Part shown: positions 1-64,000 of the stretch, piece by piece
Position numbering within the stretch: the stretch's first letter is position 1
Layout of the letters: every line of letters begins with the position of its first letter
Assembly (NCBI GenBank): GCA_039621445.1
Contig: CP154954.1
Coordinates: 27,206,123-27,270,122, forward strand
Direction of reading: 5' to 3'
Length of the DNA: 64,000 bases
Source: Euglena gracilis
Lineage: Eukaryota
Notes under the pieces: model-generated
What the model saw: the letters and a program-made list of their open reading frames with translations, nothing else
Databases searched by the model: none
What the model was told of the DNA's origin: nothing
Translations under genes and position numbers: made by a program

Positions 1-897
1 ACTTATGCCCGGGATCTGCAAAACCAGTTTTGTTGTAAAGAACCTGGAAGTTAAAGCCCATCCCTTGAAGGACAAAGTTCTGTTTATTTTTTTTATGGGC
101 GCAAATGCGCGCACCAACATAATTTTGTTTGTGCGCGCATTTGCGCCCATAAACGCAAATTTGTCCTACAAGGGATGAGCTTTAACACCCATGAGCTGAC
201 ACCGTTGATAAACAATGACAATGGGGCTGTGTCTGCGCGAACCAGCAGGCCGTCAAGGAACATAAATCGGTGGGTTTGTCACACTGTTTGTTGACGGTGC
301 CAGTTCATTGTCACTAAAGCGTGCACAAACAAAAATGTGTTTGTGCGCGCAAATGCGCGCACCAACACAATTTGTTCATGGGTTCTGAATGGTCGATAAA
401 TGGTGTGACAAAGCACAACCGTCAAACGCCGGTAAATGGTTGATGGTTCACGTGCGTTAAAGCACGCGTCATGCTGTTGGTGGGCGCAAATGCGCAAATG
501 AACTACCTGCAGAAATTGCACAAATTCACAAGTGGTTCATTTGCGCATTTGCGCCCACAAACAACGTGACGCGCGCTTTAAAGCAAATGAACCACCAACG
601 GAGGATAAACCAACGGAGGAATAAAGAAGCGACATCACTTGGCCCTGCAACGCCCACCGGCTCTGGCCTCTGAAGGGGTTCAACCCCAACGACCACACCG
701 TCTCCTCCAACACCTGGTATTATGGCGCCAGTTCTGGTCTAGTGACGGTCCGAGGAAAGGTTGAGATGGAGGATCTTCTGAAGGTGGTTACGCAGCCACT
801 CGATTACGGTGCACGTCCGCCAGCACCGATTTTAGGATCCCAAAGGCCCTGCCGCTGGCCCGCAGCTTGGGCTCCACTGCTGCAGCCACATTAGCTA

Positions 898-1272
898 CAG
901 ATTTTCATTTAGTGCGCCGCGGAAATTTTTTTCCTGCGCCGCGTGTGCTGCGGCATCGGAAATTTTGTGACTGCGTGCGCCGCGGAATATTTCCTTCTGT
1001 GCGCCGCGGCAGTGCCGCGTGCACCACAGCAGCGCCGCGTGCGCTGCAGCATGGCCATCCCAATTATCGCCTGTCCGTGCCGCGACCAAAAAAAAATAGC
1101 ATGTGCTGTGGAACATCATTGGCGCGCCGCAGGTGTGTTGTTGGTGCGGTGGCAGCGTTTCAGGTGCGCTGCGGGTGTGCCGCGGCTAAAATTCAATTGC
1201 GCGCCACGTGCGCCGTGGAATTTTTTTTTGCGCCGCTGCAAACTTCGCCGCGGCACACTAAATGAAAGTCTG
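898..1272. mobile_element. MITE with 8-bp TSD (hAT-like)
   Basis: TIR CAGATTTTCATTTAGTG / CACTAAATGAAAGTCTG; TSD ATTAGCTA / ATTAGCCA; internal GCGCCGC repeats. Confidence 0.75.
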
Positions 1273-3699
1273 ATTAGCCACTGATGCTTCAGCACCCACC
1301 AGGCCGGCATCGACCTCCCCGGTGCAACAGCACCCACCGAAGCGGCCACGTTATTCCCCACAACCGGGGTATCAGACTGGGGGGACGACGTGGTGCTGGT
1401 GTATGGCAACTGGCATCCGGAGAAAGGTTGCCCTCAAACACCCATCACTTTGGGTGCAAGGACACAGGCTGAATTGGCTGTGCCGACCCTACCCCAGAGG
1501 GGGGGGTCGCCTGCCTGGGCAGGCGCTCCAGGCACCCAGATCCAACCCCCCCCCGGGGGGAGGGGAGTATGGCACATGGCCAAAAGTGCCTGGGCACTGA
1601 GCCAAGGCACCGAGAAAACACCATGTTTGGGCACTTATTGGTGAAGGCATGACCCCCCCCCCCCGGAGAGGGATCCAACCCGCCCCCAGATTCCCCTGTA
1701 CAGCCATTATTTGAACAACCTCAAATATTCCTTTCTCCCAAGTTTTTTGCATTGCAAATGAGAAAAATTACCGTCCATTTCCCCTGAAATATTGCATTAT
1801 CCCAACTCAAAAAAATGGGTAACAATTTAGGCACAAACAGCCCGAAGGTTTGGAGACTTTGGTAATAAACACCCAGGAAACGCCTCTTTCTGCTCCGCCC
1901 GGCCATCTCGGTCCTCAAAGACGACCAGCCTGGGTCACCGTTTATGGGGCTCCAACCCACCAGCCCACTTGTCCTAATTGTTATGAAGGGCGGCGGGGTG
2001 ACAGGCACAATTCTACCTGCGGCAGGCGCCGGCGGAAAGCAGCAATTACCGCTCGAGATGCAAAAAACCACTTTGGCGATGGACACCCCACTCCTATTTT
2101 CGGGGGGGGGGGGTTCAAATGTTCTGCAAGCCTCTTAAAAAACACTGAAACGGGCTGTTTTCAACGGTGGGCAGGGTTGTGCCAATCAATCGTTACAGGT
2201 GGCCGAGCGATTCATAACAGGTCTCAGATGATTAACCATTGACTGGCCTTTGAAGGATTGTTTGGAGAAACCAAACAAAACAATTCAAGCGTCTCCCTCT
2301 CTGTGGAGGCTCCATGGAGGCTCCGCGGAGCCTCCCGGCAACCAGCCTCTGTGGAGGCTCTGCAGAGGATCTGAGCAACTAGCGTTCGCGAAAGCTCTGG
2401 GTAACCAGCCTCGGCGCAGTTTTCATTTGAGGGGGGTGCGGAGAAAAAAAATATTATTCTTTTGAGGGGTGGTGTGGGCATTTATTGTCAGTTCTCCCCC
2501 GGCACCCTCCCTGTCTGGGGCCCTGGGGGGTCCTGGGGGGTCCAATCGGGGGGGGGGCATTACTCAAAATGAAACCCAAGAAGGAGTCTTAAAGTAAAAA
2601 CTCCCACAGGGGGTCCTGGGGGGATAAAAAGGAATTTATATTTTTTGACATTTTATTTTGACATTGACAAAAAAGGGGCAATTTGCCTGTAAAGGCCAAT
2701 TCTTTGAAATGGCTTCCCACAGGCCACACCTTTTCTTAGCGTGCTCAGTGAAAAAAAATTGTGTATTGTGTGCATCAGCAAAAAAAATGTGTACCGGTGT
2801 GTATCAGCAAAAAAAATTCTGTGTCAGTGTGCAGCAGCGAATTTTTTTTCGATCAAATTTATTAGAAATTTTTCTGAATCCAAAAAAATTGACTGTTGTG
2901 CTTCGACACCAAGCAGATTTTCACATTCCTCACGGTTGATAACATCCAGGGGGAAATGTGTTTCGCATTTTTTCGCATTTTTCCAAAAAAATGCACATCT
3001 TTGCACATTCTTTCGCATTTTTTTTGAAAAATCACGAAAATGCAAAGATTGTCCAAAAACATGCAAAAATGGCACCAAATTTACCTCCCCCTCCCCAAGC
3101 CCAATGAACACTAAAGTGACAATCTAGACGGTCCGAACGGGGGGCGTTCATTGGGCTTGAAATGTGCTTTCTGTGTAGATAAGGTATATGGTGACAATCT
3201 AGACGGTCCGAACACCCCCTGTTCATTGGGCAAGGGTGTTCATTAGGCATGGATGGAGGTACAACAATTATAGGGAATTCGTGAAGATAATGTTAGTTTC
3301 AAAAAAATCAAAAATTAAAAAAAAAAAAAAAAAAAAAATTTTAAAAAAACATTTCCTTTAAAAAAAAAAAAAAAAAAAAAACATGGACGCATGTATGGGC
3401 AAATGCAACCAGGGATCTGAATTTGCCATAGGATCAATTTCCAAGCAAAAGATTTTATATTTAAAATGGGTTTTTCATTCATTGAATTGTTGAAACATTT
3501 GTGGCGTTGTGTTGTCAGGCCTTTTTGGGTTGTGCAACGCCGCGGGGTGGCAGCGCTTGCGCTTTTTTTTTTCTGGCACATCCGTTGACGCATGTATGGG
3601 CAAATGCAACCAGGGATCTGAATTTGCCATGTGGGGAGCAGAGAAGATTCATTTCGTTTTTTTGCACTTCTTTGCAAATTTCTTGTGGATTTGTAATGG

Positions 3700-3852
3700 G
3701 TGTAGGCACATTCCACCCCCCCCCGCGGAAACATTGGGGGCATCGGCATCGGGGTCATTGCAGCCATTGCGGGGGGGGGCCAGTCAGACCTCTTGCAGCG
3801 CCAGTTGCCTGCCCCGGGCCTGGCAAGCCTTGGCCTTTTTCTTGCTGCGAAT
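3700..3852 (-). CDS. SNRPB: Probable SmB coding exon 3 (Gly/Pro/Met-rich tail); 3' end uncertain
   Basis: CTCATCAG|A acceptor is phase-compatible with exon 2 and the exon encodes ...PPPAMAAMTPMPMPPMFPRGG. Compensating 1-nt indels in the A and C runs would give GQGLPGPGQATGAARGLTGPPP, more typical of SmB tails. Confidence 0.65.
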
Positions 3853-6800
3853 CTGATGAGAATTCCAGGCAAAACACTTTGATATATGTGTGCTCCTGGA
3901 ACATGTCTCCAGCTTAAAATGTCAGCACATTTGTCCTTGAAACAAAAGCTGCAAAGCTTGCCCGGCCTCGGAAAAAAATGCGCAAAAATGCGCAAAAATG
4001 CGCAAAAAAATGCGCAAAAATGTGCAAAATCCAAGGAAAAAAATGCGCAAAATCACGAAAATGCAAAAATTACCCAAAAACATGCAAAAATGGCACCAAA
4101 TTTGAAGAAATTATGTAGAATAATGAGGAAAATGTAAGTTTCAAAAAAAGTCGAAAATTTCAAATTTTTGCAAAAAAAAATTGCAAAAATGGTCAAAAAA
4201 TGCGAAAATTTTGGAAAATGACGAAAAAAATGTGCCAAAAAGTAAAAAAATGCGCTGAAAAAAACAAAAAATGCGCAAAAAAAAATGCGATAAAATGCGC
4301 AAAAAATGCGCATTTTGGAAAATTTGAAAAAATGCGCAAAAAATGAGCAAAAATGCGAAAAAATGCGAAACGCATTTCCCCCCCCCCTGCAGCTGTTGAC
4401 ACATGTGTCATGGACGGTGCATGCCACACCCCCTGTGTCAACCGCAATTCTCCTGTCCCAAAATGCCATTTTCTTTATGCTGCAATGCATGTCACACGGT
4501 GTGTCCATGACACCCCGATGGAAGAGCTGGGGATTGCTTAGAGAAGTGGGCAGGATGGGAGGCGGGTGCAGTGGGGGGAGGGGGCAGCCGGCTGACAACC
4601 TGTTAAGCGGCCAACCATGCACTTAACCACTGAGGTAGATTGGGCCATTTGTGCAATTGCGTAAATGGTGCTTTTTTGAAAATCGATGTTTCAGTCCCAA
4701 CCCCTGTCCTTGAGATGTCAAAATATGGGGAAAATGCGGCTGACATGGGGGGCCACTGTTTACCGACCCCCCCCCGGGTCACTTTCCTCTTTCAAAGACT
4801 TTTGGAAACCAATCACCCACTTCCAACCCCCTGACCCCACCCCGGCGTTCACTCTCGCCACTCGGTCAAAAATGGCCTACAATCAAATTCCATACCAAAA
4901 TACCCAAAACATTTCTGGAGCCTCCGGCAACAGGTGGCCACTCTCGGCTGTTAGTTGGCTGGACCTTTGGGGGGGTCCCAAAACCTGGCGGAATAGGTCA
5001 AATGCAGCTGAGTTGGAGTGTTTTAGGCGGCAGCCACACTCTAAATGGATCCCCCCCCCCCCGAGGGGGGTCCATTAAGAGTGTCCAGGGGGGGGTCCAC
5101 AAAGAGTGGCGCGCGTCCGACTTTTGGACTGTTTTGGTCCCGCGGCGCCGGGAAAACGCGCGGACTCCAGGTGACCATCGGCGGATTCGGGGAGGATTCC
5201 CACTTAATTTTCGGGATAGGGTTAGGGTGAGGATGGGTCGGACGCGGGCCACTCTTAATGGACCCCCCCCCCTGGACACTCTAAATGGACCCCCTCGGGG
5301 GGGGGGTCCATTTAGAGTAAAGCTGCCTTTTAGGCATAAATATGTACCCCTTTTAAAGGGGGGAGGTCCAGCCAGCCAGCACCTATTCTTCAGGGCCGAC
5401 TTCGGGGAAAGAAATGTTTTCTGGCATTGGTGGACCATGATCCATCCACCCAAAATGCTGAAAAATGGGTTTTCCGACTTCTTGATTTTTGATCCCGTGG
5501 GTGTTGAACCGGTTCGGCCCTTGGCCGTCCCTTGGGACCAAGGGGCGTTCTGTAAGGGGAAAAAAAACTGCCCGCCCCGGAAAGAACACCCTGAACGCCC
5601 ATTCTACAATCCGGGGAAATTTGACACAAAAATGAAGCAATTAAAATTGAAAAAAATTCGGTGCCTTTGGCGCGCGCCGCGTCACTTTGGATAGGGAGGA
5701 GGAAAACATGCAACAAGGCTCCTCAAAATATGCCATGCAAAAAAATGCCATGCAAAAAAATGTAAAAAATGCAAAAAAAAATTGCAGCTTGCATGTAAAT
5801 TCCTTCAGTAGCTCCCCGAGCAGGGTATTAAATGAGGGGGGGGGGTAGGCGGGGGGACCCAGAAAATTTTCATTGAGAATGGCCTTTTCAATGAAAATTT
5901 TCTGGGTACCCCCCCCGGCCCCTGGTGCCTTCGGCGACGAGGTCGGAGGGGGGGTGCCTGCTGTGGGCAGGCACCCCCAAAAACCCTACCCCCCTCCCCC
6001 GGAGGGTCGGATGGAGGCTGTGGGGTGCCTGCCCCTGTATCCCCCCCGTGGGGTAGGCACCCGACCAAGCACAAGCCTGCCCCGGACCCTCCTCGGCCCT
6101 GAGGGGGGAGGTGCTCTGGACCAGAGGTTTTAGGACCTGGGGGGGGGTCCGGATCCACCCACCCACCCACCCCCTGAGGGGGGGGGGGGGCAGGGGGACC
6201 AACCTCATCACTTTGCAAATTTGTACAACATGTTCCTTTGGTGTTGCATTTTGGCAGGCACCGCCCCGGGGTGGGGTCGGCATCACCTTAAAAAGAAACC
6301 TGCTCGAACCCCCGAGGGGGTCCTGGCCTGGATGGGACTGCTGGCTGGAAAGCAAAAGGTGCCGGCTGGCTGGACCCCCCCCCAGGGATAGAGGGAAGCT
6401 CTTCGGACATGAGGCAGGTGGTTGCAGGGGGGTCCGGACCCCCCCCTGGGGGGAAGATGGTGGGGGGGGGTCGCTGAGCTCTTATCCGTTTGTGGGTAAG
6501 AGCGAAGCTTACCCCTGGGGAAAAGGGGAGGGGTCGAACCCCCCCCCCTGGGTCGGGGCCACCTCGGGAACCGGCGGATCATCACCATGATCCTGGCTCC
6601 ATTCCCGGGTTTTTTTTTCCCAGCCGCGAGCGACTGGATTTCTACTTTCCGAATCACCTGACCCCCAACTCCCTGCCAGGCCCGAGTTATCCAGCCGCAA
6701 AGGGGTCCAAACTGGGTGGGATTGCCCCTCCCCCTCTTCCGACTCTGCCATTTCACCGGGGTCCAAAAATCAGTCAAAAAAATCGATTTTTCGAAAATAT

Positions 6801-7437
6801 CTCGAGAAAATGTACATTATCTCCGGATTGGAATGCCCTATCCAACCATAGTTTTTCTATTCCCCCAACCCTTCGTGTAGCCCGTGTTGCGGCCATTTTT
6901 CGGCCAATTTTGGCCCAATTCTGGGGCCATTTTGGGCTGTTTTTTGGGGGGGCCGAGAATCGATCTTTCCAGAATACCTCGGAAATGAAGCAAAATCAAA
7001 GGAATTGTCCGAAAGACCTCATTTGAAGCCCTTGTGATACCCAATTCAACGGTATTTTGATTTCCCCGCAACTCCCCGCCTAGCCCGAAATATGGCCGAT
7101 TTACGGCCCAAAACAGCGCGGCAGGCTTGCGACTTGGCCATTTTCGGCCGTTATTTGGCTCAAAAAATCTCTCGAAAAAATCTCGAAAATTTCTCAAAAA
7201 TTGTGGGGAATCAAAGGAAATGTCCGGAGACCTAAATTGAAGCCCTATCTGACAGTATTTTGGTTTCCCCGCAACTCCCCGCCTAGCCCGAGTTACGGCC
7301 ATTTTTCGGTCGATTTTGGCCATTTTGTACAGTTTTGGCCTGTTTTGACTAAGCGGTTTCGGCCATTTTTGGGTCAAAAAAGTCGAATAAAATCGGGAAA
7401 AAAACTTTGCCCAAAACGATGCTTTTTGGCCTCCCGG

Positions 7438-7871
7438 GGCCCGAGCGAGAAATTGGTAATGGACTTTTTGATGGTCGCCAGCGACCATTGGTGATCTGGC
7501 GACTAGGTCAATTTGCAAAAAAAGAATTGGGTAATATCTTCTCTTTGCGCCTGTTCTGTGAAACCAAAGCCAAAGCAGCCCCCCCCCGGGAGTGGGAAGA
7601 GGCCGAAGGCCAACTGAGTTCATTAAGTTCCATCGTTGCCTTGCACACACAAGGGGATTTTGTTATTGCAAATTAACCCCCAAATGGGGGTTTTGGAAGG
7701 CATTTGGGTGGGTTTTGAGTCATCTTCCTTCATATATGAATGAATTCTTTTGGAGGGGGGGGCTTAAAAATTGTTTTAGGGGGGGGGGTGGACTTGTTAT
7801 TGCTGGTCAGATTGGCCACCAATGGTCGAGCGACCTCCAAAAAAACCATCACCAATTTCCCGCAATGAGCT
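7438..7871. mobile_element. Non-autonomous element with 9-bp TSD (Mutator-like)
   Basis: TSD GCCTCCCGG, imperfect TIRs with GAAATTGGT(A/G)ATGG; same family as 24463-25718. Confidence 0.7.
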
Positions 7872-7881
7872 GCCTCCCGGA

Positions 7882-8333
7882 CAGGCTTTTGCTTAAGGAC
7901 CCCCGGGGGGGGGGGGGTGGGTACTGGCTAGCCAATCGGCTAGACACTGGAAAAAGTGGACTAGCTAGACCCCCCTCCCCCCCGGGGGGGGGGGGGGGTC
8001 CGGGGGCCCCCCGGACTGGAAAAAAATTTTTCCTCCGGCGCACAGCGCCGGAGGAAAAATGAGGTTTTTAACAGGTTTTTGGTTGATTTTGTTCCAAAAA
8101 TTCCCAAAAATGGCCAAAAACGGGCATTTTTGGCCCTTTTTGGGGGTCCCAAAAAAAATTTTCGGCGCTTCGCGCCGGTCACTGGAAAAAAATTTTCCAC
8201 TAGCTAGCCCTGCTAGCAGACCCCCCCCCCCGGGGGGGGGTCTGCTAGAAAACCCACTAGCCAAATTTGGACTAGCTGCAGTCCAGCCCCCCCCCCCCCG
8301 GGGGGGTACTGCAATCCCTTAAGCAAAAGCCTG
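7882..8333. mobile_element. MITE family A (hAT-like)
   Basis: TIR CAGGCTTTTGCTTAAG, TSD CTCCCGGA. Confidence 0.9.
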
Positions 8334-8789
8334 CTCCCGGACCTGGAAAAAAAATGTTTTTGAGCCCGAAATCAGCGTTTTTCGCCCCACCAGCACCCCG
8401 TTTTTGGACCAAATCCCATGGAATTTGGGTCAAAATGGGTCAAAAACAGTCGAAAAAATCGAAAAGATTTTTTCTGTTTGAAACGATGCTTTTTGGCCTC
8501 CCAGACCTGGAAAACCTGTTTTTGAGCCCAAAATGAGCATTTTCCGACCCCCCCCCCGGTGCCCCGTTTTTGGCCCGAAACCCATGGATTTTGGATCATT
8601 TCCGGGTCAAAACAATCAAAAAAAATGCAATCAACGGGGGATGGGGTTGGGACTACTGGACAGTGGAGTAAAACATTAGGGTTAGGGGGGGGGGGGTTGA
8701 CCCCCCCCCCCTAAACCAAAGTGGAGTAACCCCCCCCCCCTTAGCCCCCCCGCCCCCCCCCCTCCCCCCGCCCCCCGCCCCCCCCCCTC

Positions 8790-9957
8790 CCTGAGTAGGT
8801 CCGGCCACCCGAGGATTATCGATGTGACCCGATTTCCGGGCCCCCAAAGTGAATGGCCTATAGGTTAGGAGAGGTTCCCTAGTTTCTCCAGAGCCGTCAC
8901 GCTACCCGCAACTCCCCGCCGGTCCGGAGATCTGGCCCGAGCAAAAAAGTTGTCTACCGTTTTTTTTTTCCGGAAAATTGCAGGGTCATTTTGGGGTCAA
9001 AAAATCGATAAATTCAAAATATCTCGAAAACGCTGCGGAGTTGAGGAAAAGTAAAGAGGACGTCATTCCACAACTTTGGGACGCCCGATCGATCGGTATG
9101 CGCGGTTTGGGCCAACTCCTCGCCTAGCCCGAGATACGGCCGTTTTGGGGTTTTGGGCCAGTTTGGCCAGTTTTGGCCATTTCGGGCCCGTTCGGGGCCC
9201 GAAACCGTAAATTGGCCGTATCTCGGGCTAGACGAGGAGTTGCAGCCCAAACCAGGGGGTCAATCATTAGGTTTAGGGGGGGGTTTTGACCGTTTTTTGG
9301 GGTTCCCGGGGTCTGGTTGTGCGATTTTGGGCCAGTTTTGGGTATTCGGGGACCCCTGCGCGCGCTGTGAGGGTGGCTGGGCGAGGGGGGGTCGGGTGGC
9401 AGGTCAGGACCAAAAATTTTGAAAAAATTTTTTTCGCTCAAAAACACTTTTTTCACTTCAGAACATCAAAAAAAGTGTTTTTGTGCGAAAAAAAATTTTC
9501 CGACCCAGACCCCCCCCCCCCCGCCCCCCCTGGCTGGGGCCCGCCCCTGGCCGGTGGACTTAGCCATTTTTGGGTCAAAAAGTCGAAAAAAATCGAAAAA
9601 TTTTTTTTTGCCCAAAAACATGTTTTTGGACCTCCTGGACCCGAAAAAAAAAAAAAAAAAAAAAAAACAAAAAAAAAAAAAAAAACCACCAAACCAAAAA
9701 AAAAAAAAAAAAAAAAAAAAAACCCCCCCACCCCCAAAACCCCCCCTGAGCGTTTTCCCCCCCCCCCCCCCCCCACCCCCCCCCGTCAAAAACCCAATAT
9801 CGAACCCGAAAATGCCCCCCCCGTGCCCCCCCCCCCCCCCCCCCCCTCCCCCCCCCCGACGGGATGGATTTATCGAGTGGAGTTATTAGTTAGGGTAAAT
9901 CTAAGAGGAGGTCTAAGGTTGGACTGGGGTGGAGAGTTTGTTTTGTTTTAAGCTGGC

Positions 9958-9989
<32 letters not shown>

Positions 9990-10188
9990 GAAAAAAGTGT
10001 TTTTTGAGCCGAAAACGACGTTTTTTCGACCCCCGCACCCCCGTTTTTGGCCGCCGACCCATTGACTTTGGGTCAACCCGGGTCAAAAAAGGCGAAAAAA
10101 ATCGAAAAAAATTTTTTTCGCCAAAAACATGGTTTTTTGGCCTCCCAAAAAAAAAAAAAAAAACAAACCGCGTCAAAAAAAAAAAAAG

Positions 10189-10273
<85 letters not shown>

Positions 10274-13260
10274 AAGCTGAGCTCTTATCTCTTTAAAGTA
10301 AGAGCGAAGCTTCCTCCGGGGGCAGGAGGGGGGGCAGGACCCCCCCGCCCCCCCCCCCGCCCCCCCCACCCCCCCCCCCCCTGGGTAGGTCCGGAAACCC
10401 CGGGATTATCGATGTGACTGGATTTCCGGGCCCCCAAAGTGAATGGCCTATAGGTTAGGGGACGATCCCTAGTACCTCCAGAGCCCTTCGGTTACCCGCA
10501 ACTCTCCGCCAGTCCGGAGATATGGCCCGAGCAAAAAAGTTGTCTACCGTTTTTTTTCCGGGGAAATTGCAGGGTCATTTTGGGGTCAAAAAATCGAAAA
10601 TTTCAAAATATCTCGAAAACGCCGCGGAGTTGAGAAAAAGTGAAGAGGACGTCGTTCCACAACTTTGGGACGCCCGATCGATCGGTATGCGCGGTTTGGG
10701 CCAACTCCCCGCCTAGCCCGAGATACGGCCGTTTGGGTTTTTGGGCCAGTTTGGCCAGTTTTGGCCGTTTCGGGCCCGTTCGGGGCCCGAAGCCGTAAAT
10801 TGCCCATATCTCGGGCTAGACGGGGAGATGGAACGCAAACCAGGGCGGCAAACATTAGGTTTAGGGGGGGTTTTGAATTGACCAGTTTTTTTTTTTTGGG
10901 GTTCACCCCCCCCCGCAGGGGGTCTGGTGTGCGCCATTTGGGCCAGTTTTGGGGTGTTCGGGGACCCCTGCGGGGTTCGAAGGGCGGCGGGCGTGTCCAA
11001 AAAATCGAAAATTCAAAATATCTCGAAACGCTGCGGAGTTAGGGAAAAGTATGCGACCCTATTTACGACCTTGGGAACGCCCGATCGATCGGTATGCGCG
11101 GTTTGGGCCGACTCCTCGCCTAGCCCGAGATACGGCCGTTTTGGGGTTTTGGGCCAGTTTGGCCAGTTCTGGCCATTTCGGGGCCCGAAACCGTAAATTG
11201 GCCGTATCTCGGGCTAGACGGGGAGTTGGAACCCAAACCAGGGGGTCAAACATTAGGTTTAGGGGGGGGGTTTGACCGTTTTTTGGGGTTCCCGGGGTCT
11301 GGTTGCGCGATTTTGGGCCAGTTTTGGGTATTCGGGGACCCCTGCAGGCACCGTGAGGGCAGCTGGGCGAGGGGGGTCGGGTGGCAGGTCGGGACCCAAA
11401 ATTTTGAAAAAATTTTTTCGCCCAAAAACACTTTTTTCACTTCAGAACATCAAAAAAAGTGTTTTTGGGCGAAAAAAAATTTTCCGACCCGGACCCCCCC
11501 CCCCCCCCCCCTGGGCCCCCCCCCCCCCCTGGCCGGTGGACTTAGCCATTTTTGGGTCAAAAAGTCGAAAAAAATTGAAAAAAAAACCCCAAAACGATGT
11601 TTTTTGGCCTCCCGGACCCGGAAAGCCTGTGTTTGAGCACAAAATGAGCGTTTTTTCCCGGGCCGGGCCGGGGTGGTCTCCCAAAGAGCTCAGCTCTACG
11701 TCACACCCTGGTCGCTGAGCTCTTATCTCTTTAGAGTAAGAGCGAAGCTTACCACCCCGGCGACGGGGGGGGTCGGAACACCCCCCCCCCCCGCCCCCAG
11801 CCCCCCCGCCGCCCCCGTCCCCCCCCCTGGGTAGGTCCGGAAATCCCGGGATTATCGATGTGACTGGATTTCGTGGCCCCCAAAGTGAATGGCCTATAGG
11901 TTAGGGGACGATCCCTAGTACCTCCAGAGCCCTTCGGTTACCCACAACTCCCCGCCAGTCCGGAGATGTGGCCCGAGCAAAAAAGTTGTCTACCGTTTTT
12001 TTTTCTGGGGAAATTGCAGGGTCATTTTGGGGTCAAAAAATCGAAAATTTCAAAATATCTCGAAAACGCCGCAGAGTTGAGAAAAAGTGAAGAGGACGTC
12101 GTTCCACAACTTTGGGACGCCCGATCGATCGGTATGCGCGGTTTGGGCCGACTCCTCGCCTAGCCCAAGATACGGCCGTTTTGTGGTTTTTGGGCCAGTT
12201 TTGCCATTTTTGGCCATTTCGGGCCCGTTCGGGACCCGAAACCGTAATTTGCCCGTATCTCGGGCTAGATGAGGAGTTGGAACCCAAACCAGTGGGTCAA
12301 TCATTAGGTTTAGGGGGGGGGGGGTTGACCGTTTTTTGGGGTTCCCGGGGTCTGGTTGTGCGATTTTGGGCCATTTTTGGGTATTCGGGGACCCTGCAGG
12401 GGTTCGAGGGCTGCCGGGCTGGGGTCAAAAAATCGAAAAATTCAAAATATCTCGAAAACGCTGTGGAGTTGAGGAAAAGTAAAGCGGACATCCCTCCACA
12501 ACTTTTGGACGCCCTATCGATCGGTGTGCGCGGTTTGGGCCGACTCCTCGCCTAGCCCGAGATATGGCCGTTTTGGGGTTTTGGGCCAGTTTTGGCCATT
12601 TTGGGCCTGTTTGGGCTCGAAACCGTACATTGGCCGTATCTCGGGCTAGACGAGGAGTTGAGACCCAAACCAGGGGTCAATCATTAGGTTTAGGGGGGGT
12701 TTTGACCGTTTTTTGGGGTTCCCGGGGTCTGATTGTGCGATTTTGGGCCAGTTTTGGGTATTCGGGGACCCCTGCAGGCGCCGTGAGGGCGGCTGGGCGA
12801 GGGGGGGTCGGGAGGCAGGTCGGGACCCAAAAGTTTGAAAAAATTTTTTTCGCTCAAAAATACTTTTTTTCACTTCAGAACATCAAAAAAAGTGTTTTTG
12901 AGCGAAAAAAATTTTTCCGACCCGGACCCCCCCCCCATTCCCCCCGTGGCTGCGGCCCACCCGTCTGGCCGGTGGACTTAGCCACTTTTGGGTCAAAAAG
13001 TCAAAAAAATTCAAAAAAATTTTTTTGCCCAAAAACATGTTTTTTGACCTCCCGGACCCGGAAAAAGTGTTTTCGAGCCAAAAATGAACGTTTTTTGACC
13101 CGCCAGCCCCCCGTTTTGGTCCGCCAACCCATTGACTTTGGGTCAAAACCGGGTCAAAAAAGTCGGAAAAAAAAATCGAAAAAAATTTTTGCCCAAAAAA
13201 CTGTTTTTTTGGCCTCCGGAACCCAGAAACCCCGTTTTTTTAGCCAAAAATGAGCGATTT
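8790..13260 (+). repeat. Three tandem copies of a roughly 1.5-kb modular repeat
   Basis: Unit start CTG(A/G)GTAGGTCCGG..GATTATCGATGTGAC at about 8790, 10381 and 11827, with internally repeated modules of about 360 bp. Confidence 0.85.
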
Positions 13261-13701
13261 TTGACCCCTTGGCCTCTCGTTTCGGGCCCAAAACCTTTGC
13301 ATTTCAGTCCAAAGAGCTTTTACAGAGTGGCTGGGCCGGGCCGCCGGGTCGCCGGCCGGGCCGAGCCGGGCCGGGCCGCCGGGCCGCCGAGCCGGGCCGG
13401 GCCGTCGGACCGCCGGGCCGCCTGGCCAGACCGCCGGGCCGCCTGGCCGGGCCGGGCCGCCGTGCCGCCGGGCCGCCGGCCGGGCCGGGCCGGGCCGGGC
13501 CGCCGAGCCGGGGTGGTCTTCCAAAGAGCTCAGCTCTACGTCACACCCTGGTCTCTGAGCTGTGAACAGGGTTCTTTTAGTCGTGGACCCCCCCCCCGGG
13601 GGGTGGGTGGGTCCGGCCAAGCCCCCCCCCCCAGGGCAGAACGGGAACGCCTGGTGGGGGGGGGGGGGGGTCGACCCCCCCTACCAGGGAGGCGGGGGGA
13701 C

Positions 13702-14134
13702 CAGGCTTTTGCTTAAGGACCCCGGGGGGGGGGGGGGGGGGTACTGGCTAGCCAATCGACTAGACACTGGAAAAATGGACCAGCTAGACCCCCTCCCCGG
13801 GGGTTTTTTTGGTGGTCCGGGGTCCCCCAAAAAAATTTTCCTCCAGCGCTGCGCGCCGGAGGAAAAATGAGGTTTTTAACAGGTTTTTGGCTGATTTTGT
13901 TCCAAAAAATCCCAAAAATGGCCAAAAACGGCCATTTTTGGCCATTTTTGGGGGTCCCAAAAATTTTTTGGCGCTTCGCGCCGGTCACTGGAAAAAAAAA
14001 TTTCCACTAGCTAGCCCTGCTAGCAGACCCCCCCCTCGGGGTCTGCTAGAAAACCCACTAGCCAAATTTGGACCAGCTGCAGTCCAGCCCCCCCCCCCCC
14101 CGGGGGGTACTGCAATCCCTTAAGCAAAAGCCTG
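13702..14134. mobile_element. MITE family A
   Basis: Same TIR, TSD GGGGGGAC. Confidence 0.9.
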
Positions 14135-15828
14135 GGGGGGACCCCCCCCCACCCACCACAGCATTTTCACCGATTTCAGGAAACGGCCGATGTCAGGAAA
14201 ACGGGGGTTTTGGCCAGAAATTTTTTGAATTTTTTTTGAAAAATGAACACAAAACACATGATTTTTTGATGGAAACCCACATTTTTTTCACAAAAAAAAC
14301 CTCAAAAATTTCAGGATTAAAAATTGGTAGGTTTTAGGAGGGGGGTGAAAAAAACGAAGATCAAAAAAAGTGTACCAAATTTTGGCACAGTCAAATTTTA
14401 CTGACATTTTTTTCTCGTTGAATTTTTTTGGACTTCCAATGGCATTTTTTGCTTCAAAAACCTCTCAAAATCAACATTTTGAGAAAATGTTGAATTTTTG
14501 GAAGGTGTGAAAAAATGGGGTTTTGGGTGGTTTTGGGGGGGGGGGGCACCCTTTTTGGGTCCCAAAATGGGTCAAAAAAAAAACACCCAGCGCCGAAGGC
14601 ACCAGAAAAATTCTTTCGGGTCCAAAAGTTGGTGCTCCCGGAAATACGGGAAGAGGTGGTGGGGGGGTAGACCCCCCCACCCAACATGCAGGGGGTGGGG
14701 AGGGGGTCGACCCCCTCCCTGGCTGTTCGGCCGATTCCCGTTCTGCCCTGCCCCCCTCCCGTGGGGGAGTTCCCCCAGGGGGGAGTGGGATTAACCTCCC
14801 CCCTGTGCTGTGCCCCCAGTGCTGCGGGGCCAACAGAGCTGCGGGTCCAAATAGTGCTGCACCCCCCGCCGGATAAAGCGAGCGTCCAACAGTGCTGCAC
14901 CCTACCCCAAATCACAGCAATGTGAAATGCGTAGAATCTGGTGCAACCTACTGCAGGCACCGGAGAGGGGAAAGGGGGCAAATTCCCACCCGAACAACTC
15001 ATAGAAGTCGTCCGAAGATGAATCACACGACCTCACTAGCCTCAGAGAGGACATTGAACAGGCAACCAGGGTGCCTGTGGTGATAGGCCGGGACTAAGAG
15101 GCACCCAGTCCAATAGTGCGGCGGGTCCAAATAATGCTGCACCTCGCCACCGGAGGCGGCCGTCCAATAGAGCTGCGGGTGCAATACTATTTGGGGGGTT
15201 ATACTTTTCAGCACCGAAGGCGCCGAAAATTTTTGAAAACCGTGCTATTTTTGGCATTTTTCGCATTTTTTGGCCATTTCAGGAAAATTGAGTGGGTATC
15301 CCGGGACCCCCGGGGGGCCCCCAGGGGGTGGGTGGGTGGGTGGGCCCCCGGTCTTGAAAAAACCCTCTGTTAACATTTCAGAAATTACTGTAAAATACCT
15401 GAAAATTACCGCAAATTGCAGGTATAATTTGTAAATCTCAAATTTCGCCAAATTTGCGATCCTAGCCTTTTCGGCCTTCCATTACGAGCAAGTCCCATTC
15501 AGGGCTCAGCATATTCAAAACCTGGTCCAGACCCCCTCCGTGTTGGAGTCTGAGCCCCCCCCCCCAAGGCTTCCAGTAGGGTCCAGCTTAAGAAATAACC
15601 TGCAACCCCCCCGAACCAAGAGGGTGGCGAACCCCATCCTTGGGGGCTGAACCTGGGGTGCAATTTAATGTAATAGGGCTGTCACATGCTTCCCGATACC
15701 AACTTCAGACTCTGGCTGTCACAATTTAGACCTGCAACACCAATTGTTTTTGAGAAAAGGGGGGGGAAGAGAAAAGGCCAACCCACCTTGATTCACCAAA
15801 GGATAAAAACAATTCCAGGCAAAAGCAC

Positions 15829-16002
15829 CTTTCTGTGTTCTGAGCTTGCTTGTTCAATGCTCCATCAACTGTAATGACAATCACAGTTTCCCCCCTCAAC
15901 AAAACCAGGCCAAGTGTGCGCTTCTCCTCCTTCTCTTCTTTTGTACCTTTTGAAACGATGGTGCGGAACTCATCAGTATCGGCAAGGACAAGGTTCATAT
16001 GC
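15829..16002 (-). CDS. SNRPB: SmB coding exon 2
   Basis: CTTCAG|G acceptor, then [47 protein letters not shown] (Sm2 motif), ending AG|GTGCTT. 174 bp, phase 2-2. Confidence 0.92.
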
Positions 16003-16027
16003 CTGAAGTGAGATGGTTGGGGGGGGC

Positions 16028-16499
16028 CAGGCTTTTGCTTAAGACCCCCGGGGGGGGGGGGGGGTACTGGCTAGCCAATCGGCTAGACACTGGAAAAAAC
16101 AGACTAGCTAGAACCCCCTCCCGGGGGGGGGGGGGGTCCGGGGGTCCCCCGAACTGGAAAAAAAAAATTTTCCTCCAGCGCTGCGCGCCGGAGGAAAAAT
16201 GAGGTTTTTAATAGGTTTTTGGCTGATTTTGTTCCAAAAATTCCCAAAAATGGCCAAAAAACGGGCATTTTTGGCCATTTTGGGGGTGCATTTTTGGCCA
16301 TTTTCGGGGGTCTCCAAAAAAATTTTCGGCGCTTCGCGCCGGTCACTGGAAAAAAATTCTCCACTAGCTAGCCCTGCTAGCAGACCCCCCCCCGGGGGGG
16401 GGGGGTCTGCTAGAAATCCCACTGGCCAAATTTGGACTAGCTGCAGTCCAGCCCCCCCCCCACTACTGGGGGCACTGCAATCCCTTAAGCAAATGCCTG
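16028..16499. mobile_element. MITE family A, about 25 bp from the SmB exon 2 acceptor
   Basis: Same TIR with one mismatch; TSD degenerate. Confidence 0.85.
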
Positions 16500-17760
16500 G
16501 AGAGGCAGATGGAAAGAGCAAGTGAGCAAGCAAGCAAGCAAAAAAGAGGGAGAGACAAAATTCGCAGCCAGCGGGAACAAAATATTTCCGGCGCGAAGCT
16601 CCGAATTTGGACCCGAAAAATTGACCCCAAAGGTGGACCCCAGAGGTGGTCTGGTGGACTCTGGACGCCCAGGTTCCTAAAAAACCCTCTGGTCAACCAG
16701 GATTCGCATTTGGATTTGTGTTAAATTTCTCCCCAAAATTTCTGAGTTCACGAATTTTTTCTGGTCAGAATTATCCTTCAGTGCCAAAAGCATTGAAAGA
16801 ATTTTTTTTTAACGTGGCGCTTCTGGGGGGAGGGTGTACCCACTCAGCTTGACCCCCCCCCAGGGGGGACCAACCCACCCACCCACCAACCCACCCACCT
16901 CAATCACCAAACTTAAAAAAAATTCTGGGGTCGTCCTAACCCACCACAGGGGTTTCCTGTACAGCACCAATCAAAACCGGCTGGAAAGTCGCTCGTGTTT
17001 TGAAAAAATTCTTCTGGAAATGGGGCTGGGATCTGAGCTTCTCATTGTTCGGATGCCCCGTTTTCCCCGGTGGAAAGCTTCGCCCTTATACTGAGGAGAT
17101 AAAAGTTCAGCGACCCCCCTCCACTTCTGGCTGGCCCCGGCTTTCCACTGTGCCCGGAACATAGATTCACTTAACACCTGTGTGATCCCTCCCCCGTATG
17201 GGTAAGAGCGAAGCTTACCACCTTTTTGACCCCCCCCCCTGCTTGCCACCCCCTCTCAGGGGCACCTCGGGAGAACCAAGGTTTCCGGTGTGAACCGACT
17301 CCCGCCGCGTTGTCGAAATTATCTTGGAGAGAAATATCCCCCATGGTCTCCCGCATCTGTTGATATATGACATATGAATCCTAATTTTAAATCTGGCCTG
17401 TCTTACGCCTGTTTTACTGGGCCCAGGTCCAAAAAAAAGGGACCGTAAAAAAGGGCGTACTTGCCAACAAGACCCTGCTCCTATTCCTCACGTCGGTTTG
17501 GCCAGCTGGGGGGATGCGCGGTTTGCCCCTCGCCGTTATGCTAATGCCCACGTACCCCAGGTCCTTCTCCCTGGCCCATTGGACGACTCGGCATGCCGGT
17601 GGAGTTAGTGAAAAAGTACGGTCCTGTCGGTCTGAAAAAGTAATTCAGGATCAGCGTGCCTTTGCAATGTGTGCTATGTGTATGATACCTGGTGTCAACT
17701 TTGGGGTCCAAAATTTTTTGACTGCTTTGCGCTGAGAATAGAGGAAATCCCTGCCTCTGT

Positions 17761-17900
17761 ATCCCTGACCCTGACCCTGACCCTAACCCTAACTCTGGCC
17801 CCGACCCTATCCAAAACCGTCTCCCTGACACCCTGACCCTGACTCCATCCATAACCGTATCCCTGACCCTGACTCAAAGCCTGACCTAAACCTAAAGCAA
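17761..17900. repeat. Degenerate telomere-like hexamer array
   Basis: CCCTGA, CCCTAA and CCCGA units in tandem. Confidence 0.65.
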
Positions 17901-17918
17901 AGCCTCCATGGGGTAAAC

Positions 17919-18260
17919 CAGGGTTCGATATAAGGACAGGGGGGGGGGGACACCCCCCCACCTAAACAGTTGCGCGGTCTGGGTTACCGAAATTTTTTGA
18001 CCCCCCAAAACGACCAAAAGTGCCATTTTGGGCACTTTTTGGGCAAAAATGTGCCAAAAATGCAAAAAAATTTCGGCGCAAAGCGCTGGAGGAAAAAATT
18101 GACCCTTTTTGGGGGGGTCCCGGGAACCCCCCGAGGGTCGGTCCGGACCCCCCTGGCAGGTGGGGGGGGTCCAGACCCCCCCCCTGCGGGCCAGGAGGGG
18201 GGGGGGGTGGGGGGGACCCCCCCACCTAAACCATGTACGCCCTCCTTATATCAAACCCTG
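17919..18260. mobile_element. MITE family B
   Basis: TIR CAGGGTTCGATATAAGGA, TSD G(G/C)GTAAAC. Confidence 0.85.
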
Positions 18261-20084
18261 GCGTAAACACCACAAGCAAATTTCCTGGATAGACCGAATC
18301 TCTAACCCTGACCCGACAGCCAAAAGAAAAAATGACCCACGGGAGGAGCGTTGTTCATTTTTTTTGACTTCAGATTTTTATATTGGGTGTATTTCTACTC
18401 ATGTTCATTTGGGCACTGTTCTCACCACAAAAAAAATCAAATTTAAGCTTATTTAAGGTTTTGCAAATGATGGGGACATCGCTCCCACCTGTCGAAAAAT
18501 ACCCTTAACAACTGATTTTGGCAGTGTCCACTGCCAGAAAACATGCTAAATTGGACGTTTCCGATGTAATTGCATGCGTCAAAGAGAGATGGCACAGAAA
18601 CCTGCGAAAATCCCAGAGAAGACACATTGTCCATCGTGCAATCACTTCCAGCCGAAACCCAGATGAGACATCTGCTTTTTTCATCAACTTTAAAATTCAT
18701 GATGACTCACTGCCAGTGTTCAAGGAAAGAGATTGGTTATTTGTTGCACAGATTATATACAACCTCACAGAAGAAATGACCGATGGGACCGTCGGTCAAG
18801 ATGATCGCTTTGATCCTTGAGGAGGTGTTTTGTGAGCCCCTTCTGAGTGGTCATTCCAGGGTGCCCCATATACTGTACCAACTGATTACTGCCCAGCATT
18901 TGTCCTGGGGCACAGAACACACAGGTGGATTTGGAAAATATGCTGCCTGGATTCCAGAATACATATAATACGTCACAGATTTGACGCATCCTTTCCTTCA
19001 CACTCATGAGGAATGTGCTAAAGCATTCTTGATGGCATACTGGCATGCCAGCAAGAATTACATTACTCAGAAGCACTAGAATTACATTACTCAGAAGCAC
19101 TGAGAATCAATCATGGCCATGAAGACTGATGGTTTCTTACTGATGACTTACTTGCAGAGGCTCCCAAAGAGCAGTGTGTGCAACTGGGCCTGCATTGCGT
19201 GGCGTGAACCTGCTCACAGTGTTCAAGAAGCTCAAAAAGACTCCAACAAACATGCCATTGTTTGTCATATCTGATGATGATGGCAATAAACAATTTCATT
19301 TCAAAAATTTCAACTTTCAAACAGGCTGCACTGAGAGGGGCAAGCTGTGTTTTGATGCTTATGATTCAAACAAAACATATGCTGAGTTGGAAACAATATT
19401 GGAATCCATGTTTTCACATGGGTCATTATCTGCATTGTGGCTGAAGAGAAGAGCACGTGGTCAGAAAACAGACTGCGACCAGTAAGACGTTGGTTTCTTA
19501 AGTTTGTCGGAAATTGCCACGGAGTCTCAAGATATCAAATTCTTTCAAAAGATTGATATGCTCGCCCACACAATATTTCCTCACAGACAATGCTTTGAAA
19601 CAACTGCGACAGGTTAAAGCACGATACCGTTATTTGGGTGCGGTTTTGATGGGGCTGTTGCATCGTGTATTGAATATTATTTGTTCATGGGAAACCGGGA
19701 AATTAATGCACGTGTTGTGGGATCAGTCGGTTGATTGAAGATGGGAAATCAAACACACATATGGATGTTGTGGTGGTGGCATCAAAAACAGGCCACGTTT
19801 CTGTTGTGTTTGTTTCCATGTTTCTGCAGCTCTCATTCCAATCACAGCTTCTTGTTGCAATGTCGAGCATAAAGGGAGAAAGCACTCTTCGGCATTTGCC
19901 AAGCGATGTCCTCTGTGTTACTTCTCCCTTCCCTGCGTTTTGATTTTCCCAGAGGGGTTCTATTTCCCAGGCTAGCACAAGTTGTATGAGTATGTGAAAG
20001 TCTTCATCATTTGCAAGTTTGCCAGCCATGATGGTCAGAAAGGTGGGCTGGGGTGGCATTGTTTTGAGATTATTGAGAATATTG

Positions 20085-20785
20085 AGAATGTGTGGGCCCT
20101 CCGTGAGAGTCCAGGACAGCCACAATGCGGCTGGGCATGTATTCACACAAAACCCCAATTTGCTGGGCAGCAACATCTGTGAAAGCGCACTGGAGTGTAG
20201 ACCACAGTGTGCTTCGGTTAGAAAAATGAAGCTGTCCAGCTTTTGGTCACCAACGGCCACATGTGCTTGGGTTCAGGTAGGGGTTCATCGGAGGCCATGT
20301 GCCAGGTTCGTTTTTTTCCAGACCCTACAAGGGTAAAATTGGTGTGGGGGAGTTCATGCACACATACACACATGCAAACATCACGCACACCCCCACATGC
20401 ACGCACATCACGCACACACAGTCGCACATGCACGCACAAGCACACATGCCTGCCTGCACGCATTCATAAACCTACAGATCGCATATTGACACATTCTTTT
20501 TTACAACTGAATGCATTTGTTGCTGGTGACCAAATTATCGCAGCCATGAGATTGCTGAACACCCCCACACCAATTTTACCCTTATGAGCCCCGACCTGAA
20601 CCCAATCGAGCACAAATGGCCGTTGGTGACCAAAGCCGGAAAGTTTCATTTTCTCCAACCGAAACACACTGTGGTCTACACTCCAGTGCGCTTTCACAGC
20701 AAATTGGGGTTTTGTGTGAATCCATATTCAGCCGCATTGTGGCTGTCGTGGACTCTCTATGGAGGGCCCACACATTATTGAAGCC
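20085..20785. mobile_element. Tc1/IS630-like transposase relics as an inverted pair around a (CA)-rich microsatellite
   Basis: SPDLNPIEHKW at 20587 on plus. About 200 bp of it recurs inverted at 20085-20285. Confidence 0.6.
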
Positions 20786-22183
20786 TTCCTCCAATGGCAA
20801 AAGCCAGTAATTATTCATGCGAGAACAATAAACACCGTAATCCTTGCAGCTTAAAAAAAATGTGTGCAGTTCGAGTCAGTTTCGGGGGGAACTTCGTTTT
20901 TCGAGTGTCCCACTATTTAGTTCCGGTGGACTGTCCCACTATTTAGTTCCCCTACTGTAACCTCACCCATATCGTAACCAGTGAGGTGAAATGTGTTTCG
21001 CATTTTTTTGCGCATTTTTTTTTCAAATCTTCGAAAAATGCACATTTTGTTGTCCATTATTTTCGCATTTTTTCGCGAATTTTTTGAGGCAATTTTTGAG
21101 CCGTTTTGTGAGCAACTTTTTTCTGCGCATTTTTCGCGATTCCCCCAAAGGAATTTTCGCATTTTTTTTGACACTCTTACATTTTTGGCATTTTTTGGTT
21201 TTTCAATTTTTTTTGAAACTGACATTTTCTGTAAAATTCCATATTTCTGCAAATTTACCATGCCCCCCCCCCCCGGGCCAACATTCCCACAGGGGGGCAG
21301 GGATAACACCACTCCCATAAAAAAAGACATTCAGAAGATCATGTCCAGTACAGAAAAACGAAAGACAACACTGCCAAACCTTTTTTTGAATGACAAAGAT
21401 CCTCAATCAAAAGCTCTTTTCATCAGACGTACTCTTATTTCCTTTCACTGGGAAATCCCAATTTTCACAATTCTTGTACCCCCCTGGACCCCCCAGGTCG
21501 TCGACTTGAAGAGGAAAATCGTTTCTGCATGGTTCATCATGCTTCTTAAACCAAACTGGACCCAAAATCACCGCAAATTTCGACTCAGATTCTGGCCGAT
21601 CCGACGATCGCGAGCGTGTCTCTGGCTGCATGCAACGTTAGGGTACCAAGTTACCCCTCGATTGAAAGCTCCTTTCAACAGACAACCAGCGGTGATTTTT
21701 TCACGCATTTCCACTCTATTTCCAAAACAGGGCCAATTTCCCCCAAATTTCTCTTCAAATTGACCACTTGAAGGTTCCAGGGGGGTGCCAAAATTGCGGG
21801 TTTAGGATTTCTCTTGGACACAAAATAAGATTACCGAGCAGCGTGGCTGAGTTTGGTGGTCATCACTGGTCGTCTGATGAAAAGAGGTTTTGATCGAGGT
21901 TTGAGTTTGCACCTGAATGGATGGAGCCAGAGACACATTCACGACCGTCGGAATTACCCCCCCCCCTTATTGTCCCACCGAACTGCCCCCAGGGCCCGAT
22001 CGGACAATGAGGGGGGGGATAAGACCGTACCAAAGGAATTTCATTGGCCGGGCCAAAAAACCACCTGTCGTCCGGGGCCCAGGGACAACAAGGGGGGGGG
22101 GGGGGGCGGGGACAAAAAGAGGGGGGGGGGGTAAAGCAGCGGTAGAAAAGTAGCAGAAAAGGGTCACAGATTGGTCCTGGGAG

Positions 22184-22659
22184 CAGGGAATTTCTTAAGG
22201 ACCCCGGGGGGGGGGGGTCCAGCCTCCGGCTGGCAAAAAGGCTGCTGGCTGGATTTGAGATGCTGGCTGGACCCCCCCCCCCTAGGGGGTGGGGGGGAGG
22301 GGGGGTCCGGGGCTGGAGGGGGCTGGGCTGGGCTGGGTCGGTGAAAAACAAAATTTTCTGAAACATTTTTGGCATTTTCGACATTTTGGTGGATGGAGCT
22401 AGATCAAGGCGGGGGGCTGTGATGGAGGAAGCTGTGGTGAGGGGGAAAATGCAGGGATAGGTGAGCTGGGCAGCCCAGTTGGCTGGCCCGGCCTTCGGCC
22501 GGCTGGCCCGGCCGGGCTGGACCCGACTTTATTTCAGTCGACCCCCGGGGGGGAGGGGGCTCCCCGCCCGAGTTTGGGCTGCTGGCTGGATTTGAGCTGG
22601 CTGGCTGGCTGGACCCTCCCCCGGGGGGTAGGGTACCCTCCGGCTTAAGAAATTCCCTG
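22184..22659. mobile_element. MITE (hAT-like)
   Basis: TIR CAGGGAATTTCTTAAG, TSD CCTGGGAG; empty-site paralog at about 33126-33155. Confidence 0.9.
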
Positions 22660-23554
22660 CCTGGGAGTGTCCTTTGACCGAAAGTTTGGTAACGCCGGTT
22701 CTGTCGTGAACCCAGCGGGCTTGAAAATCCCGGTTTACAGCTAACTGCCTACTTTGGCGCCGTGGCCAAAACCATGGCCCGTGGCGGCCAGTAATTTGGC
22801 CTAGATTGCCAAACCCCAGGCATCACGTGCCGCTATTCTGGCTCGTGGTGGCCGGAACTTTGGCACCGAGTGGCCAAAACCACAGTGTCCGGTTGCCATT
22901 ACTTTAGCCCCTGCCGATTGTGGGGATGTGTTGATTTCTTGGACTGGACGCATGTTTCCCTGTTCCCCCTTTTCAGAAACAATCCTGTGTGTCCCTCCTG
23001 CCACGACAAGGGGGGGGTACTTGTTTGCTGCTCGACTGCCACCTAAATGGGTGATTATGGGGTTATTTGAAGGAGTTGGGTTAGGGCAACATGGCCATGT
23101 TGCACAACATGACCGCGTTGCCCAAACCCTATCTCTTCAAAATAACCTGAACCAACTTGTAAAAATTTAGGTGGCGGTCGAGTAGCGAACAAGTACCGGG
23201 GGGGGCATCACACAAACTGGGCCAGAAGCGAAAAACTGGAGGGGGGCACCATCCTCGCCGGGGAAAATATCCAGGGGAGGGATGCACTGGACGGAAAAAA
23301 TGCACAAAAATGCGCAAAAAATGCGCTGAGTTTGTGACATTCTTAATGGAAAAAGGCTTGGACAAATTTCCAACAGTAAAACCCAAAATTAAACCAAAAT
23401 CACCAAAAAGAGCTGAAATGAAGGCATTTTTGGTTAAAAAAAAATGCATGACCAAGGCGTCACTCTCCGTTCACCATAACCAACAATGTCAGCTATGGTG
23501 CCCCTTACTTGTGACCAGGGGAGTGGGATTCCTGCCTTGGTTACGTGTCAATGT

Positions 23555-26500
23555 GGGGCTCCCGGATCTGGCCTGGGGGGGGGGGGTTGTGGGCCGACCC
23601 TAGGGTCGGCCCACGGTCGCCAAAGGTCGCCAAAGGTCGCTATGGTCGACCCCCCCCAGGCTGTGGGGTGGGTGGCGACCCTAGAAACCCTTGTGGGCCG
23701 ACCCTAAGGTCGACTTAGGGTCGGCCCACCCCACGACCTCCCCCCCCCCCTACAACCCTAGGGTCGACTTAAGGTCGGCCCACCCCACGACCTCCCCCCC
23801 CCCTGCCACCTCAGGGTCGACTTAGGGTCGGCCCACCACACGACCTCCCCCCCCCCTCCAAAGAAAAAAAAAGAAATTTTCAGGCCCCAAAATAACAAAA
23901 TTCCTTGTGTTACCCACCCGTTTTGGGGGGCAAATCCCTTGTGTAACCCAACTGATTTGGGGGGACAAATCCCTTTCGTTGCCCAACTGTTCGGCGGCCG
24001 CAAAATAACAAAATCCCTTGTGTTACCCACCCGTTTTGGGGGGCAAATCCCTTTTGTTGCCCAACTGTTCGGGGGCCCCAAAATAACAAAATCCCTTGTG
24101 TTACCCACCCCTTTTGGGGGGAAAATCCCTTGTGTAACCCAACCGATCTGGGGGGCAAATCCCTTTTGTTGCCCAACTGTTCGAGGGCCCCAAAATAACA
24201 AAATCCTTTGTGTTACCCACCCCTTTTGGGGGCAAATCCCTTTTGTTGCCCACTGATCTGGGGGGTAAATCCCTTTTGTTGCCCAACTGTTCGGGGGCGC
24301 CAAAATAACAAAATCCCTTGTGTTACCCACCCGTTTTGGGGGGCAAATCCCTTGTGTAACCCAACTGATTAGGGGGGCAAATCCCTTTTGTTGCCCAACT
24401 GTTCGGGGGCCCCAAAAAAACAAAATCCCTTGTGTTACCCACCCGTTTTGGGGGGCAAATCCGGCCCCGAGCAAGAAATTGGTGATGGACTTTTTGGTGG
24501 TCGCTAGCGACTAGTCGCTAGCGACCATGGTCGCTAGCGACCATTTTCTAGCGACTAGTCGCTAGCGACCATTGGTGATAGGGTCGCTAGCGACTAGTCG
24601 CTGGCGACCTGTCGCTAGCGACCACCAATTTTAAGTCCACCCTCCCCTCTAAAAAAGTTTTTAAGCCCCCCCCCTCCAAAAAAAATTCATTCAAATATGA
24701 AGGAAAATGACTCGAAACCCACCCAAATGCCTTCAGAAACCCCCATTCGGGGGTCCATCTGCAAAAAATTTTGGGTAATATCTACTTTTTGCGCCAATTC
24801 TGTGAAAGTTGTCTTTGTCCTGCACACACAAGGGGATTTTGTTATTGGAGGGTGGGGGGGGTGCGGGGGAGGGGCGGCAGCCCCCACCCCCCCCGCTAGA
24901 CGACCAAGGGCGCCGAAGGCGCCTTAGGACTGTTTTGTTTACGGTGCGCGTGGCATTACATGCGCGCCTGGCCCTTGGGTCGGTTACCCCCCGGAGGGGA
25001 TTTTGTTATTGGAGGGCGGGGGGGGGTGGGGGGGGGGGGGGGGCGGCAGCCCCCCCCCCCCCCGCTAGACGACCAAGGGCGCCGAAGGCGCCTTAGGACT
25101 GTTTTGTTTACGGTGCGCGCCTGGCTTTTGTTTACAGTGCGCGTGGGCCGACTAAGTTCGCATATCGGGGTTCCTTCGGGAGCACAATTTGGCCCTCCTA
25201 CTGCAGCCTTCTCCAGGGGGGGGGGTCACCCCCCCCCCCTTCGCACCCCCACCCGCCGTTTTTTTTTTCTCGTTCCTCTTTTCTTTGCCTTTTTTTTTTT
25301 TTTTTTTTTTTTTTGTGTTACCCACCCGTTTTGGGGGCAAAATACCACTTGGGTAATGCAATGGTCGCAGGCATTTATCACCAACAGTCGCTGACAAAGA
25401 CAACTTTCACAGAACTGGCGCAAAAAGAAGATATTACCCAATTTTTTTTGCAAATGGACCCCCGAATGGGGGTTTCTGAAGGCATTTGGGTGGGTTTCGA
25501 GTGGTTTTCCTTCATATTTGAATGAAAAAAATTTGGAGGGGGGGGCTTAAAAAAATTTTTAGAGGGGGGGGTGGACTTAAAATTGGTGGTCGGGCCGACT
25601 AGTCGGCCCGACCACCAATGGTCGCTAGGCCATCACCAACAGTCGCTAGCGACTAGTCGCTAGCGACTAGTCGCTAGCGACCACCAAAAAATCCATCACC
25701 AATTTCCCGCAATGAGCCGGCAAATACCTTGTGTAACCCAACTGATTAGGGGGGGAAATCCCTTTTGTTGCCCAACTGTTCGAGGGCCCCAAAATAACAA
25801 AATCCCTTGTGTTATCCACCCGTTTTGGGGGGCAAATCCCTTGTGTAACCCAACCGATCTGGGGGGCAACTCCCTTTTGCTGCCCAACTGTTCGAGGGCC
25901 CAAAAATAACAAAATCCCTTGTGTTACCCACCCGTTTTGGGGGGCAAATCCCTTGTGTAACCCAACCGATCTGGGGGGCAAATCCCTTTTGTTGCCCAAC
26001 TGTTCGAGGGCCCCAAAATAACAAAATCCCTTGTGTTACCCACCCGTTTTGGGGGGCAAATCCCTTGTGTAACCCAACTGATTAGGGGGGCAAATCCCTT
26101 TTGTTGCCCAACTGTTCGAGGGCCCCAAAATAACAAAATCCTTTGTGTTACCCACCCCTTTTGGGGGGCAAATCCCTTTTGTTGCCCACTGACCTGGGGG
26201 GTAAATCCCTTTTGTTGCCCACTGACCTGGGGGGTAAATCCCTTTCGTTGCCCAACTACCCAACTACCCCCCCCCCGAGCTATTCCCCCCCCCCCCCCGA
26301 GCTATTCCCATTGGGGGTACGGGAATAGCTCACTGTCATAGCACGTTTTATAAAGAACTTCCTAAGAAAGTGGTCAAAAATCGACGTTTTGGACCATTTT
26401 CAAAAATCACCTTTTGGCAAATGTGCACAAAATTGACCATTTTTTGCGAACATCCAAAAAAGTTGCCAAAAATGACCCCTTTTGGGTTGCCCGAGGGGCG

Positions 26501-27469
26501 GGTATGGGAATAGCTCGGGGGGGGGGACCTAGGTCCCCCCCCCCCCCCCAGCTGTTCCCCCCCCCGAGCTGTTCCCCCCCCCCCGTACTGTTCCCATTGG
26601 GCCGTAAAGGGTCCCGGGGACGGGAATAGCTCGGGGGGGAAGGGGGGGCACGGTATTCGGGGGCCCCAAAATAACAAAATCCCTTGTGTTACCCACCCGT
26701 TTTGGGGGGCAAATCCCTTGTGTAACCCAACCGATCTGGGAGGCAAATCCCTTTTGTTGCCCAACTGTTCGAGGGCCCCAAAATAACAAAATCCCTTGTG
26801 TTACCCACCCGTTTTGGGGGTCAAATCCCTTGTGTAACCCAACTGATTAGGGGGGAAAATCTCTTTTGTTGCCCAACTGTTCGAGGGCCCCAAAATAACA
26901 AAGTCCCTTGTGTTGCCCACCCGTTTTGGGGGGCAAATCCCTTGTGTAACCCAACCGATCTGGGGGGTAAATCCCTTTTGTTGCCCAACTGTTCGAGGGC
27001 CCCAAAATAACAAAATCCCTTGTGTTACCCACCCCTTTTGGGGGCAAATCCCTTTTGTTGCCCAACTGTTCGAGGGCCCCAAAATAACAAAATCCCTTGT
27101 GCTACCCACCCGTTTTGGGGGGCAAATCCCGCCCAGCCTAGGGTTGCAGGGGGGGGGGAGGTCGTGGGGTGGGCCGACCCTAAGTCGACCCTAGGGTTGC
27201 AGGGGGGGGGGGGAGGGCGTGGGGTGGGCCGACCCTAAGTCGACACTAGGGTTGTAGGGGGGGGGGGGGGGGTCGTGGGGTGGGCCGACCCTAAGTCGAC
27301 CCTAGGGTCGGCCCATGACCCTAAGTCGACCCTAAGCCGGCGACCCTAGGGTCGGCCCACTAGGGGGGTCTCCCGGACGGCTCTTTGGGCGACCTTTGGC
27401 GACCTTTGGCGACCGTGGGCCGACCCTAGGGTCGGCCCACAACCCCCCCCCAGGCCAGATCTACCCCCC
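23555..27469. mobile_element. Large foldback/TIR element filled with minisatellite and a nested foldback
   Basis: GATCTGGCCTGGGG..GTGGGCCGACCCTAGGGTCGGCCCAC inverted at both ends; GTCAATGTG is repeated on both flanks. Confidence 0.75.
23880..27130 (+). repeat. 112-bp minisatellite in three blocks (23880-24460, 25720-26255, 26660-27130)
   Basis: Unit CCCCAAAATAACAAAATCCCTTGTGTTACCCACCCGTTTTGGGGGGCAAATCCCTTGTGTAACCCAAC...GTTGCCCAACTGTTCGAGGG. Confidence 0.9.
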
Positions 27470-28459
27470 GTCAATGTGGGGTCTCTGAAACCCCCAGTGT
27501 CCTCATCGTCATTGGACCCAAGAGTTTTCTCTTGAGGCGGGTCCCTTCGGCGAAAAAAAATGCGAAAATGGGTTTGTTGGGTTACAGAAATGGGTCAGTT
27601 GAACGTTGGCAAAATTCGGTGAGCATGGCCGATCCGACAATCGCGCGCGTATCTCGGGCTGCGTGCAACGTCAGGGTACCAAGTTGCCCCTCGATCGAAA
27701 GCTCTTTTCAACAGACGACCAGCGGTGCTCATCAGATCTTTCCACGCTGCACGGTACTCTATTTCCAAATCTGGGCCAATTTCCGCCAAATTTGGATATC
27801 CACCCTAGTGGTCCAGATGGCAAAATTCATTGTCCTTGATGGTTGAAACACTCATACCAGCACCTTAGGGCCACTTTTGGGCACTTTTGGTGACATTTTT
27901 AGGAATGAAAATCGGACGCTGGGCTTTGGACAAAGCCGGCGTTCCTAACGCCGGGCTTTAGGACAGAACCGGCGTCCGGAAGCCCGTGGGGGGGGGGACG
28001 CCGGTTCTGTCCTGAGCCCGGCGTCTCAAACGCCGGCTTTACTACAAAAAAAGAGGTGTCGGACGCCGGTTCTGTCCAAAGCCCGGCGTTCCAAACGCCG
28101 GTTCCGTCCTTCGGACGGAACCGGCGTTTGGAACGCCGGGCTTTGGACAGAACCGGCGTCCGACACCTCTTTTTTGTAGTAAAGGCATCTCGTTTTCCAT
28201 TAGGGCGCCGTTTTTTGGGTCTGAATTTCACATTTTCGCGTTTTTGACCCCTTGCGTGAATCATCACCACGAATTTCAGGGCAGGCATTTGGCGGGCTCT
28301 GAACACGTTTTTTACTACAAAAAAGAGGTGGCGGACGCCGGTTCTGCTTCCCCTCGGGAAGCACCATTTTGGTTGTCCGCTAGGGGGTGGCAAGCCTGGG
28401 GAGGGGGCAAAGCCAGCCACCTACTCGACTTTCAAGGGGGCAGCGGAGTGGGCTGCAAA

Positions 28460-28751
28460 CAGGCTTCTTTTTAAGACCCCCGGGGGGGGGAGGGGGGGGT
28501 TCCCCCCACCCAACCAGGGTGGCGCGGGCCCCCCCCCCGGGGGGGGGGGGGGCGGGGACCCCCCCAAAATCGGGCCCGCTAAAGGCAATTTTCAAAAATT
28601 TTCGGCGCTTCGCGCCAAAAAGGTATACCCAGCGCCTCCGGCGCGGGACCCCCCCCCCCCGGGGGGGGGGGGGGGGCGGCGCGGGGCCCAACCCCCCCCC
28701 CCCCCCCTCCCCCCGGGGGGGGGGGGGTCTGCTGACTTAAAAAGAAGCCTG
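28460..28751. mobile_element. MITE (hAT-like)
   Basis: TIR CAGGCTTCTTTTTAAG, TSD GCTGCAAA. Confidence 0.9.
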
Positions 28752-29575
28752 GCTGCAAAGGTGCTGGACTGGCACGTCACCTTCAAGGACCTGGCGCGTC
28801 GTCCCTTTGTTACAAAGTTGGCAAACGCCATCGGTGCACACGATGCAGCCAAGGCGGTGGGCATTGTGCCCCGCACAGTGGATCGCTACCATCGTGCGGG
28901 GCGCGATGACCTGCTTCGCCGGGCCGCCCGCGTTGCCGTTCAGGTTGTTTTCTTTAAAAAAAAAACATCTCTTTCGTTGCAAAATTCTCCAGTCACCACC
29001 GAAGGTGCAGAAAACCGAACTGAAGATGGAGCTCAAGTCGGAGCTCGAAGCTCTGCCAGACTCGGACTCCGATATTGAGGTTCCTCAATGTTGTGTGTTC
29101 CCGTTTTTCACTGCACTGCCCCAGATTTTGCAAGACGGTCGTGACCCTCTGCCGAGCATTCCGCTGGCTGACACTGTCAGGCTATTGCCTGCAGAGCGGG
29201 TGTGGTACAACTGATTAATTCTTTTCCAAGTCCTCTCTTGTCAGCCACCCGTCGACCCCGACGACCTCACCATCGATGACCTGAGCCAGTACCGCCGGCA
29301 GATGTTCGCCCTCTCCCGGTCGGACTACAACCACGCCGCCTTCTGTGCCCCACCGGCGGAGGGTGCGGCCGTCAGCAGCGACCTCAGCAACAACCCCAAC
29401 CCCTTCGCTCCCTTCCGTGCGCGGGTGGTGACCACGGAGGTAAAAGTGGAGGGTGACAGTTGCACTGTTTGTGGTTTCGCTCTGAAAACTCGTGGGGACA
29501 AACGCCCAGTGATGTGTGATGTGTGTCACGAGTACCGCCACCTGTCGTGTGCTGGCCTTGCGATGCCCCCCGGTA
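28752..29575 (+). other. Probable spliced gene fragment with HTH-like segment and partial PHD finger
   Basis: AAKAVGIVPRTVDRY; short candidate GT-AG introns (e.g. about 29080-29124); CTVC..CDVCHEYRHLSC. Confidence 0.5.
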
Positions 29576-29913
29576 TGGCTCTTGGTGTTGCTCTCGTTGT
29601 GAGGGTGCACCCCGTTCTGTTTCCCCATCGTAATGTGTTCGCTTACTGGCAATACGTTTTGCCCCGTAATCGCTACGGCTGTGGCAACTTGTATGCCTAG
29701 CAATACCCTCCCCCTTCCCCTGGAAACTTCAGAACCACTCAGCTTCTGCCGCCACTGATCAATCATATTCTGGCACGCTGCATTTCTGTCTCCCATCCCT
29801 CTGCAGACAAGGAGATTTTCGGTGCTGCGGTCGCAATCGTCCTTTTTTTGGTAGAAAAAAAAATCCACATTCGGACGCCGGGCTTTGGACAGAACCAGCG
29901 TTCCTAACGCCGG

Positions 29914-30351
29914 CAGGGTTCGATATAAGGACAGGTGGGGGGGGGGGGGGGTCCGGACCCCCCCCCTGCGGGCCAGGAGGGGGGGGGGGGGGGGGGGGAC
30001 ACCCCCCCCCCCACCTAAACAGGTGCGCGGTCAGGGTGGCCGAATTTTTGGCCCGGCGCGAAGCGCCGGGCCGAAAATTTTTGACCCCCCAAAACGACCA
30101 AAAGTGCCATTTTGGGCACTTTTTGGGCAAAAATGTGCCAAAAATGCAAAAAATTTTCGGCGCGAAGCGCCGGAGGAAAAAATTGACCCTTTTTTGGGGG
30201 GGTCAATTTTTGCCTCCCAGGGTCGGTCCGGACCCCCCTTGCAGGTGGGGGGGGGTGGTCTGGACCCCCCCCTGCGGGCCAGGAGGGGGGGGGGTGGGGG
30301 GGGACACCCCCCCCACCTAAACCATGTACGCCCTCCTTATATCGAACCCTG
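29914..30351. mobile_element. MITE family B
   Basis: Same TIR, TSD AACGCCGG. Confidence 0.9.
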
Positions 30352-32338
30352 AACGCCGGGCTTTAGGACAGAACCGGCGTCCGGAAGCCCATGGGGGGGG
30401 GGGACGCCGGTTCTGTCCTGAGCCCGGCGTCTCAAACGCCGGCTTAAACAAATTGTGGCTGAGCCCAGATTTCAGCCTGAACACGTTTTCAGGCTGAAAT
30501 CTGGGCTCAGCCACAATTTGTTTAAAAACGTGTTCAGAGCCCGCCAAATGCCTGCCCTGCAATTTGTGGTCATGAACACGTTCTCCATAAGGGCATTTGT
30601 GGCAATGACACTATGACTGTGGCCATGAAAATGACATTACGATGCCCCCCCCCCGATCTATTCCCGTCCCCGGAAACCTTTACAGCCCAATGGGAACAGT
30701 ACGGGGGAACAGCTCGGGGGGAACAGCTCGGGGGGGGGGGGGGGGCCTGGGCCCCCCCCCCCCGAGTTGTTCCCATACGCAAGCCTCGGGCAGCCCAAAA
30801 GAGGTCATTTTGGCAACTTTTTGTATGTGCAAAATGGTCAATTTTAATCACATTTACCCAAAATCAATTTTTGAAAATGACCAAAATCGTCGATTTTTGA
30901 GCATTTTTTGGAAGTTCTTTGTAAAAAGTGTCCATTCCAATGTGTCACAACAAATAATTTGTTTGTGTTACTTCTTGGAGGCTACCTCCCCTCCCCTTTG
31001 TCCTTAAACCGGCGTTTGAGACGCCGGGTTCTGATACGAAAACTGTGTCCAGAACGCCGGTTCGGACCACGGAACTGTGTTCCAGAACGCCGGTTCGGGC
31101 GGCAGCCCGAACCGGCGTTCTGGAACACAGTTCCGTGGTCCGAACCGGCGTTCTGGACACAGTTGTTGAAACCGTGGATTAGGGGCTCTGGCTTCACGCC
31201 CGAACCGGCGTTCAAGGAATCCAGGCCAATTTCGGCCTAAATACCCATTTTTCGAACATTTTGGAGCATTTTTGGGCTCCTTTGGGCGCATGGCCATATC
31301 GACCAGCCGATTGAAGTTTTCAAACGTCTGGTGCCACGTTACCCATCGATCGAAAGCTCTTCTCAAGTGCTTTTGGCAGATGGCCACAGGATTCAGCAAT
31401 AATCCACACAGCGCTTATTTTCAGCGATCGTGCATTCCAGAATTTGACATCCTAATTTGTGAAATCCCACACCTGAGGTGCCATACAGCACATCAATCGA
31501 AAGCTCTCGCCAAGGCCTTGCATTTGGTACCCACAGAACTCAGCTATACTGCAGAACTCTGAAAATCGGCGATAGCATTTTCCGACCCTGTTTGCAAAGT
31601 CGAAATTCCCATGTTTCACCGGCCATGTTGCCCATCGATCGAAAGCTCTTCTCAGGGGCTTTCAGCAGATGGCCTTAGATTTCAGCCGTGCTGCATGGTA
31701 TTCTATTTCAAAAATTCCCTAAATTTGGCCGAATGGAAATTGTTGCACAAAATACCCCAATATCTGGCCAATTACCCCCCAAAAACTGCTCAGACGTGAT
31801 TGCCACATGTCTACTAAGCATTTTGAACACTTTTTGGCACTTTTTATTTTCGGTCCCCTGGACGCCGTCTTCCCGCCCGAACCGGCGTTCCAGAACGCCG
31901 GTTCGGCGCAAAAATTTCTGCGCCGAACCGGCGTTCTGGAACGCCGGTTCGGGCGTGAAGCCAGAGCCCCAATACACGGTTTCAGGACAGAACCGGCGTC
32001 CCCCCCCCACGGGTTTTACGGACGCCGGTTCTGTCCTAAAACCCGGCGTTAGGAACACCGGTTTTGTCCAAAACCCGGCGTCCGATTTTCATTCCTAAAA
32101 ATGTCACCAAAAGTGCCCAAAAGTGGCCCTAAGGTGCTGGTATGACTGTTTCAACCATGCGTGCAACGTTAGGGTACCAAGTTACCCCTCGATCGAAAGC
32201 TCTTTTCAACAGACGACTAGCGGTGCTCATCAGATCTTTCCACGCTGCACGGTACTCTATTTCCAAATCTGGGCCAATTTTCACCAAGTTTGGATATCCA
32301 CCCCACTGGTCCCCCAATGGCAAAATTCATTGTCCTAG

Positions 32339-32770
32339 ATGTCACCACCGCCTGAAGAAGAGCCTGAGCATCATTCCACACAACAGGACATCGAGGAGAA
32401 GTTGAAGGACCTCGAGCTCAGAGTCTTCGGCCATGAGTCCAAGGACTCGTCGACCCCTCTCGTTTCCCCGTTCACGCCCCACTCTTTTTGGGAGAAGAGG
32501 ATTGAGAAATTCAAGGGTAGCTTGGAGTTGAAAGAAAGTTCTGTGACATCCAAACTCCCTCCTGTCCCGTTGCCTTCGTTTGATGGTTCGGACCTTGAAG
32601 CCTTTTGAAAGAGTTTGAACGTTGGTTGCGTCTTTCCGGTGTGAAAAGTGCCCCAGAAGCTTTCGGGTTGGATTGGCTCATCCAATGTGTTGTTCCCAAG
32701 TACAGAAAGGTTGTTGAAGAGGTTGTTGAGGAGCAGCCCCAGCTTGACAAAGTGCTTTTGGCATTGTTAG
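32339..32770 (+). pseudogene. Gag-like N-terminal fragment
   Basis: LPPVPLPSFDGSDLEAF / KEFERWLRLSG resembles retrotransposon gag; one frameshift. Confidence 0.5.
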
Positions 32771-34029
32771 GGTTTGGCATCGTCGGATCGGCCAGAATCT
32801 GAGTCGAAATTTGTGGTAATTTTCAGTGATTTTTGGTTTAAGATGCTTAATTAACCTTACAGAAACGTTTTTTCTCTTCGAATCAACCACCTGAGGGGTC
32901 CCGGGGGGGCACCAGAGTTGTGAATTAGGATTTCCCAGTGACAGAAAATAAGAGCTCCAGGCGGCGTGGCTGAATTTGGTGGTGATCGCCAGTCGTCTGA
33001 TGAAAAAAGCTTTCGATTGAGGGGTGACTTTGTACCTGGACGATTGACACGGCCAGAAATACCCTCGCGATCGCCGGAATTTGATGAAATGCAAAGTGGC
33101 GTGACATTGCAGATTAGTGGTCGGAGATTGGTCCTGGGAGTGTCCTTTGACCGAAGGGTGGGGACGCCGGTTCTGTCCTGAACCCGGCGTCTCTAAAACG
33201 CCGGTTTAAACAAGGGGTGGCGGACGCCGGTTCTGTCCAAAACCTGGCGTTCCGTATTCCATATTTCCATCCAGGCGGTTCGGTCGAATGAATATCAAGA
33301 CAGTTGTCGGGCCCAGACAAAATAGGTTTTAGAAAAATCGACCGACACTAACAGATTCAGCAGGGGCGCCGGGCGGCTCGCTTCGCTCGCTCGCGCCTGG
33401 CGCCCCTGCTGAATCTGTTAGTGTCGGTCGATTTTTGTATAGACACAGCTGGTCCATGACACCCCCCCCCGCGTACCAAAATACCATTATCCTTGGTACA
33501 ATGCACATGACACAGCGTGTCCATGACCCCCCCCCCCCGTGTCAACAGCACTTTCCCTGTATTTTGGCTTGTCATTGACAAGGGGGGTGGGCAGGAGTGG
33601 AGGGGTCCAGTGGGATGGGGAGCAGTCAATTAGGGCGCCGAAGTTACTGACTGATTGCGTGGGGCATTAGTGCAAACAAACTTCTTGTTTCTTTGAGCCC
33701 ATTGTGGTGCTGTGTTGGGAATTGAATTGTACTGATTTCACTGTTCACGTGAGTGTTGACCTCACAACGGAGTTTCGGGTTCTTTTCCTTCAATCACATT
33801 TCAACTGGTCGTACTGCTTCAAAACTGAATTTGTCATTGATGGAGCGGGTCTACCAAAAAAAAAATGTTCGTTGTGGAAGTGGCCAAAATACTGGCCCAT
33901 TGTTGCAGAAACTTGGCAACATTTTGGCCTGGGGTGATCAGCAAAGAGTGCCAAAAAAAATGCAAAATATCCGACCTTGGCACTCCCTCCCCCCCCCTGG
34001 CTTTGAAAGAGAGAAGAGCATCAACAAAC

Positions 34030-34136
34030 CTGTCAAATGCCAAGAACTTTCCAACAAGCACACGATCATCCTGAATTCGCACCCTGATTCGGCAATTTAT
34101 GAATTGAAACATCTTGGACTTCTTTGACATTGACAT
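34030..34136 (-). CDS. SNRPB: Spliceosomal Sm protein B/B', coding exon 1
   Basis: Translates as MSMSKKSKMFQFINCRIRVRIQDDRVLVGKFLAFD(R), the SmB N-terminus and Sm1 motif. Ends AG|GTTTGT (phase-2 GT donor) and joins the exon at 16002 to give the canonical AFDRHMNLVL. Confidence 0.92.
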
Positions 34137-35919
34137 TGTTGAGCTCCTGTGTCTTTGTTTGAGAAAAAGCCCTGCAGGAAGCAGTGGGGAATGCTTGTTC
34201 AGGAGGCAAGGCTGGTACCATGCCCCCCCCCTTGCTGTTCCCGTCCTGTGGCCCCCTTTTGGGTCCATGAGTAAGGGGGGGACCCCCCCCCTTGCTGTTC
34301 CCATGGGCCATGAACTAGCCAACCTGGACCCAAAAGGCCACCTAAAATGCCAAAATGAAGCTCTTTTGGTTCACGTGCTTGAAAATTGCACCTCCACAAC
34401 ATCCATTTTGGCATTGGGTTGGACTTTGATGGGATTGAGAGCACCTGAAACCAATCCAAAAATTCCCTTTTCTCTTGTGTCCCAAGAATCCTTTACAAAA
34501 AGTGCCCTGACACAGTACTGTTCCCCTCCCCCCAATGGGAACAGTGAAGGGGGGAACAGTGAGGGGGGGCAGGGCAGAACGGGAACGCCTGGTGGGGGGG
34601 ATCGACCCCCCCACCCGGGAGGTGGGGGGGTTCGACCCCCCCCCCACCCACCACAGCATTTTCAACGATTTCAGGAAAACGGGGGTTTTGGCCAGAAAAA
34701 TTTCGATTTTTTTTTGAAAAATGAACCCAAAACACATGATTTTTTGACGGAAAACCAAACTTTTTCTTCTCAAAAAAATCTCAAAAATTTCAGGGTTGAA
34801 AATTGGCAGTTTTTTTAGTAGGCGGGTGAAAAAAAACGAAGGTCAAAAAGTGGACCAAATTTTGGCACAGTCAAATTTTACTGACATTTTCTCTCGTTGA
34901 AATTTTGACTTCCAATGGCATTTTTTTGGGTTCCGTGTGGAAAATCGCGGATGACCAAATTGCGGATCGGGCCGACCTGGTCCTGGTCAGCCCGACCACT
35001 GCGTATAGCTTACCAACCAGTTTGGGTCGGGCCAACCCGCAATATTCCGCACTCCCCCCCCCCCCCCCCGGTGGGATCCTGAGAGAATAAGTCCAGTTCA
35101 CACCGTGATGGAATGATTGCAGAAATAACTGTATCCAAAGGCAAAAGGCACCCCTGAGGCACTGACATGGCAGAACTGACAAAAGGGCAGAGCATGGGAA
35201 AAAACACGGAGATTTGGTTTTTGTTTAACCCCGCGCCCCCGCACCCCCCCCCCCCCCCGCCCCCAATAACAAAATCCCTTTGCTGCCGGACCGTTTGGTG
35301 AGCATGCGCAATCAGACACCCATTGTCGAAGGGCGCCTTCGGCGCCCTTGGTCATCTAGCAGTGGCGGAGGGGGCTAACCCCCCCCCCCCGCACCCCCCC
35401 CGCCCCCAATGACAAAATACCTTCGCTGCCGGACCGTTTCGTAAGCATGCGCAATCCCCCTTTGATATCAGTGCTCGGCGGACAGGGTGCAACTGGGCAA
35501 GCTGTAGATTTGGCGGCCAGTGGGGCGGTTTATCGGATTTATTCTGTGTGGTAGTTTTAAAGCCCCCGTTTGCCCCCCCCCCGCCACAGCTGACGTGACA
35601 CCCCTATTTGTCACCCCCCCCCTAATAGTCGCCCCCCCCCTTGCGGGGCGACAATTAGAGGGTCACCCATGGACATGTGGGGTAAATTGAGCAACCCCCC
35701 TAATTGTCACCCCCCCCAATTGTCGCCAGGGGGTCAAAACGCTCCCGGGGGGTGCCATATAGGGAGGGGGGGGTCACGTTTCTTCGGATTTTTGCAAACA
35801 TGGAAAATTGCCACATTCTGCATAGACAGTTGGATCGTGCATCCCTTGGTTGTCTCGGGTCTCGTGGTTTGCATTGGCTAATCAGGTTGTCCATCGTGGT
35901 TTTGCCTATTTGCATACTT

Positions 35920-36385
35920 TCCATGGGGTTTCCCCATCTGTACTTTAGCCTTCCCCTCAGAACACCCGAAATCCAGTAGGTTGCGCCACTGGTCGGTGGA
36001 TTCGGTTCGCCCCACCACCGTATATTTGGTTTTGCCTATTTTATCTTATCTCTCTCGTCTCCTAGCCTGGGCCCAGTACTCCCCACCATTCCCACATCCT
36101 TCCCTCTCCAGATCGAACGCCACCGTCCTTCCCCCTGTGTTTCTGCACGTTCCTGCCCTGTTTCTGCCCTCTCGGCCTGCCCCTCACGACACTTAATGCT
36201 ACCCACTCTTCGCCCTTCCGGGTTTCCTGGGAACCGGATGACACCCTCTGCCTTATCCTTATCCATGGGGTCTCCCCATCTGTGCATAGCCTTCCCCGTA
36301 CACTTCAAATCGCCACTGGTCGGTGGATTCGGTTCGCAGAGCTGGAATTCGCCGAAGAAAACGGATTCGGTTCGCCCAACCACAT
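35920..36385 (+). repeat. Stacked short 3'-end remnants of CRE-like elements
   Basis: GCCACTGGTCGGTGGATTCGGTTCGC at 35985 and 36312, each preceded by CTGT(A/G)C(A/T)TAGCCTT as at 37366 and 60643; partial copy at 36362. Confidence 0.7.
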
Positions 36386-36414
36386 TCGCGGCGATCGCGA
36401 ACGGAAGGACTTCC

Positions 36415-37449
36415 TAATTGGGCCTCATTCGACAGATGGCTCCTTGCCGGAATGTCCCCGTTGCCACCAACAAATGGATGTTGGAGGAAACCACCTTGTC
36501 TGCTGCCCCAAAAACAACACTTTGCGGCGACATGGTGCCCTCCAGACGTTCGTTTTGGACCTGGCGAGAAGGGCCGGTTTCATGGCTCGACGAGAAGAGG
36601 TGGCTGACAACCGGACAAGACCCGGAGATGTCTTCCTCACGAGGTTCGACGCGGACGGACCTGCAGCAGTGGATGTCACGGTCCGCCACCCGTTGCAACC
36701 AGCAAACCTGGTCTCCTCAAAGGACGCCTTAGCACGGTGGCACGAACTACAAGAGGGAGACAAAGAACGCAAGTATGCAGCCACCTGCGAACGGCTGGGA
36801 TGGACGTTCATCCCGTTTGTGGTTGATTGCTTCGGAGGGATGGGGGAGCGAGCGGCAGGATTCATATCCAAGTGCCTCCGCACTGTGTTGGCGCAGACCG
36901 ATGTTCCTCAACGACGATCGTCAGAGGCCACGGTATGGTAAGCGCTGAGTCTAACGTTGGCCAGGGAATTGGCTCGCCAGCTGGCTTGGGGGGCAGTGGC
37001 GGAGCCATCAGGCGACGTTGATCTCACTACCCACACCCCATATGCCACGGAGTAAAAAAGGGGGGGGTCAGGGCGAACACCATGTAAACACCTGCGGCCG
37101 CTGAGGCCAAGCCAGGCAGCCTACACCGGCCACCAAGGGCCGGTATTATTGGCTTTGTCCCGATGACACAACATGGTAAGCACACCTGAGAGAAAGCCGA
37201 AAGGCCAGACGAACCCGAAACCTCCATTGAGCACACCGGGGAACAGCCTGCCCCCAAAAAGGCCACCCCACCCCGCCTGCTCCCTGCCACCTCACCCCTC
37301 GGGCCCTGGCCCCCACATGGCCGATTCTGGGTTCACCTGACCACCTTACCCTGAGACTGTCGCTTCTGTACATAGCCTTACCCCCTGAACACGTCAAATC
37401 CAGTAGGCAGTGCCACTGGTCGGTGGACTTGGTTCGCCCCACCACCGTA
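36415..37449 (+). mobile_element. 5'-truncated CRE-like element (RLE domain + 3' UTR)
   Basis: CPRC..HLVCC, RRH, RPGD..AVDVT. Premature TAA at 36939 followed by the homologous ALSLTLARELARQLAWG. Conserved 3' motif at 37412. Confidence 0.88.
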
Positions 37450-37469
37450 GTCCCTAGGTAGATTCCTCA

Positions 37470-37494
37470 TTTCTGAGTGTCTATTTTTTTTTCG
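37470..37494 (+). other. Euglenid spliced-leader exon (retrocopied, not an SL RNA gene)
   Basis: TTTCTGAGTGTCTATTTTTTTTTCG matches the Euglena SL (ACTTTCTGAGTGTCTATTTTTTTTCG). It is followed by CATAATACATG, not a GT donor. Confidence 0.9.
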
Positions 37495-37569
37495 CATAAT
37501 ACATGGCGGACAATTGAAAGCCCCTGGTGGGGACAAACCAAGCCAAGAGTTCAACTATCATCGATCACA

Positions 37570-38530
37570 AGTCCTGCTGGTGCAGGCAGAAGAAGTCCTG
37601 CTGGTGCAGGCAGAAGTTGAAGTCCTGCTGGTGCAGGCAGAAGTCAAGTACAAGTACAATACCAGAAGTCAAAGGTACAAGCTCAAGACAAGACATTCAA
37701 GAACCCAAGTCCTTGGGCTTCTCAGCCCTTATTGGTCTTGCTGCTGCAGAACTTCACCATGCTGCTGTTGGCTGTATTGGGCCTGAAAAGGCCCCCTCAA
37801 CACCGCCACTGGCCTGAAAAGGCCCTGGGCCTGAAAAGGCCCCCACTGCTACAGGGCCTGAAAAGGCCCCTTCAGCCACTGGGCCTGAAAAGGCCCCCCC
37901 AGTTTTTGGGCCTGCAAAGGCCCCCCCATCTGGGCCTGCAAAGGCCCCCCCCCTTTGGGCCTGCAAAGGCCCCCCATCTGCCAACCATTAAGTGGAACTT
38001 TCAGCTCCAGTGTCTTCTTTTCGGTGTTCTGCATTGCATCCCAAACTTCTGATCAATTGAAGTGGCAAACCCCCAGTTTTCACAGCACATGTTACACCAA
38101 AAGCTCTGACACATTTTGCAGCAGTTTTGACTTGACATTGAAAAACATTTTGCCACCCCAACCCCTCAGTAACACTTTTTGCAGCAGTTTTGACTTGACA
38201 TTGAAAAACGTTTTGCCACCCCAACCCCTCAGTGACACTGTTTTGCCCCAGTGTCCTGCAAAGTCACTGGGCCTGCAAAGGCCCCCCTGTGACACCATTT
38301 CGGTCTATTGCACCATTTTGCCCTAGTGGCCTGCAAAGGCCCTGGGCCTGCAAAGGCCCCCCTCCAACACCATTTTGCCCCAGTGGCCTGCAAAGGCCCT
38401 GGGCCTGCAAAGGCCCCCCTGTGACACCTTTTTGTCCTGTTGCAGCATTTTGTCCCAGTGGCCTGCAAAGGCCATGGGCCTGTGAAGGCCCCCCCCTGAC
38501 ACCATTTTTGCTCTCAGCCTGAAAAGCCCC
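37570..38530 (+). repeat. Tandem repeats in the 5' region of CRE-like copy 1
   Basis: AAGTCCTGCTGGTGCAGGCAG x3, more than 12 GGCCTG(A/C)AAAGGCCC units, and a 60-bp duplication (38110-38232). Confidence 0.85.
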
Positions 38531-38575
38531 CGACAAACTGGAAAACCATGTTCCTCCACATTTTGGACTGCAACA

Positions 38576-41500
38576 GTGGCCCCCCGGCTAGACAGCACAT
38601 CCACTTTTTGGTCTGCAACAATGGCCCCCCAGCCAGCCAGTTCTGCCGGATTCTACAGGCCTGCAACCTTCCCACCTCAGCAAAATAAACTGGACAACCC
38701 CCATGTTCCGTTCCCGCTGACCGGAAGAAACCACCCAACGTCGGCCAAACAAATAAAAGTGCTGGTGCCTGACGTTTCTGCGAAAGACAGCACACAGCCT
38801 ACCCTAGCAGCATCGGGAGGGGCAGGCCGCGGTCGGTCTTTACTGACCTGCGGGGACATTGAGAGTAACCCCGGGCCTCCTACAAACCCACCATCTGTTC
38901 CGGGTGAGGATATTGACATGGCGCCAGCATCACAAACCTCAATCCCTCCTACTGCACCGCCGCCCGCAGAGCACCCGTCGGTGTCGGGTGAGGACGTTGA
39001 CATGGCGCCAGCATCACAAATTTCCATCCCCCCATCCGCACCACCACCCGCAGTGCCACCATTGGAAAGGGGATCTTGGTTCCCAAATCTGCCGGGTCCA
39101 TTGTTCTTTGGCCAACAAGGCCTCCCCTCAATGTGCTCCACGGTCATCATGGAGAACCCAATTGGCACACAAGGACCAGGACCCTTCCCCCCGTCAGATG
39201 TTGGGGCCATTTGGATGCAAGCAAATCAGGCGACACCCTTCCTGAACTTCTCCAACCTCCCTTTGGGAGCCAGCTCTTCAACCTCAGTGACAGCAACCGC
39301 AGCAGCATCGTCACTAGCCCTCGCGGGACCCCCACCAACCTCAGTGGCAACAACCGCAGCAGCATCGTCACCAGCCCCAGCCAGACCCCCACCAACCCCC
39401 ATTGGCCAAAATCACATTGCCGGGGTTACGCCATTCTCTGCTCCATGCCCACCATCCCTTCATCCCACTTTTGAGGAAATTTCTTTTGATGATCGGGGCA
39501 CCCTTGTATACCTGCCGCGTGGAGCCCTCCTGAATGTCAATCAAACCTACCTGCAATTGTTGAGGCATTTCAACAGGGAACCTGGCTGGGAAACCCTGCA
39601 CGCCTTGTGGGCCTTCCCCAAAGCGGTGCTCTGTCCTTTGCAGCGTGGCGGGCGACAGAACTGGGCGATGGTGGGGAGAAAAATTGCAGAACGAGCTCGC
39701 CTGTATCTCACCCGTCCTGTGTTTGATTCTTGGTTGGACTCCAGTCTCCCACAAAAGCCACAAGGCAGACAGACAAGGCAAAAAACAGCACTCGCTGCCA
39801 AGGCCACTGAAGAACGGTTCCTTTCCCGCATTGAAAGCCTTGTTGGCCACGGGGCTATTTCAAAAGCCTGCCGAGAGCTCACCTCTGAGGGGGTTCAGAA
39901 CAGCAATGACCCAAAAGTGATTCAAAGGCTGCGTGACCTTCACCCACCAGAGCCTCCACCGCGCATCCCGGTGTCCGACCCTTCCCAAACGATCACCTTT
40001 CCTTCGGACCCAGAAAGCACAAAAGAACGATTGCAAAATTTGCGCAAAGCTATATTCGGGTTCCCAAAGGATCCGCACCGGGTCCTTCTGGCCTGAGACC
40101 TGACCACCTCAAGGCCATGGTTGGAGACTACCCAGGGGCTTGTGGAGATGACCTCCTCGAAGGGCTTGATACCTTCATCTGTCGGGCAATTACAAACGGT
40201 TTTCACCCCGGCATGGCCCCAATTCTTTCCTCAGCCAGGTTGACACCTCTGCGAAAACAGAACAAACAAACATCAATGGAAGAGGATGCTTTTGGAAACC
40301 TTGTGGAGAACACGGTGTGTGATGAAGACACTCGCCCAATCGCAGAAGGTGAAACCCTTCGCCGATTGGTTGGCAAATGCCTCATGCGTCATCCCACAGT
40401 GGTAAACGCTTTGAAAGAACTGAGTCCTCCACAATGTGGCGTTGGTGTGCCGAATGCTTGTCCACTGATCGCAATGGGAATCCAACAAATGGTGGACACT
40501 TTGCACTCAGACAGAGACATTCGCTGGGGGCTGCTTCAAGTGGATTTCAGGAATGCCTTCAACTCTTTGTCACGGGAAAAAATCCTGCAATCCATCCGTA
40601 GACGATGCCCAGAAGTGTGCCCTTGGCTGGATTCGTGCTACGCCCAACACAGCAAGCTGTATTGTGGAAACCATTGTCTGCCTTCCCAGAGGGGGGCTCA
40701 GCAAGGCGACCCATGTGGACCAGCAGCTTTCGCATGGGGAGTGCAAGACCTTTGTGAGGGCCTCTCACCGTTGGTCGAATGGCAGGGATGGTACTTGGAT
40801 GACGCCCATCTGCTGGGATCGCCAGCCCAACTGCACAATGCCCTTGCCTTCCTGATTCGCGAGGCAGCCACACTTGGATTGGCTGTAAACCCTGCAAAAT
40901 GTCGATTGTGGGGACCAGCGTTCACATCAACAGAAGGCTTCCCTTGCATTCCCCCTGGCACGCCAAACGACAGCCCCTTACATCAAATACCACTGACCGC
41001 CTTTGTTGCTGGTTCTGGTTTGAAAGTTTTGGGGGTCCCTGTCCACCACCCCCAAGATGACCGCTTCTGTAACGAAGTTTGGAGTAAGCGCATTGCAGAC
41101 ATCCGACGTTCTTGCACAGTACTTCAGCACCTACCTCAATCGCATGTGCAATTCACCTTGCTTCGTTTTTGTTTATCTGCTTGCAAAGTGAATGACCTCT
41201 TGCGCGCCTGCAAAATCACCTCTGCAACAGCGGCATGCAAGACATTGTCGGGAATTATTCGGGAAACATTCAGTGGCATGGTCGGCTCCCCTTGCACTCC
41301 AGAAGAATGGTTGCAAGTTTCCCTGGCCATCAGATGTGGTGGACTGGGGATCTCGGATCCACTATTTCAACGTGTGCCAGCCAGATTGTCTCAAGTGGTG
41401 GACTTCTGTCGAAGAGCTCCCTCTGTCTTGGGCCTGCCCGCTGCCTTGGACATCCTTCCCAAAGACACTGACGATTGTTTAGGGACAGCCTCAATGAACT

Positions 41501-42410
41501 TGGTCAAATACCCCCACTGCCACAATGGGCCACTGACAAAAATTTGATTCCCCAGGCACAGTCTCCACACAATTCACAACGTTGGTGGAATCAGCAGAGC
41601 ATGCTTGCCCGCCAGAAAACAATTCGGGACACATTGAATGGACCTGATGCTGTACGCTTTGCAAGCCAATGCCAACCACACGCTATGGCATGGGCCGCTT
41701 TGACACCATCTCAAGGACTCCGCACCCTGTTGCCCACGGCTGAATTCCGCTGCACACTTCGTTGGTCCCTTGGAATGACTCTCACACCAATGGAATCCGA
41801 TCCCAACCTCTGTCCCAAATGCTTTGGACAATCAGATTTTCTCGGACACCACCTCGTTTGCTGCAAATCAAACTTCATCACCCGGCGGCACGGGGCGGTA
41901 CAAGATTTTCTGACAACCACAACACAGAAGGCAGGATTTACAGCCTGTAAAGAACAACGAGCTGATGACCGTTCCCGGCCTGGGGATATCTTCATTCCTC
42001 GCTTGGACAGTGATGGACCCGTTGCAGTGGATGTGACAATCCGCCACACCCTTGCGCAAAGTCATCCGCTGCGAAGTGCAGAGAGCCTTTCACAATGGCA
42101 AACACGTCAAGAGGCTGAAAAGCATGCCAAATATGATGCAACATGCCAACGACTGGGCTGGCGGTTGACGCCATTCGTCATGGATTGTTATGGGGGCAAG
42201 GGACAAGAAGCGCGCTCCTTAATGGCCACCCTCCTCAAGGCCCTTCTGGGGCAGCGGGAAGGGTGGCAGCGGCGGACCGCAGAAGCAGACATTTGGCAAG
42301 GCCTGTCCTTCACACTTATCAGAGAAATCAGCAGACAGCTCGTGTGGAGCTTGTATTCTTCCAGAGATGAGATCACCCTGTCTTCCGCCCACTCACCCTA
42401 TTCTGTCTGA
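38576..42410 (+). pseudogene. CRE-like polyprotein (2A, RT, zinc-binding motif, restriction-like endonuclease), two frameshifts
   Basis: RPIAEGETLRRL, VDFRNAFNS, QQGDPCGP, WYLDD, GGLG, CPKC..HLVCC, RRH, RPGD..AVDVT. Comparison with the 60733 copy shows a 1-nt deletion near 40071; a second shift lies near 41490. Confidence 0.9.
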
Positions 42411-42850
42411 AGGCCTTTGAGCACAAACTCTCAACCAAATCTCACCTGCCAAGTTTTTAACCCCTAGTTACCCCCTGAGCTGAGCAGAGCCACACGCCGA
42501 GCCAAAGACACATATCACATAGACACACAGAGAAGCAAAACACAACAAAAGCCAAAACCCGACACAAACACGCCATCCCGTGGCAAAAGCGGTACAAACG
42601 CCCCCCCCCCGCCCAAAATATATATTGAAGGTGACCTTTGCTCATCTTCCGCTAACCACTGACCTCCACAACAAGTATCACTCAGTGGCTCCTTTGTACA
42701 TTACACCCACAGTATAATCTACCCGCGACCTGTGGCGGCACAGGGAGTCACAAGGGGGTTCCTCTTGTGGCGAGGGCCAAAAGAGACGTTTCCCTGGGCC
42801 CGGGGCACGGTTTGGGTGAAGCTGTGCTACCCACCGTGAACTTATAAAAG

Positions 42851-42875
42851 TCTGAGTGTCTATTTTTTTTGTTCG
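42851..42875 (+). other. Euglenid spliced-leader exon, second copy
   Basis: TCTGAGTGTCTATTTTTTTTGTTCG followed by CATATCATG, the same context as 37470. Confidence 0.85.
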
Positions 42876-44426
42876 CATATCATGTCGGACAACTGAAAGC
42901 CCCTGGTGGGGTTCAAGCTTTGAACTACCTGAAGTTCCAACCTACAATTCAAGTCATTGAAGTATTGAATTTATTGAAGTCTACAAGTCCGAACGAAGTA
43001 CAGTACAGAGAAGAGAACTACTGGCGTGGTTCATCACCGTGCGGTTGTTGCAGCAGTACAACATCATCTGCTACACTAGTTGGCTGTTCCACTATACTTT
43101 GCTGTACCGCCTGTGCTGTAACGTAGCGTTCACTGTTCCAACCCGCACTGTGGCCCCAGGGACCCTGGGGCCTTACAAACATTTCACAGAGTCGGCCACA
43201 GGGCCCCAGACTTTTGCCATGATGCTCCCAAAATTTGCCCCAGGGCTAAACACATTTCAAGCCAAAACTGGCACAAAAAAGTTTTTCACAGATGTGGCCC
43301 CAGGGCCCAAGGCTTCAGCCATGATGCTGTCAAATTTTGCCACAGGGCTCAACACATTTCCAGCCAAATCTGGCACAGAAAAGTTTTTTACAAATGTGAC
43401 CACAGCCCACCTCTTCAGCCAAAAACGCATGGCAACGGCTAGCCTCGCCACCTCACTGGGCAGAGTCGGAGGAAAAACAGACACGCTGCCGTTCTGCAAA
43501 AAAACACTCCAAGAGAAGAGCCCGACATGTCGCAGTGCCCACTCAGCCCCACAGAAAGCGCAGGGGTCAAATGAGACCGAGTCTGAAAACCCATGGCGAA
43601 AACGAGACGTCTGCTCCAGGCGCCAGGGCATCTCGGAAGCCAGTGAACAGCTCCGACCAGAGGGAGGCGGCAATCTCCGGCTGTGGCCATCAAGGTCAAA
43701 AATCCGCAAAACACGATGCGGCCGAACGGCCAGTGCCTACCTCGTCCAAGGATTTGGGCCCGACGGAGAGCGACCGCGCCGCTGGCGTGAGGCCCCGTGC
43801 CGCTGCCCCCCGGACCTACCGCTCCGGCCAAGGTGTGGCATTCGAGGTGAACACGGAGACCAAGCCCTGCAGCCCGCCAACCAGCCGGGCCGCCCCCACC
43901 TAAATTTGGCCGGAGGAGGGCGCGGCCAAGGCCCCTTTAAAACATCCCCAAGCTCCAAAAGTGCCCCCTGCCGATGGACGGCATCCTCATCAGCGGCCGA
44001 CCTTCAGGCTGTGGAAGCTCCAGTTTCCGCGCACGCCCGAAGGGGCAGAGGCGAGGACTTGCTGTCCTCAGGGGACGTGGAAGCAAATCCTGGACCGGAA
44101 ACCCCCGGTGGCCCTGATGCCATGCAGTTCGATTTTCAGGACGATCCGACGCGCACCGTGGGCTTCCTGATGGCCACGACCTTCCCCCCCATCCAACCGG
44201 GCCCAATGGTCCCAACCTCCTCACAGGACGCACGGGATTTACAGGATCTCCTCCAACGGCTGATCAGTAGGCCGCCCCCCGAGGTGGCATTGGATCAACC
44301 CAGATCAAGAGGACCGAGCGCCCTTGCTGGTTTGGAAGACCTGAAGCTCAAAGTGTTGCGAAGCGTCTTGCTCAGCAGGTTGCACTGTGGGACAGATAGG
44401 TTTACAGGGGTTGCCCGGAGAAGGTT

Positions 44427-45115
44427 TGTACGGGATAACCCCCTTTGCTGCTCCGCTTGTTCCAGGTCCGTGGGGTCTCCCTGTCCCCGCGTAGGATCGA
44501 TTACCCTGCCCAGTTGAATTTCAATTCCCCGCGCGGCCTTTGTTAAAAATTGTTTCATTTTCTGGGTTAAAAAGACCTTTTTCCTTTTTGGGGTTGGTGT
44601 TGGGTGGGTCCTTGGGGGGTCACAAATCGGGTGTAAAACACCTGTAAGTCTTGCTCAAAGCAGCGAAATGCGTTCAAATTGGTGGTCGTGGTCAGTGAAG
44701 GTCTTCGGTGCTGGCGAACTGGCGCTTCTTAGGCACACCAGCAGCAACAACTCCTGCTTCAGGCTTCACTTCAGATCACAGGACCAATGCTTGAACAGAT
44801 AATCAACTTCCACTCCAATGAAATCTTGACAAACTTGAATTGGCTTGAAACTTGAACCAAATAGGCCAATGGCAAATAGATAATCAGCTTGAGCAAGGAC
44901 AGTAGTGACAGAGCCCTGTGGGAGTCAGTGGTCAAAATGTGGCCAGGGGTTAAAATTCAGTTAGGAGGGGGTTATCCTAATTGTTTCATCATTGAAACAG
45001 TAGGCCCCTGGTTGGGTCAAGTCCCCTGGTTAGTTCTGTGGCGCCCGGGTTAGCTTTTAAGGTCAGCGCCTGAGGTTAACTAACTCACCAGGGCACTCAG
45101 CACCCCTGACTCACA
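44427..45115 (-). repeat. 3' LTR
   Basis: Direct repeat of 56641-57329, preceded on minus by the polypurine tract. Confidence 0.96.
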
Positions 45116-45126
45116 CTCCCCTTCCC
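45116..45126 (-). other. Polypurine tract
   Basis: GGGAAGGGGAG immediately before the 3' LTR on minus. Confidence 0.85.
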
Positions 45127-46844
45127 AAGGAGTTGTCTACAACTCTTTTCGACTCACTTAGGAAGGGGTGCGGAGTGCGTTTGTTGTAAGGGGGCTGGGC
45201 TGTTCCTGTTTTTGGTCTCAGGTTTGTTCCTCCTCGGGGGGGGGGGCTGGCCTGGTTCTTTTTTTTTTTTTTTGGTGGCTGTCCCCCCCCCAGGTTCCTT
45301 GTCGTGGGGGGGGGGGGCAGGCGCCGGGGCTGGCCTGGCCCTCTTTTTTTCTTTTTTTTTGCCAAGGGGGGGGGGCAGCTCCCGTTCGGGGGTTCCGCCC
45401 CCGCCTGCCAAGCGGTCAGTTGCCGGTCAGGGGCAAACTTTTACAAAGTTCAAGCGAAGGCTGAGTCAGGGTCTTTCGGTTAAAATCAAGCTGGGACAGG
45501 GCCAGTTTTTCTTTTTTTTTTTTCAGGGTCAGGTGGCAGGTTCCTCCACGTTTGGTCCACGGGGGGGGTCTGCCTTTTTCTTGTGGGGGGGGCAGTTGGC
45601 TGGCCCCGTTTTTTTTGTTTTTTTTTCTCAGCCTCGGTGGCGCACTCCCCCCAGGTCCAGGTCCTGAACGGGGGGGGGGCAGGCAAACGCTGCCTACCTC
45701 AGCCAGAAGGCCGTTTTCAATTCTTCTTTATACTCCCGGGGTGTATCCTGGCACCCCGGATCTGTCCGGCGTGGGGGGGGGCAGCAGGCTCCTTAATGCC
45801 CCTTTTCCGCTCCACCCCCCTCTCTTTCGCCAAACGTCTGTGTAGTTGAAAAATGCACAAATTAAGCGGAGGGCTGGGTTTCAGTTGAGCCCTCTACGCT
45901 CTGGGTCAGACCAGGTGTGGCCAACCCAGGTTCTGGTTTCTTTTTCTTTCTTTGCAGGTCCGGGGCTGCCCCCCCCCTCTAGGCCCTTCGTAGCCGGGGG
46001 GGGGGCAGGCGTCAAGCGCTGCCCACGGTCTGTTTTGGGGGGGGGGCAGTTGGCTGGGCCCCCCATCTTTTCCTTTCTTGTCTTTTTTTTTCTTTTCTTT
46101 TTGCTTTTTTTTTAAAAAAAAATCTCTGCCCCAACCTTAGGCTGCCCGTGGGGGGGAACCCAGGCCCTCGCTGAGGGAGGGGGGGGGCACCCTAGGTTCA
46201 GTGTGGGGGGAGCACCCCAGGTTCAGCGTGGGGGGGGGGGGCTCCAGGTTCAGTGTGGGACAGCTTCCCTTCCCACTGCGGTTGAAGAAACGGTCTGAGA
46301 GCTCTGGACAGGTAAAGGGGGGGGGGCTGCGAGGGGGCAGCCCGAACCAATATGGGGGTGGGGGGGGAAGGGAGCCTCCGGGGGGGAGCTAGCCCCAGAG
46401 GTCGCGGAGGTACCAGGGGGTGGGGGGGCGTGGGGGCGGGTCGTTGTCGGAGGAGGAGGAGGAGGTCGGCGACGCCGGGGGGGACGGGCTCCGCTCCGGA
46501 GTCCCGAGGTAGAGGGGGGGGGGGGGGGTGTCGTTGTTGGGGTGGGCTGGGGTGGTATTGGGGTGGGTGTAGGCTGGGTAGGGGTGGGTGTGGTCTTTCT
46601 CCAGCAGGTGGCGGGGGGGAGCTCGGCCTCGAGGGCCTTGCGTAGGGGTGGGGGTAGAATTGTGGGGATGATGAAGTCGGGGGTTGGGGGTGGTTGGTAT
46701 GGGGGAGGGGGTGGGCGTCGAAGGGGTTGAGGTTGAAAGTAGGGGTGGTGATGTTGGGGTTGTTGGTGTAGGTGTTGGCGTTGTGGACGTCGATGTCGGG
46801 GCATCTGTGAGGAAATGTGGGGATGATGAAGACAAGGAACCTTG

Positions 46845-49800
46845 TCACTTCATCAATTCCAACAATTCCTTGACGTCCAAATCCACCCCGTTCTCCACAC
46901 AATAGGCAACCACGTCCTTGTTGATTCTGAAGAAGAAATTCCCCAGTGGTTCCCATTGGTCCTCTTCTGGCCCAAATCCTTTCCACCGCCCCAAAATTCC
47001 GTCTTCCCGTTTTCATGTCGGTGGTTGAGCACCCTTTCCACCTCCCACTCGTCGGGTCCAACCTCCAGTTCTTGTGCTTTCCCACACCAAAAATACAAAG
47101 GCACGGGGGTGGTCGAGTAAAGGTCTTCCACGTGTGGTTTCAGTTGGGAACGGTGGGCTGGTTGTCGCTTCCCCGGCTGAAGCTCCACCACATAGGAGTG
47201 GTCTCCCACTCTTTCCAAAACCACCGCTGGCCCTTTCCACCTGGGTTCCAACTTGTCGGTTCCAGGCTGTCGTTCAGGTTGGTACCAAACCTTGGAACCA
47301 ATCTGAAGGGCTGGGGGTTCACGTCGTTTCTGGTTCACAGCCTCTTTCCGAGCCTCCAGTTTTTCATTGAGCGTTTGGGCCACCCACCTGTCTTGTTCCT
47401 TCATTCGCTTGAGGAATTCGGTTGCACCTTCAGCCTCCCGCTGTGGTTTGTGCGGAATCCCACACAACGGTCGGTGCCGCCCAAAAACAATTTCATAAGG
47501 GGACAATCCAGCCTCACCCGGCACGTCGTGAATGGCTCTCAGGGCCCGTGGGAGGAGTTCCACCTACGGGAGACTGCCGGCTACAGCCAGTTTTGCAAGT
47601 TTCCGCATTACCTGCTGCCCGGCTACCTCTGCCCTTCCGTTCGCCTGATGGTGGTAAGCCTGTCCATAGGCAACCCTTACACCGTGTGCTGCGCACAGAG
47701 TTTTCCACCAGGCTGCTATGAACTGTGGACCCCTGTCGGAACTCACCACCGAGGGGATTCCGAACAGATCCCACTGTCGAAACATTTCCTTGGCCACCTT
47801 TTCTGCTGTGAGACCCTTGTTAAGATGGGGGGTAGCAACCATCCACCCACTCAATCGGTCCACACAAAGTGCCAAAGTGTCGTACCGTTTCCCTTCAAAA
47901 GTGGTTTCCGGTAGTGCAAAAAGTTCGACCGCCACGCTGTCCATCAGGTGGGGCGGGACCGGTGTTGGTTGTATCGGACACTTGAAAGGTTGATGGTTCG
48001 GCTCAGTGACCTGACACGTTTCACACATCCCCATCATTTTGCTGGTCAGTTTTTTTGCGTGTTGATGGTCAGCGAAAAGAAACCACCGACCCATCTGATC
48101 CCATAGCCGTTCAGCCCCTGGGTGTCCCGCCGCTTCGTGGTGTTCCCTGATGACCCTCCCCGTGACATCCCTTGGTACACACAAGAGTCCGTGTTTGAAG
48201 AGCCTTCCGTTTTCAAATCGGAAGCCCTCAGGCCATTCTTTGAACCCCGAATCCTCCAACCCCTTGAGCACAGGGCCCCACTTGGGGCACCCGCTGTACC
48301 CGCTCCTCCAGTCCTCGTCCATCACCGACTGCGACCCTGTCGGTGGAAGCTCCGGGGCGTGCACTCCCCTTGATGGAGGTCCCACAGGCAGGCTCGTCGA
48401 AGATGAGGGACGCTGCGCGTCCTCGAGTCCGTCCTCCCTTGGACTTGCTGTTTTTGGAGGGTCCACAGGGTCCTCTTCCAAGGTTCTTCGCCTAGGGGGG
48501 TCTTCCTCTGTGGCTGTCCTCTTGGCCATTTCTTTTTCTGGGGTTCCCTTTTCTTGTGTGCCTTCGGTGTCCCTGTCCTTGGGTTTTGAAGTTTTTGAAA
48601 TTTTTTCTGGGGGGGTCTCCTTCCCTGGTGTGACTTTACTCGTTGTGGCCGAATCCTCACCAGTCTTGGCCCCTCCCCTTGTTGTGACGGCCACAACGAG
48701 GGGTGGGTCTCCCAAATTTTTCTGTGCCCGCAGCAATTCCTTCATCGAAACCACTGAGCAGCCCCTTTCCTCCTTCCTTTCCTGTTCGATTATTTCTTGC
48801 ATGAGGCGGTCATCCTCCTCACTGCCGTGCACACTGACGTCGGCAAACGCCTGTGAGGCGGGATAGGCCCACCTGCTCAAGGCGTCAGCCACCACGTTGT
48901 CCTTCCCAGGTACGTAGGCCACCGTGATATCAAATTTTGAAAGGAGTTCGTGCCATCTGGCCCTACGTCCCGACAACCCTGTGGCTGTGTCCAGGTTTTC
49001 TGTGGCCCAGGACTCGATTGCCTTGTGATCGGTCAGGACCAGCACCGGTTGCATACCGATCCATGAGGCCCATTTCTGAAGGGCCAGGATCACCGCGTAT
49101 GTCTCCTTGTCCCGTGGTGTCCAAGTCCTGACCTGTCCCGGTGCCAATTTCCGTGAACAAAATGCCACTGGGGCCGTTTTCTTGGTCTGTGCCGTTGTGG
49201 TGTCCGGTTTCCCCAATCCATCCTCCACAAACTGCTCCAAGGCAGCCCCCACAGCCCTGCCACTGGCATCCACTCGGAGGATGAATGGCTTGTCGGGGTT
49301 GACCGTTTGCAGTTTGAGGCTGCCCAACAGTTTGTCCTTGATGGCCTGGAACGCCTTGCGTTCCTTCTCCCCGAAAAACACAGGCATCTGGCTCCCCTTT
49401 TTTCCCAGTCCCTTTTTCACCTTGAGTTTTTCCATCAGGTCCGCTGCCAGCTCCGCGTATCCTGGGATGTAGGAGGAGTAGTAGTTGGTGAATCCCAGGA
49501 AGGCGCGGAGGGCTGTGATGGTTTTCGGTTCTTCCCACTTTTCCAGGGCCATCAGTTTTCCTGGGGCCGGTCTCCGTTGTCCTCCCCCCAGGATGTGTCC
49601 GCAGAATTCCACTTCATGGACAAAAAACTTACATTTTTTGATGTCGGCTACGAGCAGCTGTTTCTTGAGTGCCTCCATGACTCTGCGGATGTCCTTGTCG
49701 TGCTGGAGGATTGTTGCCTCTTCCGTTCCCTGCCAAACTGTGCCTACGATGACGTCATCTACGTAGTGGTTGGCAATGTCTGCGACCTCCTCCAGGCTGT

Positions 49801-52549
49801 ATTCAATGACCCTCTGGAAAATTGGGACTCCGTTTTTCATCCCCATCACCACTACTTTCCACTGCTTCGTTCCTCTTGGTGTACTACAGCAGGTGTAGGG
49901 TCGGGATTCCTTTCTCATGGGTACCTGATGGAAAGCATCCTTTAGGTCCAACACACTGTACATTGCCCGTTGACCCTGTTGGACCAAGATGTCTTCGATC
50001 CGGGGGAGGGGGTGTGCGTCTGTCACTGTGGCCTCGTTCAGGGCCCTGAAATCCACCACCCCCCTCCACTTTCCCCCTTTCTTGGCCACCACGAACGTGG
50101 GGCTGGACCAGTCACTTCTCCCATCCTCCACCTTTTCATCCCTGACCCACTCGTCGACCATGTCCAGGAGTGCCTGCCGGCGTTCTCCGGTCATGTGGAT
50201 GGGTCTTTGTTTCTTTGCCACCGTCCCAGGTTTGAGTTCTATTTTCCCGAAACCCAGTGGACCACGTTCAGGGGGGTTTGGGTAGATCTTGTCCCTCAAC
50301 ACCACTCCCTCGTAGTCTTTGCGCAGCTTTGCGACCAAATCTGTCACCCTGTCTCCCTCCACAGCCTGCCCTTCAGGCACGGCTATCACTCCCTGGACCT
50401 CCTGTGGGGCTTTGCGTTTTCTGGTTTCCAGATGCTGGGCCAGATTTTCCAAAACTGTTTCGTCTTCAAACAAAAATTCTTCCGTTTCACCTGCTTCTGC
50501 AGGCACCTGCAGGTTCATGGCCCGCACCTTGCTGATTTTCTTCAAAATTTTTCTGTCACCCTGTTCCCGTTCTCTTACCCCTTTCCAACTTGTCAGCAGG
50601 AGCAATGGTTCCCCTATCAGGGCCAGTGAATGTAGGTGTGGAAAAACCCCTAAGTGGTGTTGCTCCATCCAGGGATACCCCAAAATGGCATCCACCTGGA
50701 TTGCCGCGTCGTGGAAGGTCCCCGTGGTTGTCCATTCCCTTGTGTTGTCTTGGTTGAAAATCTGGGCCGTGAATTTCAGTGTTAGTGTCGTTTCATGCAA
50801 CCCTCCCCCCATCCGTGTGCCGTCGGCAGTGACGAGGGCCAAGGGGTGGTTTGACACCGTGAAGGCTCCTGGGGGTAGAAGGTCTTTTCTGATCAGGTTG
50901 GTTTGGGCCCCTGTGTCCACGAGGGCCTTGAGGTCCACCGTTTCACCGTTCGGGCAGACCGCACGAATGCCAATCAAAAGTTGTTTGGACTTCCCCCGTT
51001 TCACCACCTGTCCCAACAGCCGTTCCGATGCTGGCCCAAGCAACCGTTTTGGCAGGTGAACGTTTTCATGGTGTCTCCGTGGGATTTTTGGCTGTGCCGC
51101 AGGCTCCTGTGTGTTTTGTTCATCTCTCCAACCAGCCAAATCTTGGATCAGTTTTTCTGGGATTCGATACTTTTTGTTTCTGGAAATACTCGTCGTGTTG
51201 GAGATTTTCACCCGGTGACCCTTCTGCCCTGGGATCAGGTTGGGACATGTTCTCCCGTCACACAACTTTCCGTGCACTTGCAGAATATCTGGGCTGCCCC
51301 AGATTCGTGTTGGCTTTTTGTACCCCCAGTCGGAGTATTGACAATAGTCCACATCCACGAAGGGATATGGTTTCATGTACTCCCTGTGTCTGAGGTACCC
51401 ATGTCTGGGATTTTCCAGCCACCATTTCTGCGGTCGCAGGTATTTCACGATCTCCAGGGCCTTTTTGGCCAATGCATCCCCCTTCTCCAGTTGCCTTGGT
51501 CTGGTTGTGAGTGCCAGGCTGAATTCCGTGCAGGGAACCCCACAGACCACCGTGTGGAATTCCCCAGGTTTCAGAACTTTTTTGTAGTCCCACGTCAAAA
51601 CATCCACCTGAAAATCTGCCTGCCACTTGGGGTCCAGGTCCACTGTCACCACCTGAAACCCCATTTTTTTGTATGCTTGGCCCACCGACTTGGTACCACA
51701 GAAAAGGTCCAGCATTTTCCGTTTCGGTTCTGCCGAACGGTCCAAAACGTTTTTTTCCGGCAGGTCTGTTTTCCCCAGTGGCTGGTGTTCATCACCCCCC
51801 TCCTCTGTCTCCAAAGGTGGAACATGTTGCACCGTCCCGAAGTTGACCTTGGACGTTGGGTGTGGGGGGGTCATGTGCTGGTGGAAGCCCGTCAGGTAAT
51901 CACAGCGTCCCGTGTGCCCACACACCAGCAGCACCTCCACTGGCCACTGTGTTTCCCTGCAACCCTTGTCGATCCTGCCAAAAAATTTGGTTTTTGCGGG
52001 AAAAGTCATGGACATGAGGGTCAGTTTTCTGGCCTGCGGGTACCAAACTCGGTGTTTCCACTGAGGCACCACCAAAACTGCGTGGGCCTGGTCTGTCTGA
52101 ATTTTTTTGATCACCTCTGGGATTTTGTCGAACGGGGGGTTGATCCACAGGAGGCTGCCCTGCCAATTTTTTTGGAAGGCATCTGTGCCGTGTGGGCTGC
52201 CTGGTCCCCACCAACGCGGGAACCGCTTGTCCTGTTCTGTGGCGAAGGCATCCACCTGTGGTTGCAAACTGAAATGTGAGATGATTTTTTTCACAAAACT
52301 GTCCCGTACGTAGTACTGGTTGGTGATCCAACGGGAGGCTGCCCGCCCAAACCTGCAGCTAGCCTCCTCCCGTGGCACCTGAGTCTTTGTGTTTTGTCTT
52401 TGTCTGTTTTGCGCTTTCTGGTCTGAACCCCTGGATCCCTTACCTCCCTGTTTCTGCTGCTGCGGTAATGGCTCCTTTCTGTCCCTCTGTTCGGCTTGTT
52501 TACTCAGAGAGTCGCCCCTCTCGTCCCCTCCCTCCTTACCGCAGCTGCT
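46845..52549 (-). CDS. pol: Gypsy Pol: N6A-MTase, C5-MTase, protease, RT, RNase H, integrase, chromodomain (one internal TAG, one frameshift)
   Basis: NPPF; DLFCG/GVPC/ENP; LVDTGA; LDLKDAFHQ and YVDD; RVDASG; HHEAAGH..CETC, SDRGPQF, NGRAE; WEVERVLNHR..RWKGFGPEEDQWEP. TAG at 47564-47566 is probably mutated TGG. Frameshift near 46990. Confidence 0.93.
51130..51715 (-). other. C5-cytosine DNA methyltransferase domain within Pol
   Basis: Motif I LDLFCGTKS, motif II/III VDLD..DV, catalytic motif IV GVPCTEFS, motif VI WLENP, motif VIII region DYCQY..KKPTRIW, C-terminal YRIPEKL. Confidence 0.88.
51930..52320 (-). other. Dam-like DNA N6-adenine methyltransferase domain within Pol
   Basis: VDAFA...DAFQKNW...LWINPPF (52130-52141)...AVLVVPQW...WY, the motif order of the phage-Dam-like MT domain of DIRS elements. 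Confidence 0.85.
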
Positions 52550-54268
52550 TCACTTCTGCCCCTGGGCAGCAACCTGCTGTCCAGTCTGTGGTGCTGCCAT
52601 TTTCTGTGCCCACCGTAGGGGCTGTGGACACTCTCGTTTGAAATGTCCCGGCTGTTCGCAGTTGTAACACCGTCCGTCATCTGGAGGTGGCACGTATCTG
52701 GGCTGTCCGGCTGTCCCGGAGTTCTGTGTCGACTGCCAGGACGGTTGTCCCTTTCCTGAATTTCCCTTCCCGCTCCCCTTCCCAGACCCTTTTCCCTTGC
52801 CTTGGTCAGGATACGAACCCTGTCCCTTGCCTTTCCCTTTCCCCTTGCTGTAATCCACAGTGGTCCAGCCTGCCCAATTTTGGCCCTGATTTTGACTCTG
52901 TCCCTGATTGTAGGGGGCTGGGGGCTGGGGTTGTGGGACACCCGAAGGCTGCCTTTCCTTTTCCGGAGTTGGTGGTCTGGGTTTTGGGGAATTGGAACGG
53001 GACCGGGCAGGTGGGGGCGTTTTGCTTCTGGGTCGAGAAGAATTGTTTTCTTTCACCTCCCGCACATACCCCCTTTTGTCACTGGATCTTGATCGATGTT
53101 CCCGTGGCTGGTTCTGCCACCCCCCGAAATTCTTTCCGAAAGTGTCAGATTGTTCCTGACATCTCAGTTCTGTTTCCACCTTTGCAAACATCTCCTCCAG
53201 GGACAGCTTTGTTTGTACCACTGTGAATCTGGGTTGGTGTCCTGAGGCCAGGGCTGTGCCGTTCTTCATCATCAGCAGCTGGGACGCCCTGCTGCCGTTC
53301 AGGCTGATGATGAAATCAGTTCCGTCGGCTGTCACGAGGAACCTTTCGTCAGCCCCAAGTGTGGCTGCCACCAGTCTTGTTACGTCTTCCCTGGTTGCGT
53401 CTGGGACCCCAGGTACGCTTGTCAGCCCCTTCAATTTCAGAGTGGGTCTGTCTTGGTTCCTCCTGTCTTGTTCACGAATGCAGTTTCTGCGCATCATTTC
53501 AGGCATCCGTTCAGCGACCAATGCATACGCATCGTCTGCGGAGGGGTGTTCCAACCGACTGTAGAGCAGTTTGAAGCGTGCTTCAAACTCCCTCCATGCC
53601 CCCAGAGTCAGTTTTCCATCGTACCTGGGTTTCAGGTTTTTCAGCTCCTCCTTTATTGCCAGCTGGGTGTCCCCTTCGTACTTTTGGCAGAGCCAATTCC
53701 AAAATTCCTGATATCTGATTTTTTCTCCCCGTTCTTGTCGTCGCTGGAGCTCCAGCCGGCCCGTCTCGTCAAGGCTTCCCTCCAAAATTGTCAGTTTCAT
53801 GTCATCTGTGAGGGGTCCCTGTCCGGCTGACAATCGGTTCAGGTAAATTGGAAATTTCACAGAAAAATCTGCAAAATTTCCTTGGAGGAGCGGTCTGACC
53901 AGGTCTTTTGTCATGGCTGCACCCACTGGTCCCATCAGCAGCCCAATGGAGGGGGCAGCCTGTGCTGCCACTGGGGCGACAACCGTTTCTGCCCCCACAT
54001 GAAAAATGGGTGTGTATGTGCTGCCGAATTGGGGACCTGCTGTGTTTTGTGGCCCTGGGTTTTCTTCTGTCACCCATGTGAACAGATCCCGCGTTCGCGG
54101 CTGTGAGCTCTGGCTGGGACCTGTGCTTTCCCGTTGTTGACTCTGTTGTTGCATCATGTTTTTGATTTCCAACAGTTCCCTCTCCAGTCGCTGCTGGTGT
54201 TCCAGCATTGGGTCTGTCGGTTTCGGTCGAGGTTGAAAAGGTTGGGCGTCGGCTGAAAGTTCAAACAC
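52550..54268 (-). CDS. gag: Gypsy Gag (capsid-like region + CCHC zinc knuckle)
   Basis: CYNCEQPGHFKREC knuckle near the C-terminus, GK-rich linker, position directly upstream of pol. Confidence 0.88.
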   Translation of the reverse strand: MFELSADAQPFQPRPKPTDPMLEHQQRLERELLEIKNMMQQQSQQRESTGPSQSSQPRTRDLFTWVTEENPGPQNTAGPQFGSTYTPIFHVGAETVVAPVAAQAAPSIGLLMGPVGAAMTKDLVRPLLQGNFADFSVKFPIYLNRLSAGQGPLTDDMKLTILEGSLDETGRLELQRRQERGEKIRYQEFWNWLCQKYEGDTQLAIKEELKNLKPRYDGKLTLGAWREFEARFKLLYSRLEHPSADDAYALVAERMPEMMRRNCIREQDRRNQDRPTLKLKGLTSVPGVPDATREDVTRLVAATLGADERFLVTADGTDFIISLNGSRASQLLMMKNGTALASGHQPRFTVVQTKLSLEEMFAKVETELRCQEQSDTFGKNFGGWQNQPREHRSRSSDKRGYVREVKENNSSRPRSKTPPPARSRSNSPKPRPPTPEKERQPSGVPQPQPPAPYNQGQSQNQGQNWAGWTTVDYSKGKGKGKGQGSYPDQGKGKGSGKGSGKGNSGKGQPSWQSTQNSGTAGQPRYVPPPDDGRCYNCEQPGHFKRECPQPLRWAQKMAAPQTGQQVAAQGQK

Positions 54269-54372
54269 AGCTTGGGGTTTGGGGGGTTGGGTTTTTGACC
54301 CGGGGGGGGTCCTGTCGGATTGAAAGTTTTTTAAATTCTTCTTGTACCGTTTGCACCATTAGGGTTTTTAGG

Positions 54373-56772
54373 TCAGGGAGGTCCCAACCCACACCTGGCA
54401 CAGGTTCTCGGGGTCCTCGGGTCCCCTCCCGGAGCTGTCCTGGGGGTCCTCGGGTCCCCTCCCTGGGCTGTGTTAGGGGGGCTTTGGGGCCCCCAGACCC
54501 CCGTTGGGGTCACTGGCTGTGGGGCCGAGGCTGCTGGCTGTGGGGCTGGGGCCGCTGGCTGGGGTCCCCCCAACCCCATCAGTTCTGCCCAAGCCTCCGG
54601 CTGGGGCCCAGATGTCAGCCCCTGCCCCGTGCTGGCTGTGGCTGGGCCTGGGCTTCGCTGCCTTGCTGCAGCCGCTGGCTGGGGTTCTTGGGTTTGCCCC
54701 TTCCCGTTTGGTGGTTCTGTTGTCCGTCTGGACACTTGGCCCACTGGCCCAGGTGCTGGGGTTTCTGGGGTTTTCCCCGTCCCCTGTTGTCGCCGGTCGC
54801 TGAGAGAGCTAGAGGCTGCTGAGAAAGAATAAGATTGAGATTTTTCAAAACTTTCTTTTGTCTTTTGTGTCAGTTCAGTCAATTCATTTAATCTTTTTTC
54901 GGTGGCCTCCCATTTCGTTTGCCACAGTTGGTTCTGACTGTGGAACTCGGCAGTCAGCGATCTACACTGCTGCTGCCAAATTCCAGAGTCTTGCGTTTCT
55001 TTCAGTGTTGTTCGTGTGGTGAGGTCTGTCAGCTGTGCCTCCAACCGTCCCACCTTGTTTACCATCTGTCCCAGTGTGGATGACATGTCGATCCACCTGG
55101 CCTGGTCACTGGCTTCCTGCGACCCAGTCTTGAAAACCCCTTTTTGGAATTCCCCCAGTACCTTTCTGAAGGTTTGGGCTGATTCCTCCACTTTGTGTCC
55201 TAGCCCTGTCATTTCCTGGTTCAGACGGTCAAATCTTCTTTTGTTTTCATCGTTCGCAGCCAGCGTGTCCATACGTCTGGTCAAGGTGGTGACTTCCTGC
55301 GAAAGTTTGGTCATCCGCTGTTCCAGTGTTTGGTCCCGTTGCCCCTCGACCAGTTGTTCCACCCCTGCGTTCAGGCCTTTCATTGTCTTGGTAAAATGTT
55401 CTTGTGTTTGTTGGACCCTGTGGTTCAGTTCTTTCAGCGTCTCGTCACAGTTGCCTGCCAGTGTCCCTACCTGGCGTTCTGTCTCTGCCTCCCGTGATTT
55501 CACCTCCCGTTGACTTTCAGCCAACCCAGCCATTGTCTGTTCGACCCCCTGCATCCGCATCTGCAATTCTTGAAGCACCTGCTCGTTTTGTTTCTGCTGG
55601 CCGAGTAATCCTATGAGGTGTTGCCCCTGGGTCTGCGTGCTTCCCCCTGCCACTTGCAGCAAACCCTGGAACCCGTTTATCTTTTCGTCCAGCAGCCCAG
55701 CCATCACCTTCAGGTCCCGAATCTGTTGTCCCAGGTTCTCAAAGTGTCCCTGGTACAGTCTGTTTTGACTTGTCACCATTCCCTCCAAGTTTTCCGTTAC
55801 CGTGGCCAGGTTTGTGGACAGCTCCTCATACCCGCCTTCTGTTCGCCACACCAACCCTTCTGTCCGTTCCCCCTGTGTAATCAGCTGCTGTTCCAAGCGT
55901 GTAAACTGCAGTTCCGTGGTGTTTTGAAGTCGTTGTATCACCTCTGTGGTTTTCTGGTTCACAAACTCGGTGGCTCGCCTGAAAGTTTGGAATTCCTGTT
56001 GGAATTCCGCCATGTTCTGTACGAAACTGGACCACCAGTTTGTGTCGGCGAACCAGTCGTGATGTACTGGTTCCGCCTCTGATTCCTCCACCCCTGCACC
56101 GTTGACCTGGAAGTGGTCTTCGTTCGGGCTCTGTCTTGCCGCTTCCAGGCTCAACAGTTGGTTCTGAGTGTCTGTGCTGGGTTCTGGGTGGAATGTGAGC
56201 TGCAGTGGCTGTGTGTCTTGGTAGATGTCTCCCAGTTCGTCGTCTTCGGTGTCCGTGAACTGTGTTGTCCCTGTTTCCTCCTGGGTCCTGGGGTTCTGTT
56301 CCCCATCTTGTTCCATTTCGACCATTGCAATTGTCATCTGCGACAATTGTGCAATGTCAATGTCGCACCCCAGGGTCCTGGCCATGTCTGTGGTCGTTTC
56401 TGTGTCGTATTCCCATTGCTCAGGTTCCTGGTTCCATTGCACGTTTTCTGGGGTGGTCATTGTGGATTCCGTCATTGTGATTCCTGTTGCTGGGTGATTG
56501 AAATGGACATCTGTTTCTGGACCAGCCGACCTAGCGACGGCTGATGAGACAGATTCCTGTGGTTTTGCGGTAATTTCTTGTTGTTCGGTCCAGCCGCTTT
56601 CAGGGGAACTGAAAATGGGCAGAAAGCCTCTGCTACCATTTGTACGGGATAACCCCCTTTGCTGCTCCGCTTGTTCCAGGTCCGTGGGGTCTCCCTGTCC
56701 CCGCGTAGGATCGATTACCCTGCCCAGTTGAATTTCAATTCCCCGCGCGGCCTTTGTTAAAAATTGTTTCAT
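54373..56772 (-). CDS. Gypsy ORF1, 799 aa coiled-coil-like protein (probably the N-terminal part of a long Gag)
   Basis: Long Q/E/L-rich ORF inside the element. An intervening frame (WDLPDLKTLMVQTVQEEFKKL) suggests linkage to the downstream gag ORF through two indels. Confidence 0.7.
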   Translation of the reverse strand: MKQFLTKAARGIEIQLGRVIDPTRGQGDPTDLEQAEQQRGLSRTNGSRGFLPIFSSPESGWTEQQEITAKPQESVSSAVARSAGPETDVHFNHPATGITMTESTMTTPENVQWNQEPEQWEYDTETTTDMARTLGCDIDIAQLSQMTIAMVEMEQDGEQNPRTQEETGTTQFTDTEDDELGDIYQDTQPLQLTFHPEPSTDTQNQLLSLEAARQSPNEDHFQVNGAGVEESEAEPVHHDWFADTNWWSSFVQNMAEFQQEFQTFRRATEFVNQKTTEVIQRLQNTTELQFTRLEQQLITQGERTEGLVWRTEGGYEELSTNLATVTENLEGMVTSQNRLYQGHFENLGQQIRDLKVMAGLLDEKINGFQGLLQVAGGSTQTQGQHLIGLLGQQKQNEQVLQELQMRMQGVEQTMAGLAESQREVKSREAETERQVGTLAGNCDETLKELNHRVQQTQEHFTKTMKGLNAGVEQLVEGQRDQTLEQRMTKLSQEVTTLTRRMDTLAANDENKRRFDRLNQEMTGLGHKVEESAQTFRKVLGEFQKGVFKTGSQEASDQARWIDMSSTLGQMVNKVGRLEAQLTDLTTRTTLKETQDSGIWQQQCRSLTAEFHSQNQLWQTKWEATEKRLNELTELTQKTKESFEKSQSYSFSAASSSLSDRRQQGTGKTPETPAPGPVGQVSRRTTEPPNGKGQTQEPQPAAAARQRSPGPATASTGQGLTSGPQPEAWAELMGLGGPQPAAPAPQPAASAPQPVTPTGVWGPQSPPNTAQGGDPRTPRTAPGGDPRTPRTCARCGLGPP
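56627..56638 (-). other. Primer binding site, initiator tRNA-Met type
   Basis: TGGTAGCAGAGG starts 2 nt after the 5' LTR and is complementary to the ...CCUCUGCUACCA 3' end of eukaryotic tRNAi-Met. Confidence 0.85.
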
Positions 56773-57329
56773 TTTCTGGGTTAAAAAGACCTTTTTCCTT
56801 TTTGGGGTTGGTGTTGGGTGGGTCCTTGGGGGGTCACAAATCGGGTGTAAAACACCTGTAAGTCTTGCTCAAAGCAGCGAAATGCGTTCAAATTGGTGGT
56901 CGTGGTCAGTGAAGGTCTTCGGTGCTGGCGAACTGGCGCTTCTTAGGCACACCAGCAGCAACAACTCCTGCTTCAGACCTCACTTCAGATCACAGGACCA
57001 ATGCTTGAACAGATAATCAACTTCCACTCCAATGAAATCTTGACAAACTTGAATTGGCTTGAAACTTGAACCAAATAGGCCAATGGCAAATAGATAATCA
57101 GCTTGAGCAAGGACAGTAGTGACAGAGCCCTGTGGGAGTCAGTGGTCAAAATGTGGCCAGGGGTTAAAATTCAGTTAGGAGGGGGTTATCCTAATTGTTT
57201 CATCATTGAAACAGTAGGCCCCTGGTTGGGTCAAGTCCCCTGGTTAGTTCTGTGGCGCCCGGGTTAGCTTTTAAGGTCAGCGCCTGAGGTTAACTAACTC
57301 ACCAGGGCACTCAGCACCCCTGACTCACA
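56641..57329 (-). repeat. 5' LTR
   Basis: Reads TGTGAGTC...CCCGTACA on minus. By eye it differs from 44427-45115 at only two positions (GGCTTC vs GACCTC). Confidence 0.96.
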
Positions 57330-58525
57330 AAGGTCGTTGACCTTACATGCGTCCAGGCACATACGAAGGATGGTGAACTGGATGTGTGCTGATGGCACCT
57401 TCTGCAGTAGCGAACAAGCTTTCATGGCCGCTTCGCATCGACCAAACCAGACACGGTCAGCAAAGGAGCCATCTCCGGGGTGACAAACGGGTACCCCAAG
57501 GGACTTGATTCCTGACCCTGGGATGAAGGGCGTGACCGCGATGCGTTGTAGGACGCTTGCCCCCATGGGGAGGGTAGTCCACTCAGGGCCAAACGCTGGT
57601 CCCCACAGGGTACATTTCTCAAGTTTCAGCGTCACCCCAATGGGAGGACCTTTTTCCAGTACCAGGCGCACAACTTCCTCCAATTGGTGCACGTTGACAA
57701 CCACGTGTGCGTCATCAAGGTACCACGCCTGCCAGCCACAAGCCGAGTGGATGTCCTCCACCAGCCCTTGAATTGCGAGGGCGAAGGCGACGGGGCCACA
57801 CGGGTCACCTTGCTGTACCCCGGTCTGACTTCGGAGGCAGGTGTCCCCGAGGAATAGGCCCGAGTGCTCGCTGTAGCACGTCTCCAGCCATGTCACCAGC
57901 TCCGGACACCGTTCGCGAGCCGCATCCAGAAGGGCATCTCTTGGGATATAGTTGAATGTGTTGCTGAAATCAAGCTGCAATATGCCCCAGTGACGTGAGT
58001 CATTGTGGTGCAGGGTGCTGACCAACTGCTGCAGACCCATGCCAATCAATCCACATGCATCGGGGCACCCAACGCCGAACTGGCCGGGCATCCCTTCTTG
58101 TGTGAACTTCCGAACAGCCGGCTGCCTCATGAGCACTTTTCCAACGAGCCTTCGAAGACATTCACCGGAGGCTATTGGCCGTGTCCCCTCCTGGGAAGGG
58201 TCAGGCAGCACAGGGATCAGGTTTCCCATGTCATCCACCGCCGTGGATGGCTTCACCTTCCGCAGGGCCGTGAGGCGGGCCGAGGTGAGGATTTCAGCTG
58301 CGCCTGCCGACCATCCTTGATTGATGCAGTTGTATGCGAAGGTGGTGAGGCCCTCAAGCAATACCTCGGCTTTCCCCCCGGCCTCTCGGCCCAGCATGTC
58401 TTTCAAGTGGTCCGGTTTTAGTCCGGACGGTCCGGAGGAGGACTCCTTCCCAAAGCTGAAAACCGCCTTTCTTACCAAAGAGAGGCGATCCCTTCTTTCG
58501 TCTTCATCAGACGTCGATGGGATGG
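57330..58525 (-). pseudogene. Inverted RT core of CRE-like copy 2
   Basis: RPIASGECLRRL, LDFSNTFN, QQGDPCGP, WYLDD, ending KVNDL. It continues as LRATPVNLSVPQCNLLSKTLRNTLS on the far side of the gypsy insertion. Confidence 0.9.
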
Positions 58526-58529
58526 TGGC

Positions 58530-60175
58530 ACGCTTGTGGATGGAGATCTCAATGGACGCCCGTGGAACGGTCTCAACCATTCCAAAAGGGGCACTCCCTG
58601 CGGTGTGCGACTCGTACGCAATGGTGCTACGAGCATTTAATGAAAAGCCGACGTGGGAAACTCTGCACGCCCTTTGGGCCTTCCCAAAGGCAGTGTTAGC
58701 ACCTCTGGGGAAAGGAGGCCGCGGCCACTGGGCCCGGCTGGGCAGGGTCATTCGAGGGCGGGCGGAGGCCTACCTCAAGCGGACAGTGGCCGAAAGTTGG
58801 AGGGACTATCAACGAATTCCCTCTGCCGCCCAAACGATCCGTACCAGGGGTCAGACCCGCCGTGAGCAGGAAGTGCAGGAGGAGGGCTTTGTCCGTCGGC
58901 TAGAACGCCTCGTGGGCAAGGGTGCCGTTGGAAAGGCCTGCCAATTCTTGTTATCTGAAGGTGTACAAGACGACAAGCACCCGGCAGTCCGCCGCCGTCT
59001 AGAAGAACTGCATCCCTTTGAGGAGCCTCCTGGTCATCTGTGGACGACCCCTAGAGGAGGAGCAGTGGACTCAGGCGACCTTGCCTGTCCATCTCGGTGG
59101 ACTAGGGATACGCGACCCCACAACAGAACGAATCAACGCCAGATGGGCTGCCACCCTGGACTACCTCACACGGGGTGATCGCATCCTGGACTTGCCGGAA
59201 TTCTGCAACAGGTCGTCACTGCCGCCTGACTTCGGACTCGTCGCCGCAGACATGAAAGCAAATTGTGATCTCCCTATCCCAGTCAAGCACTTCTGTGAAA
59301 ACACTGAAAGGCACGACCTCCTGACACCTGAACTCATGAAGCAACGCTTCTGGTGGCAGCAGTGTGCCGCGGCTCGCCAACAGAAACTGCAGGACAACCT
59401 CGTGGGAGACGACAAACTGAAGTTCCAATGTCAAGCGAAGCCTCATGCGATGGCATGGGCGTCAGTGATGCCGTCCGCTAGCACAAGGACCCTCATCCCC
59501 ACGAGGGAATTCCAGGCCATGATTCAATGGTCACTGGGTGCCACGGTCGTGACGCCCACGGAGGGGTCACCCGGCTGCCCCAGGTGCCACAACCCGCTGG
59601 ATGTAAGAGGACACCACCTCGTCTGTTGCCACCGAAACAACATCGTAAGGCGACACGGGGCAGTACAATCATACATCCTCGGGCTTGCTCAGCGGGCAGG
59701 GTTCCCTGCAAGAAGGGAGGAAAGCGCGCCCGATGGTTCACGTCCCGGGGACGTATTTGTCATGAGATACGACGCGAATGGACCAGCGGCCATCGACGTC
59801 ACCATCCGACACCCCTTGGCACCATCTCGGACGCGCCCTGGCACGGATGAGATCGGAAAGTGGCACGAGGCTCAAGAGGAAGACAAGGTGAAGAAGTATG
59901 GCGAGGGGTGCCAGCGAAGAGGCTGGACATTCATCCCTTTCGTAATGGACTGCTATGGAGGGATGGGAGATGCGGCGCTCTCGTTCGTTACCAATTGCGT
60001 TCACCTCCTTGCCGGCCAGCACGACGCGTGGGAGAGAAGGGGAGTTGAGGGCAATTGCTGGCAGGGCCTCAGCATGGCCCTGGCCAGGGAGTTGGCGAGG
60101 CAGCTGGTTTGGGGGCAGTGCCCTGAGGACTCGGCTGATGGTGGCATTGCCGAAGCTCATCGACCGTACGCATAA
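58530..60175 (+). pseudogene. Pre-RT segment joined directly to thumb + RLE of CRE-like copy 2
   Basis: WETLHALWAFPKAVL...LHPFEEPP is followed in another frame by ICGRP..GGLG...CPRC..HLVCC..RPGD..AIDVT. Confidence 0.88.
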
Positions 60176-60732
60176 AACGAACATCACGCCCAGCCTCTAA
60201 CACCCAGGGATTACTCGACGCTGCGTGCCGCGAAGTTTTTCCACGCGCCCATAGGGCCAGTCATTACAACAAATTGAGGTGCGCTGGAGGAAACAATTCG
60301 TTGGGCAGATGCTCACACACCGTTTCTTGAAGCGGACTTCGACACACAACTACGGCAGGCCGCCTCTACAAAGCAGCCAAAGCAAGCAGGACTCCACACC
60401 CGCCACACTACCAACGCAGCACGCCAGATCCGCAACGACGCCCCGAGGGCCCAGAGCGTGAAAGACAGCGGAAAAAGGAATCACAGCCCCACACGTCATC
60501 AACACACAGACCTTAAACGGCACCGAGCCCTGCCACCTCCCTATTGCCTGCCCAACCACTCTGTCTCTGACCTCGCGCATTTTACTATTCCCTCGCTCCC
60601 CTTTACTCGCCCCCTTTACCTTCCCTCCCTTCCCAATTGCCTCTGTACATAGCCTTACTCCCCTGAACTCTTCAAACCCCATAGGCTGTGCCACTGGTCG
60701 GTGGATTCGTACGCCGCTGTTCTCGTCATCAA

Positions 60733-63389
60733 TTCGGACCCGGAAAGCATAAAAGAGCGATTGCAAAATTTGCGCAAAGCTATATTCGGGTTCCCAAAGG
60801 AATCCGCACCGGGACCCACCGGCCTGAGACCTGACCACCTCAAGGCCATGGTTGGAGACTACCCAGGGGCTTGTGGAGATGACCTCCTTGAAGTGCTTGA
60901 TACCTTCATCTATCGGGAAATTACAAACGGTTTTCACCCCGGCATGGCCCCAAATCTTTCCTCTGCCAGGTTGACACCTCTGCGAAAACAGAACAAACAA
61001 ACAGCAATGGAAGAGGATGCTTTTGGAAACTTGTGGAGCACACGGTGTGTGATGAAGACACTCGCCCGATCGCAGCAGGTGAAACACTCCGCCGATTGGT
61101 TGGCAAATGCCTCATGCGTCATCCCACAGTGGTAAACGCTTTGAAAGAACTGAGTCCTCCACAATGTGGCGTTGGTATGCCGAATGCATGTCCATTGATC
61201 GCAATGGGCATCCACCAGATGGTGGACACTCAACACTCGGGCAGAGACAAGCGCTGGGGGCTGCTTCCAGGGGTGTAGAAAGTGGGGGTCGGGGGGGGGG
61301 GGGCGGCCCCCCCTGGGATTTTGGAAAGATATTTTTTTTGCAATGACATGATCAACGGTTCAAAGGGCGTCACCATCTCGGCTGCCTTCGGCAGCCACCT
61401 TGCCAGTTAAAATCACATTTCTAGAAAAAGAAATTGCAAAAGCCATTACCGTCTCGGCCGCCTTTGGCGGCCGACATAAACCCCTTGAGGCTCATCCTGT
61501 GGTACTAATTGTTTTTCACCCCCCCCCCTTATTGTCCCACCGACCTCCCCCCGGGAGGCCCAACTGGACAATAAGGGGGGGGGGGGGACAATAAGGGGGT
61601 ACCAAAGGAATTTTCATTGGCCGAGCCAAAAAAAACCCCGTCGGCCGGGGCCGAGGGACAATAAGGGGGGACAATAAGGAGGGGGTACCCATGATTTCGC
61701 TTTCTGGTTTGATTTTTTGGCATTGGAGGCTAGGTAGTCCACTTCGGGATCCCGGACTCCTCCTCCCCCCCTGTTCAGTTCACTTCGGAAGTGCACAGGG
61801 GGTCCCAGAGACCCCCCCCCCTGAACCTAGATGTACTTGTTCACTTCGGGAAAAAACCGAAAAACGGAACGTGCGAACACCGAAAAGAGCATTTTTCAAA
61901 AAAAAATTGGCGCCTTCGGCGCCGGACCCACCCTCCTCGGGGAAGTCAACATGTCCAGTGGAGGTTAGGCAGGGTGGGGGGGGGGGAGGTTGGGGGCTTC
62001 GCCCCTAAAGGAATTTCAATGGAGAAACTTCACCGGTGAAGTTCACCGGTGAAGTTCACCGCCATGTGTTTCCAATGAAGAGGGGGGGTGCAGGGTTCGG
62101 CGTATTTTTCCGCTTCGAAAAATTCGAATTTTTCAAGGTTGAATTATTCGGGGGTGGGGGGGGTCCCGCCCGAAAAACCCAAAGTTCACTGCCTGATCTC
62201 CAGTTCAGTTCGGAAGTGAACAGGGGAGGTCCGGGGACCCCCCCTCCCCCCTGTACCTGGGTTCCTTGGACTTCAAAGAGACGTTAGCGTCTCGGCCAGG
62301 GGTTTTTTTAAGACCGGGGGGGGGGGTCGGCACCCACCCACCCACCCCCTGACCCCCTGGAGTGGGCCCCCCTCGGGGGAGGGGGGGGTCCCGGAGGACC
62401 CACCCACTTTTGCCCGAAAATGGCCAAAAAGCGCCAAAAGTAGCAGCTTTTCCAAAATTTTCGGCGCCTTCGGCACCAAAAAAGATATACCCACCAGCCC
62501 CTACCCACCCCCCGGGGGGGGGTCCAAGACGAAAAAAAACCCATGTTCTCGGCCCCTTTGGGGCCAGGAGGACAGAAAAAAAATACATTTTGGTTGTGCC
62601 AAGAAAATTTTTTGGCTCGCCCCCCCCGGGAAAAAATTGTTCCTATGGCTGCTTCAAGTGGATTTCAGGAATGCCTTCAACTCCTTGTCACGGGAAAAAA
62701 TCCTGCAATCCATCCGTAGACGATGCCCAGAAGTGTGCCCTTGGCTGGATTCGTGCTACGTCCAACACAGCAAGCTGTATTGTGGAAACCATTGTCTGCC
62801 TTCCCAGAGGGGAGCTCAACAAGGCGACCCATGCGGACCTGCAGCTTTCGCCTGGGGTGTGCAAGACCTTTGTGAGGGCCTCTCACCTTTGGTCGAATGG
62901 CAGGGGTGGTACTTGGATGACGCCCATCTGCTGGGATCGCCAGCCCAATTGCACAATGCCCTTGCCTTTCTAATTCGTGAGGCAGCCACGCTTGGGTTGG
63001 CCGTGAACCCTGCAAAATGTCGATTGTGGGGACCAGCGTTCACATCAACAGAAGGTGTCCCTTGCATTCCCCCTGGCACGCCACAGGATAGCCCCTTACA
63101 TCAAATACCACTGACCGCCTTTGTTGCTGGTTCTGGTATGAAAGTTTTAGGGGTCCCTGTCCACCACCCCCAAGATGACTGCTTCTGTGAAGAAGTTTGG
63201 AATGAGCACATTGAAGACATCCGACGTTCTTGCACAGTACTTCAGCACCTACCTCAATCGCATGTGCAATTCACCTTGCTTCGGTTTTGCTTATCCGCTT
63301 GCAAAGTGAATGACCTCTTGCGCGCCTGCAAAATCTCCTCTGCAACAGCGGCATGCAAGTCATTGTCGGGAATTATTCGGGAAACATTC
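60733..63389 (+). pseudogene. RT-core fragment of the copy-1 CRE subfamily, interrupted by a DNA-element insertion
   Basis: Close nucleotide match to 40003-41271. Confidence 0.9.
61268..62647. mobile_element. Composite non-autonomous DNA element insertion
   Basis: 8-bp duplication GCTGCTTC (61260-61267 and 62648-62655). The empty site is seen at 40530. Confidence 0.8.
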
Positions 63390-64000
63390 CTTGAAGCCTT
63401 GTTTGTGGAAATGTCTGACATTTTGTCCCGGATGTCCCCTGATGCCCTGGGTAAGCAAGAAAAGCTTCTAATGCTTGTGTCCAAAATTCACCCCCTGCAA
63501 TGGAAAGACATGAGATCTGACGAACGCAACCGTGACAAATGTTCGACCTTTGATTCCCTTCAAGAATTTTGGAGAAAGAAAGTCACCGACGATGCCCTGG
63601 AACGTTTTCTGTATTCCCAAGCCACAGCCTTCGGTGGTGAGAAGTCTGCCAAAATCCACCTGATTGGGGAAAGTGATGAGCCAAGTTCGACCAACCCTGG
63701 CAAAGGCAAGTCCAAGGGCAAAGGCAAAGGCAAAGGGTTCAACCAACACAAGCCCCCTGGCCGTGGACCCCCCGCAGACCGCAGCAACGAGCCAAATTTC
63801 AAGGCGAAAATAACCTGCAAATACTGCAAGCGTGTCGGCCATTATGAGGATGCTTGTTGGACAAAAAAACGGGAGGACAAGAAGCGTCTGAATCAATCAT
63901 CGCCTCAGCCGCCCCGTCCTGCCACACAGTCAAACTTGCCTGCCAATTCGCCCCCCAATTCTCGGGAAGACCCTGGAAAGAAGCGCAAATTCGAGTCCAT
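63390..64000 (+). pseudogene. gag: Gag fragment of another LTR retrotransposon (runs off the window)
   Basis: Open frame with a GKGKSKGKGKG linker and CKYCKRVGHYEDAC knuckle. Confidence 0.75.

Follow-up and report, generated by a model that had tools for sequence, protein, structure and literature searches.

Spliced-leader sequence at the 5' ends of R2/CRE-like non-LTR retrotransposons in Euglena gracilis

How did the spliced leader (SL) of Euglena gracilis come to stand at the head of retrotransposons in its own genome? The question is raised by a stretch of 64,000 nucleotides (the window), for which a sequence-only reading had described two full-length CRE-like copies of different subfamilies that begin with the SL joined directly to element sequence, outside SL RNA genes and with neither an SL intron nor a visible target duplication. 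It had ascribed the SL to trans-splicing of the transposition RNA followed by reverse transcription. We find that the SL lies at the 5' ends of these elements, is tied to 5' completeness and stands outside an SL gene context. Its presence at the start of complete copies suggests that the element RNA was processed like a host message before being copied. In addition to the window, we used environmental contigs and public runs; the latter were available as contigs, and their nature (DNA for X1, RNA for X15 and X17) is a guess.

Spliced-leader copies and the element array

The E. gracilis SL is given as 26 nt in the available text of PMC6242988, and a primer sequence for it appears in that of PMC5654406. 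The 19-mer SL core matched the window at 37473 and 42852, both on the forward strand and without mismatches, where 0.00 matches are expected by chance; no additional match was found in the 64 kb with up to three mismatches allowed. Both SLs match the published one, and both are followed directly by a shared leader at the 5' ends of R2/CRE-type (restriction-like endonuclease) non-LTR elements of two subfamilies, designated el1 and el2. The SL of el1 equals the published sequence from letter 3, with one extra T in the T-run (T9 rather than T8) and the end CG; that of el2 equals it from letter 5 through T8 (42851-42870) and then reads GTTCG. T9 variants were present in two of nine true SL RNA gene loci in environmental euglenid contigs (L005 and L020), so the T9 of el1 need not be an inherited mutation. 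The letters after the SL are CATA in the window elements as opposed to GTAT in all nine SL RNA gene loci, in keeping with the described lack of an SL intron. Nor was any SL RNA gene context found: the window held no Rfam 5S, SL RNA, snRNA or ribozyme family, and neither an intron, an Sm site nor a 5S sequence, the parts that would mark an SL RNA gene, was found near the SL copies.

The elements are arranged head to tail, with five junctions in the window (Table 1), and each SL directly follows the 3' end of another element (2/2). The SL is present at both junctions before 5'-complete copies (el0 to el1 and el1 to el2) and absent from all three before 5'-truncated copies (frag1 to frag2, frag2 to el0, and el2, also labelled E2, to el4). 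Directly behind its 3' end el0 has the SL of el1, but it has none at its 5' junction; el4 likewise lies directly behind the preceding 3' end with no SL between. Because the SL tracks 5' completeness, it appears to have been part of the copied RNA and not of a target gene or target duplication. On this point (2/2 as against 3/3 junctions) the sequence-only reading is supported, and the trans-splicing origin that it proposed is plausible, with support from one stacked contig (below). As to the remnants, positions 35974-36022 of frag1 match 37401-37449 at 90%, and el0 (36417-37046) is 45% identical to residues 103-310 of el1 orfC (tblastn, E 4e-61).

Table 1. Features of the array, in positions of the window
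Feature	Position	Strand	Remarks
frag1, 3'-UTR-only CRE-like remnant	35900..36022	+	conserved 3' motif GCCACTGGTCGGTGGA at 35985; motif ends remnant
frag2, second 5'-truncated 3'-UTR remnant, directly behind frag1	36023..36383	+	3' motif at 36312; no SL at junction
el0, from a related family, 5'-truncated to its C-terminal endonuclease part and 3' UTR	36384..37469	+	start approximate; 3' motif at 37412
SL copy heading el1	37470..37494	+	match to published SL
el1 shared leader	37495..37532	+	4-codon uORF 37503-37517; small CCCC/GGGG hairpin 37520-37532
el1 5' UTR with many tandem repeats of periods 24-132	37533..38575	+	TRF
el1 coding region, three frame pieces	38576..42410	+	38576-40096, 40117-41547, 41475-42410
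el1 3' UTR, end abutting SL of next element	42411..42850	+	
SL copy heading el2 (E2)	42851..42875	+	match to published SL
el2 shared leader	42876..42911	+	uORF 42882-42896; hairpin 42899-42911
el2 5' UTR (102-bp tandem repeat) and N-terminal ORF	42912..44424	+	2A-like site 44074-44097; cut by LTR element
Ty3-like LTR retrotransposon inserted in el2	44425..57329	-	691-bp LTRs 44425-45115 and 56639-57329
Probable rearranged remainder of second element	57330..60708	mixed	tblastn 48-52% identity to el1; 3' motif at 60690
el4, 5'-truncated copy of the el1 family, running to window end	60709..64000	+	93-95% nucleotide identity; interrupted 61274-62646

The statement that no target duplication is visible has to be corrected, as an identical 20-nt stretch of SL brackets el1 (37472-37491 and 42851-42870). 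Taken alone, this bracketing would also fit a target duplication and counts against the trans-splicing explanation that we favor below. It would be expected if the endonuclease cut within the SL, as in CRE, SLACS, CZAR and NeSL, so that the SLs represented target halves, an SL-derived duplication of ~20 bp, or a carry-over through co-transcription from an SL RNA gene promoter. The protein type is usually site-specific, and every SL seen adjoins an element 3' end (both SLs of the window, those at the X1 joints and that on environmental contig L012). Nevertheless, the duplication reading was tested and disfavored, and we regard SL targeting of this ordinary kind as quite unlikely: all three 5'-truncated copies are without an SL on their 5' side, el0 having one on its 3' side only, which argues against a duplication; no parts of SL RNA genes lie nearby; and the stacked relic is left unexplained. 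In addition, the SL starts at letter 3 in el1, letter 5 in el2 and letter 1 in one X1 contig, a variation that fits cDNA 5' ends and not a fixed nick site. An insertion preference beside an SL or a 3' end may exist in addition to trans-splicing.

Element proteins and classification

The first element is complete in extent but carries two frameshifts; an extra A behind 40070 is found in other genomic copies (four contigs, depth 16926.9 of 96283.2). It encodes a 2A-like motif (D-x-E-x-NPGP, 38855-38878), a reverse transcriptase (RT, 40411-40911; Pfam RVT_1 in orfB, E 3.1e-11) and, at about 41811-42131, a CCHC motif with a PD-(D/E)xK-type endonuclease. The residues C113, C116, H126, C129/130, R138-H139, E160, R168-P-G-D171 and D186 are invariant in an alignment of three copies. 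The motifs stand in the order C-x2-C, H-x3-C, RH, E, RP(G)D, D, as in the SLACS/CRE pattern in the available text of PMC12857005, with the deviations that RHG stands in place of RHD/N and RPGD in place of R/KPD. When 22 homologues of the el1 RT were combined in a profile, it matched R2 proteins (structures 9nl3, 9dou and 8gh6) at profile positions 227-946 with an E value of 4.5e-33, the match extending from the RT through the C-terminal nuclease; as a single-sequence query against the PDB, el1 gave no match. No N-terminal apurinic-type (APE) endonuclease was seen, as the three ORF pieces gave no Pfam family besides RVT_1 and the N-terminal ORF gave none at E up to 1. The protein atlas returned only clusters of hypothetical proteins, the best database relatives being unnamed, and the viral contigs searched with the RT contained no relative. 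Judged by their predicted proteins, the elements are restriction-like-endonuclease non-LTR retrotransposons of an R2/CRE-like kind. Membership in the CRE clade proper would entail a fixed site inside an SL RNA gene, with gene halves or a long duplication as flanks, and the copies in the window lie outside such a setting.

The proteins of el1 and el2 are 35-52% identical, in line with the two subfamilies described earlier. The description of both copies as full-length holds for el1 in extent; el2 is interrupted at 44425, where an LTR element of 12.9 kb has split it, and continues into an inverted RT fragment. Its probable remainder (57330..60708) is rearranged: an RT piece in inverted orientation (57330-58397, minus strand) is followed by plus-strand pieces at 58537-60172, which cover orfA 299-462, orfB 390-441 and orfC 35-310, and by a 3' UTR to about 60708. 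The intervening LTR element, which is no part of the SL finding, has LTRs that are 99.7% identical and a flanking 4-bp AAGG duplication, and its polyprotein shows weak Dam and DNMT matches alongside RT, RNase H and integrase. The broken second copy, the head-to-tail array and the AG within the SL go beyond the sequence-only reading.

Shared leader, stacked copies and the source of the SL

Directly 3' of the SL, both elements have a leader of ~38 nt in common (two matches in the 64-kb window, 0 expected), and both leaders are directly preceded by the SL. Together, SL and leader make up 63 nt with 89% identity between el1 and el2, beyond which the 5' UTRs are unrelated. The border between SL and leader differs by family, reading T9-CG in el1 and T8-GTTCG in el2. 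We considered whether the leader might be a degenerate SL intron and rejected this, since 612 and 676 of 1000 shuffles reached the observed score of intron similarity. Its structure amounts to a 4-bp hairpin, with a fold no better than that of shuffles (z = +1.06 and -1.11). A search for master copies, with an AG acceptor before the leader, and for stacked copies had been proposed with the sequence-only reading: no leader preceded by an AG acceptor was seen, both leaders of the window following an SL, and this counts against trans-splicing; one stacked copy was found in X1.

The element region is highly repeated, 17,726 X1 contigs matching 7.7 kb of it, which indicates that the family has been active. 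Three X1 joints place an SL directly behind an element 3' end (37385 to 37470, 37448 to 42851 and 37448 to 42871). The second of these has 29 letters between its sides, ending in ACTT, and gives a full SL from letter 1, its shorter side of 28 letters falling under the tool's 31-letter criterion; the third shows that at least one further copy, a degenerate one, has GTTCG behind its T-run as el2 does. In L012, the 3' end of a distant relative (31.5% identity over 279 residues, E 4e-34) adjoins an SL, the relative ending about 450 nt before the SL at the contig end. The idea that ACTT plus filler before the SL represents a split SL was dropped, since in L012 the conserved 3' motif of the element accounts for these letters. 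A metagenome scan for SL plus leader gave 0 loci; with the SL core it gave 23, namely nine true SL RNA genes, two informative loci (L006 and L012) and otherwise chance matches to T-runs. Among eight loci from a scan of prokaryote genome contigs, seven were chance matches and one was an SL-bearing contaminant contig (L028).

Stacking was observed in one X1 (Logan) contig, where the sequence reaches 42870 and, after a single C, picks up again at 42856. It reads as an intact canonical SL with a second SL copy behind it that begins at letter 11, right after the internal AG. A relic that begins at exactly this point supports trans-splicing. The contig has a depth of 320.9 against 37,346 in total nearby, about 1%, in a single contig of a run guessed to be DNA; most copies in X1 carry a single SL without relics, and no stacked relic occurs in the 64-kb window.

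The RNA-like runs bear on the SL border as well. The T8 form at 37484 accounts for 1675.2 of 1684.3 depth in X15 and for 0 of 32.6 in X17; the T8/T9 ratios of the two runs conflict and are indecisive as to trans-splicing. Depth in X15 is 4314.7 in the bin 37414-37670 as against 139.2 and 0.82 in two upstream bins, a step not counted as evidence of a 5' end because contig depth cannot rank gene parts and the runs are guessed to be RNA; contigs of this kind show neither 5' ends nor precursors. One contig has a poly(A) loose end after 38022. An inverted SL before 37470, present in one X15 contig, was taken for an assembly or cDNA artefact.

The leader also invites a different account, in which SL and leader form a built-in 5' module transcribed from its own first letter by an internal promoter or initiator. 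Such a module would have been acquired once, by capture or by a single old trans-splicing event, and passed on via DNA with no trans-splicing per cycle, acting like Pr77 in L1Tc/ingi or like the promoter elements that lie within certain SL RNA genes. To our knowledge, no promoter activity of a euglenid SL has been described. Outside SL and leader, the 5' regions of the two subfamilies show no nucleotide similarity, which makes SL and leader look like a selected cis element, and copies with a single SL and no relics are what would be expected if re-splicing did not occur. The border letters are specific to each family, and the recurrence of GTTCG in a degenerate copy fits DNA inheritance as well as it fits a short older relic, a further point counting against trans-splicing. 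Pr77 itself is, in the available text of PMC1874656, a precedent for a short conserved 5' promoter, and it resembles the leader as a short 5' signature common to otherwise different euglenozoan elements; it differs in that it is not an SL but a Pol II promoter inside the element, whose transcripts are unspliced. The variable SL starts fit such a module and trans-splicing alike. On the other side, the stacked contig points to trans-splicing acting on the elements, with its product present as sequence in X1, the leader is not SL-intron-like, and SL RNA genes with T9 exist, and we consider a module of this kind rather improbable.

A jump of the RT from the 5' end of the element RNA onto a free SL exon or SL RNA would also join SL to element with no acceptor needed. 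Template jumping is a known property of R2-type RTs, and the U6-L1 chimeric pseudogenes of mammals offer an analogue of the resulting chimeras. A jump onto SL RNA should bring in intron sequence, however, and none was seen; the junction lies at the same position of the leader in two subfamilies; and the start of the relic exactly after an AG points to splicing. We therefore hold a template switch to be very unlikely.

The best explanation, which we consider probable though unproven, is that the transposition RNA received the SL by trans-splicing and was then reverse-transcribed together with it. The element transcript would probably come from read-through of the array, or from a few master copies with an acceptor just before the shared leader, and the host SL would be joined to it by trans-splicing, as on host mRNA. 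Full-length target-primed reverse transcription would then copy the SL into DNA, and cDNA that stopped early would give copies without an SL. Daughters headed by an SL would have lost the acceptor. Re-splicing at the AG inside the encoded SL (CTGAG/TG) would leave a 16-nt relic beneath a new SL, which partly answers the question raised by the sequence-only reading of how such daughters are expressed again.

A broader and more tentative reading, possible in our view although we would not favor it as a whole, is that the elements have lost an internal promoter and live as genes in polycistronic arrays of their own making. The site-specific type of nuclease would put new copies behind an older 3' end or before an encoded SL; read-through would cross the array, and trans-splicing of the host SL would cut out and cap each unit. 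With an AG inside the SL and a T-run plus CG at its end, an SL-headed daughter is one step from an acceptor-bearing master: it could regain the acceptor through the internal AG, or through one change by which AG came to close the T-run. In that case the SL would serve both as a tag and as a regenerating splice site.

Known systems and implications

CRE1/CRE2, SLACS, CZAR and NeSL-1 sit inside SL RNA genes, splitting the SL exon. The Euglena elements resemble them in combining an RT with a C-terminal CCHC motif and a restriction-like endonuclease and in their association with SL sequence, and resemble the CRE group also in having a euglenozoan host. Unlike all of these, they have nearly the whole SL exon at the head of the element, with element sequence next to it, and no intron, gene repeat or 5S. 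R2 inserts in 28S rDNA and obtains its 5' end via co-transcription and a self-cleaving ribozyme; the window differs in yielding no ribozyme family. The telomeric CRE-clade elements MoTeR and FoTeR share the nuclease motif family, variable tandem-repeat 5' regions and a site preference (available text of PMC12857005), but they insert at telomere repeats and lack an SL.

The closest parallel in the use of the SL comes from dinoflagellates, where retrogenes with SL relics have an encoded SL at the 5' end of the retro-copy, and re-splicing at an AG internal to the SL shortens the old SL to a relic beneath the new one (available text of PMC3229502 and PMC7245778). Here too an encoded SL stands at the 5' end, in 2/2 5'-complete copies and in X1 copies, with the stacked pattern in one contig. 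The difference is that in dinoflagellates host mRNAs are copied in trans, whereas here an autonomous retrotransposon, in a euglenid, carries the SL. In the available text of a Symbiodinium preprint, RT-encoding genes and DinoSL-relict genes are without functional overlap (10.1101/783902). In the literature covered, which lay outside subscription journals and bioRxiv supplements, we found no SL-headed retrotransposons, in Euglena or elsewhere, and no description of Euglena transposons; the supplements of 10.64898/2026.05.21.726589, beyond that scope, may list Euglena elements.

Full-length copies of non-LTR elements must bring their own start signal, and the known ways of doing so are an internal promoter, a ribozyme or co-transcription with the gene that is targeted. 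If our explanation is true, SL trans-splicing that both defines and caps the 5' end would add another way, open only to lineages with SL splicing. It would also extend the 'mRNA recycling' of dinoflagellates to euglenids and to autonomous elements, and would link the SL-gene-targeting CRE and NeSL elements to a different use of the SL. An encoded SL is a built-in tag for full-length retrotransposition, and counts of relics would give the number of cycles. For euglenid genomes, genomic SL copies of this sort will confuse both the SL-based calling of transcript ends and counts of SL RNA genes.

Spliced leaders, shared leader and element array

The 64-kb window contains the 19-letter core of the host spliced leader (SL) exactly twice, on the plus strand (37473 and 42852); allowing up to three mismatches gave no further match (0 expected by chance). 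The published Euglena gracilis SL is 26 nt (PMC6242988), with an SL primer given in PMC5654406, and the two window copies start at different letters of it (3 and 5). Directly 3' of both lies a leader of 36-38 nt that is common to el1, the 5'-complete copy, and the second element (el2). SL plus leader extend over 63 nt at 89% identity and represent the sole nucleotide similarity between the 5' regions of these two elements. The leader also contains a four-codon uORF (MADN-stop/MSDN-stop), conserved in both subfamilies and immediately followed in both by a small CCCC/GGGG hairpin.

Features of the SL-headed elements and their neighbors in the window
Feature	Position	Strand	Remarks
frag1, 3'-UTR remnant	~35900-36022	+	
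frag2, 3'-UTR remnant	36023-36383	+	
el0, third subfamily, 5'-truncated	to 37469	+	45% protein identity to el1
el1, SL-headed, 5'-complete	37470-42850	+	
SL copy 1	37470-37494	+	published SL letter 3 to final CG; T-run T9 vs T8
Leader uORFs	37503-37517; 42882-42896		el1; second element
el1 coding pieces orfA, orfB, orfC	38576-40096; 40117-41547; 41475-42410		separated by two frameshifts
2A-like sites	38855-38878; 44074-44097		el1; second element
SL copy 2	42851-42870	+	published SL letter 5 to end of T-run; then GTTCG
LTR retrotransposon	44425-57329	-	12.9 kb
LTR element, gag ORF	52550-54268		zinc knuckle
LTR element, further ORF	54373-56772		799 aa, unassigned
Probable rest of second element	57330-60708		rearranged
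el4, el1 family, 5'-truncated	from ~60709	+	behind second element's 3' end; 93-95% nucleotide identity
Interruption of el4	61274-62646		~1.37 kb, unrelated, G/C-run-rich

The array members are all on the plus strand with no spacers between them, and each window SL directly adjoins the 3' end of the preceding element. el1 is flanked on both sides by identical 20-nt SL stretches, so that a target duplication, which the sequence-only reading had not seen, had to be considered. The junctions argue against this explanation: at the five in the array, the SL is present before both 5'-complete copies and absent before all three 5'-truncated ones, el0 has an SL at its 3' side only, and the SL start letter varies. 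How far reverse transcription ran should decide whether a copy has an SL that came from the 5' end of its template RNA, but should have no bearing on a duplication. The array arrangement suggests an insertion preference, either beside the 3' end of an older copy or beside an encoded SL. That an element 3' end adjoins an SL is not peculiar to this locus, as an environmental contig (L012) with a coding region distantly related to the el1 C-terminus (31.5% identity across 279 residues, E 4e-34) has an SL at the contig end, ~450 nt beyond the coding match.

For comparison we retrieved, with the SL core, nine environmental euglenid SL RNA gene loci from metagenome contigs (L002, L003, L005, L007, L010, L011, L015, L020, and L023; L015 contains two gene copies 782 bp apart). 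In all nine a GTAT intron comes after the SL, and most have a AATTTTTGG-like Sm-like site, whereas CATA follows the SL in the window copies. Similarity of the leader to SL introns was not above that of shuffled sequences (612 and 676 of 1000 shuffles reached the observed score), and Rfam identified no 5S, SL, snRNA or ribozyme families in the window. SL RNA gene context at this locus is thus excluded, and the initial observation that the copies lack an SL intron GT holds. Two further environmental contigs, L006 (minus strand, SL 812-830) and L028 (SL 796-814), have a complete SL without an SL intron after it and 400-800 nt of unrelated DNA ahead of it; in L006 an ATG 19 nt past the SL begins a reading frame of at least 264 aa, for which Pfam gives no family. 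Each could be an SL-tagged retro-copy from another euglenid, or else a chimeric assembly.

Element type and the broken second copy

The el1 coding region follows a tandem-repeat-rich 5' UTR of 1.1 kb and encodes an RT domain (Pfam RVT_1, E 3e-11). C-terminal to this is a CCHC motif, then the motifs RH, E, RPGD, and D; these are invariant across the three copies compared, and their order is that given in PMC12857005 for the restriction-like endonuclease of SLACS/CRE. A Pfam search of the ORF pieces found no APE-type nuclease. As a single sequence el1 had no hit in PDB. An RT profile was built from 22 of 93 database homologues (mostly the closest hits, of ~920-1260 residues, plus three more distant named/NCBI records), with the query itself and two longer top-ranking hits, P0001 and P0002, left out; it matched R2 proteins of solved structure over the whole span from RT to nuclease (E 4.5e-33). 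Based on the motif order, the R2 match and the lack of an APE-type nuclease, the elements are R2/CRE-type non-LTR retrotransposons. In both subfamilies the long ORF has, close to its N-terminus, a 2A-like D-x-E-x-NPGP site, at which a short N-terminal peptide would be split off during translation.

Both SL-headed copies had been described as full-length, which is correct for el1 only: the second is broken at 44425 by an LTR retrotransposon with 691-bp LTRs of 99.7% identity and an AAGG duplication on either side, and is then probably rearranged. Beyond the insertion there is an inverted RT fragment (orfB residues 1-361, minus strand), followed by plus-strand pieces, in which orfA 299-462 is joined directly to orfB 390-441, and a 3' UTR. 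We infer these pieces to be the rest of the second copy. The plus-strand pieces miss roughly the part held by the inverted one, which favors an inversion or other rearrangement within one copy over separate insertions.

The LTR element is Ty3-like and young. Its 1604-aa polyprotein matches RT, RNase H, and integrase. Its matches to Dam (E 3e-4) and to a cytosine methylase (E 3e-3) are weak and do not reach the Pfam cut-offs. The element resembles the E. gracilis Dam+DNMT "EpiLTR" elements described in bioRxiv 10.64898/2026.05.21.726589. A Dam methylase domain (PF05869) is also precomputed for two database homologues of the el1 RT, P0001 (1849 aa) and P0016 (2111 aa); adenine-methylase capture may thus have occurred in this non-LTR lineage too, unless the two gene calls are nested or chimeric.

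Stacked leader in public contigs

Public sequencing runs were examined as Logan contigs. In X1, a run guessed to be DNA, the stretch is highly repeated, with 17,726 contigs placed on the queried sequence. One passes from an el0-like 3' end through 29 letters ending ACTT into the second element's SL with a complete SL 5' end, although its shorter side, at 28 letters, is below the 31-letter criterion. Another has a degenerate SL before the same GTTCG-leader. The search for stacked SL relics yielded a single X1 contig (depth 320.9 vs ~37,000 in total nearby), which extends to the T-run end at 42870 and, after a single C, picks up again at 42856. We read it as a full canonical SL with a second SL copy directly behind, beginning at letter 11 just after an internal AG (CTGAG/TG); this is what would be expected from re-splicing of an SL-headed genomic copy. 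If X1 were RNA, the contig would show splicing, not reintegration.

Depth of the T8 form was 16885.2/48494.8 in X1, 1675.2/1684.3 in X15 and 0/32.6 in X17; the latter two runs, guessed to be RNA, disagree in their T8/T9 ratios and their contigs cannot show 5' ends. In X15 the first ~550 nt (37470-38022) are far deeper than the ORF, a difference that contig depth cannot rank, and one contig ends in a run of 22 A after 38022 that is not encoded in the genome there. As a lead only, this segment may represent a short 5' transcript with a poly(A) tail, or a derivative that is non-autonomous. In X18, a leaf-litter metatranscriptome, 70 contigs are 90-99% like the element (10 of them at ≥99%), which suggests that the sample contains a close relative of the host or RNA from one.

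Probable trans-splicing and known SL-associated elements

We consider the most likely mechanism, with confidence somewhat better than even, to be trans-splicing of the element RNA and subsequent reverse transcription of the SL, as the sequence-only reading proposed. The RNA would acquire the host SL in the manner of a host mRNA, full-length target-primed reverse transcription would copy it into DNA, and most SL-headed copies would be daughters without an acceptor. The relation of the SL to 5' completeness and the lack of SL-gene context agree with this. Against it, no master copy with an acceptor before the leader was seen, both window leaders being preceded by an SL; the dominance of single-SL copies nevertheless suggests that a few such masters exist, with the acceptor just ahead of the leader. 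Re-splicing at the SL-internal AG, as in the stacked contig, would offer a second route. The SL 3' end (T-run plus CG) appears to be one change from a pyrimidine tract plus AG, exactly at the SL/leader border, and an event of this kind might have left the additional TTCG of the second subfamily as a short relic. The letters at this border look family-specific, as they would if the SL were a built-in 5' module inherited through DNA, but T9 SL RNA genes exist (L005 and L020, two of the nine environmental loci), and we find this explanation unlikely.

The protein type of the window elements is that of CRE and R2, whereas the insertion inside SL RNA genes that defines CRE and NeSL is not seen. A search of openly readable full texts found no description of SL-headed autonomous retrotransposons, and a Symbiodinium preprint (10.1101/783902) reports that RT genes and DinoSL-relict genes do not overlap functionally. 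The SL tag resembles that of dinoflagellate retrogenes, for which relict SLs have been reported (PMC3229502, PMC7245778) in the pattern shown by the stacked X1 contig. It would work alike in both, here on an autonomous element and in a euglenid.
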